Assembly (NCBI GenBank): GCA_030390025.1
Contig: CM059432.1
Span: 36,644,001-36,708,000 of the forward strand
Length of the DNA stretch: 64,000 nt
Direction of reading: 5' to 3'
From: Squalus acanthias
Lineage: Eukaryota
Position numbers and translations under genes: made by a program. The notes beneath the pieces are model-generated. The model worked only from the letters and a program-made list of their open reading frames with translations, did no database searches and was not told where the DNA came from. This document shows positions 1-64,000 of the stretch, piece after piece; position 1 is the first letter of the stretch; each line of letters starts with the position of its first letter.

Positions 1-56
1 GTTCCAAAGTCCTTTTTCCTTAGATTTTTGGGGATCTGCAAATTTTGGAAACTTTA

Positions 57-2730
57 CACCCCACCATCACAGAAGCCAGTCTTCAGCCAATTCGATTCAC
101 TCCACGTGATATCAAGAAACGGCTGAGTGCACTGGATACAGCAAAGGCTACGGGCCCCGACAACATAGAAACATAGAAAATAGGTGCAGGAGTAGACCAT
201 TCGGTCCTTCGAGCCATTCAATGCGTTCATGGCTGAACATGCTACCTCAGTACCCCATTCCTGCTTTCTCGCCATACCCCTTGATCCCCCTAGTTGTGAG
301 TGTTATATCTAACTCCCTTTTGAATATATTTAGCGAACTGGCCTCAACAACCTTCTGTGGAAGAGAATTCCATAGATTCACCACTCTCTGGGTGAAGAAG
401 TTCCTCCTCAGCTCAGTCTTAAATGGCTTCCCCTTAATCCTTAGACTGTGACCCCTGGTTCTAGTTTTCCCTAACATTGGGAACATTCTGCCCGCATCTA
501 ATTTGTCTAAACCAGTCAGGATTTTAAATGTCTCTATAAGATCCCCCCTCATTCTTCTGAACTCCAGAGGATACAAGTTCAGTTGACCCAATCTTTCTTG
601 ATATGTCAGTCCGGCCATCCCAGGAATCAATCTAGTGAACCTTCGCTGCACTCCCTCAATAGCAAGAATGTCCTTCCTTAAGTTAGGAGACCAAAACTGC
701 AAACAATACTCCAGGTGTGGCCTCACCAAAGCCCTGTACAACTGCAGCATCACCTCCCTACTCCTGTACTCAAATCCCCTTGCTATGAAGGCCATCATTC
801 CGTTTGCTTTCTTGACTGCCTGCTGCACTTGCATTCCCACCTTCAGTGACTGATGTACCATGACGCCCAGGTCTCGTTGCACCTCCCCTTTCCCTAACCT
901 GCCACCATTCAGGTAATAGTCCGCCTCTCTATTTTTACCACCAAAGTGGATAACCTCACATTTATCCACATTGTACTTCATCTGCCATACATTTGCCCAT
1001 TCACCCAACCTGTCCAAGTCACTCTGTAGCCTCCTAGCCTCCCAATTTAGTGTCATCCGCAAATTTGGAGATATTACATTTAATCCCTTCGTCCAAATCA
1101 TTAATATATAATGTAAACAGCTGGGGTCCCAGCACCGAACCCTGCGGTACCCCGCTGGTCACTGCCTGCCATTCTGAAAAGTACCCATTTACTCCTACAT
1201 CCCGGCTATCGTGCTGAAGACTTGTGCTCCAGAACTAGCCGCGCCTCTAGACAAGCTGTTCTAGTACAGCTACAACACTGGCATCTATCCGACAATGTGG
1301 AAAACTGCCCAGGTATGTCCTGTCCACAAAAAGCAGGACAAATCCAACCCGGCCAATTACCGCCCCATCAGTCTACTCTCAATCATCAGCAAAGTGATGG
1401 AAGGTGTCATCGACAGAGCTATCAAGTGGTACTTACTCACCAATGACCTGCTCACTGATGCCCAGTTTGGGTTCCGCCAAGACCACTCGGCTCCCAACCT
1501 CATTACAGCCTTGGTCCAAACATGGACAAAGGAGCTGAATTCCAGAGGTGAGGTGAGAATGACTGCCCTTCACATCAAGGCAGCATTTGACCGAGTCTGG
1601 CATGAAGGAGCCCTAGTAAAACTGAAGTCAATAGGAATTGGGAAAAATGCTCCACTGGCTGGAGTCATACCTAGCACAAAGGTAGATGGTTGTGGTGGTT
1701 GAAGGTCAATCATCACAGCCTCAGGACATCGCTGCAGGAGTTCCTCATGGCAGTGTCCTAGGCCCAACCATCTTCAGCTGCTTCATCAATGACCTTCCCT
1801 CCAACATAAGGTCAGAAATGGGGATGTTCGCTGATGACTGCACAGTGTTCAGCGCCATTCACAACTCCTCAGATAATGAAGCAGTCCATGCCTGCATGCA
1901 ACAAGACCTGGATGACGTTCAGGCTTGGGCTGATAAGTGGCAGGTAACATTCGTCCCACAGAAGTGCCAGGCAATGACTATCTCCAACAAGCGAGAGTCT
2001 AACCACCTCCCCTTGACATTCAATGGCATTACCATCGCTGAATCCCCCACTATCAACATCCTGGGGGTCACCATTAACCAGAAACATAACTGGAGCAGCC
2101 ACATAAATACTGTGGCAACAAGAGCAGGTCAGAGGCTAGGTATTCTGCAGCGAGTGTCTCACCTCCTGACTCCCCAAAGCCTTTCCACCATCTACAAGGC
2201 ACAGGTAAGGAGTGTGATGGAATACTCTCCATTTGCCTGGATGAGTGCAGCTCCAACAACACTCAAGAAGCTCGACACCATCCAGGACAAAGCAGCCCGC
2301 TTGATTGGCACCCTATCCACCACCTTAAACATTCACTCCCTCCACCACCTAGCATACCGTGGCTGCAGTGTGTACCATCTACAAGATGCACTGCAGCAAC
2401 TGGCCAAGGCTTCTTCGGCAGCACCTCCCAAACCCGCGACCTCTTCCACCTAGAAGGACAAGGGCAGCAGGCGCATGGGAACACCACCACCTCCAAGTAT
2501 CCCTCCAAGTCACACACCATCCTGACTTGGAAGTATATCGCCGATCCTTCATCGTCGCTGGGTCAAAATCCTGGAACTCCCTACCTAACAGCAGTGTGGG
2601 AGTACCATCACCACACGGACTGCAACCATTCAAGAAGGTGGCTCACCACCACCTTCTCCAGGGCAACTAGGGATGGGCAATAAATGCTGGCCTTGCCAGC
2701 GACGCCCAGATCCCATAAAAGGAATTTTTA
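57..2730 (+). mobile_element. 5'-truncated single-ORF LINE ('family B', clade undetermined), split by a CR1 insertion
   Basis: RT motifs ([24 protein letters not shown]), C-terminus ...AHHHLLQGN; nearly identical to 41420-43020. Confidence 0.9.
167..1196 (-). mobile_element. 5'-truncated CR1 LINE nested in family B LINE
   Basis: CR1 RT C-terminus (ORF 247-1101: [33 protein letters not shown]), (TTTCTATG)n tail, ACAT duplicated at 163-166 and 1197-1200. Confidence 0.93.
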
Positions 2731-3874
2731 AAAACTTAGAACTCCCTGCTCTTCAAATAATGCCATGGTATCTTTAACATCTACCAGAACAGGCAGGTGG
2801 TAAAATAAACAGCTGATATCAGTAAAAGTGACCATGAAGCTGTGTCTGATTGTCATAAAACCCCAACTGGTTCACTATTGTCCATTAGGGTAGGAAACAT
2901 GTCGTCCTTAACTACAGCGCCGTGACTGCCCCCATTGCTGGAAGGTGCTGACTGTTCAAGTACAATCCCTTGCTCACTAAGAGCCTTCTACTACCTTGCC
3001 CAAGCAACATTTGCCTGGACAGGGAGAGTCAGCAGGCTATTCAACCATAGAAGCATCACTGCCAACCCCACTCTTTTCCAGCACGGGCGTCATTAGACAG
3101 GGATCAGAAGCAGAAACCCCGTCCCTAACCCAGGGCCACTGACATAAATTTCCTGCCACTACAGCCACCTCAGATGACAGCTGCTAACTCAGTACAGAAT
3201 ATGGTTATTAGATGGGACCAAGCCAGCAGGGGGAGCTTAAGAGGATTTTGTGATACTATCACTGCAGTATGCCAAGTAACTCCCAGTCTGATAATTAAAT
3301 TATTCAACAGACATGAAGGAGAAAGATGAAGGAGTTGAGAGCTTATTACAATGGTGAATCACAATATGTATGCAAAATGTTACAGGGCAAGGGAGGGTCC
3401 CTGGAGGAATACAGATGAGGAAAGCTGGGCTTTTAAATTACATTCTCATTTCCTGAGTACGATTGCCATAGTTAATATTCCAGACCCTATAATTATGCTA
3501 TCAAGGAAGCAGCTGAACATTTAGCCTACATGGGTAAAGGCATGGCTCAAAGAGCGGTTTGTCATACTCTGCAAAGGGTGTCTGATGCTAGTCCGAGTCC
3601 ATTGAGTTAGCCGATACCACCTGGGGCAGTAGAAAAGACTTTAAATTGGAAGGAAGTGATGGGGTGAAAAAAAACTGTCAGTCCACCAGGCAAGTACCTC
3701 ACACCCCTTCTGCCGTTAGGGGGTCTGCAGGGTGTGTGCATCTATTATGGGAGAGCCTCCCTTCTTTCTGTGACTTCTGATTAGCTACAGCGTGTACATT
3801 TAATTGAATAAATTAACCAATCCTGGGGTCTGGTTGGCTCACTGCTCTTCAACCTTTAGGACCTAAGTTCTAAT

Positions 3875-4170
3875 TTGAGTTGAACTCAATGTTGAGACCG
3901 GAAGGCTGTAAGAGTGCCTAATTGAAATATGAGATGCTGTTCCTTGAGCTGAGTTCAACAAGTACAGATCATAATTCCTGCTCCTATTTTTTTCACACAA
4001 CAGGTGCTGGTAATAGTTCTGCTGTTGCCATTTATAGCTCCTCTAGACCCAGCTTTTGTTTCTTGTCCTAATACCATCCCCTTTTGCCTTGCATCATCAT
4101 CCCTTTTGTCATTTAATTTCTCCTGCCTTCCACCCTATCACAGACCTTCCCTTTTGTTCTTTCCTCAGTG
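3875..4170. mobile_element. Penelope-like element remnant with internal inversion
   Basis: Minus strand reads approximately LKEQHLIFQLGTL..QPSGLNIEFN (Penelope GIY-YIG C-terminus), then a plus-strand GAGTTCAAC continues into a pyrimidine-rich 3' region. Confidence 0.55.
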
Positions 4171-4334
4171 TTACCACTGAACCACGGCTGACATCTGGGT
4201 AACATTCAGGAAATATTTGGGCATTGGATGCAGTTTGGACCTCAAAAGGCAGTGACTGAGGTGGGGGCCTTACACAAATATGTAAAACATTAAACAGTGC
4301 AGTAAAGGTTAACCCAGAGCATTAGGTCAAGGTA

Positions 4335-5215
4335 GAATCATAGAATAATACAGCACAGAAGGAGGCCATTCGGCCCATCTTGTCTGTGATGGCTCTTTGA
4401 AAGAGCGATCCAATTAGTCCCACTCTCCTGCTCTTTCCCCATAGCCCAGCAATTTTTTTCTTTTCAAGTATTTATCCAATTCCCTTTTGAAAGTTGTTAT
4501 TGAATCTGCTTCCACCAGCCTTTCAGGTAGTGTATTCCAGATCACGACTCGCTGTGTAAAAAAATGTTTCCACATTTTGCCTCTGGTTCTTTTGCCAATC
4601 ACCTTAAATCTGTGTCCTCTGGTTACCAACACTTCTGCCACTGGAAACAGTTTCTTCTTATTTACTCTATCAAAACCCTTCAAGATTTTGAACACCTCTA
4701 TCAAATCTCCCCATAACCTTCTCTAAGGAGAACAACCCCAGTTTCTCAAGTCTCCCAGTAACAAAAGTCTTTCATCCCTGGTACCATTCTAGTAAATCTC
4801 CTCTCTGCTCTCTAAGGCCTTGACATTCTTCCTGAAGCGTGGTGTCCAAAATTGGACACAATACTCCAGCTAGGGCCTAACAAGTGCTTTATAAAGGTTT
4901 AGCATAACTTTCTTGCTTTTGTACTCTGCCTTTATTTATAAAGCTCAGGATCCCATATGCATTTGTAACAGCCTTCTCAACTTGTCCTGCCACCTTCCAA
5001 ATCTTGTGTACATACACCCCCAGCTCTCTCTGTTCCTGCAACCCACCCCTCCTCCTCCTTAAAATTGTACCTTTTTGTCTCCTCATTCTTCCTACCAAAA
5101 TGTATCACTTCACACTTCTCTGCATTAAATTTCATCTGTCATGTGTTTGTCCATTTCACCAGGCTGTTTGTCTTCCTGAAGTCTGTTACTATCTTCCTCA
5201 CTGTTTACTACATTT
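4335..5215 (-). mobile_element. Degenerate 5'-truncated CR1 LINE
   Basis: ORF 4414-4704 ([24 protein letters not shown]); ATTCTATG tail. Confidence 0.9.
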
Positions 5216-7174
5216 CTCTCCTCCTTGAAGACGTTTCTTGTAACCTACCTCTTTGACCAAGCTTTTAATCCCCTGTCCTAATATCTCCAAGTGGCTCGGT
5301 GTCAAATTTTGTTTGATAATTGCTCCTGTGAAGCACCTTGGGATGTTTTACTATGTTAAAGGTGCTATATAAGTGCAAGTTGTTGTTGATGGGCACAAGT
5401 TCAGACTTGGAGGGAACATTTGGGACTGATGTCAGGAAGAATGTCTTCATACTAAATGCGATCAGCACTTCGAACAGATGTCCAGGCAAAATCCATGGAA
5501 GCATTCAAGAGGCTATTCAATGGTGCGATGGGACCATGGTAGACTGTCCTTGGAGAGGGTGAACTATGGTGGGTCAAATGGCAACTCCCTCATCTGCATT
5601 CACCATGTTGGCACATTAAGTACATTCCTTTCCCAAAGCACATTCAACTTTCAGATGCAACTCCACTCCGCCCAACCCAACCTTCCCAGTCTTCTCAAGG
5701 AGGCAGGCAACGACAGGAAGAATTTCTAAAGGCCCTTTCACATTAGAGAAGTGCAGCCTGTGGCTAAGGTGTCAGTCTTCAATCATCAGTTTACCTTGTA
5801 AGTGAGAAATCCACTTTTCCATAAGTTTCCCAAGCTGTCATTGGGTGGGTCTTGGTTTAAAAGTAGAGCAGAATTCCCTCACTTGTACCAATAGAAATAA
5901 TAGGTTTCCAACTTAGAAGTTCGGTCACAGTTGGCAAAATAAAATGGGACGTGTGCTGTTTAGAGATAGCAGATCTCTGCTTGAGCACTCCTTCCCCCCC
6001 CAAGACTGTGATAATTTGGATTTTGGCCAAACTGAATTTTGTTAATTCATAATGTTTTTGGCCTGCTGGGAGCAGCACCCAAGGAATTAAATCTATATCA
6101 CTCAAGGTGTCTCAGGTCAGCTGTGAGCAAATTGGCTGTTGCATTTCCCTACATTATAACAGTGACTGCACTTAAAAAAGCAGTGAAGTGCTTTGGGTCA
6201 TCCTGAGATCATAAAAGGCACTAACTATATAAGTGTAAGTTATTTATTTCTTAGAGCTGCTTATCAGACAGCTTACTTCTGCAAGTTACTGAAACAATAG
6301 GAAGACCCCAGGAGGTCAGGTAACTGAAATGGTCATATTGTTAATTAGCATCTTGGGCCATTACTAGAGATGGTCTGCTTTGTCTTTGATCAATATTGAT
6401 GGAATATTCAGAGTAGGTGAGCAGTGTTTTGGAAGGAAGCTACAGAAATGAAAGACCAGGTAGTTTTGGAATATCTTAGCTTAAAAGTGGGCCTACACCT
6501 AGATAAATAGTAAGCTGGCATGGTTACATTCCGAGTTTTGTAAAGAGATAACACAAATGGCAGCACGTGCAATATTTCAGTCGTTGGTGTACAGATAAGG
6601 GTTCTCAATGTCAATCCCTGATCCCTAGCTTATGCTATTATTTAACTAAGGATGTGGCAGTAAAAGGGTGCACTCTGGCTCATAAGGGACTTGTGATCCA
6701 CTTATAGGAGTGACCAGTGACACTAGACCTGAAAAAATATCTTGCACAAAACCAAAAAATTAGAATAACCCCCCCCTGGCTACAGTTCTGTGAAAATTTC
6801 ATCAAGCCCTGAGGCTAATTTCTTTTTTAATTGCTTAATTTCTTTTGTCCGCTATTGTTAGTGGTGTAGGCGTCAGCATAAATTCCTGTCTGCGTCCTTT
6901 TAATACTGTCATTGATCGGTTTACTGATTAAGGACAAAATTAGACTAGCGCAGGCTGCAATTTATGCAAATACATTAGCTGGTGTGCTAAAAATAACAGT
7001 AGAAAAGAAACCATGGAAACTATCCAACCCACCAGTGCTCAATTCAATTTAGATTTTTATAACAAATGGATGTTAACTGATAGTGGGAGTTTTCCAGGCT
7101 CATTCAATGATTTTTTTTTTTTTTTTTACACACTTATGCCCTCTAGTCATCTATAATTTGTTATATAACCCTTC

Positions 7175-8195
7175 TCATAGAATTATAGAATGGTTACAGC
7201 ACAGAAGGAGGCCCGTCGAGCCCGTGCCGGCTCTCTGCAAGAGCACTTCAGCTAGTCCCACTCCCCCGCCCTTTCCCCGTAGCCCTGCAAATTTTTTTCC
7301 TTCAGGTACTTTTCCAGTTCCCTTTTGAAAGCCACGATTGAATCTGCCTCCACCACCCTTTCAGGCAGTGCATTCCAGATTCTAACCACTCGCTGCGTAA
7401 AAAAGTTTTTCCTGATGTCGCCTTTGGTTCTTCTGCCAATCACCTTAAATCTGTGTCCTCTGGTTCTCGACCCTTCCGCCAATGGGAACAGACTATCTAC
7501 TCTGTCTAGACCCATCATGATTTTGAACACCTCTATCAAATCTCCTCTCAATCTTCTCTGCTCTAAGGAGAACAACCCCAGCTTCTCCAGTCTATCCACG
7601 TAACTGAAGTCCCTCATCCCTGGAATAATTCTTATAAATCTTTTCTGCACCCTCTCTATGGCCTTCACATCCTTCCGAAAGTGCGGTGCCCAGAATTGGA
7701 CACAATACTCCAGTTGAGCCCAAACCAGTGTTTTATACAGGTTCATCATAACTTCCTTGCTTTTGTACTCAATGAAGCCCAGGATCCCGTATGCTTTTTT
7801 AACCGCTTTCTCCACCTGCCCTGCCACCTTCAATGATTTGTGCACACATACCCCCAGGTCTCTGTTGATGCACCCCCTTTAGAATTGTACCCTTTAGTTT
7901 ATATTGCCTCACCTCGTTCTTCCTACCAAAATGTATCACTTTGCACTTTTCTGCGTTAAATTTCATCTGCCATGTGTCCGCCCATTTCACCAGCCTGTCT
8001 ATGTCCTCTTGAAGTCTATCACTATCCTCCTCACTGTTCACTATACTTCCAAGTTTTGTGTCATCTGCAAATTTTGAAATTGTGCCCTGTACTCCCAAGT
8101 CTAAGTCATTAATATATATCAAGAAAAGCAGTGGTCCTAGTACCGACCCCTGGGGAACATCACTGTATACCTTCCTCCAGTCCAATAAACAACCA
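7175..8195 (-). mobile_element. 5'-truncated CR1 LINE
   Basis: ORFs 7799-8215 ([16 protein letters not shown]) and 7252-7845. Confidence 0.92.
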
Positions 8196-8822
8196 GAACT
8201 GAGATTTCTCCCCAACCCCCCTTAAAGACCTGGATCACATTTCTCTTACTCTTCAAAGAAAACAACATGCATTTATATAGCGCCTTGAATGTCCCACGGG
8301 AAGTGTAAGGAAAACGGATGCTGAGCCACAATGGGAGGGGTCAGGAAAGTGACTGAACATTTGGTCAAAGAGATGGATTTTGAGAAGGTTTTTATAGAAG
8401 GGGAGGTAGGTAGCCAGAAATTAGGATCCCAGCACCTGAAGACAGTGTTGCCGATGGAGGGACAACAGGAGGAAGGAATTGACTTTGGGTGGGGCGGGGG
8501 TGATGTCAAGCTGGGGGTGAGGCCATGGAGGGATTTAAAGATACAGATGAGGATTTTAAATTTAATGAGTTGGGAGATGGGGAGCCAGTGTTAGTAACAT
8601 CCTGCTAAAATACCCATATATCTATTGTTTACTACTCAAGATCCTAGCATCAGCAACTTAAGATATCAGGTTAATGGGAACACTGATTACACGCAGCATG
8701 CCAGGCTCCATTTTGCACAATGTGAAAGAAAGAACTTGCATTTATATAGCACCGTCCACGACCGCAGGATGTCACAGCCAATTAACTACTTTTGAAGTGC
8801 AGTCACTTGTTTTGTAGGCAAA

Positions 8823-9901
8823 GGCTCGGAGACAGGAAGCAGAGGGTAATGGTTGACGGGTGTTTTTGTGACTGGAAGGCTGTTTCCAGTGGGGTTCCAC
8901 AGGGCTCAGTACTAGGTCCCTTGCTTTTTGTGGTATATATCAACGATCTTGACTTGAATATAGGGGGTATGATTAAGAAGTTTGCAGATGATACTAAAAT
9001 TGGCTGTGTGGTTGATACTGAAGAAGGAAGCTGTAGACTGCAGGAAGATATCAATAAATTGGGCAGGTGGGCAGAACAGTGGCAAATGGAATTTAATCCA
9101 GAGAAGTGTGAGGTAATACATTTGGGGAGGGCTAACAAGGAAAGGGAATACACATTAAATGGTAGGACACTGAGTAGTGTAGAGGAACAAAGGGACCTTG
9201 GGGTGCATGTCCACCGATCCCTGAAGGTAGTAGGCCAAGTAGATAAGGTGGTTAAGAAGGCATACAGAATGTTTGCCTTTATTAGCCGTGGCATAGAATA
9301 CAAGAGCAGGGGTGGGGTTATGCTTCAACTGTATAAAACACTAGTTAGGCATCAGCTAGAGTACTGCGTGCAGTTCTGGTCACCACATTACAGGAAAGAT
9401 GTGATTGCACTAGAGAGGGTACATCGGAGATTTACAAGGATGTTGCCGGGAGTAGAGAATCTTAGCTATGAGGAAAGACTGGATAGGCTGGGTCTGTTTT
9501 CCTTGGAACAGAGGAGGCTGAGGGGAGACCTTATTGAGGTGTATAAAATTATGAGGGGCATAGATAAAGTGGATAGAAAGGACCTATTTCCCTTAGCAGA
9601 GGGGTCAAAAACCAGGGGGCACAGATTTAAAGTAATTGGTGGAAGGTTTAGAGGGGATTTGAGGGGAAATTTCTTCACCCAGAGGGTTGTGGGGGTCTGG
9701 AACTCGCTGCCTGAAAGGGTGGTAGAGGCAGGAACCCTAACCACATTTAAAAAGTACTTGGATGTGCACTTGGGATGCTCTAACCTGCAGGGCTATGGAC
9801 CAAGAGCTGGGAAGTGGGATTAGGCTGGATAGCTCTTTGTTGGCCGGCGCGGACATGATGGGCCGAAATGGCCTCCTTCCGTGCTGTAACTTTCTATGAT
9901 T
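8823..9901 (+). mobile_element. 5'-truncated CR1 LINE with an open RT frame, inserted into a minus-strand SINE remnant (8727-10105)
   Basis: ORF 8792-9823 CR1 RT; CAAA on both sides (8819-8822, 9902-9905); same subfamily as 45970-46619. Confidence 0.92.
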
Positions 9902-10258
9902 CAAACATGGCAGCCAAATTGAGCACAGCAAGCGGCGCAAAAAGCAAAGAGATGAATGCCCAGTTATTTATTTTTGGTGGTGTTGATTGAGGGAGGAATG
10001 TTGGCCAGGAGACCATCGAATAGTGCTCAAATGCTATGCTGGAGTGTGGCTTGAACCCTCAAAGTTCTGACTCGGCGGTAAGAGTGCTACCATTGAGCCA
10101 CAGCTCCTGGAGAAACAAGGTTTTTTTTAAATAAAAAGACAAAACACAAACATGTTGACAAAAGTATTTTTTTTAAATAAATTTTAAATCATGGAGATCA
10201 GACAGTACTGTCCATACAGAAACATATTCTCCCACTTTTTTGGGCCCTCACTCTAAGG

Positions 10259-10264
10259 TTTATT
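10259..10264 (-). promoter_or_regulatory. Candidate polyadenylation signal (AATAAA) for DHX30
   Basis: AATAAA about 240 nt after the stop; a U/GU-rich tract lies further downstream (~10130-10165). Confidence 0.45.
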
Positions 10265-10505
10265 CCAGTTACAGTTTTACACACGATCCATTATAAACAT
10301 CAGTTATAAATTATCTGAGATCATAGACTGTTCAGTCCATCAGTTTCAAGTAATTTCGCATAGGTGAGGGCATTTTTAAGCTCTCAAAGCATTAAATACA
10401 GCAGCTATAATCTCTCTTTTTTTGTACATTGTGTCAGGCAATTCTGATACAGAATACAATACAAACTCACCTGCCCGCCCACCTCCCCTCCTCCTGGTGA
10501 ACCTT

Positions 10506-10732
10506 TCACTCTGTCGGCCAACAGTTCAAGAGCTCCACAAGCAATGACAGCACTTCACCATGCTCCTTGCGCAGGTCGGAGGAAATTTCCGGGAGCTCGT
10601 GACGCAGGCAGTTTTCCACCATCTTGTGCACTGCTGTGCGGAAGCTGTACAGCAGGTTGGCGGTCTTCGAGTCCAGTTCAAGCCGCAAGAGGCGAGAATC
10701 GGCCAGAGTCAACAACACAGAGTCACCATCCT
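10506..10732 (-). CDS. DHX30: DHX30 last coding exon ([22 protein letters not shown]...[11 protein letters not shown])
   Basis: TTTTTCAG acceptor, phase 1, TGA stop at 10506-10508. Confidence 0.93.
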
Positions 10733-13700
10733 CTGAAAAAGAATCGAGGATAAATTTAAACAAAAGACTTTTTGCAAAGGAGTAAACTCTAAAGAGATTC
10801 ATCCTCCAGACTGCAGTGTTGTCACTGGGCTGTTTTTGCCAATAACCTATCTCAAAAACTGTAACAAAGCCAAAACATGTTTGTGTTGTACAGCAAGTTT
10901 CTCTGGTAAATTCATCAATTCAACTTGGTCCCCTCATCAGTCTAATCTGTAACTGCTAGGGAGGCCATTCGGCCCATCTTAGGTCATCTATCCAGAATTA
11001 ACCTAAAGTCCTCACGTTGCAGCTTCCAATTGGTTCTTAAAAGACCCTGACGTTTTCGTCTCCACTGTCGTCTCCTGGAGTCTATTCCCTGTGATGATCA
11101 CTCTGTGTAAGAGCTCCCTGATCCCAGTACAGCTCAGGATGCTCTCTCCAAACACAGCCCGAATTCGGAAGGTCAGAATCCATTGGGACTTTTTACATCT
11201 GTTGCATCCAGTTCCGCGCAGCACAGGTTCCAAAACAGCGAAGCCCTGGTACATTTTCTGCTTCTTGTATATCTAGTGGCCTATCTGGGGATATGGAGTC
11301 GGTCTTACGGGATGGACCCTTGCTTGATCATCTTCAGGGGTTGGAGAGAATTTCTGGCTACTGACCCCTTGCTATGCTGATGCTGTTCCAATTCACAGCC
11401 ACTCTTTGCTTTCTCCACTCTGGTCAATTTTCAATCCACCTCAGGAGCTTGCATCCTATTCCAGACTTAACTGCCTGTGTCATGGTATCAAAAGCAGTCC
11501 AGACATCTAAATGTATCACATCCACAGAATATCCATTGTTAACATGGACTGTCAGTTCCTCAAAGAACTCCAGCAAATTTGCTTGGCAACACTTCCCTCC
11601 CATAAATCCACACCAACTCCCTCTTTCCATCCCATACCTGTCTGCATGTTTCATTATCCCCACAACAGAGGTTATAAGTGTCAGCCGTGGCTCAGTTGGT
11701 AGCACACTCGACTATGAGTCAGAAGGTTGTGGGTTCAAGTCCCACTCCAGGGACTTGAGCACATAAATCTAGGCTGACACTCCAGTGCAGTGCTGAGGGA
11801 GTGCTGCACTGTCGGAGGTGCCGTCTTTCGGATGAGACGTTAAACCGAGGCCCCGTCTGCTCTCTCAGGTGGACGTAAAAGATCCCATGGCACTATTTCG
11901 AAGAAGAGTAGGGGAGTTATCCCCGGGGTCCTGGCCAATATTTATCCCTCAATCAACATAACAAAAACAGTTTATCTAGTCATTATCAAATTGGCTGCCA
12001 CGTTTCCTACACTCCAAAAGTTCATTGGCTGTAAAGCACTTTGAGACGTCAGGTGGTCATGAAAGGCACTATATAAATGTAAGTCTTTCTTTCTTTTATG
12101 CTGTTGTTTCTATCCCCTTTCTGAAGGCTGCTGTGCTGTTAGCTAGTTTCAATTCCTGTTATTCCCTTTGCAGTCACCTCAACAGGTCATTGATGAGCGA
12201 CCAGCTGGCTCTGGTTGCAGATTATTTTTGACCAGCTGTAAAGAAAAGAAAATCAATGTCCACAACATCTGCCGTTGTTGCCCCAATCAGCAGGCCCAGT
12301 ACTGGGCTTCGGGTCAGTAAACTTCAATAAGTAAACCGTCAGGTAAATGTATAAGCGAATTTAAAAACCCGAGAGCAATCTTCTTGTGGCTGAGCACCCT
12401 GGCCCGATCACTTATTCTCTCACACCAGAGAGGCCACAGGTATATTCCCCCCTCCCCCTACCCCTTCCCCACCTTCTCCTGAAGGCTACGACTTGTACTG
12501 GGATATGTTTCCGTGTGCAGGAAGCTCTCCGATACCTAGACAGTGAGTGCTGGCAGCTCCTAATATCTTCATCTTCAGCCATTTCTGTCTGATTACACCC
12601 GTGAAGCACCTTGGACTGTTTTTCTACAGTGAAAGCACTAGATAAATACAAGTTGTTGTTGTCAATATTTGACTGTGGGGGCACCTAAGCCAAACCCGAT
12701 CTTGTCCTCACCCACTGTCACCGAGTCGTGGTCAGGAGCAGGAACCAATGTTCCCTCTAATTATTTTTTTCGTGCGCAGTCCCTTTAAATTTGGTGCGCG
12801 GTATTTTTTCCAGTGGCAACAGTTGGTGAGCGGCCTGCGCAGGACCTCCTGATCGATGCGTGGCCATACACCTTAGGGGGAACGTTGGCAGGAACCCTGC
12901 TTGGTTTGTCCTCTGCCTAGCCCAGGGGCACTGAGGCCAATTATAACCCCTCTCTTTCCAAAGCTGCGATCAGTCAACAAGGCAGAGACCAGACATTGAA
13001 CTGGTATGTATGTCTCCGTACTACATCTCCGTACTACACCGGGCACCGCGCTCTCTCGCTCTGGGATCAAGGAGCCGGAGACTGGGTCTGCTTTGCAGAA
13101 ATCGCTTCTAAAATTATAACAAAAATTTCATAAAGTACACCGAAGCATGGAAGTTTTGTCCTTTAAAACCACGGCTGATAGAATCAGCTGCATCCACCGG
13201 CGACAGCCTGGGGGTCTCCGTTTACCACCCCTAGCCGCATCCGGTGTTACTTTACCAAAAACATAAAAGAGGGTCCGTCGCAGCACTTACCCTTGATATG
13301 GATGTCACAATCCGGGAGCATCAGTAGAGCCAACGGATGGACCATGGAGGAGTCACGGACAAAGACGTTCCCGTTGGATTTCACAGCTGTGAAGTAGGTC
13401 AGCCAGCGGCTCTTAAAAGATTCCTCGTTCCTGAGAGTGGATTACAAACTGTGTTAGCACAGAGGGGGGGGGGGGCGGGGGGGAGTACAGTTTCCAACTG
13501 TTCCCGACATTGGGATGGGGCTCTGGGAACTCTCTGCTCCTCTTTGAATCGTGATATTGGATCTTTAACATCCTTCTCAGCAGATGGATGGAGCTTTAGT
13601 TTAGTGTCTCACTCGAACGATGGCAATTCTCAGGATGTGGACATCTCTGGCAAGGCTGGCATTTATTTCCCATCCCTAGTTGCCCTTTAGAAGGTGGTGG

Positions 13701-16700
13701 GTATTTTTCTAGCAGTTTGTACAACTGAGTGGCTCGCTAGGCCACTTCAGAGGCCAGTTAAGAGTCAACCAAAAAGGTGTGGGACCGGAGTCACTTATAG
13801 GCCAGACTTCCTTCCCTAAAGGATATTAGTGAACCAATTTGACAGCTTCGTGGTCACTTTTACGGATACCAGATTTTTAATTCCAGATTTTTTAAACTGA
13901 ATTCAAATTCTCAAACTGCCTTGGTGGATTTGAACTCACGTTCTCTGGATTACCAGTTCAGTAATATTACTACTACTCTACTGTACCCATTTCTTTTGAG
14001 CTGACTCAGGCGCTACCGACAGCAACTGAGCAAAGCTAGAGAGTGTTATTTATTTTTCAGGTCATGTAATTCCATTCACCCACCCTCTTCTCGCACCTGT
14101 CCGAGTGACGGTCACCGGTGTCAGTCCCACTGCTCAGCACAGTTGAGACTGAGCACTTTGTTAAATGGGTGAAATGCAACTAGTTTTCCAATAACTTAAG
14201 TTAGCTGATGCAAAACCCATGCTGTTGTAAAACTATGCATCCAACTCAAGTGAGCAGTGCATTATGCACCCTCATCACTCCTCTTTGACCCACCATCACC
14301 ACCCCCACACACACACACCATAACTTGCCTGTTGACAGTAGATCTGTGCAGCAATACCTGGCCAGTCTTAGTACGGTAGACCAGGCTGTTGGGTTTGAAC
14401 TTTCCCTCTTTGGTGACTTTCCCATGTCTCAGCTGCAAAGGAAACAAGAGAAAAAGAAACCGGCTTTTTATAAACAGGGTAGCCAGCCTGGAGTCCAAAT
14501 CATAGGAACAAGAGTTGGCTATCAAGCCTCTTAAGCCTGTTCTGCCATTCAATTCGATTATGACTGATCCGTACCTCCACTCCATTTAACAGGCTTTGAT
14601 CCATATCCCTGGATTCCCTTATCTAACAAAAATCTAAGGATCTCAGTCTTGAAAATTTCAATTGACCCAGCATCCACAGCCTTTTGGGGAGTTTCAGATT
14701 TCCTCTCCGTGTGAAGAAGAAGCTTCCTCATTTCACTCGCAAAATGACGCTCCTTCGTTCTGGATTCTCTCACCAGAGGAAACAGTTGCTCTGTATCGAC
14801 CCTATCGAATACCTTTATCATTTTAAACGCCTCGATTAGATCACCCCTCAATCTTCTAAACTCAAGGGAATACAAGCCAAGTTTATGCAACCCGTCCTAA
14901 TAAATTTAACCCTTTAAGCCCTGTGTTTCCCCTAATCCCTACCACATCAGTCTCTACTCCCCAAACCAGGCATCACAGCCAAGCCTGAACCTATCCTCAA
15001 ATCCAGTATAATTGGAAAGCTATCAGAGGCATGAACCCCGGCTAATTTCCTTCTTCCATAACCTAGGGCCACTCTCAGCACTGACCAAACATCCCCAGTC
15101 TGTACTGCACCTCACAGCCATTAGGGGAGTTTCTGTTGGCCAGTGAACTTAAATACACCAACACAAAGTCATTAAAAGCTGTTGTCAGATTGCTTCTGGA
15201 ATCAAGTCTTGGATGAGACACAACTTTGTCCAGCTCAACATCAGAAAGACCAAAACCACTCCATTTTCAGCCCCAGTTATAAACTGTGCTCCCTTGTCAT
15301 CCTCCTCCCCAGCCACACACACTGAACCAGACGGCTCGCAATCTTCAACCCCGAGCCCAGTTTCAAATCCCAGATCGTCTCCATCACTAAGACTGATCGC
15401 TTCCCCCTCCATAATGTTGCCCACTTCACTGCTGAAACATTTACACTTGCCTCCATCACTTCCAGACTCCACTACTCGAATACTCTCCTTGTTGCCCCCC
15501 CATCCTTCACACACTGCAGCTTGTCCAAATATTGTGCTTGTGCCGCACGTATCCTGCTCGCTCAAACCATCGTTCCTACCCTAGTTGACCTACATGACCT
15601 CCCATCCCCAATTCATTAAATTTAAAACCCTCGCCCTCATGTAGAAGTTCCTCCATGGCCTCACCCCACCCTGTCTCTAATCTCCTCCAGCCCTATACCC
15701 CCTCCATTCTGCAAATCCCTGTCCACTCTTCAACCCACCATTGGAGGCACAGCCATCAGCTACTCGAGTACTGTCCAGAATTCCCTCCCTAAACCTCTCC
15801 ACCTTCCTCTCCTCCTCTAAACACGTTCCTCAAAACCCATCGCTTTGGGTTCTAGTCACCCCTCCTACTCTCCCTTCCTGGCTCAGCATCTATTCCCTTA
15901 CGCAAATTTGTGTCTTCTTTACGTTAAAGATGCTACACAAATGCAAGTACTAATGTAGCCACATCAGGGTAAGACAAGCCCGAGGGTTTGGAGCATATCT
16001 CTCTCACCTGGATGAGGTTGGGGTACAGGCCAGCCAGTAGCACTCCTTTAATCAGCTCCTCCTCCCCGCTGTACTGGTTACACAAAGAGTAGGAGCGTGT
16101 GCAGTCCGAAGGATTTGACACCAGGAAGGCATTGTAAACATTTTCGGAGAATTGCAGAATCAATCCTGGATCAACAGAGCACAAACAGTGCCAGGTTAGT
16201 CGACTAACACGAGAGGAAAATAATCAAATACAATTACTATATTTACATCGCAGAATTGAAATCAGAATTAAACTTGCTACGATGACTAAAACCGAGATAA
16301 AGAGACACGACAAAAATAAAAGCTAAATTATTACAAATATTCCGACAGAGGAAGGGGAGGCAGCCAATATTCCCCCTAATTTTTTTTGGGTGCAACGTTA
16401 TACAAAGTTTCACATTGGAAAAGCCGGTCGGTCCCAGGTCTGCGCGGGACCGACAGCTGCACAGCTCAGAGGGAACATTGGCGGCAGCTATTGGATGCTG
16501 TGGTAACTTATCTTTTTAACCTCATAATCCTGTCTCTTCACTACACCCTTTACCCTTAGTTCCCAAGTTCATCTCCCTTTTATTCCACATTCACACAACT
16601 CTCCTTTTAGCTGGTTCAGCTCAAATGATAAGATTATGTGTCCATTGCTCTGGATTACCGAATCTATCCTGTCCAAGTCAGAGTCATAAAGGCACAGAAG

Positions 16701-19700
16701 GAGGCCATTCGGCCAATTGAGTCTGTGCCGGCTCTCTGTAGAGCAATCCAGTCAGTCCCATTCCCCCGCTCTATCCCCGTAGCCCTGCAAGTTTATTTCC
16801 CTCAAGTGCCTATCCAGCCTCCCCTTGAAAACATTGAGTGTCTCCGCTTCCACCACTTCCGTCAGCAGCGAGTTCCAGGTCCTCACCACTCGCTGCGTAA
16901 AGGTTTTTCCTCACATCCCCCCTGTATCTCTTGCCCAAAACCTTAAATCTGTGTCCCCTAGTCCTTGTACCATCAACTAGTGGGAACAGCCTTTCCCCAT
17001 CTAGCCTAGCCAAACCCGTCATAATCTTGTACACCTCTATCAAATCACCCCTCAGTCTCCTTTGTTCCAATGAAAACAAATCCAGCTTCTTCAACCTGTC
17101 CATGCAGCTAATATCCCCCATCGGGGAACCATTCTGGTAAATCTCCTCTGCACCCTCTCAAGGGACTTCACACCCTTCCTAAAGTGTGGTGACCAGAACT
17201 GGACGCAATACTCCAGTTGTGGCCTAACCAGCGCTTTCTAAAGATTCAGCATAACTTCTCTACTTTTATACTCAATACCTCTATTTATGAAGTCCAAGAT
17301 CCCATATGCTTTGTTAACCACTCTCTCAATATGTTCCGCCACCTTCAGGGACCGATGCACATTAACTCCCAGGTCCCTCTGTCCCTGCACACTCTTTAAA
17401 ATTGTGCCGTTAAGTATATATTGCTCTCCCTGTTCCTTCTGCCAAAATGCATCACCTCACACTTCTCTATTAAATTCCATCTGCCACTTGTCTGCCCATT
17501 CTGCTAGCCTTTCTATGTCCTGTTGCAGTCGATGGTACCATCCTCACCGTTTGCCACCCCCCCAAATTTGGTGTCATCGGCAAATTTAGAAATTCTACTC
17601 TGTATTCCAATATCCAGGTCACTTATATTTATCAAAAAAAGCAGTGGCCCCAGCACTGAGCCTTGGGGAACCTCACTGTCTACCATCCTCCAGTTTGAAA
17701 AACAGCCATTTACCACATCTCGCTGATTTCTGTCCTTAAGCCAATTCCTTATCCAAGCTGCCACTGACCCACATATTCCATGAGCCTCAATTTTGTTAAC
17801 AAGCCTTCTATGTGGTACTTTGTCAAACGCCTTCCTAAAATCCATGTAGACAACATCCATTGCATTCCCTTCATCGATCCTCCCTGTTACTTCATCAAAA
17901 AATTCAATTAGATTAGTTAAACATGATCTGCCTCTAACAAATCCGTGTTGGCTCTCCTTAATTAGCTTAAACCTCTGCAAGTGCCCATTAATTTTTTCCT
18001 TGATTATTGTTTCTAAAACTTTACCCACCACTGATGTTAAACTGACCGGCCTGTAGTTACTAGGATTGTCCTTGCACCCTTTCTTGAACAATGGTGTCAC
18101 ATTTGCCACTTTCCATCCTCAGGCACCTCCCCTGCATTTAGGGAAAATTGGAAAATATGGCAAGCCCTTCTGCTATCTCCTCCCCCAATTCCCTTAGCAA
18201 CCTGGGATGCAAGCCATCTGGACCAGGCGACTTATCCACTCTAAGCATACCCAGCCTTTCTAGTATATCCTGTCTATCAATTTTCATCCCTTCCATTGCT
18301 TCTACCTTTTCCACTGCTACCGATATTTTGTCAGCATCCACCTCCTTAGTAAACACCGATACAAAGTACTCCGAGTATTCTAGCCTTGCCCTGCGCCTCT
18401 ACGCATATATATCACCTTCTTTGTCGCTAATAGGCCCCACCCCGCCTCTTACTACCCACCTACTGTTTACATGCTGGTAGAAGATTTTTGGGTTCCCTTT
18501 TATGTTAACCGTCATTCTACTCTCATATTCTCTCTTTGCCAATCTTATTTTCATCTTCACTTTCCCTCTCAACTTATTGTATTTGGTCTGATTCTCCCTT
18601 GAAGAATTCACCTGACATGCATCATACACCCTCTTTTTAAATTTCATCATCTTCTCTATCTCCCTCGTCATCCAAGGAGCCCTTGCTTTGGTTCCCTTAC
18701 CCTTCCCTGTTGTTGGAATGTACCTAGCCTGTACTTGGAACATCTCCTCCTTAAAGATCAGCCATTGTTCCGTTACAGTTTTTCCTGTCAGTCTTTGGTT
18801 CCATTTTACCTTGGCTAGATCCTGTCACATCCCATTGAAGTTAGCCCTATTCCAGTTTAGAAGTTCCACTCTAGATTGTTCCTTGCTCTTCTCCATTGCT
18901 AATCTAAATCTTATATGATGATGATCACTCGTACCCAAGTGTTCTCCCACAGACACTTGGTCGACCTGGCCCACCTCATTCCCCAGCACCAGATCCAGCA
19001 ATGCCTCCTTCCTAGTTGGGCCAAGAACATACTGGTCAAGGAAATTCTCCTGAACACATTTCAGAAATTCCTCCCCCTCCTTTCCCTTTACCCTAGCATT
19101 ATCCCAATCGATATTTGGGTAATTAAAGTCCCCCAAAATCACCACTCTATAGTTCTTGCCTTAATTATTTTAAGCACCTCTCTCGCCACTCCCATCAACT
19201 TTACCCAGTCATCAGAGCTCAGTCCCTTCATCCCTGGTGAAACATCACTGGACTTTCTTCAAGACCAGTATCTTCACGCTAAGGTGGGGTGCACAGAGCT
19301 GAACACACTGCTCCAAATGAGGTCCGAGCAGCATTCTGTACTGGTCAGTAGTTTACAATTTTTGGAAGACTTTAGAAATTGAAACTGATTAAGCAAGTGC
19401 CAGTTGTAATTCCAGACACAGTTTATTATTACAGGAAAGGGTGCAACATTTCCTGTAATAATAAACTGTGTCTAGAATCACAACTGGGACTTGCTTAATC
19501 AGTTTCAATTTCTAAAGTCTTCCAAAAGAGCAGCCAATGGAAATCCCGTAAAGGGCCTGCTGAAGCACACAGCTTAGTTCCTCGAACGCTAGCCTCGTTA
19601 CTGCAGACCATCCAACCTACCGTGAATGAAGCGGAGGCTCGGAGCATACAGCATATTCTCTTCCAGGTACTCCTTCTTGGAGACTGTATCCCGCTCCTGC

Positions 19701-22700
19701 AGCACTTTCTTCCAGCCTTCAACAGCTTTAATAAACGCCATGTGATCACTTCGGCTCTCCCCACTCAGACGTGTTTTAGCCTAAAGAACGAGACAGAACC
19801 TGGGTTTGTACACCAACTTGTTGACTAGAGAAGCTGGAATTATTCTTCTCGGAGCAGAGAAGGTTAAGGGGAGATTCAAGAGCTGTTTAACGTTATGAAA
19901 GGTTTTGATAAGAGTCGATAGGAAGAAACTGTTTCCGCTGGCAAGAGGGTCAGTAACCAGAGGAGACAGATTTTAAGATAATTGGCAAAAGAACATGAGT
20001 GGAGATGAGGAGATTTTTTTTTTTTTTTTTTAACACAGCGAGTTATGATGATCTGTAATGCACTGTCTGAAAGGATGGTGGAAGCAGATTCAATAATAAT
20101 TTTCAAAAGGAAATTGGATCTATACTTGAAAAGGAAAAATTTGCAGTGCTATGGGGAAAGAGCAGGGGAATGAGACTAATTGGATAGCTGTTTCAATGAG
20201 CATTCACAGGAACGATGGGCCAAATGGCCTCCTTCTGTGCTGGATACCTTATCGTGTCTCTCAAACATACCATAGTGCTTGGCATGAGAACAGTAGAGTA
20301 TTAGTTATGTTACTGGACTAATATTCCAGAGAACGAGTACAAATCCCACCAATGGCAGTTTGAGAATTTGAATTCAGTTTAAATAAAAATCTGGAAAAAT
20401 AACCCAACTGATTCACTAATGTCCTTTAGGGAAGGAAACCTGCCGTCCTTGCCCAATCTGGCCTATATGTGAATCCACTCCCACACCATCGTGGTTGACT
20501 CTAAACTGGCCTCTGAAGTGGCCTAGGAAGCCACTCAGTTGTATCAATCCGCTACTAGTGGTTCAAGAGGCTCATCACTACTTTCAACCACAAGGGGTAT
20601 GACAGTCAATCCTGATCACATCCTCATCCGATATCCACACTTCCCACCATGGGGTGACTCGCTAATTATCAGAAGTTGTTTTTTTCTCCCCTCCCTTTCC
20701 CAGCAACACTGAAGCAAACTTTTTCCGCAGTACTAGTGTCCCCGCTGAGACCAGCTAACTCAGCACAGAGCATGAAAAGAGCCTGGGATCTTCCTGTGTG
20801 GATCAGTGCCACAATGGCATTTACCAACCAAAGGCTTGTGGGGCGGGGGGGTGGAAGGAGGGGGCTGGTCTAGTTGACAGACAGAGATGGATGTTCAAGG
20901 CTAAACTTCATTTACTGCAGGCCCCCAACCTTCAGATAATAAATTAATTTTGAGGTAGGTATCACTTTAAACCCCAAGCCCTGTCGACCTGCCCTGCTCA
21001 GAAAGAGCCTTGTATATAATCCACTACTTTTATAGGATATGCAGTTTGAATTTGAGGACGATTCGCTCTGCACAGGTCTCACCAGAACACATAGCTGACC
21101 TGATCCCTCAGGCAGTGTGCTCCACAAGCAGGAGTACAACAACCCCTCCCCTGCGAATACTTTTCCTTCCATTTCTCCTCCTGCACCTACGCCCACCCCC
21201 ACTTCAACGGCTCAGCCAAAGAGTTTCGGAACGTAAGAGTTTGGGGAAGGAGAGCGAGCATCACATCAAACACCTCTGAAAGGCTCAGCTGGGGATATCA
21301 CATCAGCACATTGAGGGGTAGAAAGAAATATTAGATTATTGTTCAACTGATTCGTTTTTATTTTGCTGTTCTTGGGATGTGGGCGATTTTGATTAAACAG
21401 TATTTCTTGCCCATCCCTAATCAGCACCGCCTCTGACCAAGCTTTTAGCCACCTGCCCCAATATCTCTTTCTTTGTCTGATTACACTTCTGTTAAGCACC
21501 TTGGGATGTTATCCAATGTTAAAGGCCCTATATAAAAGTAAGTTGTTGCTGTAAAAAGCTAATGACCTTTTGGCACACGAGTGGTTAACGTGCACAGATG
21601 TGCTGGCGGTAGCTGCATGTTTTCCCATCATCCCCTGGTCTCCTGTCAATCATCCCTTTCTCGTCAAGACAGCCGTTTAAATTGGCCGCTCCATGTTGCC
21701 ACATCAGGAAGAGACTTACTGAGGTCACTGGGAGGGATTCAGAGGACATTTGAGTTGTGTGTAGGCCAGACCACGTAGGAGTGGCGGGTTCCCTTCCCTG
21801 AAGGAAATTAGGGAACTAGTTGGGTTTTTAAGGAAAATCTGGTTTTCTTGGCCAATTTTTCTGGTACCGGCCCCTCAGTTTAGGAATTTAGCAGAGTGTG
21901 AGGGAGAATATTGTGTTGAACCAATCCATGGAAATATACATGTGCACACATATACACATACATAGCTATACAAATATACACACACACACATCCCAAATGG
22001 AGCAAATCAAACACTTAAAAAACCCAGAGTCTACGCAGTAGAACAAAGTAGTAAGAAGATTTGAATAGTTCCAGTTATAATGCTACAAAAGCCCAGGTAC
22101 AATATCACACGTCTTCCTGCAGTGACACATTGCAAAGGTTTATTTTTTGCTTTAACATTAATATTGCACAAATAGTCAGCGTTTGCTTGTGAAGTAAGAG
22201 CCTCCCCCGCAGTCCAAAAATAACCCGATTCATTTTTTTTATTCAGTGAAACCTCAGCAAGTCTCTTCCTGATTTGGCAACATGGAGCAGCCAAATTAAA
22301 CGGCTGCCTTGATGAGAAGGAGATGATTGACAGGGGACCAGAGGATGCTGGGAAATCATGCTGCTGCCGTCAGCAGATGTCTGAGTCTCTGTGCACGGTT
22401 AACTGCTCAAGTGCCAAAAACATTAGCTTTTTACAACAAAACGCTCCAAGGCACTTCACAGGAGCATAATCACACAAAAATTGACACCAAGCCAAAGAAA
22501 AAGACGTTAGAGAGGAGACCAACAGCTTGGTCAAAGGTTTTAAGGAGGGTCAGCCTCCTTAAATGCTCAGTTGGTAGCACTCTCGTCTCTGATTCAGAAG
22601 GTTGTAGGTTTAAGTCCCACTCCAGAGACTTGAGCACAAAAATCTAAGCTGACACTCCAGTGCAGTACTAAGGGAGTGCTGCACTGTCGGAGGTGCCGCC

Positions 22701-25700
22701 TTTCGGATTAGACGTTAAACCGAGGCCCCGTCTGCTCTCTAAAGTGGATGTAAAAGATCCTATGGCACTATTTCGAAGAAGAGCAGGGGAGTTATCCCCG
22801 GTGTCCTGGCCAATATTTATCCCTCAATCAACATAACAAAAACAGATTATCTGGTCATTATCACATTGCTGTTTGTGGGAGCTTGCTGTGCGTAAATTGG
22901 CTGCCGTGTTTCCCACATTACAACAGTGACTGCACTTCAAAAGTACTTCATAATTGGCTGTGGTCGTGAAAGACGCTATATAAATGCAAGTCTTTCTTTT
23001 CTTAAAAGAGAAGAGAAAGGTGGAGTTTGAGCTTTGGAATCACAGCACTTCCACCCCAAAAAATAATCCTTTGGTGAATCTTAGAACACTTACATCTTTA
23101 AAAAAAAAAATTAGAATTAGGGAAATGGAGAGGCACAAATCCAATCCTGCAGAATAATGATCCGCATGCTGGGGAAGGGGGGGTACGAGATCTCTTGATC
23201 TCATCCAGGGTTGTGTAGAGATGGGGAGCAAAGCCAGTGGAAAAAGCTCTCCTTCACCAGCTCCCAAACCACATCTCTGACCCAGGCTCAAGCCTAGATT
23301 CCATCTCGATTCGGGAAATATCCTGCAACTCACATCCCGAGAACAAAAAATAATTTTTAAAAATACACCCAGACACGGTTGCACAATCACCTGATCTCTT
23401 TCCTTACCTTCATAACCTCAGCCCTGTTCAGCAAGCTGTTCACAAACGGATCTCGAGTCAGACATGCAACAACCATCAGTACAGGGTACAGACAGCGGAA
23501 AATGCAGGCCATGATAATCGCCTTTGCCAGCCGCGGGTCCGTGGAGATGTGGGCCAGACGCTGCCCGAGGAAAGTGAGAGATTCGTCTTCATCAAGCACT
23601 CCTGTGGTGGGGTGGAAGGGGAGAGATATTGGAGAATTCTCCTCATGCACCAATTTATCTTGGTTCTACAACTAAAACCAGATGATACAGAAGTGTGTGG
23701 GGTCTGATTATAATCAACCATAATCTAATTGAATTTTTTGATGAGGTAACAGGGAGGATTGACGAAGGGAATGCAATGGATGTTGTCTACATGGATTTTC
23801 GGAAGGCGTTTGACAAAGTACCACATAGAAGGTTGGTTAACAAAATTGAGGCTCATGTTATAGGTGGGTCAGTGGCAGCTTGGATAAGGAATTGGCTTAA
23901 GGATAGAAAACAGCAAGTTGTATAAATGGCTGTTTTTCCAGACTGGAGGAGGGTAGACAGTGGTGTTCCCCAAGGGTCAGTGCTGGGGTCACTGCTTTTT
24001 TTTGATATATAAAAATGACCTGGATATTGGAATAGAGTAGAATTTCAAAATCTGCCGATGACACCAAACTTGGGGGTGTGGCAAACAGTGAGGATGATAC
24101 CAATCGACTGCAGCAGGACAAAGAAAGGCTAGCAGAATGGGCAGACAAGTGGCAGATGGAATTTAATACAGAGAAGTGTGAGGTGATGCATTTTGGCAGA
24201 AGGAACAGGGAGAGGCAATATACACTTAATGGCACAGTTTTAAAGAGTGTGCAGGGACAAAGGGACCTGGAAGTTAATGTGCATAGGTCCCTGAAGGTGG
24301 CAAAACATATTGAGAGAGTGGTTAGCAAAGCTATGGGATCTTGGGCTTCATAAATAGAGGTATTGAGTATAAAAGTAGAGAAGTTATGCTGAACCTTTAT
24401 AAAGCGCTGGTTAGGTCACAACTGGAGTATTGCATCCAGTTCTGGTCACCACACTTTAAGGATGTGAAGGCCCTTGAGAGGGTGCAGAGGAGATTTACCA
24501 GAATGGTTCCGGGGATGGGGGATCTTAGCTACAAGGACAGGTTGGAGAAGCTGGATTTGTTTTCATTAGAGCAAAGGAGGTTGAGCAGGGATTTGATAGA
24601 GGTGTACAAGATTATGACTTGTTTGGATAGGCTAGACGGGGAAATGCTGTTCCCACTAGTTGATGGTACAAGGACTACGGGACACAGATTTAAGGTTTTG
24701 GGCGAGAGATACAGGAGGGATGTGAGGAAAAACTTTTTTACGCAGCAAGTGGTGAGGACCTGGAACTCGCTGTCAACGGAAATGGTGGAAGCTGAGACAC
24801 TCAATGTTTTCAAGGGGAGACTGGATAGGCACTTGAGGGAAATAAACTTGCAGGGCTACAGGGATAGAGCAGGGGAATGGGACTGACTGGATTGCTCTAG
24901 AGAGAGCCGACACGGTCTCGATGGGCCGAATGGCCTCCGTCTGTGCCGTTATAACTCTATGACTCTATAACCCTTTACATTTGCAGCAACAGAATTAAAA
25001 TCCCCACCTAGAATTTTCTCTGTTCTCCTGTCCGGAACACACACACGTGGAACTGGAGTTTGTTTTCATTAGTGTCGGTCATGCAAGTTCCTTGTGTGAC
25101 CCTACATCATACAAGAAATTTCTAGCCAATCCTGTACTCACCTAACATCCAATCCCTCTTGAAGGGCTGATTTTCCCCTTCACTGACACCAATTGTAGCA
25201 TCCTAGTTCTGGCAGAGGTCAGTTGACTCAGTACAGACCAGGGATCAAACCTCGGTCCTTTGGTTCAGTACAGCTCAGGAACGCAACTGCATTTACCAAT
25301 TAACTCAATAAAAACGTTCCATTAACCTGTAGGTGAAAATTGAGCTGCAATCGAGGACTATATTCCAAGCACGTTGTGGTATAACTCTCCCTTCACTGTA
25401 ACAAAACAGGAGGAAAAAGACCATATAGGATCAAGGATCAGCTCCATTAATGGTGGGGCTCACGATTTCGGACCTCCCTGGGAGCTGATCATGAGCTCTG
25501 GGACAACGTGCTTCCTTGGCAGTGGCACAACCCGCCAGGGCTCACCAGGTTCTCAATGTCAGTCAACTCATTGTGAGGAGATAGCAGCGGAGGGTTTTAT
25601 TTTAAAGACTCCTGAAAGTGTTGCCTCTGGCAGATGTTTTGTTTTACAGGAGTTAAATGGGAATCCCCTGTGGTGCTGAGGCCAATGGTTGTACCCTCAA

Positions 25701-28700
25701 CTCGTGTTACTTCAACAGAGACCAGCGGTACCTCAGTCATTCTTAATGGTTCTATGACCACAGGGGTGGGGAATCAGTTGAGAAATCACAGCCAAGTCCA
25801 GTCCTGGACACACATGCACGCTTACCCAGCAGGGCAGGGTCTGTTGTGGGAACCCTGGTCAATTTTACCGCTGAAGCCAGTTTAGCATAGAATGGGAATC
25901 AAACCTGGGAACTTGCAGGTAAACTCGCTGAGCTATTGAGGGTCATTGCAGAGGCCTCTTTATGGGAGTTCTTTCCAAGGCACCTTTGAAAATCTATCGC
26001 AGCACCCTTCTCCAGTGGCAAATTTCCAATCCCCTCACACTCACCTATCTCCTGTAGTATTCGCACAGCCTCATTCACAGCCTTAGGGTCCGGACTATTC
26101 AAAGCTTTAGAAAGAAAATCTGAAGCCTGAAAAATAAAATGGGGGGGGAGGTGAAAGACATTAAAGAGGGTTAGAGTTGCTACACTTGAGCTTAGCACTC
26201 CTGAGTTACAGACTGGAAAATCAGCCAGGATTCCTACTCAAGATCACCATCAGAAATAAATGTAAAACATGAAGTACTATACTGTCTCTGTACAAAGCCT
26301 TGGTTAGGGCTCCTGTGGAACACTATGTCCAGTTTTGGTCGCCTCACATGGTGGGTGGGGGTCCTGGAAAATGTACAGTGGAGGGCCACTGGGCTAATAC
26401 CTAGTTTACAGGCCCTCAGTTACCACGAAATGCTGAGAGATCTGGGGCCTTTTACTATAGAAAAGCACTAACTTTGAGGAGATTTTATTGAGGTTTTTAA
26501 AGTAATGAAAGGATTTGATTCGGTCCACTTGCATAGGCTATTCATGCTAGATAGGTTGGGGAGGACCAGGGACATGGGTATAAATTACTTAAACAGAGCT
26601 AGGTTAGAGGTCAGGAAGTATTCCTTCTCACAGCCGTCGTCCTCTGGAATGAGCTGGCAGCACAAAAAGTGATTGTGGATTTGCTGCAAGTGTTCGAAGG
26701 AGAAGGGGGCAAGTTCCTGAGCGTGGCCAACATAACCTCATATAGAAGATAAGCGAGACTTGGGGCATCTGTCTCCAGTCACTGTGGTCTCCTGGAACTT
26801 GAACACCTTTGAAGGACAGAAGGGATTTTTTTTCCTAAATTGGCTTAAGATTGGCCTAAACTTAAAGACATTACACCATGACAGCGTAGGGCAGGGCTCA
26901 ATGGACCAGCTGGTCTTTCCCTGTCCTTTGTTTTCATATGTTAATGTAGAAAAACGTCCCAAAGCACTTTGAAGAGGCTTAATCAAAAAGTGGACGCCAA
27001 GCCAAAGAAGGAAATATTGGGAAGGTTGGCCAAAAAGCTTGATCGAAGCTTTTAGATAGCGTATCCAGTTTTTGAGCGGCTTACCATGAAGACGGTGCAG
27101 ATGAGACTCGCCGAGGTGAAAGACTTTAGTTATGAGGGAAGACTAGACACACCGGGACTCTATTAGAACACAGAAGGTTAAGAGGAAGTTTGATAGAGGT
27201 GCTCAAAATTATTAGGGCTTTTAGTGGAAAAATTATTTCCACTGGACAGTGAGTCAGTAACTAGAGGGCATAAATTTAAAATAATCACCAAAAGAACAAA
27301 GGGACGATTAGGAGAATTGTTTTTTTTTCCCCACACAGAAGGTTGTTAAGACATGGAATGCCCAACCAGAAACAGTGGTGGAAGCAGAATCCATAATAGC
27401 TTTTAAAAGGGAAATAGATAAATATTTGACAAAGAAAAATGTAAAAGGGTATGGGGAAAGGACAGGGGGATTGGACTAACGGGAGAACTCTGAAAGAGAG
27501 TCAGCATAGGTAAGGTGGGCTGAATGAGGAAAGGGCAGAGAATGGGGCAAAGCAGAGGGCTCTTTCAGAGAGCTGAAACAAGCGAGATAGGCTGAACGGC
27601 CTCCTTCGTTGCTGTAAAATTCTATGATTCGCAAGAGGAAAGAAAAAAGAAAGCAACACACACCGTAATGTCGGGAATGTGGACCTTGGACTGGACCACA
27701 ATGTTCTCCAGAGGGGTGCGCAGGATTTCTGGGATCTGAAAGTCGTCCATTTTCTCCAGCCTCTCCCTGCTGAACAAGTGGTAGGCGTTACCCGGCTGGC
27801 AGCGGCCCGCCCTCCCACGCCGCTGCTTCACGTTTGACTTGGAAATCCAAACGGTGTTGAGACACGAAACCTGCAATAGAGAGAATTAAGCCCCATCGTC
27901 TTGTGCACTAACCTGTTAAGAGGGTTACCCACGTCACAGGATTCAAAACACTTACATCGTGCTCTGGATTAAATATTTAACTTAAGAGCAGCCGATGGAG
28001 ATGGTACATCGGGCTCTGGCACTTGGTGTTCCATCAGATACAGCTTCATAGCCACGGTTCCACATAGCATCTGGAGTACTGCATACAGTTTTGGTGTCCA
28101 TACTTAAGAAAAGACATACTTGCTCTCGAGGCAGTACAAAGAAGGTTCACTCGGTTAATCCCGGGGATGAGGGGGTGGACATACGAGGAGAGGTTGAGTA
28201 GATTGGGACTCTACTCATTGGAGTTCAGAAGAATGAGAGGCAATCTTATTGAAACATATAAGATTGTGAAGGGGCTTGATCGGGTGGATGCGGTAAGGAT
28301 GTTCCCAAGGATGGGTGAAACTAGAACTAGGGGGCATAATCTTAGAATAAGGGGCTGCTCTTTCAAAACTGAGATGAGGAGAAACTTCTTCACTCAGAGG
28401 GTAGTAGGTCTGTGGAATTTGCTGCCCCAGGAAGCTGTGGAAGCTACATCATTAAATAAATTTAAAACAGAAATAGACAGTTTCCTAGAAGTAAAGGGAA
28501 TTAGGGGTTACGGGGAGCGGGCAGGAAATTGGACATGAGGCTGAGTTCGGATCGGTCGAGGCCCTGTGGGTGGCGTAGCGGGCCCAGGGGCTGAGTGGCC
28601 GGGTCCTGCTCCTACTTCTTGTGTTCTTTAGATTTGAGGTGAGGATCAGATCAGCCATGATCTTATTGAATGGCGGAGCAGGCTCGAAGGGCCGATTGGT

Positions 28701-31700
28701 CTACTCCTGCTCCTATTTCTTATGTTCTTATGTTCCCCCACACCTATTGCAACACTTTTTTTTTTAAACTTGTTTTCAGTAAAGCGGGTGATGCTGGCAC
28801 GGTCACATTTATTGACCATACTTACTTGCCCAGATGATTGTTTTTACAACTGATTGGTTGGGTAGGTCACTTCTGGTGGCATTAAAAGTCGACCACATTG
28901 GTGTGGGTCTGGAGTAACTTGCTAATGGAGATTTTTTCCTGGTACCAGGCCGCAACTGACCAGATTTATTGAGTAACTTGCCATGGTGGGATTTGAACTT
29001 ACATAGAAACATAGAAACATAGAATCTAGGAGCAGGAGTAGGCCATTCGGCCCGTCGAGCCTGCTCCGCCATTCAATACGATCATGGCTGATCATCCAAA
29101 TCCAGTACCCTGTCCCTGCTTTTAATCTCCACAGTACACATATCCCACCCTACCCCCGTAACCCCACGTATTTAATTCCCCTTAACATATCCCATCACCC
29201 CACATATTTAATCCCCTCTAACACTAAGGGTCAATTTATCATAGCCAAATCAACCTAACCCACACATTTTTGGACTGTGGGAGGAAACCGGAGCACCCGG
29301 AGGAAACCCACGCAGACACGGGGAGAATGTGCAAACTCCACACAGACAGTCACCCGAGGTCAGATTCGAACCCGGGTCTCTGGCGCTGTGAGGCACCAGT
29401 GCTAATCACTATGCCACCGTGTTGCCCAATGGGGTTGCTAGTCCAGTTTCATAACCACCATACTACCATAACCCTAGACATACCTAAAGCACATTTGTGT
29501 GGTTGTATTGTTGGTAGCCTGAGATTAGGCATCAGTGTTGGAGAGGCCATGGAGGAGTCAGTTTCCATAGGAACAGGAGTAGGCCATTCAGCCCCTCCAG
29601 TCGGTTCCATCATTTTATGAGATCGTAGATAATCTGTATCCTTACTCCATCCATCCACCTTGGATCCATATCCCTTAATACCCTTGGCTAAATCTCAGAT
29701 TTAAAATTATTAATTGAGCTTGCATCTACTTGCATTTTTGTGGGAGAGAGTTCCACACTTCTACCACCTTTTGCACGATGAAGTGTTTCCTAACTTCTCT
29801 CCTGAATGACCTGACTCTGATTTTAAGGTTATGTCCCCTTGTCCAAGACTCCCCCCACCAGCGGAGAAAGTTTTTCTCTATCTACCCTATCAATTCCTTT
29901 CAAAATCCTAAAAACCTCAATCAAATCACCCCTTAACCTTCTATATTCCAGGGAATACAAGCCAATTTATGTAATCTCTCCTCATAATTTAACCCTTGGA
30001 GCCTTGGCTGAAGCTGCGCTGCACTCCTTCCAAAGCCAATACATCCTTTCTACTGTGCAGTGCCCAGAACTATACACAGTACTCCAACTGTGGTCTAACC
30101 AGGAATTTGTATTGTTGTAGCAAAAATTCCATTAGCCTTTTTGATTCTTTATTGTACTTGACTACTACATTTAGTGACCTGTGTGCATGGACCCCTAAAT
30201 CTCCTTGGACCTCCACTATGCCTAGCTTTTCACCATTAAAAAAATACTCGGATCTATCCATTTTTGGTCCAAAATGGATGACCTCACACTTGCCTGCGTT
30301 GAAATCCATCTGCCACAGTTTTGCCTACTCAGTTAATCTATCAATGTCTCTTTGTAATTTTGAGTCTTTGTAATTCCGTCTACACTACTTACTATGCCAC
30401 CAATCTGTGCGTCATCGGCAAAATTGGATATATGGCTCTCTATGTTATCTACGTTATTAATAAATAGTGAATAGTTGAGGCCCCAGCACAGATCTAGTCA
30501 CTTCCTTCCAATTAGAATACGTACCCATTATCCCTACTCTCTGACTTCTACTGCTTAACCAATCTCCGAACCAGGTGAATAATTTGCCTTCATGAGTTTT
30601 AATTTTAGCTACCAGTCCCTTATGTGGAACCTTATCCAATGCCTTCTGGAAGTCCATATAAACTACATCCATAGACATTACTCTGTCTACCACTTTAGTT
30701 ACTTCCTCAAAAAATTCAATTAGGTTCATTAGACATGACCTACCCTTGACGAATCCACGTTGTCTCTCTCTAATCAGCTCAAATTTCTCTAAGTGCTCAG
30801 TCACTCTATCCTTATAGATTCCAATAACTTCCCACAACAGATGTTAGACTAACAGGTCTATCATTTCCTGGTTTCTCTCTCGCACCTTTCTTAAATAATG
30901 GGAGTTACATTTGCAATTTTCCAATCCAAAGGGACAATTCCTGAAGAGAGAGAATTTTGGAAGATTATGGCTAAAGCATCTACAATTTCATCACCTACTT
31001 CCTTTCCTTTAAAACCCTGGGCTGGAAACCATCAGGTCCTGGGGATTTGTCAGTTTATATCTCTCCCAGTCCCCCTGGAGCTACACTATTCTTTACACTT
31101 TTGTATGCTCTTTCCTTTAGAGTTATGTTATCTCTCGCCTCTTGACGACCATAGCTGTTTTATTTGGCAAGTAGAGCTCTTGCCCCTTAGGGGTATATAC
31201 TGATCCTGTATTAAGCTAAAATTATTTTTTGAACCCCTCCCTCTGTTCATCTGTAGTTTTACCCAATAACAGTTTTGACCAGCTTGCTGTCGTCAATCTC
31301 TGTCTCATCCCATGAAAATTAGCCTTACCAATCTAGAATCTTAGTAACTGTTATGTTTCTCCTTTTCAATCCTAACATTGAGTTTGATCATAGTATGATC
31401 ACTGTTAGATAAATGTTCCTTTACTGTAAGATTATTAACTAAATCTGTCTCATTACTCATTACTAAATCTAATATGGCCTGCCCTTTTGTTGGTTCTGGA
31501 ACATATTGCTCCAGAAAACTATCTTGAATGCACTCAAGAAACACACTACCTTTCTGACTTGAGCTACTCTGCTCTTCCCAATCTATTTGAAAATTAAAGT
31601 ATCCCATAAAAACAACTCTGCTTTTGCTACAAGCCTCTCGAATATCAGAATTAATTCATTCTGCCATTTCATTACTGTTATCGGGAGGCCTGTAGATAAC

Positions 31701-34700
31701 TCCCATTACAGTTTTAAGTCCTCTCCGCTGATTGCTTTCCCTTACCTATATTCTCTCTTCCCATTGCATATCCTTTAGACCAGTCATATTGGACAACAAT
31801 ACTTCAGATCATCAAGGTATCTATTTCACCCAAACAGACTACATTGTCTTTCGGTTTCGAGAAATGAGGGAGGATATGAGAAATATATTTTAAGCCAATG
31901 CAGTAATGCCAGAGAGAGTGAACGACCAAAAGTCTCCATTCTTTGCTCTTATTTCACCCACAGCTTTGCTCTAGTTGCAATCTAAGGCAAACAGGGAGAT
32001 GTGGGGAGGAGGGACTGTGCAGCATCACTCTGAAGGGAGGGAAGGAAGTAAATAGTGATATTCTACCTAAAATAAGAACCACTCACCTCCTAGCAGCTAC
32101 CCAAAGAGGGCACTGCCAGGCTGCTGGCCGATCCTCTTCACAAAGATGTACAAGTCAACAGGGCACTCCAGTGCAGTACTGAGGGAGTGCTGCAGCGTTT
32201 AGATGAAGCTCCGTCTGCCTTCTCAGGTGGACATAGAAGATTCCACGGCACTATTCGAAGAAGAGCAGGGGAGTTCTCCCGAATGCCCTGGCCAATATTT
32301 ATCTCTCAACTAACATCACTAAAACAGATTATCTGGTCATTATCTCATTACTGTTTGTGAAACATTGCTGTACACAAATTGGCTGCCGCATTTCCCTACA
32401 TTACAACAGTGACTACACTTCAAAAATACTTCAGTGGCTGTAAAGCGCTTTGAGACGTCCTGAGTTTGTGGAAGGCGCTATATAAATGCAAGTCCTTTCC
32501 TTTCCTATTCCCTTATATCTCCTTGCGTCAATGTTACAGGCAACCTAAAAATTAGGTTTGTACAAGCCCTTAGTTTTCCTTGAATAAGACAGCATAGTTT
32601 TGCACTGTTTTCTGAGATCACTTAGACTTAATCCAATTACTGATCCGTCTACTACATACATCCCTCTGGACTTCCTCTAAACTTTCCCCTTCATATCCTG
32701 TGCCTTGGACAGCGGTTAAGCTTCCTTAAACAGAAGTGTACTGTACTGTTTCTGTGATAAGACCCAAGTCCTTCCCAATGCACTGAATTGCTGTTCATTC
32801 TGCTATAGGTTTGACATGGTCTTCAACTGCCCTCTGTTGTGTGACTGAGGAATTGTCAGAGAGATACTTTGCTTCTAAAGGTATTTTTACTTTACTGCTA
32901 GATCATGGAAGAGTACTGCGATACTGATGGCCTGGGACTCCTCGTGGGCCCAAGGTATTCGTGCCTGGGAATACAAAGGCCTAGTTTCTATGTACATCAT
33001 TAAACATATGAACATAGGAACAGGAGACCATCATTCAGCCCCTTGAGCCTGTTCAGTCATTAAATTAGATCATGGCTGATCTGTACCTCAACTCCATTTC
33101 CCTTGATACCCATATCCAACAAAATATTGTCAATCTCAGTCTCGAAAATTTAAATTGTCCCAGCGTTCACAGCCTTTTGGGGAGAGTTCCAGATTTCCAC
33201 TATCCTTTGTGTGAAAAAATGTATTCCTGCTTTCACTCCTGAATGGCCTACCTCTAATGTTTTGTGCCACCTTGTTCTGGATTCCCCCACAGATGAAATG
33301 GTTTCACTATGTCTACCCTATCGAATCCCTTAATAATTTCAAACACCTCGCTTAGATCACCCCATAACCTTAAAATTAAGGTTCAATCAGAGCATTTTCA
33401 TTGAGCAGCTTTGACACGGACACTGGCTCTACACATGTCTGTGAGCGAGAAGAGGAGCCAGCAAGTCCAAGGACAGCTAACAAAACCCATGGGAAAGTGG
33501 CTCGACAATACTACCGGAAAGTTGGTTAAGTCTTACATAAGAAATAGGAGCAGGAATAGGCCACTTGGCCCCTCGAGCCTGCTCCGCCATTCAATAAGAT
33601 CATGGCTGATCTTGGGCTCAAAGCCACTTCCCTGCCCGCTCCCCATATCCCTTCACTCCCTTATCTTGCAAAAATCTATCTATCTCCACCTTAAATGTAT
33701 TTAATGACCCAGCCTCCACAGCTCTCTGGGGCAGAGAATTCCACAGATTTACGACCCTCAGAGGAGAAATTCCTCCTCATCTCAGTTCTAAAAGGGCGAC
33801 CCCTTTATTCTGAAACTATGCCCCCGAGTTCTAGATTTCCCCACGAGGGGAAACATCCTCTCTGCATTTACCTTGTCGAGCCCCCTCAGTAACTTGTATG
33901 TTTCAATAAGAACACCTCTCATTCTTCTAAATTCCAATGAGTATAGGCCCAACCTTTCCTCATAAGTCAACCCCCTCATCTCTGGAATTAACCGAGTGAA
34001 CTGCCTCCAATGCAAGTATATCCTTCCTTAAATAAGGAGACCAAAACTGTACGCAGTACTCAAGGAGTGGTCTCACCAATACCCTGTTCAGTTCCCTGCT
34101 TTTATACTCCAACCCCCTTGAAATAAAGGCCAACATTCCATTTGCCTTTTTGATTACTTGCTGTACCTGCATGCTAACTTTTTGTGTTTCATGCACAAGG
34201 ACCCCCAGGTCCCTCTGAACTGTAGCATTTTGTAGTCTCTCTCCATTTAAATAATAATTTGCTTTTTTATTTTTCCTGCCTAAGTGGATAACCTCGCACT
34301 TTCCCACATTATACTGCATCTGCCAAATGTTTGCCCACTCACTTAGCCTGTCTATATCCCTTTGCAGATTCTTTGAGTCCTCTGCACAACTTGCTTTCCC
34401 ACCCATCTATGTATCATCCGCAAACTTGGCTACATTACACTCGGTCCCTTCATCCAAGTCATTAATGTAGATTGTAAATAGTTGAGGCCCCAGCACCGAT
34501 CCCTGTGGCACCCCACTAGTTACCATTTGCCAACCGGAAAATGACCCATTTATCCCGACTCTCTGCTTTCTGTTAGTTCGCCAATTCTCTATCCATGCTA
34601 ATATATTACCCCCAACTCCGTGAGCTCTTATCTTATGCAGTAACCTTTTATGTGGCACCTTATAGAATGCCTTCTGGAAATCCAAATACACCACATCCAC

Positions 34701-37700
34701 TGGCTCACCTTTGTCCACCCTGCTCGTTACATCCTCAAAGAACTCCAGCAAATTTGTTAAACATGATATCCCTTTCATAAAACCATGCTGACTCTGCTTG
34801 ACTGCATTATGATTTTCCAAATGCCCTGCTACTGCTTCCTTAATGAAGGACTCCAGCATTTTCCCAATGACAGATGTTAGGCTAACTGGTCTATAGTTTC
34901 CTGCTTTCTGTCTCCCTCCTTTCTTAAATAGGGGTGTTACATTTGCAGTTTTCCAATCCGCTGGGGCCTCTCCAGAGTCCAGGGAATTTTGGTATATTGC
35001 AACCAATGCATCCACTATCTCTGCAGCCACTTCTTTTAAGACCCTTTTTATATTTTTATTCTTTATATTTACAGGGAAACTGGGCATCTACTATCATCTG
35101 GACCCTTCCACTTAAAAGGCAAAGTACTTTCTGCTCACAAGATATAATTATTGATAAGGGAAGGCCAGTCTGCCGATCTTACGAACATACATACGAACAT
35201 ATGAATTAGGAGCAGGAGTAGGCCACTCGACCCCTCGAGCCTGCTCCGCCATTCAATAAGATCATGGCTGATCTGATTACTCCACATTCCTGCCTTTGAT
35301 GTGGCACCTTATCAAATGACTTCTGGAAATCTAAGTACAGTACATCCACCGGTTCCCCTTTATCCACAGCACATGTTACTTCCTCAAAGAACTCCAATAA
35401 ATTGGTTAAACATGATTTCCCTTTCATAAAACCATGTTGACTCTGCCTGATTACCTTGAACTTTTCTAAGTGCCCTGCTATAACGTCTTTAATAATAGCT
35501 TCTAACATCTTCCCTATGACAGATGTTAAACTAACTGGCCTGTAGTTTCCTGCTTTCTGTCTCCCTCACTTTTTGAATAAAGGAGTTACATTCGCTATTT
35601 TCCAATCTAATGGAACCTTCCCCAAACCAAGAAATCCCCCCATTGCAACATCTAATTGGTTCTCAACAACATGTCAAAGCATTTACTGTATAATGAATTG
35701 CACTGAAGTGCACTGACTGAAAGGGTGGTGGAGGCAGATTCTATAGTAACTTTCAAAAGGGAATTGGTTATATACTTGAATAGGAAAAATTTGCAGGGCT
35801 ATGGAACTAATTGGATAGCTCTTTCAAACAGCCAGCACAGGCACGATGGGCTGAATGGCCTCCTTCTATGCTATAAGTTTCTTTGAGCTATGACTGTCAT
35901 TATGTAGACAAACGCAGCAGACAATTTGAATGCAGGGTTTCTGCCTCAATTACTTAAGTCCATTCCAGGTATTGACTACTCTGAAGAAGATTTTCCTGCC
36001 ATCAGTCCTAAATTTGCCTTTTACTAGTTTGAACAGGTGTCCCCTACTCTCGCAATTTAATTTGAAAGAATAATTCAGGTTACCTTTGTCCTCAGATCGT
36101 AGCGCTGTTCCTTCTGACACCCTGTGTCGACCACGTGTATGATATCATCGATAGTTATTGAGGTCTCTGCGATGTTTGTCGCCAGGACTATTTTCCTCAT
36201 CCCGGGGGCTGGCTGATGGAAGATCTCTTGCTGATCCATCACCGGGATGTTGGAATGAACTGTGAGAAGAGAAGACTTGTATTTAAACAACGCCTTATCT
36301 CACCTCTTGGAAACATCTCAAAGTGATTCACATATAATGACTTGCTATGAAGTGCAGTGGCTGCTGTTGTGTAGTCAAAGTTGGCTGAGAATTTACACAC
36401 TAACATCCGGAAAACAGGGAGATGAAAGATTGACAACCTGGGTCTTTTCTCTCTTGAAAAAAGACTGAGGGGATACAGTGGAAGTGTTTAAAATTATGAA
36501 AGGTTTGGACAAATTCGATCCAAATAAGCATTTATGTTGTGTTATATTTACAAATTAAAGGACAACATATGAAAATAGGAAATGCAGGAGGAACTTTCTC
36601 TACTAAAAAAATGGTAAGTATGTGGAACAGATTACCAGTACAGGTAGTGGAACAATTCAGGATCCCAATAAGAAGGAATTGAGATGACTGTAGAGATACC
36701 TTGTGAATGATAGGAGGATACAAGTTAAACTTACTCCACTGTGGAGGAGTTTACTAATGCGAGCGATGCTGACACACTCATTTGGTTTTCCATGTCAAAG
36801 ACTGGCCTGGTTGAATTTAGGCTATAATTTCTTGGCCCTTTTCCTCTGATTTCCTGCTGCTCCACCTCTTTTCCCGACAGGGCTGACTCTTGCAGGGGTA
36901 CAGCTCCACGGGCACCGGCCAACTTCCACTACCTTGTACGAGTGACCATTCTTCACGTGAGCCTGCACGTCAAATGCTGGCAGGTTATTCTACCATGGGG
37001 ACTATCACAGCCAAGCCTCAACTGGTGTGCACATATTCACTTTGTAGCAGTAATCACTGAATAGTGATCAGGAGCGGAAGCGCTGGCAGGTTTTCAATTT
37101 CCTGACCCACTGCAGCCATCAATAGCGTCTCTACTGTCATTCCTAGTTATTTTACCACAGACGAACATTGGACCTTCCTAGTTATATGGTTATATGTCTT
37201 AGAAATAGCCCCACAATCCCTCCCAGCCAGAGGTGGACACCTATATCTATATATACACGAAATTGTTGAGATTTCCTGTTTGTCACAATTATGACATTGG
37301 TAATACGTAGACACAATGACTCAAGTATATTGCTAATACTTGTTCCTATCATTTTCAATAGGCAAACATGTGATATTCAGACCTCCCACCACTGGTGATG
37401 CTGTGGTTCGAGTCAGCCAGGTTCACCTATCATTTTGGCCAAAAGCAGACATACCATTTCCTCTGACTAACCGGAAGCCCACGGGAGATTCACTTGTTTT
37501 CCAAATGCACTCTGAGTTTACACAGACACTCACCAGGTAAAATGATGCAGTTTTCTTTCCTAGTTGAAAGACGTTCCTCGAGTCTCTGCTGAACCCCTCG
37601 GATCTCCTGCCACCCTGGCAAGAAGCACAAGATTGCACCTGCAATGCAAACGTACGACAGAGAGTTAGCTAAAGGCAGAGTGAAAAGCAGTCTGGTTTCT

Positions 37701-40700
37701 ATCAGTTCCCCTCCCCAACCACCTACCCCTATTTTCTCCTCTTTATTAAAGGTAGCGACTGTTGCTGGGTGCAGAGAGCCTTTCTGAACTGTGCCCAAGT
37801 GGAGATTCTTTGACAGTGGGTGTTGGTTGACTATTCAATCATGAACTGCATCACAGCCAAGCTGGCATCCACATACAAGCGAGTGAATTCCACCAAGGGA
37901 GCTCGCTTGATTTGGAGGGGGATTGGTTGCTTTTTCTCATCTTGAGGCCCACAAATGTTGAGGAAAATTGTACACTGCTTACTGGGATCAGCTAATGCAG
38001 CACAGGACAGGAACTCAATGTGGGACCTTCTGATCTGTAAAGTTCAGGACAAAACCAGTTGGTGCTTTCACCTACTGAGCCAGCGGGAGGGAGTACAATA
38101 CTCTCAACATCACATCAAAGTGCTCCCACCACCAGTGTCAGAGCTGTACCTAGCAGTACCTTCACCCCTATGTTATCCAGCTTAAAATGCTTCCTCGAGA
38201 CACAACCCAGTCTCAGACAGACAGGATCTATAATTGCACTGCTGAGCGTTTTGCACAGTGCATGTGGACTTGGTATGAAAATTTCACACACCCACCAATA
38301 TGCTTTACTAAAACCCAGTGCCAGCAGACAAGAGTACATAAAAGCATATGTCAACGTTCAAGATTAGATTGGATAGGTGGCTGAAGGACAAGGGGTTGAC
38401 GGGATATGGCAACAGGGTGGGTAAATGTGACTGGAACCATTTGTTCGCATGGAGGGTAAACGCCGACATGAGCTGATTGGGCTGAATAGCCTGTTTCCAT
38501 GTTATAATTTCTATGTATTTCTTATATTGTATAACTACACTAAACAAGGCATTCAGCCGGCTGCTGGGTAAAGCCTTAAACACATCCATTTACTGTGCTA
38601 AAGTGGGAATTGTGTCCCTGTACTGACTTTGGCTGAGGAGCTCTACCCTTCATGCTGGAATCCTGCCCAAGATTCTTGACATGAGCTCAGACAAGGAGTG
38701 TCAGTGTGAGAGAGAACATAGGAATTGCTAGACGGAAAAACAGCAAGGTCCATCTCGTTCGCCTTCTACCATCCCGGTAGTCGCATGATACAATGAGAAT
38801 GGAGCTGTTGACTTATTGTAGTAATCAATCTCTTATCAATTCGTCTGCAACAAACCCAGATTGAGGCACGGAAAATCCGAGTGGTGGAAAGGTTTGGGAA
38901 CCATAGGTCCAAAGTCACATGCTCCTCCCAAGCACAGTACACTTATCATATATCATGTCTCAAACTATGATGATTACAGCCTAATCCAACTCTACCCACA
39001 CCAGATAGTGATATCTACTGGATGATGACCAGTGCCAACCCTGGCTGATTCATCTCCTCTCTAGCGCACAAGCGGCGGAGGCAATTATGACACATGTCCC
39101 GTTATTCTAGCCGAGATCAATAACTCAGGAGGGCCCAGGAATCAAACTTAGGGCCTTTCTGGCCTGTGTAGTTGAGGAATAAACCAGGCAGAAGAGTCAC
39201 CCACTAAACCAGAAAGAGAAAGAGCTAAAAATATCTTTCCCCTATTTTCAGCATCAAACCCCAGTGATAACCCAAACAGGTTTCCCTTACCTGACTCGCT
39301 GCGAGCGTCAATATGCACAATAGTGTCAGTGACCAAGTCGAGGTCAGGAACAGGGTCCTCCTCATCCTGTCAGACATCACAAAACAAAGAGCCAATTATA
39401 ACCACCAGTAAGTCAAACAGATTTACCAAATAAGATACAGTTTGTCACTAATAATTTATTTAAATCCCTTGTGAGCTTAATGACTGATTCTTTTGTGAAA
39501 GAAAAATTACACGCAGCAATTGACTGCTGGATTACCACGGTGAGTCACAGGTCACATCTCTCAAAGAGCCCGTTAGTAATTCACTGAGATCCCTGATGGC
39601 TACCAATGGCTGAATCGAACCGTGTGGTGCAATACAAATCAGGAAAGTCCCAAGTTTGATCCTCGGTCTGTACCGAATTAGCTGATCTTAGCTGGGGCAC
39701 CACAACTGGCTCAGAAAGGGGCTAGGTAAGGGTGGAAGGAACATTTAGCAGACCTCCTATGGTGGTGCTCACGGCGAGTTGGATGATACACTGCTTTGTG
39801 CATAAGGTGTGACAGAGAAAGGGAAAGTTACAGGAGGTTATAGGGAACGGTAACAGGGAAGTTACAGGGAACAGTAGCATAGTGGTAATGTCACTGGGCT
39901 AATAATCCAGAGGCCTGGACTAATGGCCCAGAGGCGTGAGTTCAAATCCCACCACTGCAGCTGGGGAATTTAAATTCAGTTAATTAAATAAAATCTGGAA
40001 TAATTACGAGTATCAGTAATGGTAACCATGAAACTATCGGATTGTCGTAAAAACCCATCTGGTTCACTAATGTCCTTTAGGGAAGGAAACCTGCCGTCCT
40101 TACCTGGTCTGGCCTATATGTGACTCCAGACCCACAGCAACTGCCCTCTGAAATGACCTAGCAAGTCACTTAGTTGTAACTAACCGTTACGAAACAAAAT
40201 AAGAATGAAACCGACGGACCACCCGGCATCGACCTCGGCACCAGCTACGGACACGGCAACGGCACACCCAGCCCAGTAAACCCTGCATAGTCCTCCTCAC
40301 CAACATCTGGGAGAGCTGTTCCACAGGCTAGTCAAGCAACAGCCTGACATAGTCATACTGACAAATTTATTCCTTTCAGCCAATGTCCCAAACTCCTCCA
40401 TCACCATCCCTGGCTATGTCCTGTCCCACCGGCAGGACAGACCCACCAGGGGTGGCGGCACAGTGGTATACAGTCGGGAAGGAGTGTCCCTGGGAGTCCT
40501 CAACATTGAATTCCGGACCCCATGAAGTCTCATGGCTTCAGGTCAAGCATGGGCAAGGAAACCACCTACCGCCCTCCCTCAGCTGATGAATCAGTACTCC
40601 GCCATGTTGAACACCACTTGTAAGAAGCACTGAGAGTAGCAAGGGCACAGAATGTACTCTGGGTAGGGGACTTCAATGTCCATCACTAAGAGTGGCTCGG

Positions 40701-43700
40701 TAGCACCAGTACTGACCGAGCTGGCCGAGTCCAGAAGGACATAACTGCTAGTTTAGGCCTGCGACAGGTGGTGAGAGAACCAACACGAGGGGGAAAAACC
40801 TACTTGACCTCGTCCTCACCAATCTACCTGTCGCAGATGCATCTGTCCATGACAGCATTGGTGGCATTGACCACCGCACAGTCATTGTGGAGACGAAGTC
40901 CCGTCTTCACACTGAGGACACCCTCCATCGTGTTGTGTGGCACTACCACCATGCTAAATGGGATAGATTCAGAACAGATCTAGCAGCTCAAAACTGGGCA
41001 TCCATGAGGCACTGTGGGGCAGCAGCAAAATTGTATTCCACCACAATCTGTAACCTCATGGCCCGGCATATCCCTCACTCTACCATTACCACCAACAAGG
41101 AGTGCAGAAGAGCATGCCAGGAGCAGCACCAGTCGTACCTAAAAATGAGGTGCCAACCTGCGGAAGCAGCAAGCTATAGACACAGCTAAGCGATCCCACA
41201 ATCAACGGATCAGATCAAAGCTCTGCAGTCCTGCCACATCCAGTCGTGAATGGTGGTGGACCATTAAACAACTAACGGGAGGAAGAGGCTCCAAGAATAT
41301 CCCCATCGTCAATGATGGTGGAGCCCAACATGTGAGTGCAAAAGACAAGGCTGATGTGTTTGCAACCAACTTCAGCCAGAAGTGCCGAGTGGATGATCCA
41401 TATCGGCCTACTCCCGAGGTCCCCACCATCACAGAAGCCAGTCTTCAGTCAATTCGATTCACTCCATGTGATATCAAGAAACGGCTGAGTGCACTGGATA
41501 CAGCAAAGGCTATGGGCCCCGACAACATCCCGGCTATCGTGCTGAAGACTTGTGCTCCAGAACTAGCCGCGCCTCTAGACAAGCTGTTCCAGTACAGCTA
41601 CAACACTGGCATCTATCCGACAATGTGGAAAACTGCCCGGTTATGTCCTGTCCACAAGAAGCAGGACAAATCCAACCCGGCCAATTACCGCCCCATCAGT
41701 CTACTCTCAATCATCAGCAAAGTGATGGAAGGTGTCATCGACAGTGCTATCAAGCGGCACTTACTCACCAATAACCTGCTCACTGATGCCCAGTTTGGGT
41801 TCCCGACCTCATTACAGCCTTGGTCCAAACATGGTCAAAGGAGCTGAATTCCAGAGGTGTGGTGAGAGTGACTGCCCTTCACATCAAGGCAGCATTTGAC
41901 AGAGTCTGGCATCAAGGAGCCCTAGTAATACTGAAGTCAATGGGAATCAGGGGGAAACTCTCCACTGGCTGGAGTCATACCTAGCACAAAGGAAGATGGT
42001 TGTGGTGGTTGAAGGTCAATCATCACAGCCCCAGGACATCGCTGCAGGAGTTCCTCATGGCAGTGTCCTAGGCCCAACCATCTTCAGCTGCTTCATCAAT
42101 GACCTTCCCTCCAACATAAGGTCAGAAATGGGGATGTTCGCTGATGACTGCACAGTGTTCAGCGCCATTCACAACTCCTCAGATAATGAAGCAGTCCATG
42201 CCTGCATGCAACAAGACCTGGATGACGTTCAGGCTTGGGCTGATAAGTGGCAGGTAACATTCGCGCCACAGAACTGCCAGGCAATGACTATCTCCAACAA
42301 GCGAGAGTCTAACCACCTCCCCATGGCATTATTATCGCTGAATCCCCCACTGTCAACATCCTGGGGGTCACCATTAACCAGAAACTTAACTGGACCAGCC
42401 ACATAAACACTGTGGCAACAAGAGCAGGTCAGAGGCTAGGTATTCTGCGGCAAGTGTCTCACCTCCTGACTCCCCAAAGCCTTTCTACCATCTACAAGGC
42501 ACAAGTAAGGAGTGTGATGGAATACTCTCCACTTGCCTGGATGAGTGCAGCTCCAACAACACTCAAGAAGCTCGACACCATCCAGGACAAAGCAGCCCGC
42601 TTGATTGGCACCCCAAACACCACGCTAAACATTCACTCCCTCCACCACCGGCGTACCGTGGCTGCAGTGTGTACCATCTACAAGATGCACTGCAGCAACT
42701 CGCCAAGGCTTCTTCGGCAGCATCTTCCAAACCCGCGACCTCTTCCACCTAGAAGGACAAGGGCAGCAGAGGCATGGGAACACCATCACCTCCAAGTTCC
42801 CCTCCAAGTCACACACCATCCTGACTTGGAAGTATATCGCTGTTCCTTCATCATCACTGGGTCAAAATCCTGGAACTCCCTCCCTAACAGCACTGTGGGA
42901 GTACCTTCACCACACGGACTGCAGCGGTTCAAGAAGGCGGCTCACCACCACCTTCTCAAGGGCAACTAGGGATGGGCAATAAATGCTGGCCTTACCAGCG
43001 ACGCCCAGATCCCATAAGTGAATAAAAAAAAGGTTAAATGTGACAAAGGAAGACTTTTAATATACTAGCAGATCTTCCATGGCATTGCTTGTGATATTGC
43101 CCAGGGAACACTTGTTGGTATCAGGGGTGGTCCTGGGATTCAGCAGTACTGCAGTCGGAATCCCAGGGTCTAGCAGTTCTTTGAGGTGGGATACCAGGGC
43201 CAGGGAGGGGGTTCCTGGGTACGGCAGAGTAGTGGTTACGTTACTGAACTAGCAATCCAGAGGCCTGGACTAATAATCCAGAGACCATGAACTCACTGGT
43301 TCACTAATAGGGTACATCCTGGGATTGTTGGGAGGGGATTCCTGGGACCTAGAGGTATTGGGGAGGGACTTCTCTTAGGTCTGGGGGCATTGGGAGTGGT
43401 TACAGGATATGGGGGGCACTGGGAATGCAGGGGTTGGTGAGCATTGAGGGGGTGTCTGAGGAACGAGGGGTTTAGGAGCATTAGGGGTTGCTGCGATCTG
43501 GCAGCCTCGGATGGAGCAGGGTCCCTTTGTGATGGACAGGAGCCCAGGTGAATAGGAACCAAACTGCCATTGACCCTTCTCCAACCATCAGGCCCCCCAA
43601 CCACCATGTCAGGTACTCCCCATCAACACTTTCCCCACCCTCAGCCAGTTCCCACCGTCAAAATTTAAGCGGAAATTTTCTGCTAGTTAAAATTAATGGA

Positions 43701-46700
43701 CAGAAAATCACGGTCTTAGGGCGGGGTTGCGATTTCCTAATATGTACACCAGAAACGCACAATTATTGAGTTGCACTCCGTCCAGCACCAAACGTTCACT
43801 TCCTCAACCACCAGTGCACCGTGTCTGCAGTGTGTACCATCTAAACAGAGCGGGATTAAAACGGAGTGTACTCAGAGTGTTTTATTTGGGAATTTGGAAA
43901 GAGTGGGAATTCGGAGAAGAGGGGGAAGGAGTTGCTGTTCTTTGCCTACACTACTTGTAGTGCTTTGTGTTACATGTAGATATTTAATTTCAGTACCCAT
44001 AACTTAATCTAGATCAAGTAAACAGTCAAGAAACTACACTGTAAACTAAGTTACCTAATTACAAATTAAATTAAATTTAACTAAATAAAACAAGGTCATA
44101 TAGGGATGGCAGTGCAGGTGGTGTGCCGCAACTGCAGCATGTGGGAGTTGGATGAGGGGACCAAATGTAATATATCCAAGTTTGCTGATGATACAAAGCT
44201 GGGTGGGGTTGTAAGTTGTGAGGAGGATGCAAGGAGGCTTCAAGGGGATATAGACAGGTTAAGTGAGTGGGCAAGAACATGGCAAATAGAATATAATGTG
44301 GAGAAATGTAAAGTTATCCACTTTGGTAGGAAAAATAGAAAAGCAGAGTATTTTTTAAATGGCGAGAGATTGAGAAATGTTGGTGTTCAGAGGGAACTGG
44401 GTGTCCTTGTACACGAATCACTGAAAGTTAACATGCAGGGACAGCAAGCAATTAGGAAAGCAAATGGTATGTTGGCCTTTATTACAAGAGGATTTGAGTA
44501 TAAGAGTAAAGACGTCTTACTGCAATTATATAGGGCCCTGGTGAGACCACACCTGGAGTATTGTGTACAGTTTTGGTCTCCTTACCTAAGGAAGGATATA
44601 TTTGCCATAGAGGGAGTGCAACCAAGGTTCACCAGACTGGTTCCTGGGTTGGGGGGATTATCCTATGAGGAGAGATTGAGTAGGCTAGGCCTATATTCTC
44701 CATAGAGTTTAGAAGAATGAGAGGTGATCTCTTTGAAACATACAAAATTCTTACAGGGCTTGACAGGGTAGATGCAGGGAGGATGTTTCCCCTGGCTGGG
44801 GAGTCTAGAACCAGGGGTCACAGTCTCAGAATAAGGGGTCGGTCATTTAGGACTGAGATGAGGAGAAATTTCTTCACTTAGAAGGTGGTGAATCTTTGGA
44901 ATTCTCTACCCCAGAGGGCTGTGGAGGTTCAGTCGTCGAGTATATTCAAGACAGAGATCGATAGATTTTTGAATATTAAGGGAATCAAGGGATATGGGGA
45001 TAGTTCAAGAAAGTGGAGATGAGGTAGAAGATCAGCCATGATCTTATTGAATGGCGGAGCAGGCTTGAAGGGCCAAATGGCCTACTCCTGCTCTTATTTC
45101 TTATGTTCTTATGTGGGAGTTTGTGGAGAGCATTATGATCCCGGACAACCACGTTTGCAGTAAGTGCCTGCATCTTGAGGAACTTCAGCTCAGAATTTTT
45201 GAGCTGGAGTCTGAGGTGCAGACATTGCGGGGCATCAGGGATGGGGAGAGTTACCTGGACACTTTGATCCAGGAGACAGTCACACCCCTTAGGTTAGGTA
45301 GTGGTGCAGGTCTGGTTAGTGGTCAGGGACAGGAGGGTGTGACTGCAACTTAGGCAGGTAAGGGGAACCCAGGTGCAGTGCTGGAGGAGCCTCAGCCTTT
45401 GCCATTGTCCAACAGGTATGAGGTTCTTGCTGCCTGTGTGGATGAGGGAAAAGCCTGCAGGATGGATGAGCAAGCTGACCATGGCACCATGGTGCAGGAG
45501 GCCATTCAAGTGGGGGAAGTGAAAGGGAATCTAGTTGTGGTAGGGGACAGTATAGTCAGGGGAATAGATACTGTTCTCTGCAGCCGCGACCTAGAGTTCC
45601 AAAGGTTGTGTTGCCTACCCGGTGCCAGGGTTAAAGACATCTCCTCGCAGCTGGAGGAGAACTTGGAGTGGGAGGGGAAGGATCCAGTTGTCGTGGTCCA
45701 TGGAGGAACCAACGACATATGAGGAATGAGGTTCTGGTGAGGGAGTTTGAGGAGCTAGGATCCAAATTAAAAAGCAGAACCTCAAAATGTAATAATCTCT
45801 GGATTGTTACCTGAGCCACACGCAAATTGGCATAGGGACAAACAGATTAGAGGTTTAAATGCGTGGCTTAAAGAGTGGTGTGCGAGGAAGGGGTTTCAGT
45901 TCATGGGGCACTGGCACCAGTACTGGGGAAAGAGGGAGCTGTTTTGTTGGGATGCGTTCCACTTAAACTTAAGAAGGCATACGGAATGCTTGCCTTTATT
46001 AGCCGTGGCATAGAATACAAGAGCAGGGGGGTTATGCTTCAACTGTATAAAACACTAGTTAGGCCTCAGCTAGAGTACTACATGCAGTCCTGGTCACCAC
46101 ATTACAGGAATGATGTGATTGCACTAGAGAGGGTACAGAGGAGATTTACAAGGATATTGCCGGGAGTAGAAAATCTTTGCTACGAGGAAAGACTGGATAG
46201 GCTGGTTCTGTTTTCCTTGGAACAGAGAAGGCTGAGGGGAGACCTTATTGAGGTGTATAAAATTGAGGGGCATAGATAAAGTGGATAGGAAGGACCTATT
46301 TCCCTTAGCAGAGGGGTCAAAAACCAGGGGGCACAGATTTAAAGTAATTGGGGGAAGGTTTAGAGGGGATTTGAGGGGAAATTTCTTCACCCAGAGGGTT
46401 GTGGGGGTCTGGAACTCACTGCCTGAAAGGGTGGTAGAGGCAGGAACCCTAACCACATTTAAAAAGTACTTGGATGTGCACTTGGGATGCTCTAACCTGC
46501 AGGGCTACGGACCAAGAGCTGGGAAGTGAGATTAGGCTGGATAGCTTTTTGTTGGCCGGCACAGACACGATGGGCCGAAATGGCCTCCTTCCGTGCTGTA
46601 AATTTCTATGATTCTATGATTAAACTGGGCTGGGATCAGTGTCCTGGCGAACTGAATAACTAGGGCAGAAGACAGGGCTTTAAACTAATGAAGCGGGGGG

Positions 46701-49700
46701 TGGGAGGATTTAGGAAAGAGTAAATTTAAAAGCACCGAGAGAAATGTCAAGGCTCTAGAGCAGAATAGAGTTTTGGGGAAAAATAAGCAGAGTGGGTCAG
46801 GAAAGGACAGAGAGAGTAACAAACGTAATAAGGCATCAGTGACTAAGGTGACATCAGGGAAAAATAGAAATAAGTCAAAGCTAAAGGCACTATATCTGAA
46901 TGAGCGAAGTATTCGCAACAAAATTGATGAATGAATAGGTTTGATCTAATAGTCATTACGGAGATGTGGTTGCAAAGTGACCAAGGTTGGGAACTAAATA
47001 TTCCAGGATACTTAACTTTTAGAAGAGATAGGCAAAATGGAAAAGGAGGAGGTGTAGCCCTGATAATAAAGGATGGGATAAAGACAGTAGAGAGAAAGGA
47101 TCATAGCTCCAAAAATCAAGAAGTAGAATCAGTTTGGGTGGAGCTAAGAAACAGCAAGGGGCAGAAAATATTGGTGGGAGTTGTTTATCAGCCCCCAAAC
47201 AGTAGTTGTAATGTAGGGCAGAGTATGAATCAGGAAATTAGAGGCGCATGTAACAAGGGTAATACAGTGATCATGGGGGACTTTAATCTACATATAGACT
47301 GGGCAAACCAAATTTGCAGTAATAGTGTGGAGGACGAATTCATGGAGTGTATGCAAGATAGTTTTCTAGATCAGCATGTTGAGGAACCAACTGGGGAACA
47401 GGCCATTTTAGATCTAGTATTGTGCAACGAGAAAGGATTAATTAATAACCTTGTAGTAAAGGGGCCTTTAGGGAAGAGTGACCATAATATGATAGAATTT
47501 TATTGAGTTTGAAAGTGATTTAGTTAAATCCGAAACTAGGGTCTTAAATCTAAACAAAGCAAACTACGTAGGTATGATGGGTGAGTTGGCTAAGGTAGAT
47601 TGGGAAACTACATTAAAAGGTATGATGGTAGAGAAGCAATGGCTAGCATTTAAAGAATTAATACATAATTTACAACAAATGTACATTCCTTTAAGGCACA
47701 AAAACCCCACAGGAAAAGTGGTCCAACAAGAGAAGTTAAAGATAGTATCAGATCAAAGGAAGAGGCTTATTATGTTGCCAAAAAGAGTAGTAAGCCTGAG
47801 GATGGGAGGATTTTAGAATTCAGCAAATGAGGACCAAGAAATTGATAGAGGGGGAAAATAGAACATGAGAGCAAACTAGCGAGAGACATAAAAACAGACT
47901 GTAAAAGCTTCGATAGGTATGTAAAAAGGAAAAGATTAGTGAAAGTAAGTGTGGGTCCCTTACAGGTGGAGACAGGAGAAATTATAATGGGGAATAAAGA
48001 AATGGCAGAGAAATTAAACAAATACTTTGTGTCTGTCTTCACGGAAGAAGACGCAAAAAACTTGCCAGAAATAGTGGAGAACCAAGGGTCGAGCGAGAAT
48101 GAGGAACTGAAAGAAATTAGTATTAGTAAAAAAAAATAGTACTGGAGAAATTAATGGGACTGAAAGCCGTTAAATCCCCTGGACCTGATGGCCTACATTC
48201 TAGGGTTTTGAAAGAGGTGGCTATAGAGATAGTGGAGATTTTGGTTGTCATTTTCCAAAATTCCATAGATTCTAGATCCCGCGGATTGGAAGGTAGCAAA
48301 TGTAACCCCATTATTTAAGAAAGGCGGAAGAGAGAAAAGGGGGAACTACAGACCAGTTAGCCTGAAATCAATAGTAGGGAAAATGTTAGAATCTATTATT
48401 AAGGACGTGGCAACAGGGCACTTAGAAAATAATAATAGGATTGGGCAGAGTCAACACGGATTTATGAAAGGGAAATCATGTTTGACGAATCTGTTAGAGA
48501 TTTTTTGAGGTTGTAACTAGCAGAATAAATAAGGGGGAACCAGTGGATGTGGTGTATTTGGATTTTTAGAAGGCATTCGATAAGGATTAAGGATTGGTTA
48601 ATGGACAGAAAACAGAGTGTACAAATAAATGGGTCATTTTCGGGTTGGCAGGCTGTAACTAGCGGGGTACCACAAGGATCAGTGCTTGGGCCTCAGCTAT
48701 TCACAATCTATATCAATGATTTGGATGAGGGGACCAAATGTAATATATCCAAGTTTGCTGATGATACAAAGTTGGGTGGGGATGTAAGTTGTGAGGAGGA
48801 TGCAAAGAGGCTTCAAGGGGATATAGACAAGCTACATGAGTAGGCAAGAACATGGCAAATGGAATATAATGTGGAGAAATGTGAAATTATCCACTTTGGT
48901 AGGAAAAATAGAAAAGCAGAGTATTTTTTAAATGGTGAGAGATTGGGAAATGTTAGTGTTCAGAGGGGCCTGGGTGTCCTTGTACACAAATCACTGAAAG
49001 TTAACATGCAGGTACAGCAAGCAATTAGGAAAGTAAATGGTATGTTGGCCTTTATTACAAGAAGATTTGAGTATTAAAGGCATCTTACTGCAATTATATA
49101 GGGCCCTGGTGAGACCACACCTGGAGTATTGTGTAGTTTTGGTCTCCTTACCCAAAGAAGGATACACTTGCCATAGAGGGAGTGCAACAAAGGTTCACCA
49201 GACTGATTCCTGGGATGAGGGTGATTGTCCTATGGAGGAGAGATTGAGTAGACTAGGCCTAGATTCTCTAGAGTTTAGAAGAATGAGAGGTGATCTCATT
49301 GAAACAAACAAAATTCTTACAGGGCTTAACAGAGTAGATGCAGAGAGGATGTTTCCCCTGGCTGGGGAGTCTAGAACCAGGGGTCACAGTCTCAGAATAA
49401 GGGGTCGGCCATTTAGGACTGAGATGAGGAGAAATTGCTTCACTCAGAGGGTGGTGAATCTTTGGAATTCTATACCCCAGAGGGCTGTGGAGGCTCAGTC
49501 GTTCAGTATATTCAAGACAGAGATCAATAGATTTTTGGATATTAAGGGAATCAAGGGACATGGGGATAGTGCAGGAAAGTGGAGATGAGGTAGAAGATCA
49601 GCCATGAACCTATTGAATGGCGGAGCAGGCTCGAAGGGCCAAAGGGCCTACTGCTGCTCCTATTTCTTATGTTCTTATGTACAACAGCAACGCCAAGGCT

Positions 49701-52700
49701 TCTTCAACAGCGCCTCTCAAACCTACGACCTCTAGCACCTGGAAGGACAAGGGCAGCAGGTGCATGGGAACACCACCTCCACATTCCCCTCCAAGTCACA
49801 CACCATCATGACTTTGAAATATATCGCCGTTCCTTCATCGTCACTGGGTCAAAAACCTGGAACTCCCTCCCTAACAGCACTGTGGGAGTAACTTCACCAC
49901 ACGGACTGCAGCGGTTCAAGGCAACAGCTCACTACCACCTTCTCAAGGGCAATTAGGGATGGGCAATAAATGCTGGCCTTGCCAGCGACACCCACATCTC
50001 ATGAATGAATAAAAAACTTATTCAATCGTCAGAAATTCCATGAACAAACTAAAATTACCTCACAATACACTGAAAATTCATCATTTAAGTACTTTCCAAG
50101 TTGTTAAGTTAAAAATAAATTAAGCTTTAAAATTGGTTCAGGTGCAAATTTTTAACTGCGCATATACAACCAAAATAGATGAAAAAAAAGGAATTTTCTA
50201 TAACAATGTTTTATTTTCTAACCATCAACAAAAACCCCACAAACTGCTACTGCTGTCGGTCATGATAACAGCTGCTCACACGTGCTGCTTGTATTTTTCT
50301 GTGAAGAGTTTGTAATAGAAAGCAAAAATGTTAATATATTTATACAATTTCATCACTTGCTGAAATAAATGCTTTGAGATTTCAAACTCCAGCTTCTTCT
50401 AAAATCTTTTGGATAAACAGTAAAGAAGCTCTCAGTTTCTCATGAGGAGGGGACACACCCTTGAACTGATGGTGCACAGATTGCAGGCTGGGGAAATTCT
50501 TCAAACTGTACACGCTCTGACTTAACGACCGAATATTTAGTTGAAGCCACAGGCTTTTCAGACAGGTTATCAGTGTTACCAACTCGAGACATAAAAATGG
50601 AGGTAAATATATGAGTCAGGGTTCCCACCCAATAGGGATTCAGTAGCCCCAACCAAAGTTCTGAGCAAGCACTGGATCAGGCTTAGCGGAGAAGCCCTCC
50701 ACAGTTGAATATCCTGCTGACACTCACCATCTAGGCTGCACTGGTAAGGGAGGGCACCTTTAGGAAGGGGAGAAAGTAGAAATTAATTGACAAGAAATCC
50801 AGTGAAGCAGGGAACTGAATGCTTTCCAGGAAGGGAGGATGGACAGTCAGGATGTCTGGGGTTGGTCCAACTTATTTTCTACCTATCTCTGTCCAGAATT
50901 TCCCCATCTCTGCTGAAAGTGCTGGTTCTTGCTGGGGTATGGCTTCATGAGTGCCGACAAACTTCCAGTACCTCACCTAAGAGGCCATTCTTTATCTGTG
51001 AGCATAGAGACAGTGAATGCTGGAGGCATTACAGCCAAGAACATCTTCTCATCAGGCATCCACATGCACACACTTTCCAGCAGGGGTCAGTGATTAGTGA
51101 TCAGGCTCACAAGGCTAACTGCAGCGCAAGTCAACCGCTTCCCCAGCTGAGATCAGTTAACTCTGCACAGATCTAACCAGGAGCCTCTGGATCATCTGTA
51201 TGAGTCAGTTATTCATCAGAGAAACAAGCTCATTAAATATTCTTTAAAAGGGATGAAGGATGCTGAACAGTGTACGGCGGTGCTGGTGGGTATTGTTCGA
51301 CATCAGGTATCCTGCATGTTGATATTGAAAAAAATCCATTTATAGGGTGTCTTATCATGCGTCTTAGAAACATCCCACAGCACCTCACAATGAATTACCA
51401 GAAGTAATCACAGTTACTGTGTAGACAAACATGACAGCCATTTCGCACACAGCAAGATCCCCACAAACAACACTGACCAGTTAATCTGTTGTTGGTGGTA
51501 TTGGCCGAGGGAGCAATGTTGGCCAGAACACCGCGGGAGCTCCTCCTCAAGTACTGTCATCCAATCTTCAACACCCACCTGAATGGTTTAAAGTCTCATT
51601 CAAAAGATGATGCAGCATTCCCTCTGTACTGCACTGGGTCAAGATTATGTGGTCAAGTGGGGCTTGAACCTTCTGACTTAGAGGCGAGAATGCTACCAAC
51701 AGAGCCAAGCTAACACTGAAGTTGCAGCATCCCCAATGTTGAGGACTATCAGGGCCACTCCCTCCAAACTGCATACCACTGTGCAGCCACCTCTGGTGGG
51801 TCTGCCCTGCCGGTGGGAAGGCCACGGATGGTGATGCGACATGGGATGATGGGTATGATTCTGTGCGTATGACTAGGTCAGACTGTTGCTTGACTAGTCT
51901 GTAGGATTGCTCTTCCAAGTTTGGCACAAGTCCCCAGATGTTAGTGAGGAGGACTTTGCAGGGTCAACTGGCTGGGTGTGCCTTTGTCGTGTCCGAATCC
52001 AATGCCTAGGTCGATGTCTGTCTGGTTTTATTCTTATTGTACTTTTCTGTAGCTGTTTGTTACAACTGAGTGGCTTGCTAGGCCATTTCAGAGGGAACTT
52101 AAGAGTCAACCACAGTGCTGTGGGTCTGGAGTCACTTATAGGCCAGACCGGGTAAGGACGGCAGGTTTCTTTCCCTAAAGGGCCAGTTGGGTTTTTACGA
52201 CAATCCAATAGCTTCATGCTCACCATTACTGATACTAGCTTTTTATTCCAAATTTATTGCTCTTCACTGTAGCGAAGACATTCCCACGACCTCCCCTGAA
52301 CATTAATATGCTGCATGTCAGCATACATCACGTCCTTCTACTGCTTTACCAAGTTGCACGTGTCAGCTTGGCTCAGGCGATAGCGCTCTTGTCACTGAGT
52401 CAGAAGGTTGTGGCTTCAAGCCCCACTCCAGGAATTGAGCACGTAATCTATAGAACCTTGCAAAGATTAGTGGTAGGCCAGAGGATTGGGAATTTTTTGT
52501 AAAACCAGCAAAGGATGACTAAAAAAATAAAAGAGTGAGATGATAGATTATGAGAGTAAACAGAGCATCTACAGGTATATAAAAAGGTAGAGAGTAGCTA
52601 AAGTAAACGTTGGTCCCTTAGAGAATGAAACTGGGGAATTAATAATGGGAAACAGGGAAATGGCAGAGACTTTGAACAAATAATTTGTATCAGTCTTCAC

Positions 52701-55700
52701 AGTAGAAGACACTAAAAGCATTCCAATAATAATTGATAATCAAGGGGCTATAGGGAGGGAGGAACTTAAAACAATCACTATCACTAGAGAAAAAGTACTA
52801 GGAAAACTAATGGGACTAAAGGCTGACAAGTCCCCTGGACCTGATGGCCTGCATCCCAGGGTTTTAAAAGAAGTGGCTGCAGAGACAGTGGATGCGTTGG
52901 TTGTAATCTACCAAAATTCCCTGGATTCTGGAGAGGTCCCAGCGGATTGGAAATCCGCAAATGTAACTCCCCTATTCAAGAAAGGAGGGATTCAGAAAGC
53001 AGGAAACTATAGGCCAGTTAGCCTAACGTCTGTCATTGGGAAAATGCTGGAATCCATTATTAAGGAAGTAATAGCAGGACATTTAGAAAATCATAATACA
53101 ATCAAGCAGAGTCAACATGGTTTTATGAAAGGGAAATCGTGTTTGACAAATTTACTAGAGTTGTTTGAGGATGTAATGAGCAGGGTGGATAAAGGGGAAC
53201 CAGTAGATGTAGTGTATTTGGATTTCCAGAAGGCATTCGATAAGGTGCCGCATAAAAGGTTACTGCACAAGATAAGAGCTCATGGTGTTAGGGGTAATAT
53301 ATCAGATTGGATAGATGATTGGCTAACTGACAGAAAACAGAGAGTTGGAATAAATGGGTCATTTTCAGGTTGGCAAACTGTAACTAGTGGGGTGCCACAG
53401 GGATCAGTGCTGGGCCTCAACTATTTACAATCTATATTAATGACTTGGATGAAGGGACCGAGTGTACTGTTGCCAAATTTGCCGATGATACAAAGATAGG
53501 TGGGAAAGCAAGTTGTAAGGAGTACACAAAGGGATATAGGTACGTTAAGTGAGTGGACAAAAATTTGGCAGATGGAGTATAATGTGGGAAAATGTGAGGT
53601 TATCCACTTTGGTAGGAACAATAAAAAGGTAAAATATTATTTAAATGGAGAGAGACTACAGAATGCTGCAGTAGAGGGATCTGGGTGTCCTCGTACATGA
53701 AACACAAAAAGTTAGCATGCAGGTACAGCAAGTAATTAGGAAGGCAAATGGAATATTGGCCTTTATTGGAAGGGGGATGGAGTATAAAAGTAGGGAAGTC
53801 TTGCTACAACTGTACAGGGCATTGGTGAGACCACACCTGGAGTACTGCGTACAGTTTTGGTCTCCTTATTTAAGGAAGGATATACTTGCATTGGAGGCAG
53901 TTCAGAGAAGGTTCACTAGGTTGATTCCCAAGTTGAAAGGGTTGTCTTATGAGGAAAGGTTGAGCAGGTTGGGCCTATACTCATTGGAGTTTAGAAGAAT
54001 GAGAGGTGATCTTATTGAAACATATAAGATTCTGAGGGGGCATAGTTTCAGAATAAGGGGTCGCCCATTTAAAACGGAGATGAGGAGGAATTCTTCTCTG
54101 AGGGTCGTGAATCTTTGGAATTCTCTACCCCAGAGAGCTGTAGAGGCTGAGTCATTGAATATATTCAAGGTGGAGATAGACAGATTTTTGAAAAACAGGG
54201 GAATCAAGGGTTATGGAGAGCAGGCAGGAAAGTGGAGTTGAGGCCAAGATCAGATCAGCCATAATCTTATTGAATGGCGGAGCAGGCTCGAGGGGCTGAA
54301 TGGCCAACTCCTGCTCCTATATCTTATGTTCTTGGAACATCTGCGTGAACCAAGGCACCAATTGAAAAGCAGGGGAGTTCTCCAGATATCCTGCCCAACA
54401 TCTATCCCTCAATCAACAGTACCCAAAAATAGAGTAACTGGATGTTTCTCTCACTTGTACAAAATGACTAACATTTGCTTACATAACAAATGATTACACT
54501 TCAAAAATATTGGCTGTGAAGTGTTTGGGACGTCCGAAGACAGGAAAGGAGCTACATCAATGCGAGTTCTTTCTTTACCCAACCACTTACTTGATTGAGC
54601 CGGGCGGTCTTCCTTCGCCCCAGCATTGGCAGGATGTCATCTAGATAATAATCCTTCACTGGGTACATGAACCCTGGCACAGTCACGACAGGGCAATTCC
54701 CATAATACTCCGATATCCGCTCAGTGTCGCTGGTGGCGCTCATCAGGATGATCTTCAGATTCGGGTTGGCCTCCATCACATTCTTCAGCAGGATGAGCAG
54801 GAAGTCCGTATTGACGTCGCGCTCATGGACTTCATCCACGATGACGTGACTGATGCCTTCTAGCAAGGCATTCCCTTGCAGTTTCTTCAGGAGGATGCCG
54901 ACTGTGCAGAAGAGCAGGGCCCCTCCTCGAGGAGGCAACATGCTCTCCAGCCTCACCTGGTAGCCCGCGTTTTTCTTCAGGCTCGGCCCCAACTCGTAGC
55001 CCACCCGTTGCCCCACCGATACGGCACTGATCCGTCGGGGCTGAGTTATTAAAATGTTACAGCGCGCTCCTCGGTTGTCAGTTATGAACTTCTCCAGTAT
55101 GAACTGTGGGATCCTGGTGGTCTTCCCACATCCGGTCGCTCCGGCTATGACCACGACCCGATTTTCCTCAATGGCAGAGATGATCGCTTCCTTGTGAGAG
55201 TCCACGGGCAGTGCCTTAACCTTCCCTGGCCTGGATCTCCGCCAGAGCCAGAGCAACTTCTGACTGATGCGCTCCGCCTCTCCATGTGACATCGGGACGT
55301 ACGTATCTCCCGTTATGGCATCACTAATCAAACCAAAATTAGACGTTGGATCCACGATCTCTGGTCCAGGGCCGATAGACTTGGGCTTACAGTCATCGTC
55401 TTCAGGTGCTGTCTCCACTGTGTACTGAGGGAAGAGACCGGGGAGGGTGGGTGTAGGTGGAGGAAGAATAAAACGGTTAGCTGCATTTCTCTGTTTAATG
55501 AGCAAATATTGAAGACATTCCACAAAAACAGAACAGTGAACATTTGATTTAAAAAAATAATTTCCCAATTTTCTCTCCTGAAGGCGTCAACTCTTGGCCA
55601 GCTTGTTTCAAAGTAATGGGAGGAGCATTGGGCATTTGAGAAACACAATAAAGCTCTGTATAAATGCAAGGCCTTTCTTTCCCAGTTGCCTTCTGGTATC

Positions 55701-58700
55701 TTACTCAGTTAGTCATTCTTCATCTATGAGTTCAGAGGATGATTTATAGAATCACACAGCACAGGAGGCCATGCAGCCCATTGTGCCTGTGCTGGCTCTT
55801 TGAAAGAGCGATGCAATTAGCCCCACTCCCATCCTCTTTCCCCATAGCCCTCAGCATCGGAGGATTTTATCTGGATGTGAACAACACTGGCAAGGTCACA
55901 TGTATTGCCCATCTCTGGTTAACCCTGAGATAGTTGTGGTGGTGGGCCTCCGTGAGTAGCAATTCATTGTACAACAGAGTAGCTTTCTAGGCCAGTCCAG
56001 AAAACAATAAGAGTCAGCTAAGTAGTGTGGGACTGGAGTCAATCACGGGCCACAATGGGGAGGGATGGCATGTTAACTCATCGAGTTATTACACCAATCC
56101 AGCAGCTTTCATAGTCAGTTTTTCTGATAGTCCAGTACTGTAAGGAAAAGATTAATTAAACTGTCTTGAACTCTCTTTATATTGTAGTAATATTAACTTC
56201 TGGCTTTTGCCTGTTAAATGAGTTTCTGTTCGAAGAATGAAAATGTAATCATAAGACAGGTTTGTTTTATTTAGGATAAATGTTTGCCATACCAGTGTTT
56301 CAGTTTAGACAGTGGGAATTAAAAGTTGCACCACACAGTCAGTCAGGGAAATTTTAGTTGATAAGAGGATGCTTTCCCTGGCTGGGGAGTCTAGAACTAG
56401 AGGTCACAGTCTCAGAATAAGGGGTCGGCCATTTAGGACTGAGATGAGGAGAAATATTTTTCACTCAAAGGGTTGTGAATCTTGGAATTCGCTACCCCTG
56501 AGGGCTGTGGATGTTCTGTCGTGGAGTATATTCAAGTCAAAGATTGATAAATTTTTGGATATTAAGGGAATCAAGGGATATGGGGATAGTGCGGGAAGGT
56601 GGAGTTGAGGTAGAAGATCGGCCATGATCTTATTGAATGGCAGAGCAGACTCGAAGGGCCCAATGGCCGACTCCTGATACTATTTCTTATGTTCTTATAT
56701 GTTAAAATCTTCAGCAGCAGACAAACAAGCTTCCTTTGTTCGCTTGAGCCTTGAGAGATAGAGATAGAATGGCTGCCTATACCCTCATATATCTTTCAGC
56801 TTTACAGGGGAAGTCAATGGGAATCAGGGGAAGAACCCTCCACTGGCTGGAGTCATACCTAGCACAAAGGAAGATGGTTGTGGTTGTTGGAGGTCAATCA
56901 TCTCAGCCCCAGGACATCGCTGCAGGAGTTCCTCAGGGCAGTGTCCTGGGCCCAACCATCTTCAGCTGCTTCATCAATGACCTTCCCTCTATCATAAGGT
57001 CAGAAGTGGGGATGTTCGCTGATGATTGCAGTGTTCAGTTCCTCAGATAATGAAGCAGTCCATGCCCGCATGCAGCAAGACCTGGACGACATTCAGGCTT
57101 GGGCTGAGAAGTGGCAGGTAACATTTGTGCCACACCAGTGCCAGGCAATGACTATCTCCAACAAGCGAGAGTCTGACTGCCACCCCTTGACATTCAATGG
57201 CATTACCATCGCCAAATCCCCCACCATCAACATCCTGGGGGGTCACCATTGACCAGAAACTTAACTGGACCAGCCACATAAATACTGTGGCAACAAGAGC
57301 AGGTCAGAGGCTGGGTATTCTGCGGCGAGTGTCTCAACTCCTGACTCCCCAAAGCCTTTCCACCATCTACAAGGCACAAGTAAGGAGTGTGATGGAATAC
57401 TCTCCACTTGCCTGGATGAGTGCAGCTCCAACAACACTCAAGAAGCTTGACACTATCCAGGACAATGCAGCCCGCTTGATTGGCACCCCATCCACCACCT
57501 TAAGCATTCACTCCCTCCACCACCGGTGCACCATGGCTGCAGTGTGTACCATCTACAAGATGCACTGCAGCAACTCGCCAAGGCTTCTTTGGCAACACCT
57601 CCTAAACCCCTGTCACCTAGAAGGACAAGGGCAGCAGGCGCATGGAAACACCACCACCTGCAAGTTCCCCTCCAATTTACACACCATCCTGACTTGGAAA
57701 TATATCGCCGTTCCTTCATCGTCACTGGGTCAAAATCCTGGACTCCCTCCCTCACAGCACTGTGAGAGTACCTTCACCACACGAACTGCAGCGGTTCAAG
57801 AAGGCAGCTCACCACTACCTTCTTCAGGGCAATTAGGGATGGGCAATAAATGCTGGCCTTGCCAGCAACACCCACATCCCAGGAACGAATATTTAAAAAA
57901 AGGGAACAGGAAATGTGTTACATCTTATGGCAGTTAAATGTCCTCCCAGGACATAATGAGCAAAGACACGTTTTGACCATCAATTCGAGAAGTTATAATT
58001 TCAATTGATTCCCGAGGCCTAACATTCACATGGGATAGAAATATATTCCAGGGACTTTAACTCCTCCACAGCCTCATCTGCGTAAGGAATGAGGACAAGT
58101 AATAACACTGGCCCAGATTTTGCGATCAGTGACGAACGGACAGCGCTCGCCGCTGACCTCGGAAAAAGCTGCCCATAAAGATTTAGCTGGCTCTGTAGCA
58201 CAGCTTTCTTCTATTCCGACGTGACTATGAATTTGGCGCCATCTGTGACATCCAGCAATAGTGCAGGCAGCAGGCAAGCTGATCAGCCAATTAGATTGAA
58301 GAATGCTCAGACAGCAAAGCAGGAAGTAAAAAGCAGGGATTATAATTCACATTTAATCACTCTACAGAAAGCAAAATAAAGATTGGGACATACACATGGG
58401 ATTAAGGTAGAAACTGAAATATCAAACAAACTTTTAAAAAAATTTAAAAAAATTTAATAATTGAATTTTCAAATGTTCTTCTGAGGGAATGAGACTCCAC
58501 ACTTGTAAAATTAGTTTTTCAGGGCCAGAGAGGTTGTTCAGCAGTAATTATGACTTGGTACACCGTTAAAAACGGCTTAATATTTTCATTTTTATGGTTT
58601 TTACGGTGAGAATAGTGCATAAAAAGTCGATGTTCATGTCAAATCACTGATTGAGTGTTGATTGCAACTGCGAAGACTGCAACAGCACGCCCTGTGGAGG

Positions 58701-61548
58701 AGCAGGGTATCAATGACAGCATCTTCCGGATTTCCGCTTTTCGCCGTCATTACAACCGCAAATTCTGGGACAACGCCTTCAGGAAGCCTTTGTTCATTAA
58801 TGTGATGTCAGCCGTGGCTCAGTTGGCAGCACTCTGGGTTGAAAGGGTTTGGGTTCACGTCCCATTCCAGTGACTGGAGCACAAAAATCTAGGCTAACAC
58901 TCCAGTGCAGTACTGAGGGAATGCTGCACCTCGGAAGTGCCGTCTTTCGGATGAGACGTTAAACCGAGGCCCTGTCTGCCCTCTAAGATGGACATAAAGG
59001 ATCCCATGACACTATTTTGAAGAAGAGCAGGGGAGTTATCCCCAGTATCCTGGCCAATATTTATCCCTCAACCAACATAACTAAAACAGATTATCTGGTC
59101 ATTTATCACATTGCTGTTTGTGGGAGTTGCTGTGCACAGCTGGCCCTGGTGTCCCTGGGCTACGAGAGGTGGAGGGAGGGAGAGGAATATCCGCCGGGAT
59201 TCCTGCTCCAGGATTCAGCAAACTCTGTTGGAACATGTGTCTGGAGAGGTCAGACCAGGATCAGGTTTTGCTGTTGTACTCCCCCCTCCTCCAAAATCAG
59301 AAAGCCAGCAGGCACTGAGTGTTTAGACTTGCACGCAAGGGATGGCCATTCGCCTATGGTACCGGAGGAGTCCCGGCGCCTGTGTGATTCTACAACAGTA
59401 ACAGTCAATGCCTTCAGAAGAGACCTGTCAATAAAGTTAGAATCTTACAGTACAGGAGGCCATTTGGCCCATCATGCCTGTGCTGTCTCTTTGAAAGAGC
59501 TATCCAATTAGTCCCAATCCCCTGCTTTTTCCCCCCATAGCCCTGCAATTTTTTCCTGTTCAAGTATATATCTAATTCCCTTTTGAAAGTTACTATTGAA
59601 TCTGCTTCCACCACCCTTTTAGGCAGTGCATTCCAGACCATCATAACTCACTGTGCAAAAACATTTCTCCTCACCTTCCCTCTGGTTCTTTTACCAGTTA
59701 TCTTAAATCTGTGACCTCTGGTTACCAATCCTTCTGCCAGTGGAAACAGTTTCTCCTTATTTATTCTTTCAAAACCGCTCAATTTTGAACAGGTCTATTA
59801 AATCTCCCCATAACCTTCTCTGCTCTAGGGAGAACAATCCCAGCTTCTCCAGTCATTCCACAGTTTAACAAAAATGTTCATTAAAATTTGAAAATATGGA
59901 AAGAAACACAGCTTCTTAAGATGAAACAAGAAATTCTGAACCGGCAATTCTACTGAGTAACAGACCGGCAAATCAGACCTTTATTTAAGGGACACTGGGC
60001 TGCAACTGACCTGGTCCAGATATTGCTGGATTCGTTGCTGGAGATTCTCAGGGATTTTTAGCCTGGTCGGCCTCCGTTCCTTTTCGCTCAACTCTTTTAT
60101 CGCCGTCAGGTTGTACATGGCGTGGGTCAGCGGATGGTTCTTCTGGTTAAGCAAGCCCAGATCCTGCCAAAGAGACACGAACACAAACATAAGCTTACCT
60201 CTACTTCTCCAGAATATTCTGTCCAGCAAGTGCAATAGTGAAAAAGGGGCATGTCGGACAAAAGTTCACAATTGGATGTGTGGATGGTGTGGTGCAGTGG
60301 TTTAAAAAGCCACTTTCTCATATTTGGGATTATGTCAAATCCAGCTCAAACTGAAGGAATAAGAGTCTCTTCTTTCTGATGGCTGTATGAGAAGGTTCTA
60401 TTTCAATTCCTGATGGGCATGCATGCACAGTATGAAAGGTGCCTCCAAATTTAGCTCTGATTAACAATCTCACTCATAAAGCTACAGGATGGCTGTTGTG
60501 AGAAATGGGAAACTTACTCTGGTGCAGTAGGAGGCTGAGGTTGAGGCACATAGTTGGAACAGTGTAGAGGGAGCTTTACTGTATCTAACCCGTGTTGCAC
60601 CTGCCCTAGGGGTGTCTGATGGGACAGTGTAAAGGGAGCTTTACTCTGTATCTAACCCGTGCTGTACCTGCCCGGGGGGGTGTCTGATGGGACAGTGTAA
60701 AGGGAGCTTTACTCTGTATCTAACCCGTGCTGTACCTGCCCAGGGGGGGTGTCTGATGGGACCGTGTAGAGGGAACTTTACTCTGTATCTAAACCATGCT
60801 GTACCTGCCCTGGGAGTGTTTGATAGGACAGTGTAGAGAGAGCTTTACTCTGAATCAATCAGGAGAGGCAACTAAGTCTGATATTTCTCCCTTCCCAGCA
60901 CCACATTTTTCTCAGGATGTGGGCTACGATGGTAAGGCCGCATTTACTGCCCCTCCCTAGTTGCCCCGAGAAGGTGGTGATGGGCCATCTTGAACCACTG
61001 CAGTCCGTGTGGTGATGGTGCTCCCACAATTGTAGCAGCCCTAAGCGATGCCCCAGCTGATAGGCACTAAATCAACAGACCAGGGACTAAACCGGCTCTG
61101 TATGGCTCAGTATCACATCACGGTGCTGCACTTACACACTGAGGCATTGGGAACACTCAAAATTTCTTTAAGACTGTTGATTGAGTCAGAACACATCAGC
61201 TCTCCAGATGGCTCATTTGGTGAATCTGAAATTCAGTCACCTAGCTGAAGAGCAGTAAGAGATCTGACAGCTGACCACCCACCATGTAACCACTCAGCTG
61301 GCACGCCACATGGGAAGAGAAAGACACTTTTGATAACGACAGCCGCACACCCTGCTCAACGCTGTGCTCGAGCATGGTTTGCAGCAAGTTGCAATCACCT
61401 TCAACTTCTTACAGGCTAGAGCTGCCGCTCTTCTTTCTGCCTCGGTTTTCCGGCGACCGCTCGCAACGAAGGTCATTGGGGTCGGCCACTGCACCTCAAG
61501 CCGACAGATCTTCATTGAACCACCTTCTGTGGTGTATTTCAGATAATC
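10506..61548 (-). CDS. DHX30: ATP-dependent RNA helicase DHX30, 5'-partial spliced CDS: join(61399-61548,60011-60163,54591-55424,39291-39366,37534-37638,36084-36259,27664-27870,26045-26126,23408-23601,19621-19780,16008-16165,14329-14432,13291-13430,10506-10732)
   Basis: Exon lengths 150,153,834,76,105,176,207,82,194,160,158,104,140,227 sum to 2766 nt with compatible phases and AG acceptors (12 GT donors, 1 GC donor). The protein has a dsRBD-like segment, [48 protein letters not shown]2 and OB-like regions, collinear with vertebrate DHX30 as I recall it. Confidence 0.96.
11270..11670 (-). mobile_element. Old, internally deleted CR1 fragment
   Basis: [20 protein letters not shown]...DVIHLD in ORF 11424-11705. 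Confidence 0.7.
11679..12095 (+). mobile_element. tRNA-headed DeuSINE (SacSINE1-like)
   Basis: Box A TGGCTCAGTTGG, box B GGTTCAAGTCC, Deu-like core GGAGGTGCCGTCTTTCGGATGAGACGTTAAACCGAGG...AAAGATCCCATGGCACT, tail GCACTATATAAATGTAAGTCTTTC; family name from recall. Confidence 0.85.
12746..12887. mobile_element. hAT-type MITE, 142 bp
   Basis: TIRs CAATGTTCCCTCTAA / TTAGGGGGAACGTTG; perfect 8-bp TSD GCAGGAAC (12738-12745, 12888-12895). Confidence 0.85.
13291..13430 (-). CDS. DHX30: DHX30 exon 13 ([46 protein letters not shown])
   Basis: Translated by hand; CAG/GTAAGT; 140 nt, phase 2/1. Confidence 0.94.
13625..13988 (-). mobile_element. Short non-autonomous derivative of family B LINE (tRNA-like head and 5' UTR joined to the 3' tail)
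   Basis: Matches 39866-40175, then jumps to CCACCACCTTCT..GGGCAACTAGGGATGGG..AATAAATG (42945-43015). Confidence 0.8.
14329..14432 (-). CDS. DHX30: DHX30 exon 12 ([35 protein letters not shown]), GC donor
   Basis: CAG acceptor; donor AG/GCAAGT; 104 nt, phase 0/2, the only nearby boundary in frame with exon 13. Confidence 0.9.
14500..14920 (-). mobile_element. CR1 3' fragment
   Basis: ORF 14558-14890 ([17 protein letters not shown]). Confidence 0.85.
15190..15950 (+). mobile_element. Degenerate L2-type LINE 3' portion
   Basis: (W)[14 protein letters not shown] resembles the L2 RT C-terminal motif; pyrimidine-rich body; tail GATGCTACACAAATGCAAGT. Confidence 0.7.
16008..16165 (-). CDS. DHX30: DHX30 exon 11 ([14 protein letters not shown]...AGLYPNLIQ)
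   Basis: CAG/GTGAGA; 158 nt, phase 1/0. Confidence 0.95.
16365..16480. mobile_element. hAT-type MITE, 116 bp, related to 12746-12887
   Basis: TIRs CAATATTCCCCCTAA / TCAGAGGGAACATTG; 8-bp TSD GAGGCAGC / GCGGCAGC (1 mismatch). Confidence 0.75.
16680..19160 (-). mobile_element. CR1 LINE ORF2 (partial APE through RT to 3' UTR), frameshifted
   Basis: ORFs 18825-19145 ([16 protein letters not shown]), 18399-18743, 17513-18109, 16810-17121. Confidence 0.93.
19360..19527. repeat. 168-bp near-perfect palindrome
   Basis: Arms 19360-19438 and 19449-19527 are reverse complements with 3 mismatches; centred on TGCA at 19442-19445. Confidence 0.95.
19621..19780 (-). CDS. DHX30: DHX30 exon 10 ([23 protein letters not shown]...[16 protein letters not shown])
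   Basis: Translated by hand (this frame is absent from the ORF track); TAG/GTAGGT; 160 nt, phase 0/1. Confidence 0.94.
19826..20245 (+). mobile_element. CR1 3' fragment
   Basis: CR1 C-terminal and 3' UTR sequence (GAGCAGAGAAGGTTAAGGGGAGA...ATGGGCCAAATGGCCTCCTTCTGTGC). Confidence 0.85.
20290..20580 (+). mobile_element. Short head+tail derivative of family B LINE
   Basis: Matches the 39870-40175 head; ends GGTTCAAGAGGCTCATCAC, like LINE tail 42926-42948. Confidence 0.72.
21550..22435. repeat. ~180-bp imperfect inverted repeat (21550-21730 vs 22244-22435) with ~510-bp spacer
   Basis: e.g. TCCATGTTGCCACATCAGGAAGAGACTTACTGAGGT vs ACCTCAGCAAGTCTCTTCCTGATTTGGCAACATGGA; TGTAAAAAGCTAATG vs CATTAGCTTTTTACA. 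Confidence 0.9.
22560..23000 (+). mobile_element. DeuSINE (SacSINE1-like)
   Basis: Nearly identical to 11679-12095. Confidence 0.85.
23408..23601 (-). CDS. DHX30: DHX30 exon 9, HA2 ([27 protein letters not shown]...EVMK)
   Basis: CAG/GTAAGG; 194 nt, phase 1/0. Confidence 0.95.
23720..24970 (+). mobile_element. 5'-truncated CR1, same subfamily as 16680-19160 but opposite strand
   Basis: Both encode [45 protein letters not shown]; (ACTCTATG)n tail. Confidence 0.93.
26045..26126 (-). CDS. DHX30: DHX30 exon 8 ([27 protein letters not shown])
   Basis: CAG/GTGAGT; 82 nt, phase 0/1. Confidence 0.94.
26245..26940 (+). mobile_element. Old CR1 3' fragment
   Basis: Degenerate LYKALVR..QFWSP and [10 protein letters not shown] segments. 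Confidence 0.7.
27060..27630 (+). mobile_element. Old CR1 3' fragment ending ~35 bp from the exon 7 donor
   Basis: CR1 C-terminal motifs, ATTCTATGATTC tail. Confidence 0.78.
27664..27870 (-). CDS. DHX30: DHX30 exon 7 (VSCLNTVW...QRRGRAGR...IPDIT)
   Basis: Motif VI; CAG/GTGTGT; 207 nt, phase 0/0. Confidence 0.95.
28070..28735 (+). mobile_element. 5'-truncated CR1 with doubled 3' UTR
   Basis: ORF 28167-28538; (TTCTTATG)n tail. Confidence 0.9.
29130..29427 (-). mobile_element. V-SINE (HE1-like)
   Basis: tRNA head (TGGCATAGTGA, GGTTCGAATC) then V-domain GTGTGGAGTTTGCACATTCTCCCCGTGTCTGCGTGGGTTTCCTCCGGGTGCTCCGGTTTCCTCCCACAGTCC; name from recall. Confidence 0.85.
29565..31740 (-). mobile_element. 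Degenerate CR1 ORF2 with internal deletions
   Basis: ORFs 31341-31607 (APE: ILDLVM, SDH), 30457-30837, 30070-30309. Confidence 0.88.
32160..32505 (+). mobile_element. 5'-truncated DeuSINE
   Basis: Matches the body and tail of 22560-23000. Confidence 0.8.
33005..33370 (-). mobile_element. CR1 3' fragment
   Basis: CR1 3' UTR (CATAGGAACAGGAG...CATTCAGCCCCTTGAGCCTG on plus) with degenerate C-terminus. Confidence 0.75.
33535..35045 (-). mobile_element. 5'-truncated CR1 (RT)
   Basis: ORFs 34407-35087, 33960-34406, 33788-34015. Confidence 0.92.
35182..35625 (-). mobile_element. Internally deleted CR1 (RT segment joined to 3' UTR)
   Basis: ORF 35206-35508 runs from FDKVPHQR straight into 3' UTR sequence. 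Confidence 0.85.
36084..36259 (-). CDS. DHX30: DHX30 exon 6 ([10 protein letters not shown]...[11 protein letters not shown]...YDLRTK)
   Basis: Motif V; CAG/GTAACC; 176 nt, phase 1/0. Confidence 0.95.
36730..37190 (-). mobile_element. Representative of an old, unclassified SINE-like family (related fragments near 2910-3240, 12280-13080, 14960-15130, 20590-20830, 25120-25310, 25600-25920, 37770-38090, 38970-39200, 39600-39730, 50840-51200, 60850-61150)
   Basis: Shared plus-strand blocks ATCACAGCCAAGCC, GATCAGGAGC.GAA.CC and CAGCTAACTCAG.ACAGA; several copies end in a degenerate tRNA-like head on the minus strand. Confidence 0.55.
37534..37638 (-). CDS. DHX30: DHX30 exon 5 ([13 protein letters not shown]...CIILP)
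   Basis: Motif IV; CAG/GTGAGT; 105 nt, phase 1/1. Confidence 0.95.
39291..39366 (-). CDS. DHX30: DHX30 exon 4 ([25 protein letters not shown])
   Basis: CAG acceptor, GTAAGG donor, 76 nt, phase 0/1. Confidence 0.92.
39866..43031 (+). mobile_element. Near full-length family B LINE: tRNA-like head, 5' UTR, disrupted APE-RT ORF, short A tail
   Basis: Box A TAGCATAGTGG 39875-39885, box B GTTCAAATCC 39940-39949; APE ([25 protein letters not shown]) from ~40270; RT ORFs 41332-42969. Confidence 0.9.
44150..45110 (+). mobile_element. 5'-truncated CR1 nested in ORF1 of a same-subfamily host
   Basis: ATGTGGGAGTT duplicated at 44139-44149 and 45111-45121; closely matches the host 3' end 48721-49679. 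Confidence 0.9.
45970..46619 (+). mobile_element. 5'-truncated CR1 nested in the host esterase domain
   Basis: TTAAACT duplicated at 45963-45969 and 46620-46626; nearly identical to 9252-9901. Confidence 0.9.
49680..50015 (+). mobile_element. Family B LINE 3' end (continuation of 43775-43843)
   Basis: [13 protein letters not shown]...HYHLLKGN; collinear with the fragment upstream of the big CR1. Confidence 0.85.
51725..52258 (-). mobile_element. Family B LINE 5' UTR and start of APE
   Basis: Matches 39985-40520; encodes [16 protein letters not shown]. Confidence 0.82.
52450..54333 (+). mobile_element. 5'-truncated CR1 inserted in a DeuSINE (head 52360-52450, body 54360-54545)
   Basis: ORFs 52810-53499, 53500-53700, 53717-54241. 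Confidence 0.92.
54591..55424 (-). CDS. DHX30: DHX30 exon 3, RecA1 helicase core (Walker A, motif Ia, DEVH, SAT)
   Basis: Lies within ORF 54552-55568; CAG acceptor 55425-55427, GTAAGT donor, 834 nt. Confidence 0.97.
56365..56700 (+). mobile_element. CR1 3' fragment
   Basis: [17 protein letters not shown]..., (TTCTTATG) tail. Confidence 0.88.
56810..57900 (+). mobile_element. 5'-truncated family B LINE
   Basis: [38 protein letters not shown]. Confidence 0.9.
58110..58771. mobile_element. Non-autonomous DNA transposon with imperfect TIRs
   Basis: GGCCCAGATTTTGCGAT vs ACCGCAAATTCTGGGAC; AT-rich interior; no clear TSD. Confidence 0.55.
58806..59140 (+). mobile_element. DeuSINE (SacSINE1-like), 3'-truncated
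   Basis: Same head and core as 11679-12095. Confidence 0.82.
59435..59855 (-). mobile_element. CR1 3' fragment
   Basis: [22 protein letters not shown]. Confidence 0.85.
60011..60163 (-). CDS. DHX30: DHX30 exon 2 ([18 protein letters not shown]...QQYLDQ)
   Basis: CAG acceptor, GTCAGT donor, 153 nt, phase 0/0. Confidence 0.92.
60556..60852 (+). repeat. ~67-bp tandem repeat, ~4.4 copies
   Basis: Unit GGGACAGTGTAGAGGGAGCTTTACTCTGTATCTAACCCGTGCTGTACCTGCCCTGGGAGTGTTTGAT; starts at 60556, 60621, 60689, 60758, 60825. Confidence 0.93.
61399..61548 (-). CDS. DHX30: DHX30 exon 1 in window (dsRBD-like: [10 protein letters not shown]...[14 protein letters not shown])
   Basis: CAG acceptor 61549-61551, GTGATT donor, 150 nt, phase 0/0. 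Confidence 0.92.
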
Positions 61549-62324
61549 CTGAGGGAGCAGCACAGACATGTTACAGCAATATCACTGCCACTTATATTAA
61601 CAGGAACATAGGAATCGCTGGACCAAAAAAGACCACGGTCGATCTAGTTCACCTGCTGCCATCCTGGTAGTTGTATGATGCAACAATATTGGAGTTACAC
61701 CATGTGAAAGACCTGATATTATTCTGCTGCTAAACTCCTTGTAAGGCTACAAACTCTAATTGATGGCGAGTAAACATTGGGCAAGTCCAAACATTAATAT
61801 TCAGGCTGAATATCAGATCCCTGGCTTTGTTAAAGGGAAGATCAGTTAAGAAGTTGTAGACACTGTGGCTCCAGCATTTTCTGTTCTTGGAGAATGTTTC
61901 TGCACGTTGCAATTGGCTGCCTTTGGGTTTTTTTTAATACTTTTTTTTTTAAGTGTGACAAATTTGCATTACGGAGTGGAGCAGACAGAAAGTCCAGCGA
62001 TCGATATAATAGAGTAAAAATACTGGATGGGTATCAGGTTAGTCATGTCAGGGGTTCAGTTAATGGAACAAACAACTTTGCTTTGGGGCGTCCCGAGGAT
62101 GTGGAAGGTGCTATATAAATGCAACTTTGTTTTTTCTCTTTGGCACTTTTCAACCCTGGTGGAGATCACTGTCCAGTCAAACTGCATGTCAGCTCAAAGC
62201 AAGATTTTAACAAATATGTAGTACTAACTCCCTGGTTATAATATCTGCAAAACAAGACTTGCTCAGGGGATAGTTCTTAATAAAACGTAATGAACCATGT
62301 TATACTGGGGCTTTAAAACAGCAT

Positions 62325-63058
62325 TGAGAAAACTAGCAAGAAATATAAAAACAAATTGTAAGAGCTTCTACAAGTATGTAAAAAGAAAGAGAGTAGCAAA
62401 AGTAAATGTTGGTCTCTTAGAGGCTGAGACAGGAGAAATTATTCTGGGGAATAAGGAAATGGCAGAAACGTTAAACAAATATTTTGTATCTGTCTTCACA
62501 GTAGAAGACACAAAAAGCATACCAAAAATGGTGGGGGACCAAGGGTCTAATGAGGGTGAGGAACTTAACGTAACTAATATAAGTAGAGAAAAAGTACTAG
62601 AGAAACTAATGGGACTAAAAGCCGACAAATCCCCAGGACCTGACGGCCTGCATCCTAGGGTTCTAAAAGAAGTGGCTGAAGAGATAGTGGATGCATTGAT
62701 TTGAATCTTCCAAAATTCTCTAGATTCTAGAACGGACCCAGCGGATTGGAAGGTAGCAAATGTAACACTGCTATTCAAGAAAGGAGAGAGAGAGAAAACA
62801 GGGAACTCCAGGCCAGTTGGCCTGACATCAGTCGTCAGGAAAACGCTGGAATCCATTGTTAAGGAAGTGGTATCGGGGCACTGAGAAAATCATAACATGA
62901 TTAGGCAGAGTCAACATGGTTTTATGAAAGGGAAATCGTGTTTGACAAATTTATAAGAGTTTTTTGAGGATGTAACTAGCAGGGTAGATAAAGTGGAACC
63001 AGTGGATGCAGTATATTTGGATTTCCAAAAGGCATTCGATAAGGTGCCACATAAAAGG
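62325..63058 (+). mobile_element. CR1 ORF2 fragment ending at a Penelope element
   Basis: ORF 62297-62704 ([15 protein letters not shown]), continuing to FDKVPHKR. Confidence 0.9.
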
Positions 63059-63059
63059 A

Positions 63060-64000
63060 TCACTGAAAGGACTACACGATAGCATCAACAGGTTCCATCC
63101 CACCATCAAACTCACCATGGACTACTCCTCAGAATCGGTTTCATTCTTGGACACACGAATCTCCATCAAAGACGGACGCCTCAGCACTTCACTCTACCGC
63201 AAGCCCACGGACAACCTCACGATGCTCCACTTCTCCAGCTTCCACCCTAACCACGTTAAAGAAGCCATCCCCTATGGACAAGCCCTGCGAATACACAGGA
63301 TCTGCTCAGACGAGGAGGAACGCGATGGACACCTACGGACACTGAAAGACGCCCTCGTAAGAACGGGATATGACGCTCGACTCATCGATCGACAGTTCCG
63401 ACGGGCCACAGCGAAAAACCGCATAGACCTCCTCAGAAGACGAACACGGGACACAACCAACAGAGTACCCTACGTCGTCCAGTACTTCCCCGGAGCGGAA
63501 AAACTACGCCATGTTCTTCGCAGCCTTCAACATGTCATCGATGACGACGAATACCTTGCTAAGGCCATCCCCACGCCTCCACTACTCGCCTTCAAGCAGC
63601 CGCCTAACCTCAAAAGTACCATCGTTCGCAGCAGATTACCCATCTTTCAGGAGAACAGCAACCACGACACCACACAACCCTGCCACGGCAACCTCTGCAA
63701 GTCATGCCAGATCATGGACACAGATACCATCATCACACGTGAGGACACTACCCACCAGGTACATGGTACATACTCATGTGACTCGCCCAACGTTGTCTAC
63801 CTGATACGTTGCAGTAAAGGATGCCCCAGAGCATGGTACATCGGCGAGACCATGCAGACACTGAGACAACGTATGAACGGACACCGCGCAACAATCGCCA
63901 GGCAGGAGGGTTGCCTCCCAGTCGGGGAACACTTCAGCAGTCAGGGGCATTCAGCCTCGGATCTGCGGGTAAGCGTTCTCCAAGGCGGCCTTCGGGATAC
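63060..64000 (+). mobile_element. Penelope-like retroelement, 5'-truncated, RT C-terminus plus GIY-YIG endonuclease; runs off the window
   Basis: Hand translation from 63060 is stop-free for 313 codons: INRFHPTIKLT, SFLD, LYRKPTD, PCHGNLCKSC, NVVYLIRCSKGC..WYIGET..LRQRMNGH..VGEHF. Confidence 0.93.

Follow-up and report, generated by a model that had tools for sequence, protein, structure and literature searches.

The window, i.e. the whole stretch of 64,000 nucleotides of Squalus acanthias DNA that was analysed (contig CM059432.1), contains at 39867-43031 (+), in this order, a tRNA-like head, a non-coding body of ∼330 nt, one endonuclease-reverse transcriptase (RT) frame and an A-tail (Table 1). 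Judged from its sequence, this is a decayed full-length copy of Zenon, an abundant LINE of sharks and rays. The first 400 letters of SquAca_Zenon-1 are nearly identical to the window from 39867 onwards, duplication in the head included (by eye), and an 18-letter motif from the body matched 7 of 1,003 consensus rows, every one an elasmobranch Zenon; exact scans for a motif from the body in genome-contig and viral-contig collections gave 0 matches. In a tree of 134 RTs, whose rows carried no family names, the element's clade had a support of 1.00 and stood apart from the other LINEs of the window, with which the element shares 27–30% RT identity. An earlier note on this DNA, which placed the start at 39866 (one base off the family boundary at 39867), had allowed that the family might be uncatalogued; it is catalogued as Zenon, and Stuart et al. 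2026 (PMC13343379) have already published both this family and the fact that it has no ORF1. The elasmobranch Zenons described there (SquAca_Zenon-1/2/3, CarCar, RhiTyp, ScyCan and HypSab_Zenon-1) are, like the window element, ∼3.3 kb long, ORF1-less and A-tailed, with no structural difference between them. The words "tRNA", "promoter" and "polymerase III" each occur 0 times in the main text of that report; the tRNA head is thus present in the deposited consensuses yet undescribed in the main text.

Table 1. Features of the Zenon element and of related sequences within the window.
Feature	Position	Strand	Evidence or remark
Short repeats (9-13 nt) like the head's first letters; single-copy, length-variable flank	39822..39866	+	Depth
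Candidate left target-site duplication	39808..39821	+	12/14 match to 43039-43052
tRNA-derived head	39867..39962	+	Rfam tRNA; same start in 7/7 elasmobranch Zenon consensuses (by eye)
Non-coding body, common to the window's short elements, not a Deu domain	39963..40204	+	84-86% identity to 13627-13990 and 20284-20620
Linker with ATG at 40205, out of the endonuclease frame	40205..40289	+	
Single APE endonuclease and RT frame, broken in this copy	40290..42969	+	tblastn, Pfam RVT_1
3′ tail: AATAAA (42978, 43021), stem-loop, A8	42970..43031	+	Common to the short elements
Candidate right target-site duplication	43039..43052	+	
First TTTT past the head, located in the flank; possible Pol III stop	43055..43058	+	
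Older copy: body and APE start, no head	51725..52258	-	74.6% identity over 558 columns
Short element: head (no duplication) and body run directly into the Zenon tail	13627..13990	-	85%, 338 aligned letters
Second short element, same head-body-tail build	20284..20620	+	85%, 308 aligned letters
5′-truncated Zenon copy (59-166, 1197-2718), CR1-type piece within	59..2725	+	97% and 94% identity
5′-truncated Zenon copy	56810..57903	+	89% identity
5′-truncated Zenon copy	49677..50016	+	88% identity

The head carries a box A (TAGCATAGTGG, 39875-39885, +) and a box B (GTTCAAATCC, 39940-39949, +), both close to the 5′ end as in a type 2 Pol III unit. The Rfam tRNA model matched 39874-39953 with 27.9 bits (E 0.0011; gathering score 29), in an alignment that spans positions 7-64 of the 71-position model, contains a 22-nt insertion and leaves the acceptor stem unmatched; ARAGORN called no tRNA in the window, nor in any of the 45 related loci. 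The two boxes had been proposed in the earlier note and are borne out by the Rfam match, and the ∼21-bp duplication that it saw between them proved to be a duplicated anticodon arm (39894-39910 and 39915-39931, period 21). The fold of the head had a z of -2.19. The short repeats described ahead of the head were recovered as well, in a flank that varies in length (24 letters more in run X1, 11 fewer in run X9).

The head was found at the start of all seven shark and ray Zenon consensuses, from five species, and at the start of none of the three from hagfish and coelacanth (judged by eye on the first 400 letters). Of 1,003 CR1-group consensus rows, 6 were matched by six box B words, all of them elasmobranch Zenons. 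All five species retain box A and box B in their consensuses (in canonical form in white shark, whale shark and catshark), with a variable spacer separating the two. These consensuses were made by automatic extension from RT seeds, and the longest genomic insertions are close to them in length (3322 vs 3314, 3299 vs 3288 and 3299 vs 3293). At the head bin, contig depth rose from 11–60 to 0.37–1.05 million in all four runs; in run X1, for example, it was 52 in the flank (39822..39866) and 774,089 in the next bin. Consensuses (7/7) and depth starts (4/4) thus agree with the earlier view that the head is a part of the LINE family and not a SINE lying upstream by chance. None of the contigs of the depth analysis spans from head to APE, and body depth in runs X1 and X6 is about the sum of head and APE depth, so short elements may contribute part of the depth at the head. 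Two contigs pass from the flank into the head and cover ∼25 letters, where the rule for a bridge was 31 letters. Searches with blastn and nhmmer, using head plus body against the 45 related loci, gave no match and had little power, since only two of these loci (L007 and L012) lie in the element's RT clade.

Support from the second copy within the window, which had been taken as independent, extends to the junction of body and APE only, because this copy carries no head; the search for one upstream of it (52258-51725, -) scored 18 against a shuffle maximum of 26. The heads of the two short elements differ from that of the LINE by the duplication, and the short elements look like internally deleted forms of the Zenon LINE. 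A SINE is short and non-coding; the window element, with its 3.2 kb and APE-RT, is neither, and only the short derivatives fit that description.

The fold of the body was not better than that of shuffled sequence (z +0.8). A UTR of ∼320 bp had been reported to run directly into an APE-RT ORF; the order holds, as the first endonuclease motif (VLLTNIW) begins at 40290 after the body, but the frame is not intact. APE-RT lies here in pieces over several frames, with frameshifts and stops; at three of the stops (40621, 40687 and 40753), ∼99% of the depth in run X1 has another reading. Residues 111-945 of P0002 nevertheless aligned collinearly with the element in tblastn (E 1e-124), and Pfam RVT_1 was matched with an E of 8e-15; on the broken pieces Pfam gave no endonuclease match. 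Across the linker (40205..40289) the endonuclease frame is arginine-rich and without Met, and the element holds no in-frame AUG upstream of the APE motif. The out-of-frame ATG of the linker was seen in 6/7 published elasmobranch Zenon consensuses, and no canonical slippery heptamer was seen between this ATG and the APE frame (both by eye). There is no ORF1, as the three frames of 39867-40330 stay open for at most 40 codons; its absence had been correctly noted before, but every Zenon element lacks ORF1, this one being no exception.

The tail (42970..43031) is 87% identical to 13700-13633, and the fold of 42930-43031 had a z of -2.66. The A8 occupies 43024-43031, and A-rich ends were also present in three other long copies. 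A degenerate target-site duplication had been suggested previously; its two arms are identical at 12/14 positions (chance 0.005–0.007), which makes it plausible but not proven, since the arms stand off from the element ends by 45 nt ahead of the head and 7 nt past the A-tail. No empty insertion site was present among the 15 joints listed, beyond which there are 10,389 further joints.

The sense strand of the element contains no run of four T (T4) along 3.2 kb, and the first one downstream lies at 43055; a transcription unit free of internal T4 with a T-run behind it is what a type 2 Pol III unit looks like. No stretch of the window without T4 is longer than the one that holds the element (3,564 letters), and the second and third longest on the + strand belong to further copies of this Zenon family; only 4 of 1,218 segments of 3,564 letters were free of T4. 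Five family copies, which are not independent of each other, had 0 T4 runs in 6,663 letters, compared with 79 in 17,146 letters for 12 other LINE pieces, and every one of the 30 ORFs used as controls, which come from related loci, had at least one T4. On the sense strand, T is the sole base without a run of four (A 11, C 11, G 8, T 0). A codon-aware null that kept the amino acids predicted 3.9 T4 (p 0.010), but it overstates the shortage, as it also flags the controls L007, L017 and L037 (p 0.013–0.047). Predictions were 1.9 (p 0.10) when codon usage was kept and 1.8 (p 0.15) when dinucleotides were kept. The low homopolymer content is also partly compositional, since the opposite strand of the family copies has long T4-free stretches as well (up to 1,235 letters). 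A shortage of T4 beyond composition is therefore only suggestive.

We consider it probable that the Zenon of sharks and rays is a coding LINE with a tRNA-derived 5′ end that is transcribed by Pol III; the tRNA-like head, together with 3.2 kb free of four-T runs, makes such transcription likely. Pol III would start from boxes A and B in active copies and read through the TTTT-free body of 3.2 kb to a T-run in the flank. The head may have been acquired by an ORF1-less Zenon, through template switching or recombination with a tRNA SINE, presumably before sharks and rays split, and its missing acceptor stem would prevent RNase P and Z from removing it. The uncapped RNA would be translated without a normal in-frame AUG, and the Zenon protein would use target-primed reverse transcription, beginning at the tail, to copy the RNA that encodes it, while the short elements would be internally deleted derivatives mobilised in trans. 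Several points count against this reading. Pol III RNAs have no m7G cap, an in-frame AUG ahead of the APE motif is missing, the T4 shortage is non-significant under the conservative nulls and partly compositional, and Pol III processivity has been argued to limit such elements to ∼1.3 kb (Kojima 2024, PMC10886601). A bolder version, which we advance tentatively as somewhat short of an even chance, would make the elasmobranch Zenon an autonomous SINE that captured a tRNA promoter and has used Pol III for at least 180–200 million years, with a coding strand of 2.7 kb purged of T-runs, an uncapped RNA translated without an in-frame AUG, and SINEs arising by simple internal deletion.

The head could also be the true 5′ end of an element that relies on Pol II for its coding RNA, through either a promoter within the body or host read-through; the tRNA part would then be an RNA structure, a TFIIIC-bound insulator or relevant to the short derivatives alone, and composition would account for the absence of T4. 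We regard this as unlikely, albeit a serious alternative. The conservative T4 nulls are non-significant (p 0.10 and 0.15), AATAAA plus an A-tail fits Pol II, A-tails occur in all Zenons, and the extra hairpin of the head looks conserved in shape across species (by eye), as for a role in the RNA. Against it, the family starts at the head, a few letters ahead of box A, where a Pol III start is expected; both boxes are conserved in five species; and T is alone among the bases in lacking four-letter runs on the sense strand.

A division of labour, in which Pol III makes the inserted template (a SINE-like element of 3.2 kb) and the protein is supplied in trans from less frequent capped transcripts of Pol II (read-through or spliced), would do away with the problem of cap and AUG. 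It is consistent with short trans-mobilised forms and with exonised pieces of the ORF in annotated shark genes (P0001, P0006, P0013 and P0014), but we think it improbable, as an ORF that stays open across species would be more readily explained by copies relying on the protein they encode. Least credible, and already largely refuted, is a local chimera or consensus artefact, with a SINE fragment upstream of a headless LINE by chance. The headless second copy (51725..52258) and the absent head-APE bridge would suit it, and consensus extension could run into an abundant SINE; yet order and junction are the same at the studied locus and in the 7/7 consensuses from five species, the LINE head is separable from the two short-element heads by its duplication, and full-length insertions agree closely with the consensuses in length.

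Reviews assign Pol II to non-LTR retrotransposons and Pol III to SINEs, and hold that processivity keeps Pol III mobile elements short (PMC10886601). If Pol III transcription, very unusual for a protein-coding element, is correct here, a 3.2-kb coding LINE whose tRNA head is conserved in sharks and rays would form a naturally occurring exception to this rule, a testable vertebrate case of Pol III messenger RNA with cap-independent translation, and an example of a direct route from LINE to SINE through deletion alone. Even under Pol II, the structural description of a major repeat of sharks is corrected, the 5′ end of which is easily misfiled as a SINE.

Several known systems resemble parts of this arrangement. 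Bipartite LINE-derived SINEs (Bov-tA, CoeSINE4, SINE2_Gav; Kojima 2018, PMC5786205) combine a tRNA head with 5′ and 3′ parts of a LINE, like the short elements here, but bear the head only on the non-autonomous form, whereas here the coding LINE has it, and their 5′ parts come from RTE and Vingi only, not Zenon. The same study lists RTE-1_DAn and relatives as LINEs containing a tRNA-like sequence; they belong to the RTE clade, the position and function of the tRNA-like part are not given, and they were left out there as a cause of false hits. Cassandra, Helenus and Ajax (TRIMp3; Kojima 2024, PMC10886601) are likewise non-SINE retroelements with a Pol III promoter from a small-RNA gene, but, unlike Zenon, belong to the LTR type, have no coding capacity and do not exceed 1.3 kb. 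SINEs partnered with Zenon in butterflies and bivalves (PMC6685494, PMC11481361) share its 3′ tail; in the parts of these reports consulted, sharing concerns the tail only, and a head on the LINE is not reported. SacSINE1 and other DeuSINEs of sharks (PMC5499810, PMC2746220) have a tRNA-derived head and are about the size of the short elements here. The body was considered as the Deu domain of SacSINE1 and this was dropped, as its scores against 4/4 Deu-type copies of the window lay within the shuffle range; the Zenon tail likewise gave scores within shuffle range against the same four copies, i.e. no shared L2-type tail. Both comparisons used the window's Deu-type copies, matched by eye to the printed Deu sequence. 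The Deu domain in Kojima's supplement matches, by eye, a different family of the window at 22560-23004, which is similar to neither the body nor the tail of Zenon.

The element at 39867-43031 opens with a tRNA-like head that belongs to the Zenon family rather than only to this locus; the headed 5' end is a real, family-wide feature of a published LINE family. Box A and box B were present at the 5' end of the LINE as the earlier note had claimed, and 39874-39953 matched the Rfam tRNA model (27.9 bits, E 0.0011, model positions 7-64 of 71). The internal duplication reported between the boxes corresponds to a 22-nt insertion within this match, forming a second anticodon-like arm. This match does not take in the acceptor stem, and ARAGORN made no tRNA call on the head. 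The reported absence of ORF1 was also borne out, the longest open run between head and endonuclease motif being 40 codons in any frame. A 956-aa APE-RT protein (endonuclease and reverse transcriptase) was collinear with 40564-42954 in an alignment split into four pieces, and RVT_1 was matched at E 8e-15. Beyond the APE-RT frame lies a stem-loop tail with AATAAA (fold z -2.66), followed by A8. This is a dead copy. Its stops at 40621, 40687 and 40753 are peculiar to it, ∼99% of the aligned depth of sequencing run X1, possibly the source sample, having another letter there.

Coordinates of the element and of other features in the window
Feature	Position	Strand	Description
tRNA-like head	starts 39867	+	box A 39875-39885, box B 39940-39949
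APE-RT frame	40290-42969	+	40290 is the start of the first endonuclease motif
Repeats ahead of head	39822-39866		short; resemble the first letters of the head
Second head	43211-43283		duplicated arm; 180 letters 3' of the tail, then few body letters
Short element	13627-13990	-	head without duplication, body and Zenon tail, directly joined; ∼85% identity
Short element	20284-20620		head without duplication, body and Zenon tail, directly joined; ∼85% identity
Short elements	55867-56074, 28759-28920		more degraded
tRNA SINE family	22560-23004, 11677-12092, 58806-59138, 32164-32507, 51400-51717		distinct family; middle resembles the printed Deu domain (by eye)
CR1-type LINE piece	163-1199	antisense	nested in Zenon copy 59-2718, 4-letter overlap
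Inverted repeat	19360-19527		near-perfect; two arms of ∼80 bp; fold z -20
Tandem repeat	60555-60856		unit ∼66-69 letters, ∼four and a half copies

Two further claims held in part. The copy at 51725-52258 (minus strand), said to show the same UTR-to-APE junction, shares the body and APE start at 74.6% identity but lacks the head. The candidate target-site duplication matches at 12 of 14 letters (chance 0.005-0.007) but is offset from the element at both ends. The number of repeats ahead of the head differs between runs (24 letters more in X1, 11 fewer in run X9); they may have begun as stuttering at the 5' junction and grown into a minisatellite.

Evidence for a headed family is stronger in the consensuses of Stuart et al. 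2026 (PMC13343379) than in contig depth. Among ten vertebrate Zenon rows compared by eye over their first 400 letters, head, body and linker open all seven from sharks and a ray (white shark, whale shark, catshark, stingray and three of spiny dogfish), while two hagfish rows and one coelacanth row do not start with the head and contain runs of four or more T's. Over the same span the window element is almost identical to SquAca_Zenon-1, also in the duplication. Six box B words matched 6 of the 1,003 consensus rows, exclusively elasmobranch Zenon (the stingray box is a variant), and an 18-letter body motif matched 7/1,003. These consensuses were grown automatically outward from RT seeds, which calls for caution on 5' ends; their length approximates that of the longest genomic insertions, and intact ORFs are scarce (0/2313, 1/1419 and 3/612). 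Since the head occurs in both a ray and sharks, it predates the divergence of the two groups, which is put at 180-200 million years ago or earlier (PMC2746220). The missing ORF1 and the poly-A tail were already known, as PMC13343379 states both for all Zenons; in its main text tRNA, promoter and polymerase III do not occur. A literature collection with few subscription journals and without Repbase Reports yielded no description of a tRNA head on shark Zenon, and the head is apparently undescribed.

The extra hairpin between the boxes (39915-39931) seemingly keeps its shape across consensus rows (by eye): its 5-bp stem differs between the dogfish type and the type seen in white shark, whale shark and catshark, with pairing in both and a similar loop, and the stingray row is without it. 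This retention hints that RNA structure is under selection. In most rows the first loop has AGT, as would a threonine anticodon.

Contigs from four runs out of 24 (organisms A, B, D and E) were aligned to 39625-43224 at 85% likeness, and depth, which does not equal copy number, was counted in 120-letter bins. Depth was 52, 60, 27 and 11 in the flank bin and, in the same run order, 774,089, 1,046,283, 371,750 and 515,520 in the head bin. It was 850,565, 1,365,913, 569,342 and 193,459 in the first bin wholly within APE, and depth increased toward the 3' end, as expected under 5' truncation. No contig of the four runs spanned head to APE, and in two runs body depth approximated head plus APE depth, so short elements may contribute to head depth. 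The jump at the head bin in 4/4 runs and the seven headed consensuses argue against the head being a separate SINE inserted upstream, an alternative the earlier note had raised, and a chimera confined to this locus is very improbable.

Vertebrate Pol III terminates at four or more T's, and Alu is transcribed by Pol III from internal boxes with termination in the flank. We consider it the most likely reading, with moderate confidence, that active Zenon copies were likewise read by Pol III from box A and box B, with transcripts that would begin at the head and end within flanking DNA; loss of the acceptor stem may keep the RNA clear of tRNA processing. Downstream of 39867 the first sense-strand run of four T's (T4) is at 43055, 24 letters inside the flank; runs of four within the element number 11 for A, 11 for C, 8 for G and 0 for T. 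Five family copies, mutually related and thus not independent, hold no T4 in 6,663 letters, versus 79 in 17,146 letters of 12 other LINE pieces. No T4-free stretch in the window is longer than the one that holds the element, and the two that follow it in length on the plus strand are copies of the same family; only 4 of 1,218 windows of element length lack T4, and all 30 ORFs of at least 400 aa (from 45 related loci) contain at least one. Shuffles keeping dinucleotides or codon usage gave p 0.15 and 0.10, respectively, versus 0.010 for single-letter shuffles; a codon-aware null preserving amino acids likewise gave p 0.010 but also marks 3/15 control loci at p < 0.05, and opposite strands of family copies are likewise T4-poor. 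The absence of T4 fits Pol III transcription but is no proof of it. T's interrupt the A-tail in two truncated copies (T5 and T3 after AA, at 2718-2735 and 57885-57903), either through tail decay or as a trace of an end terminator.

The weak step of the Pol III model is translation. Pol III RNA has no cap. Eight ATGs lie in 39867-40330; the sole one in frame by count (39888) is followed only a few codons later by a stop, and that at 40205, about 80-86 letters 5' of the endonuclease motif and present in 6/7 elasmobranch consensuses, is out of frame, its short frame ending inside the endonuclease. Upstream, the endonuclease frame continues through arginine-rich sequence that contains no Met. An uncapped RNA of this kind would require internal, non-AUG or frameshift initiation. 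Transcription by Pol II, with the head serving as RNA structure or insulator, is a less likely alternative. Non-LTR elements are described as using Pol II and Pol III elements as remaining short (Kojima 2024, PMC10886601). A division of labor in which Pol III makes the template and Pol II RNAs supply the protein appears improbable.

In a tree of 134 RT regions, from which named references are absent, the element grouped with unnamed single-ORF relatives (support 1.00), with RT identity of 39-48% to most of them versus 27-30% to other LINEs of the window. The best named protein matches to the RT-proximal frame were apparently exonised pieces within genes of Heptranchias, Pristiophorus, Mobula, Scyliorhinus and Heterodontus, which marks the window as shark DNA. 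In-frame pieces of the Zenon ORF lie inside annotated shark or ray gene models (protein matches P0001, P0006, P0013, P0014 and P0016), reflecting either exonisation or annotation error.

Zenon-partnered SINEs have been described (PMC6685494 and PMC11481361). The joint of the short elements (40136-40141 to 42959) was found in 4/4 runs, with 4-12 contigs per row. The idea that the body is the Deu domain of SacSINE1 (on which see PMC5499810, PMC2746220, PMC4824008, PMC3747384 and PMC10468316) was rejected, as body and tail scored in the shuffle range against 4/4 Deu-type copies; the head exceeded the shuffle maximum in 1/4, around box B only. Deu sequences printed in the Kojima 2018 supplement instead match the 22560-23004 family by eye, which is probably SacSINE1. 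Because Zenon body and tail are unlike the Deu-type family, the short elements look like bipartite forms of headed Zenon; either the SINE or the LINE may have acquired the head first. The nested CR1-type piece indicates that its family was mobile after the surrounding Zenon insertion.
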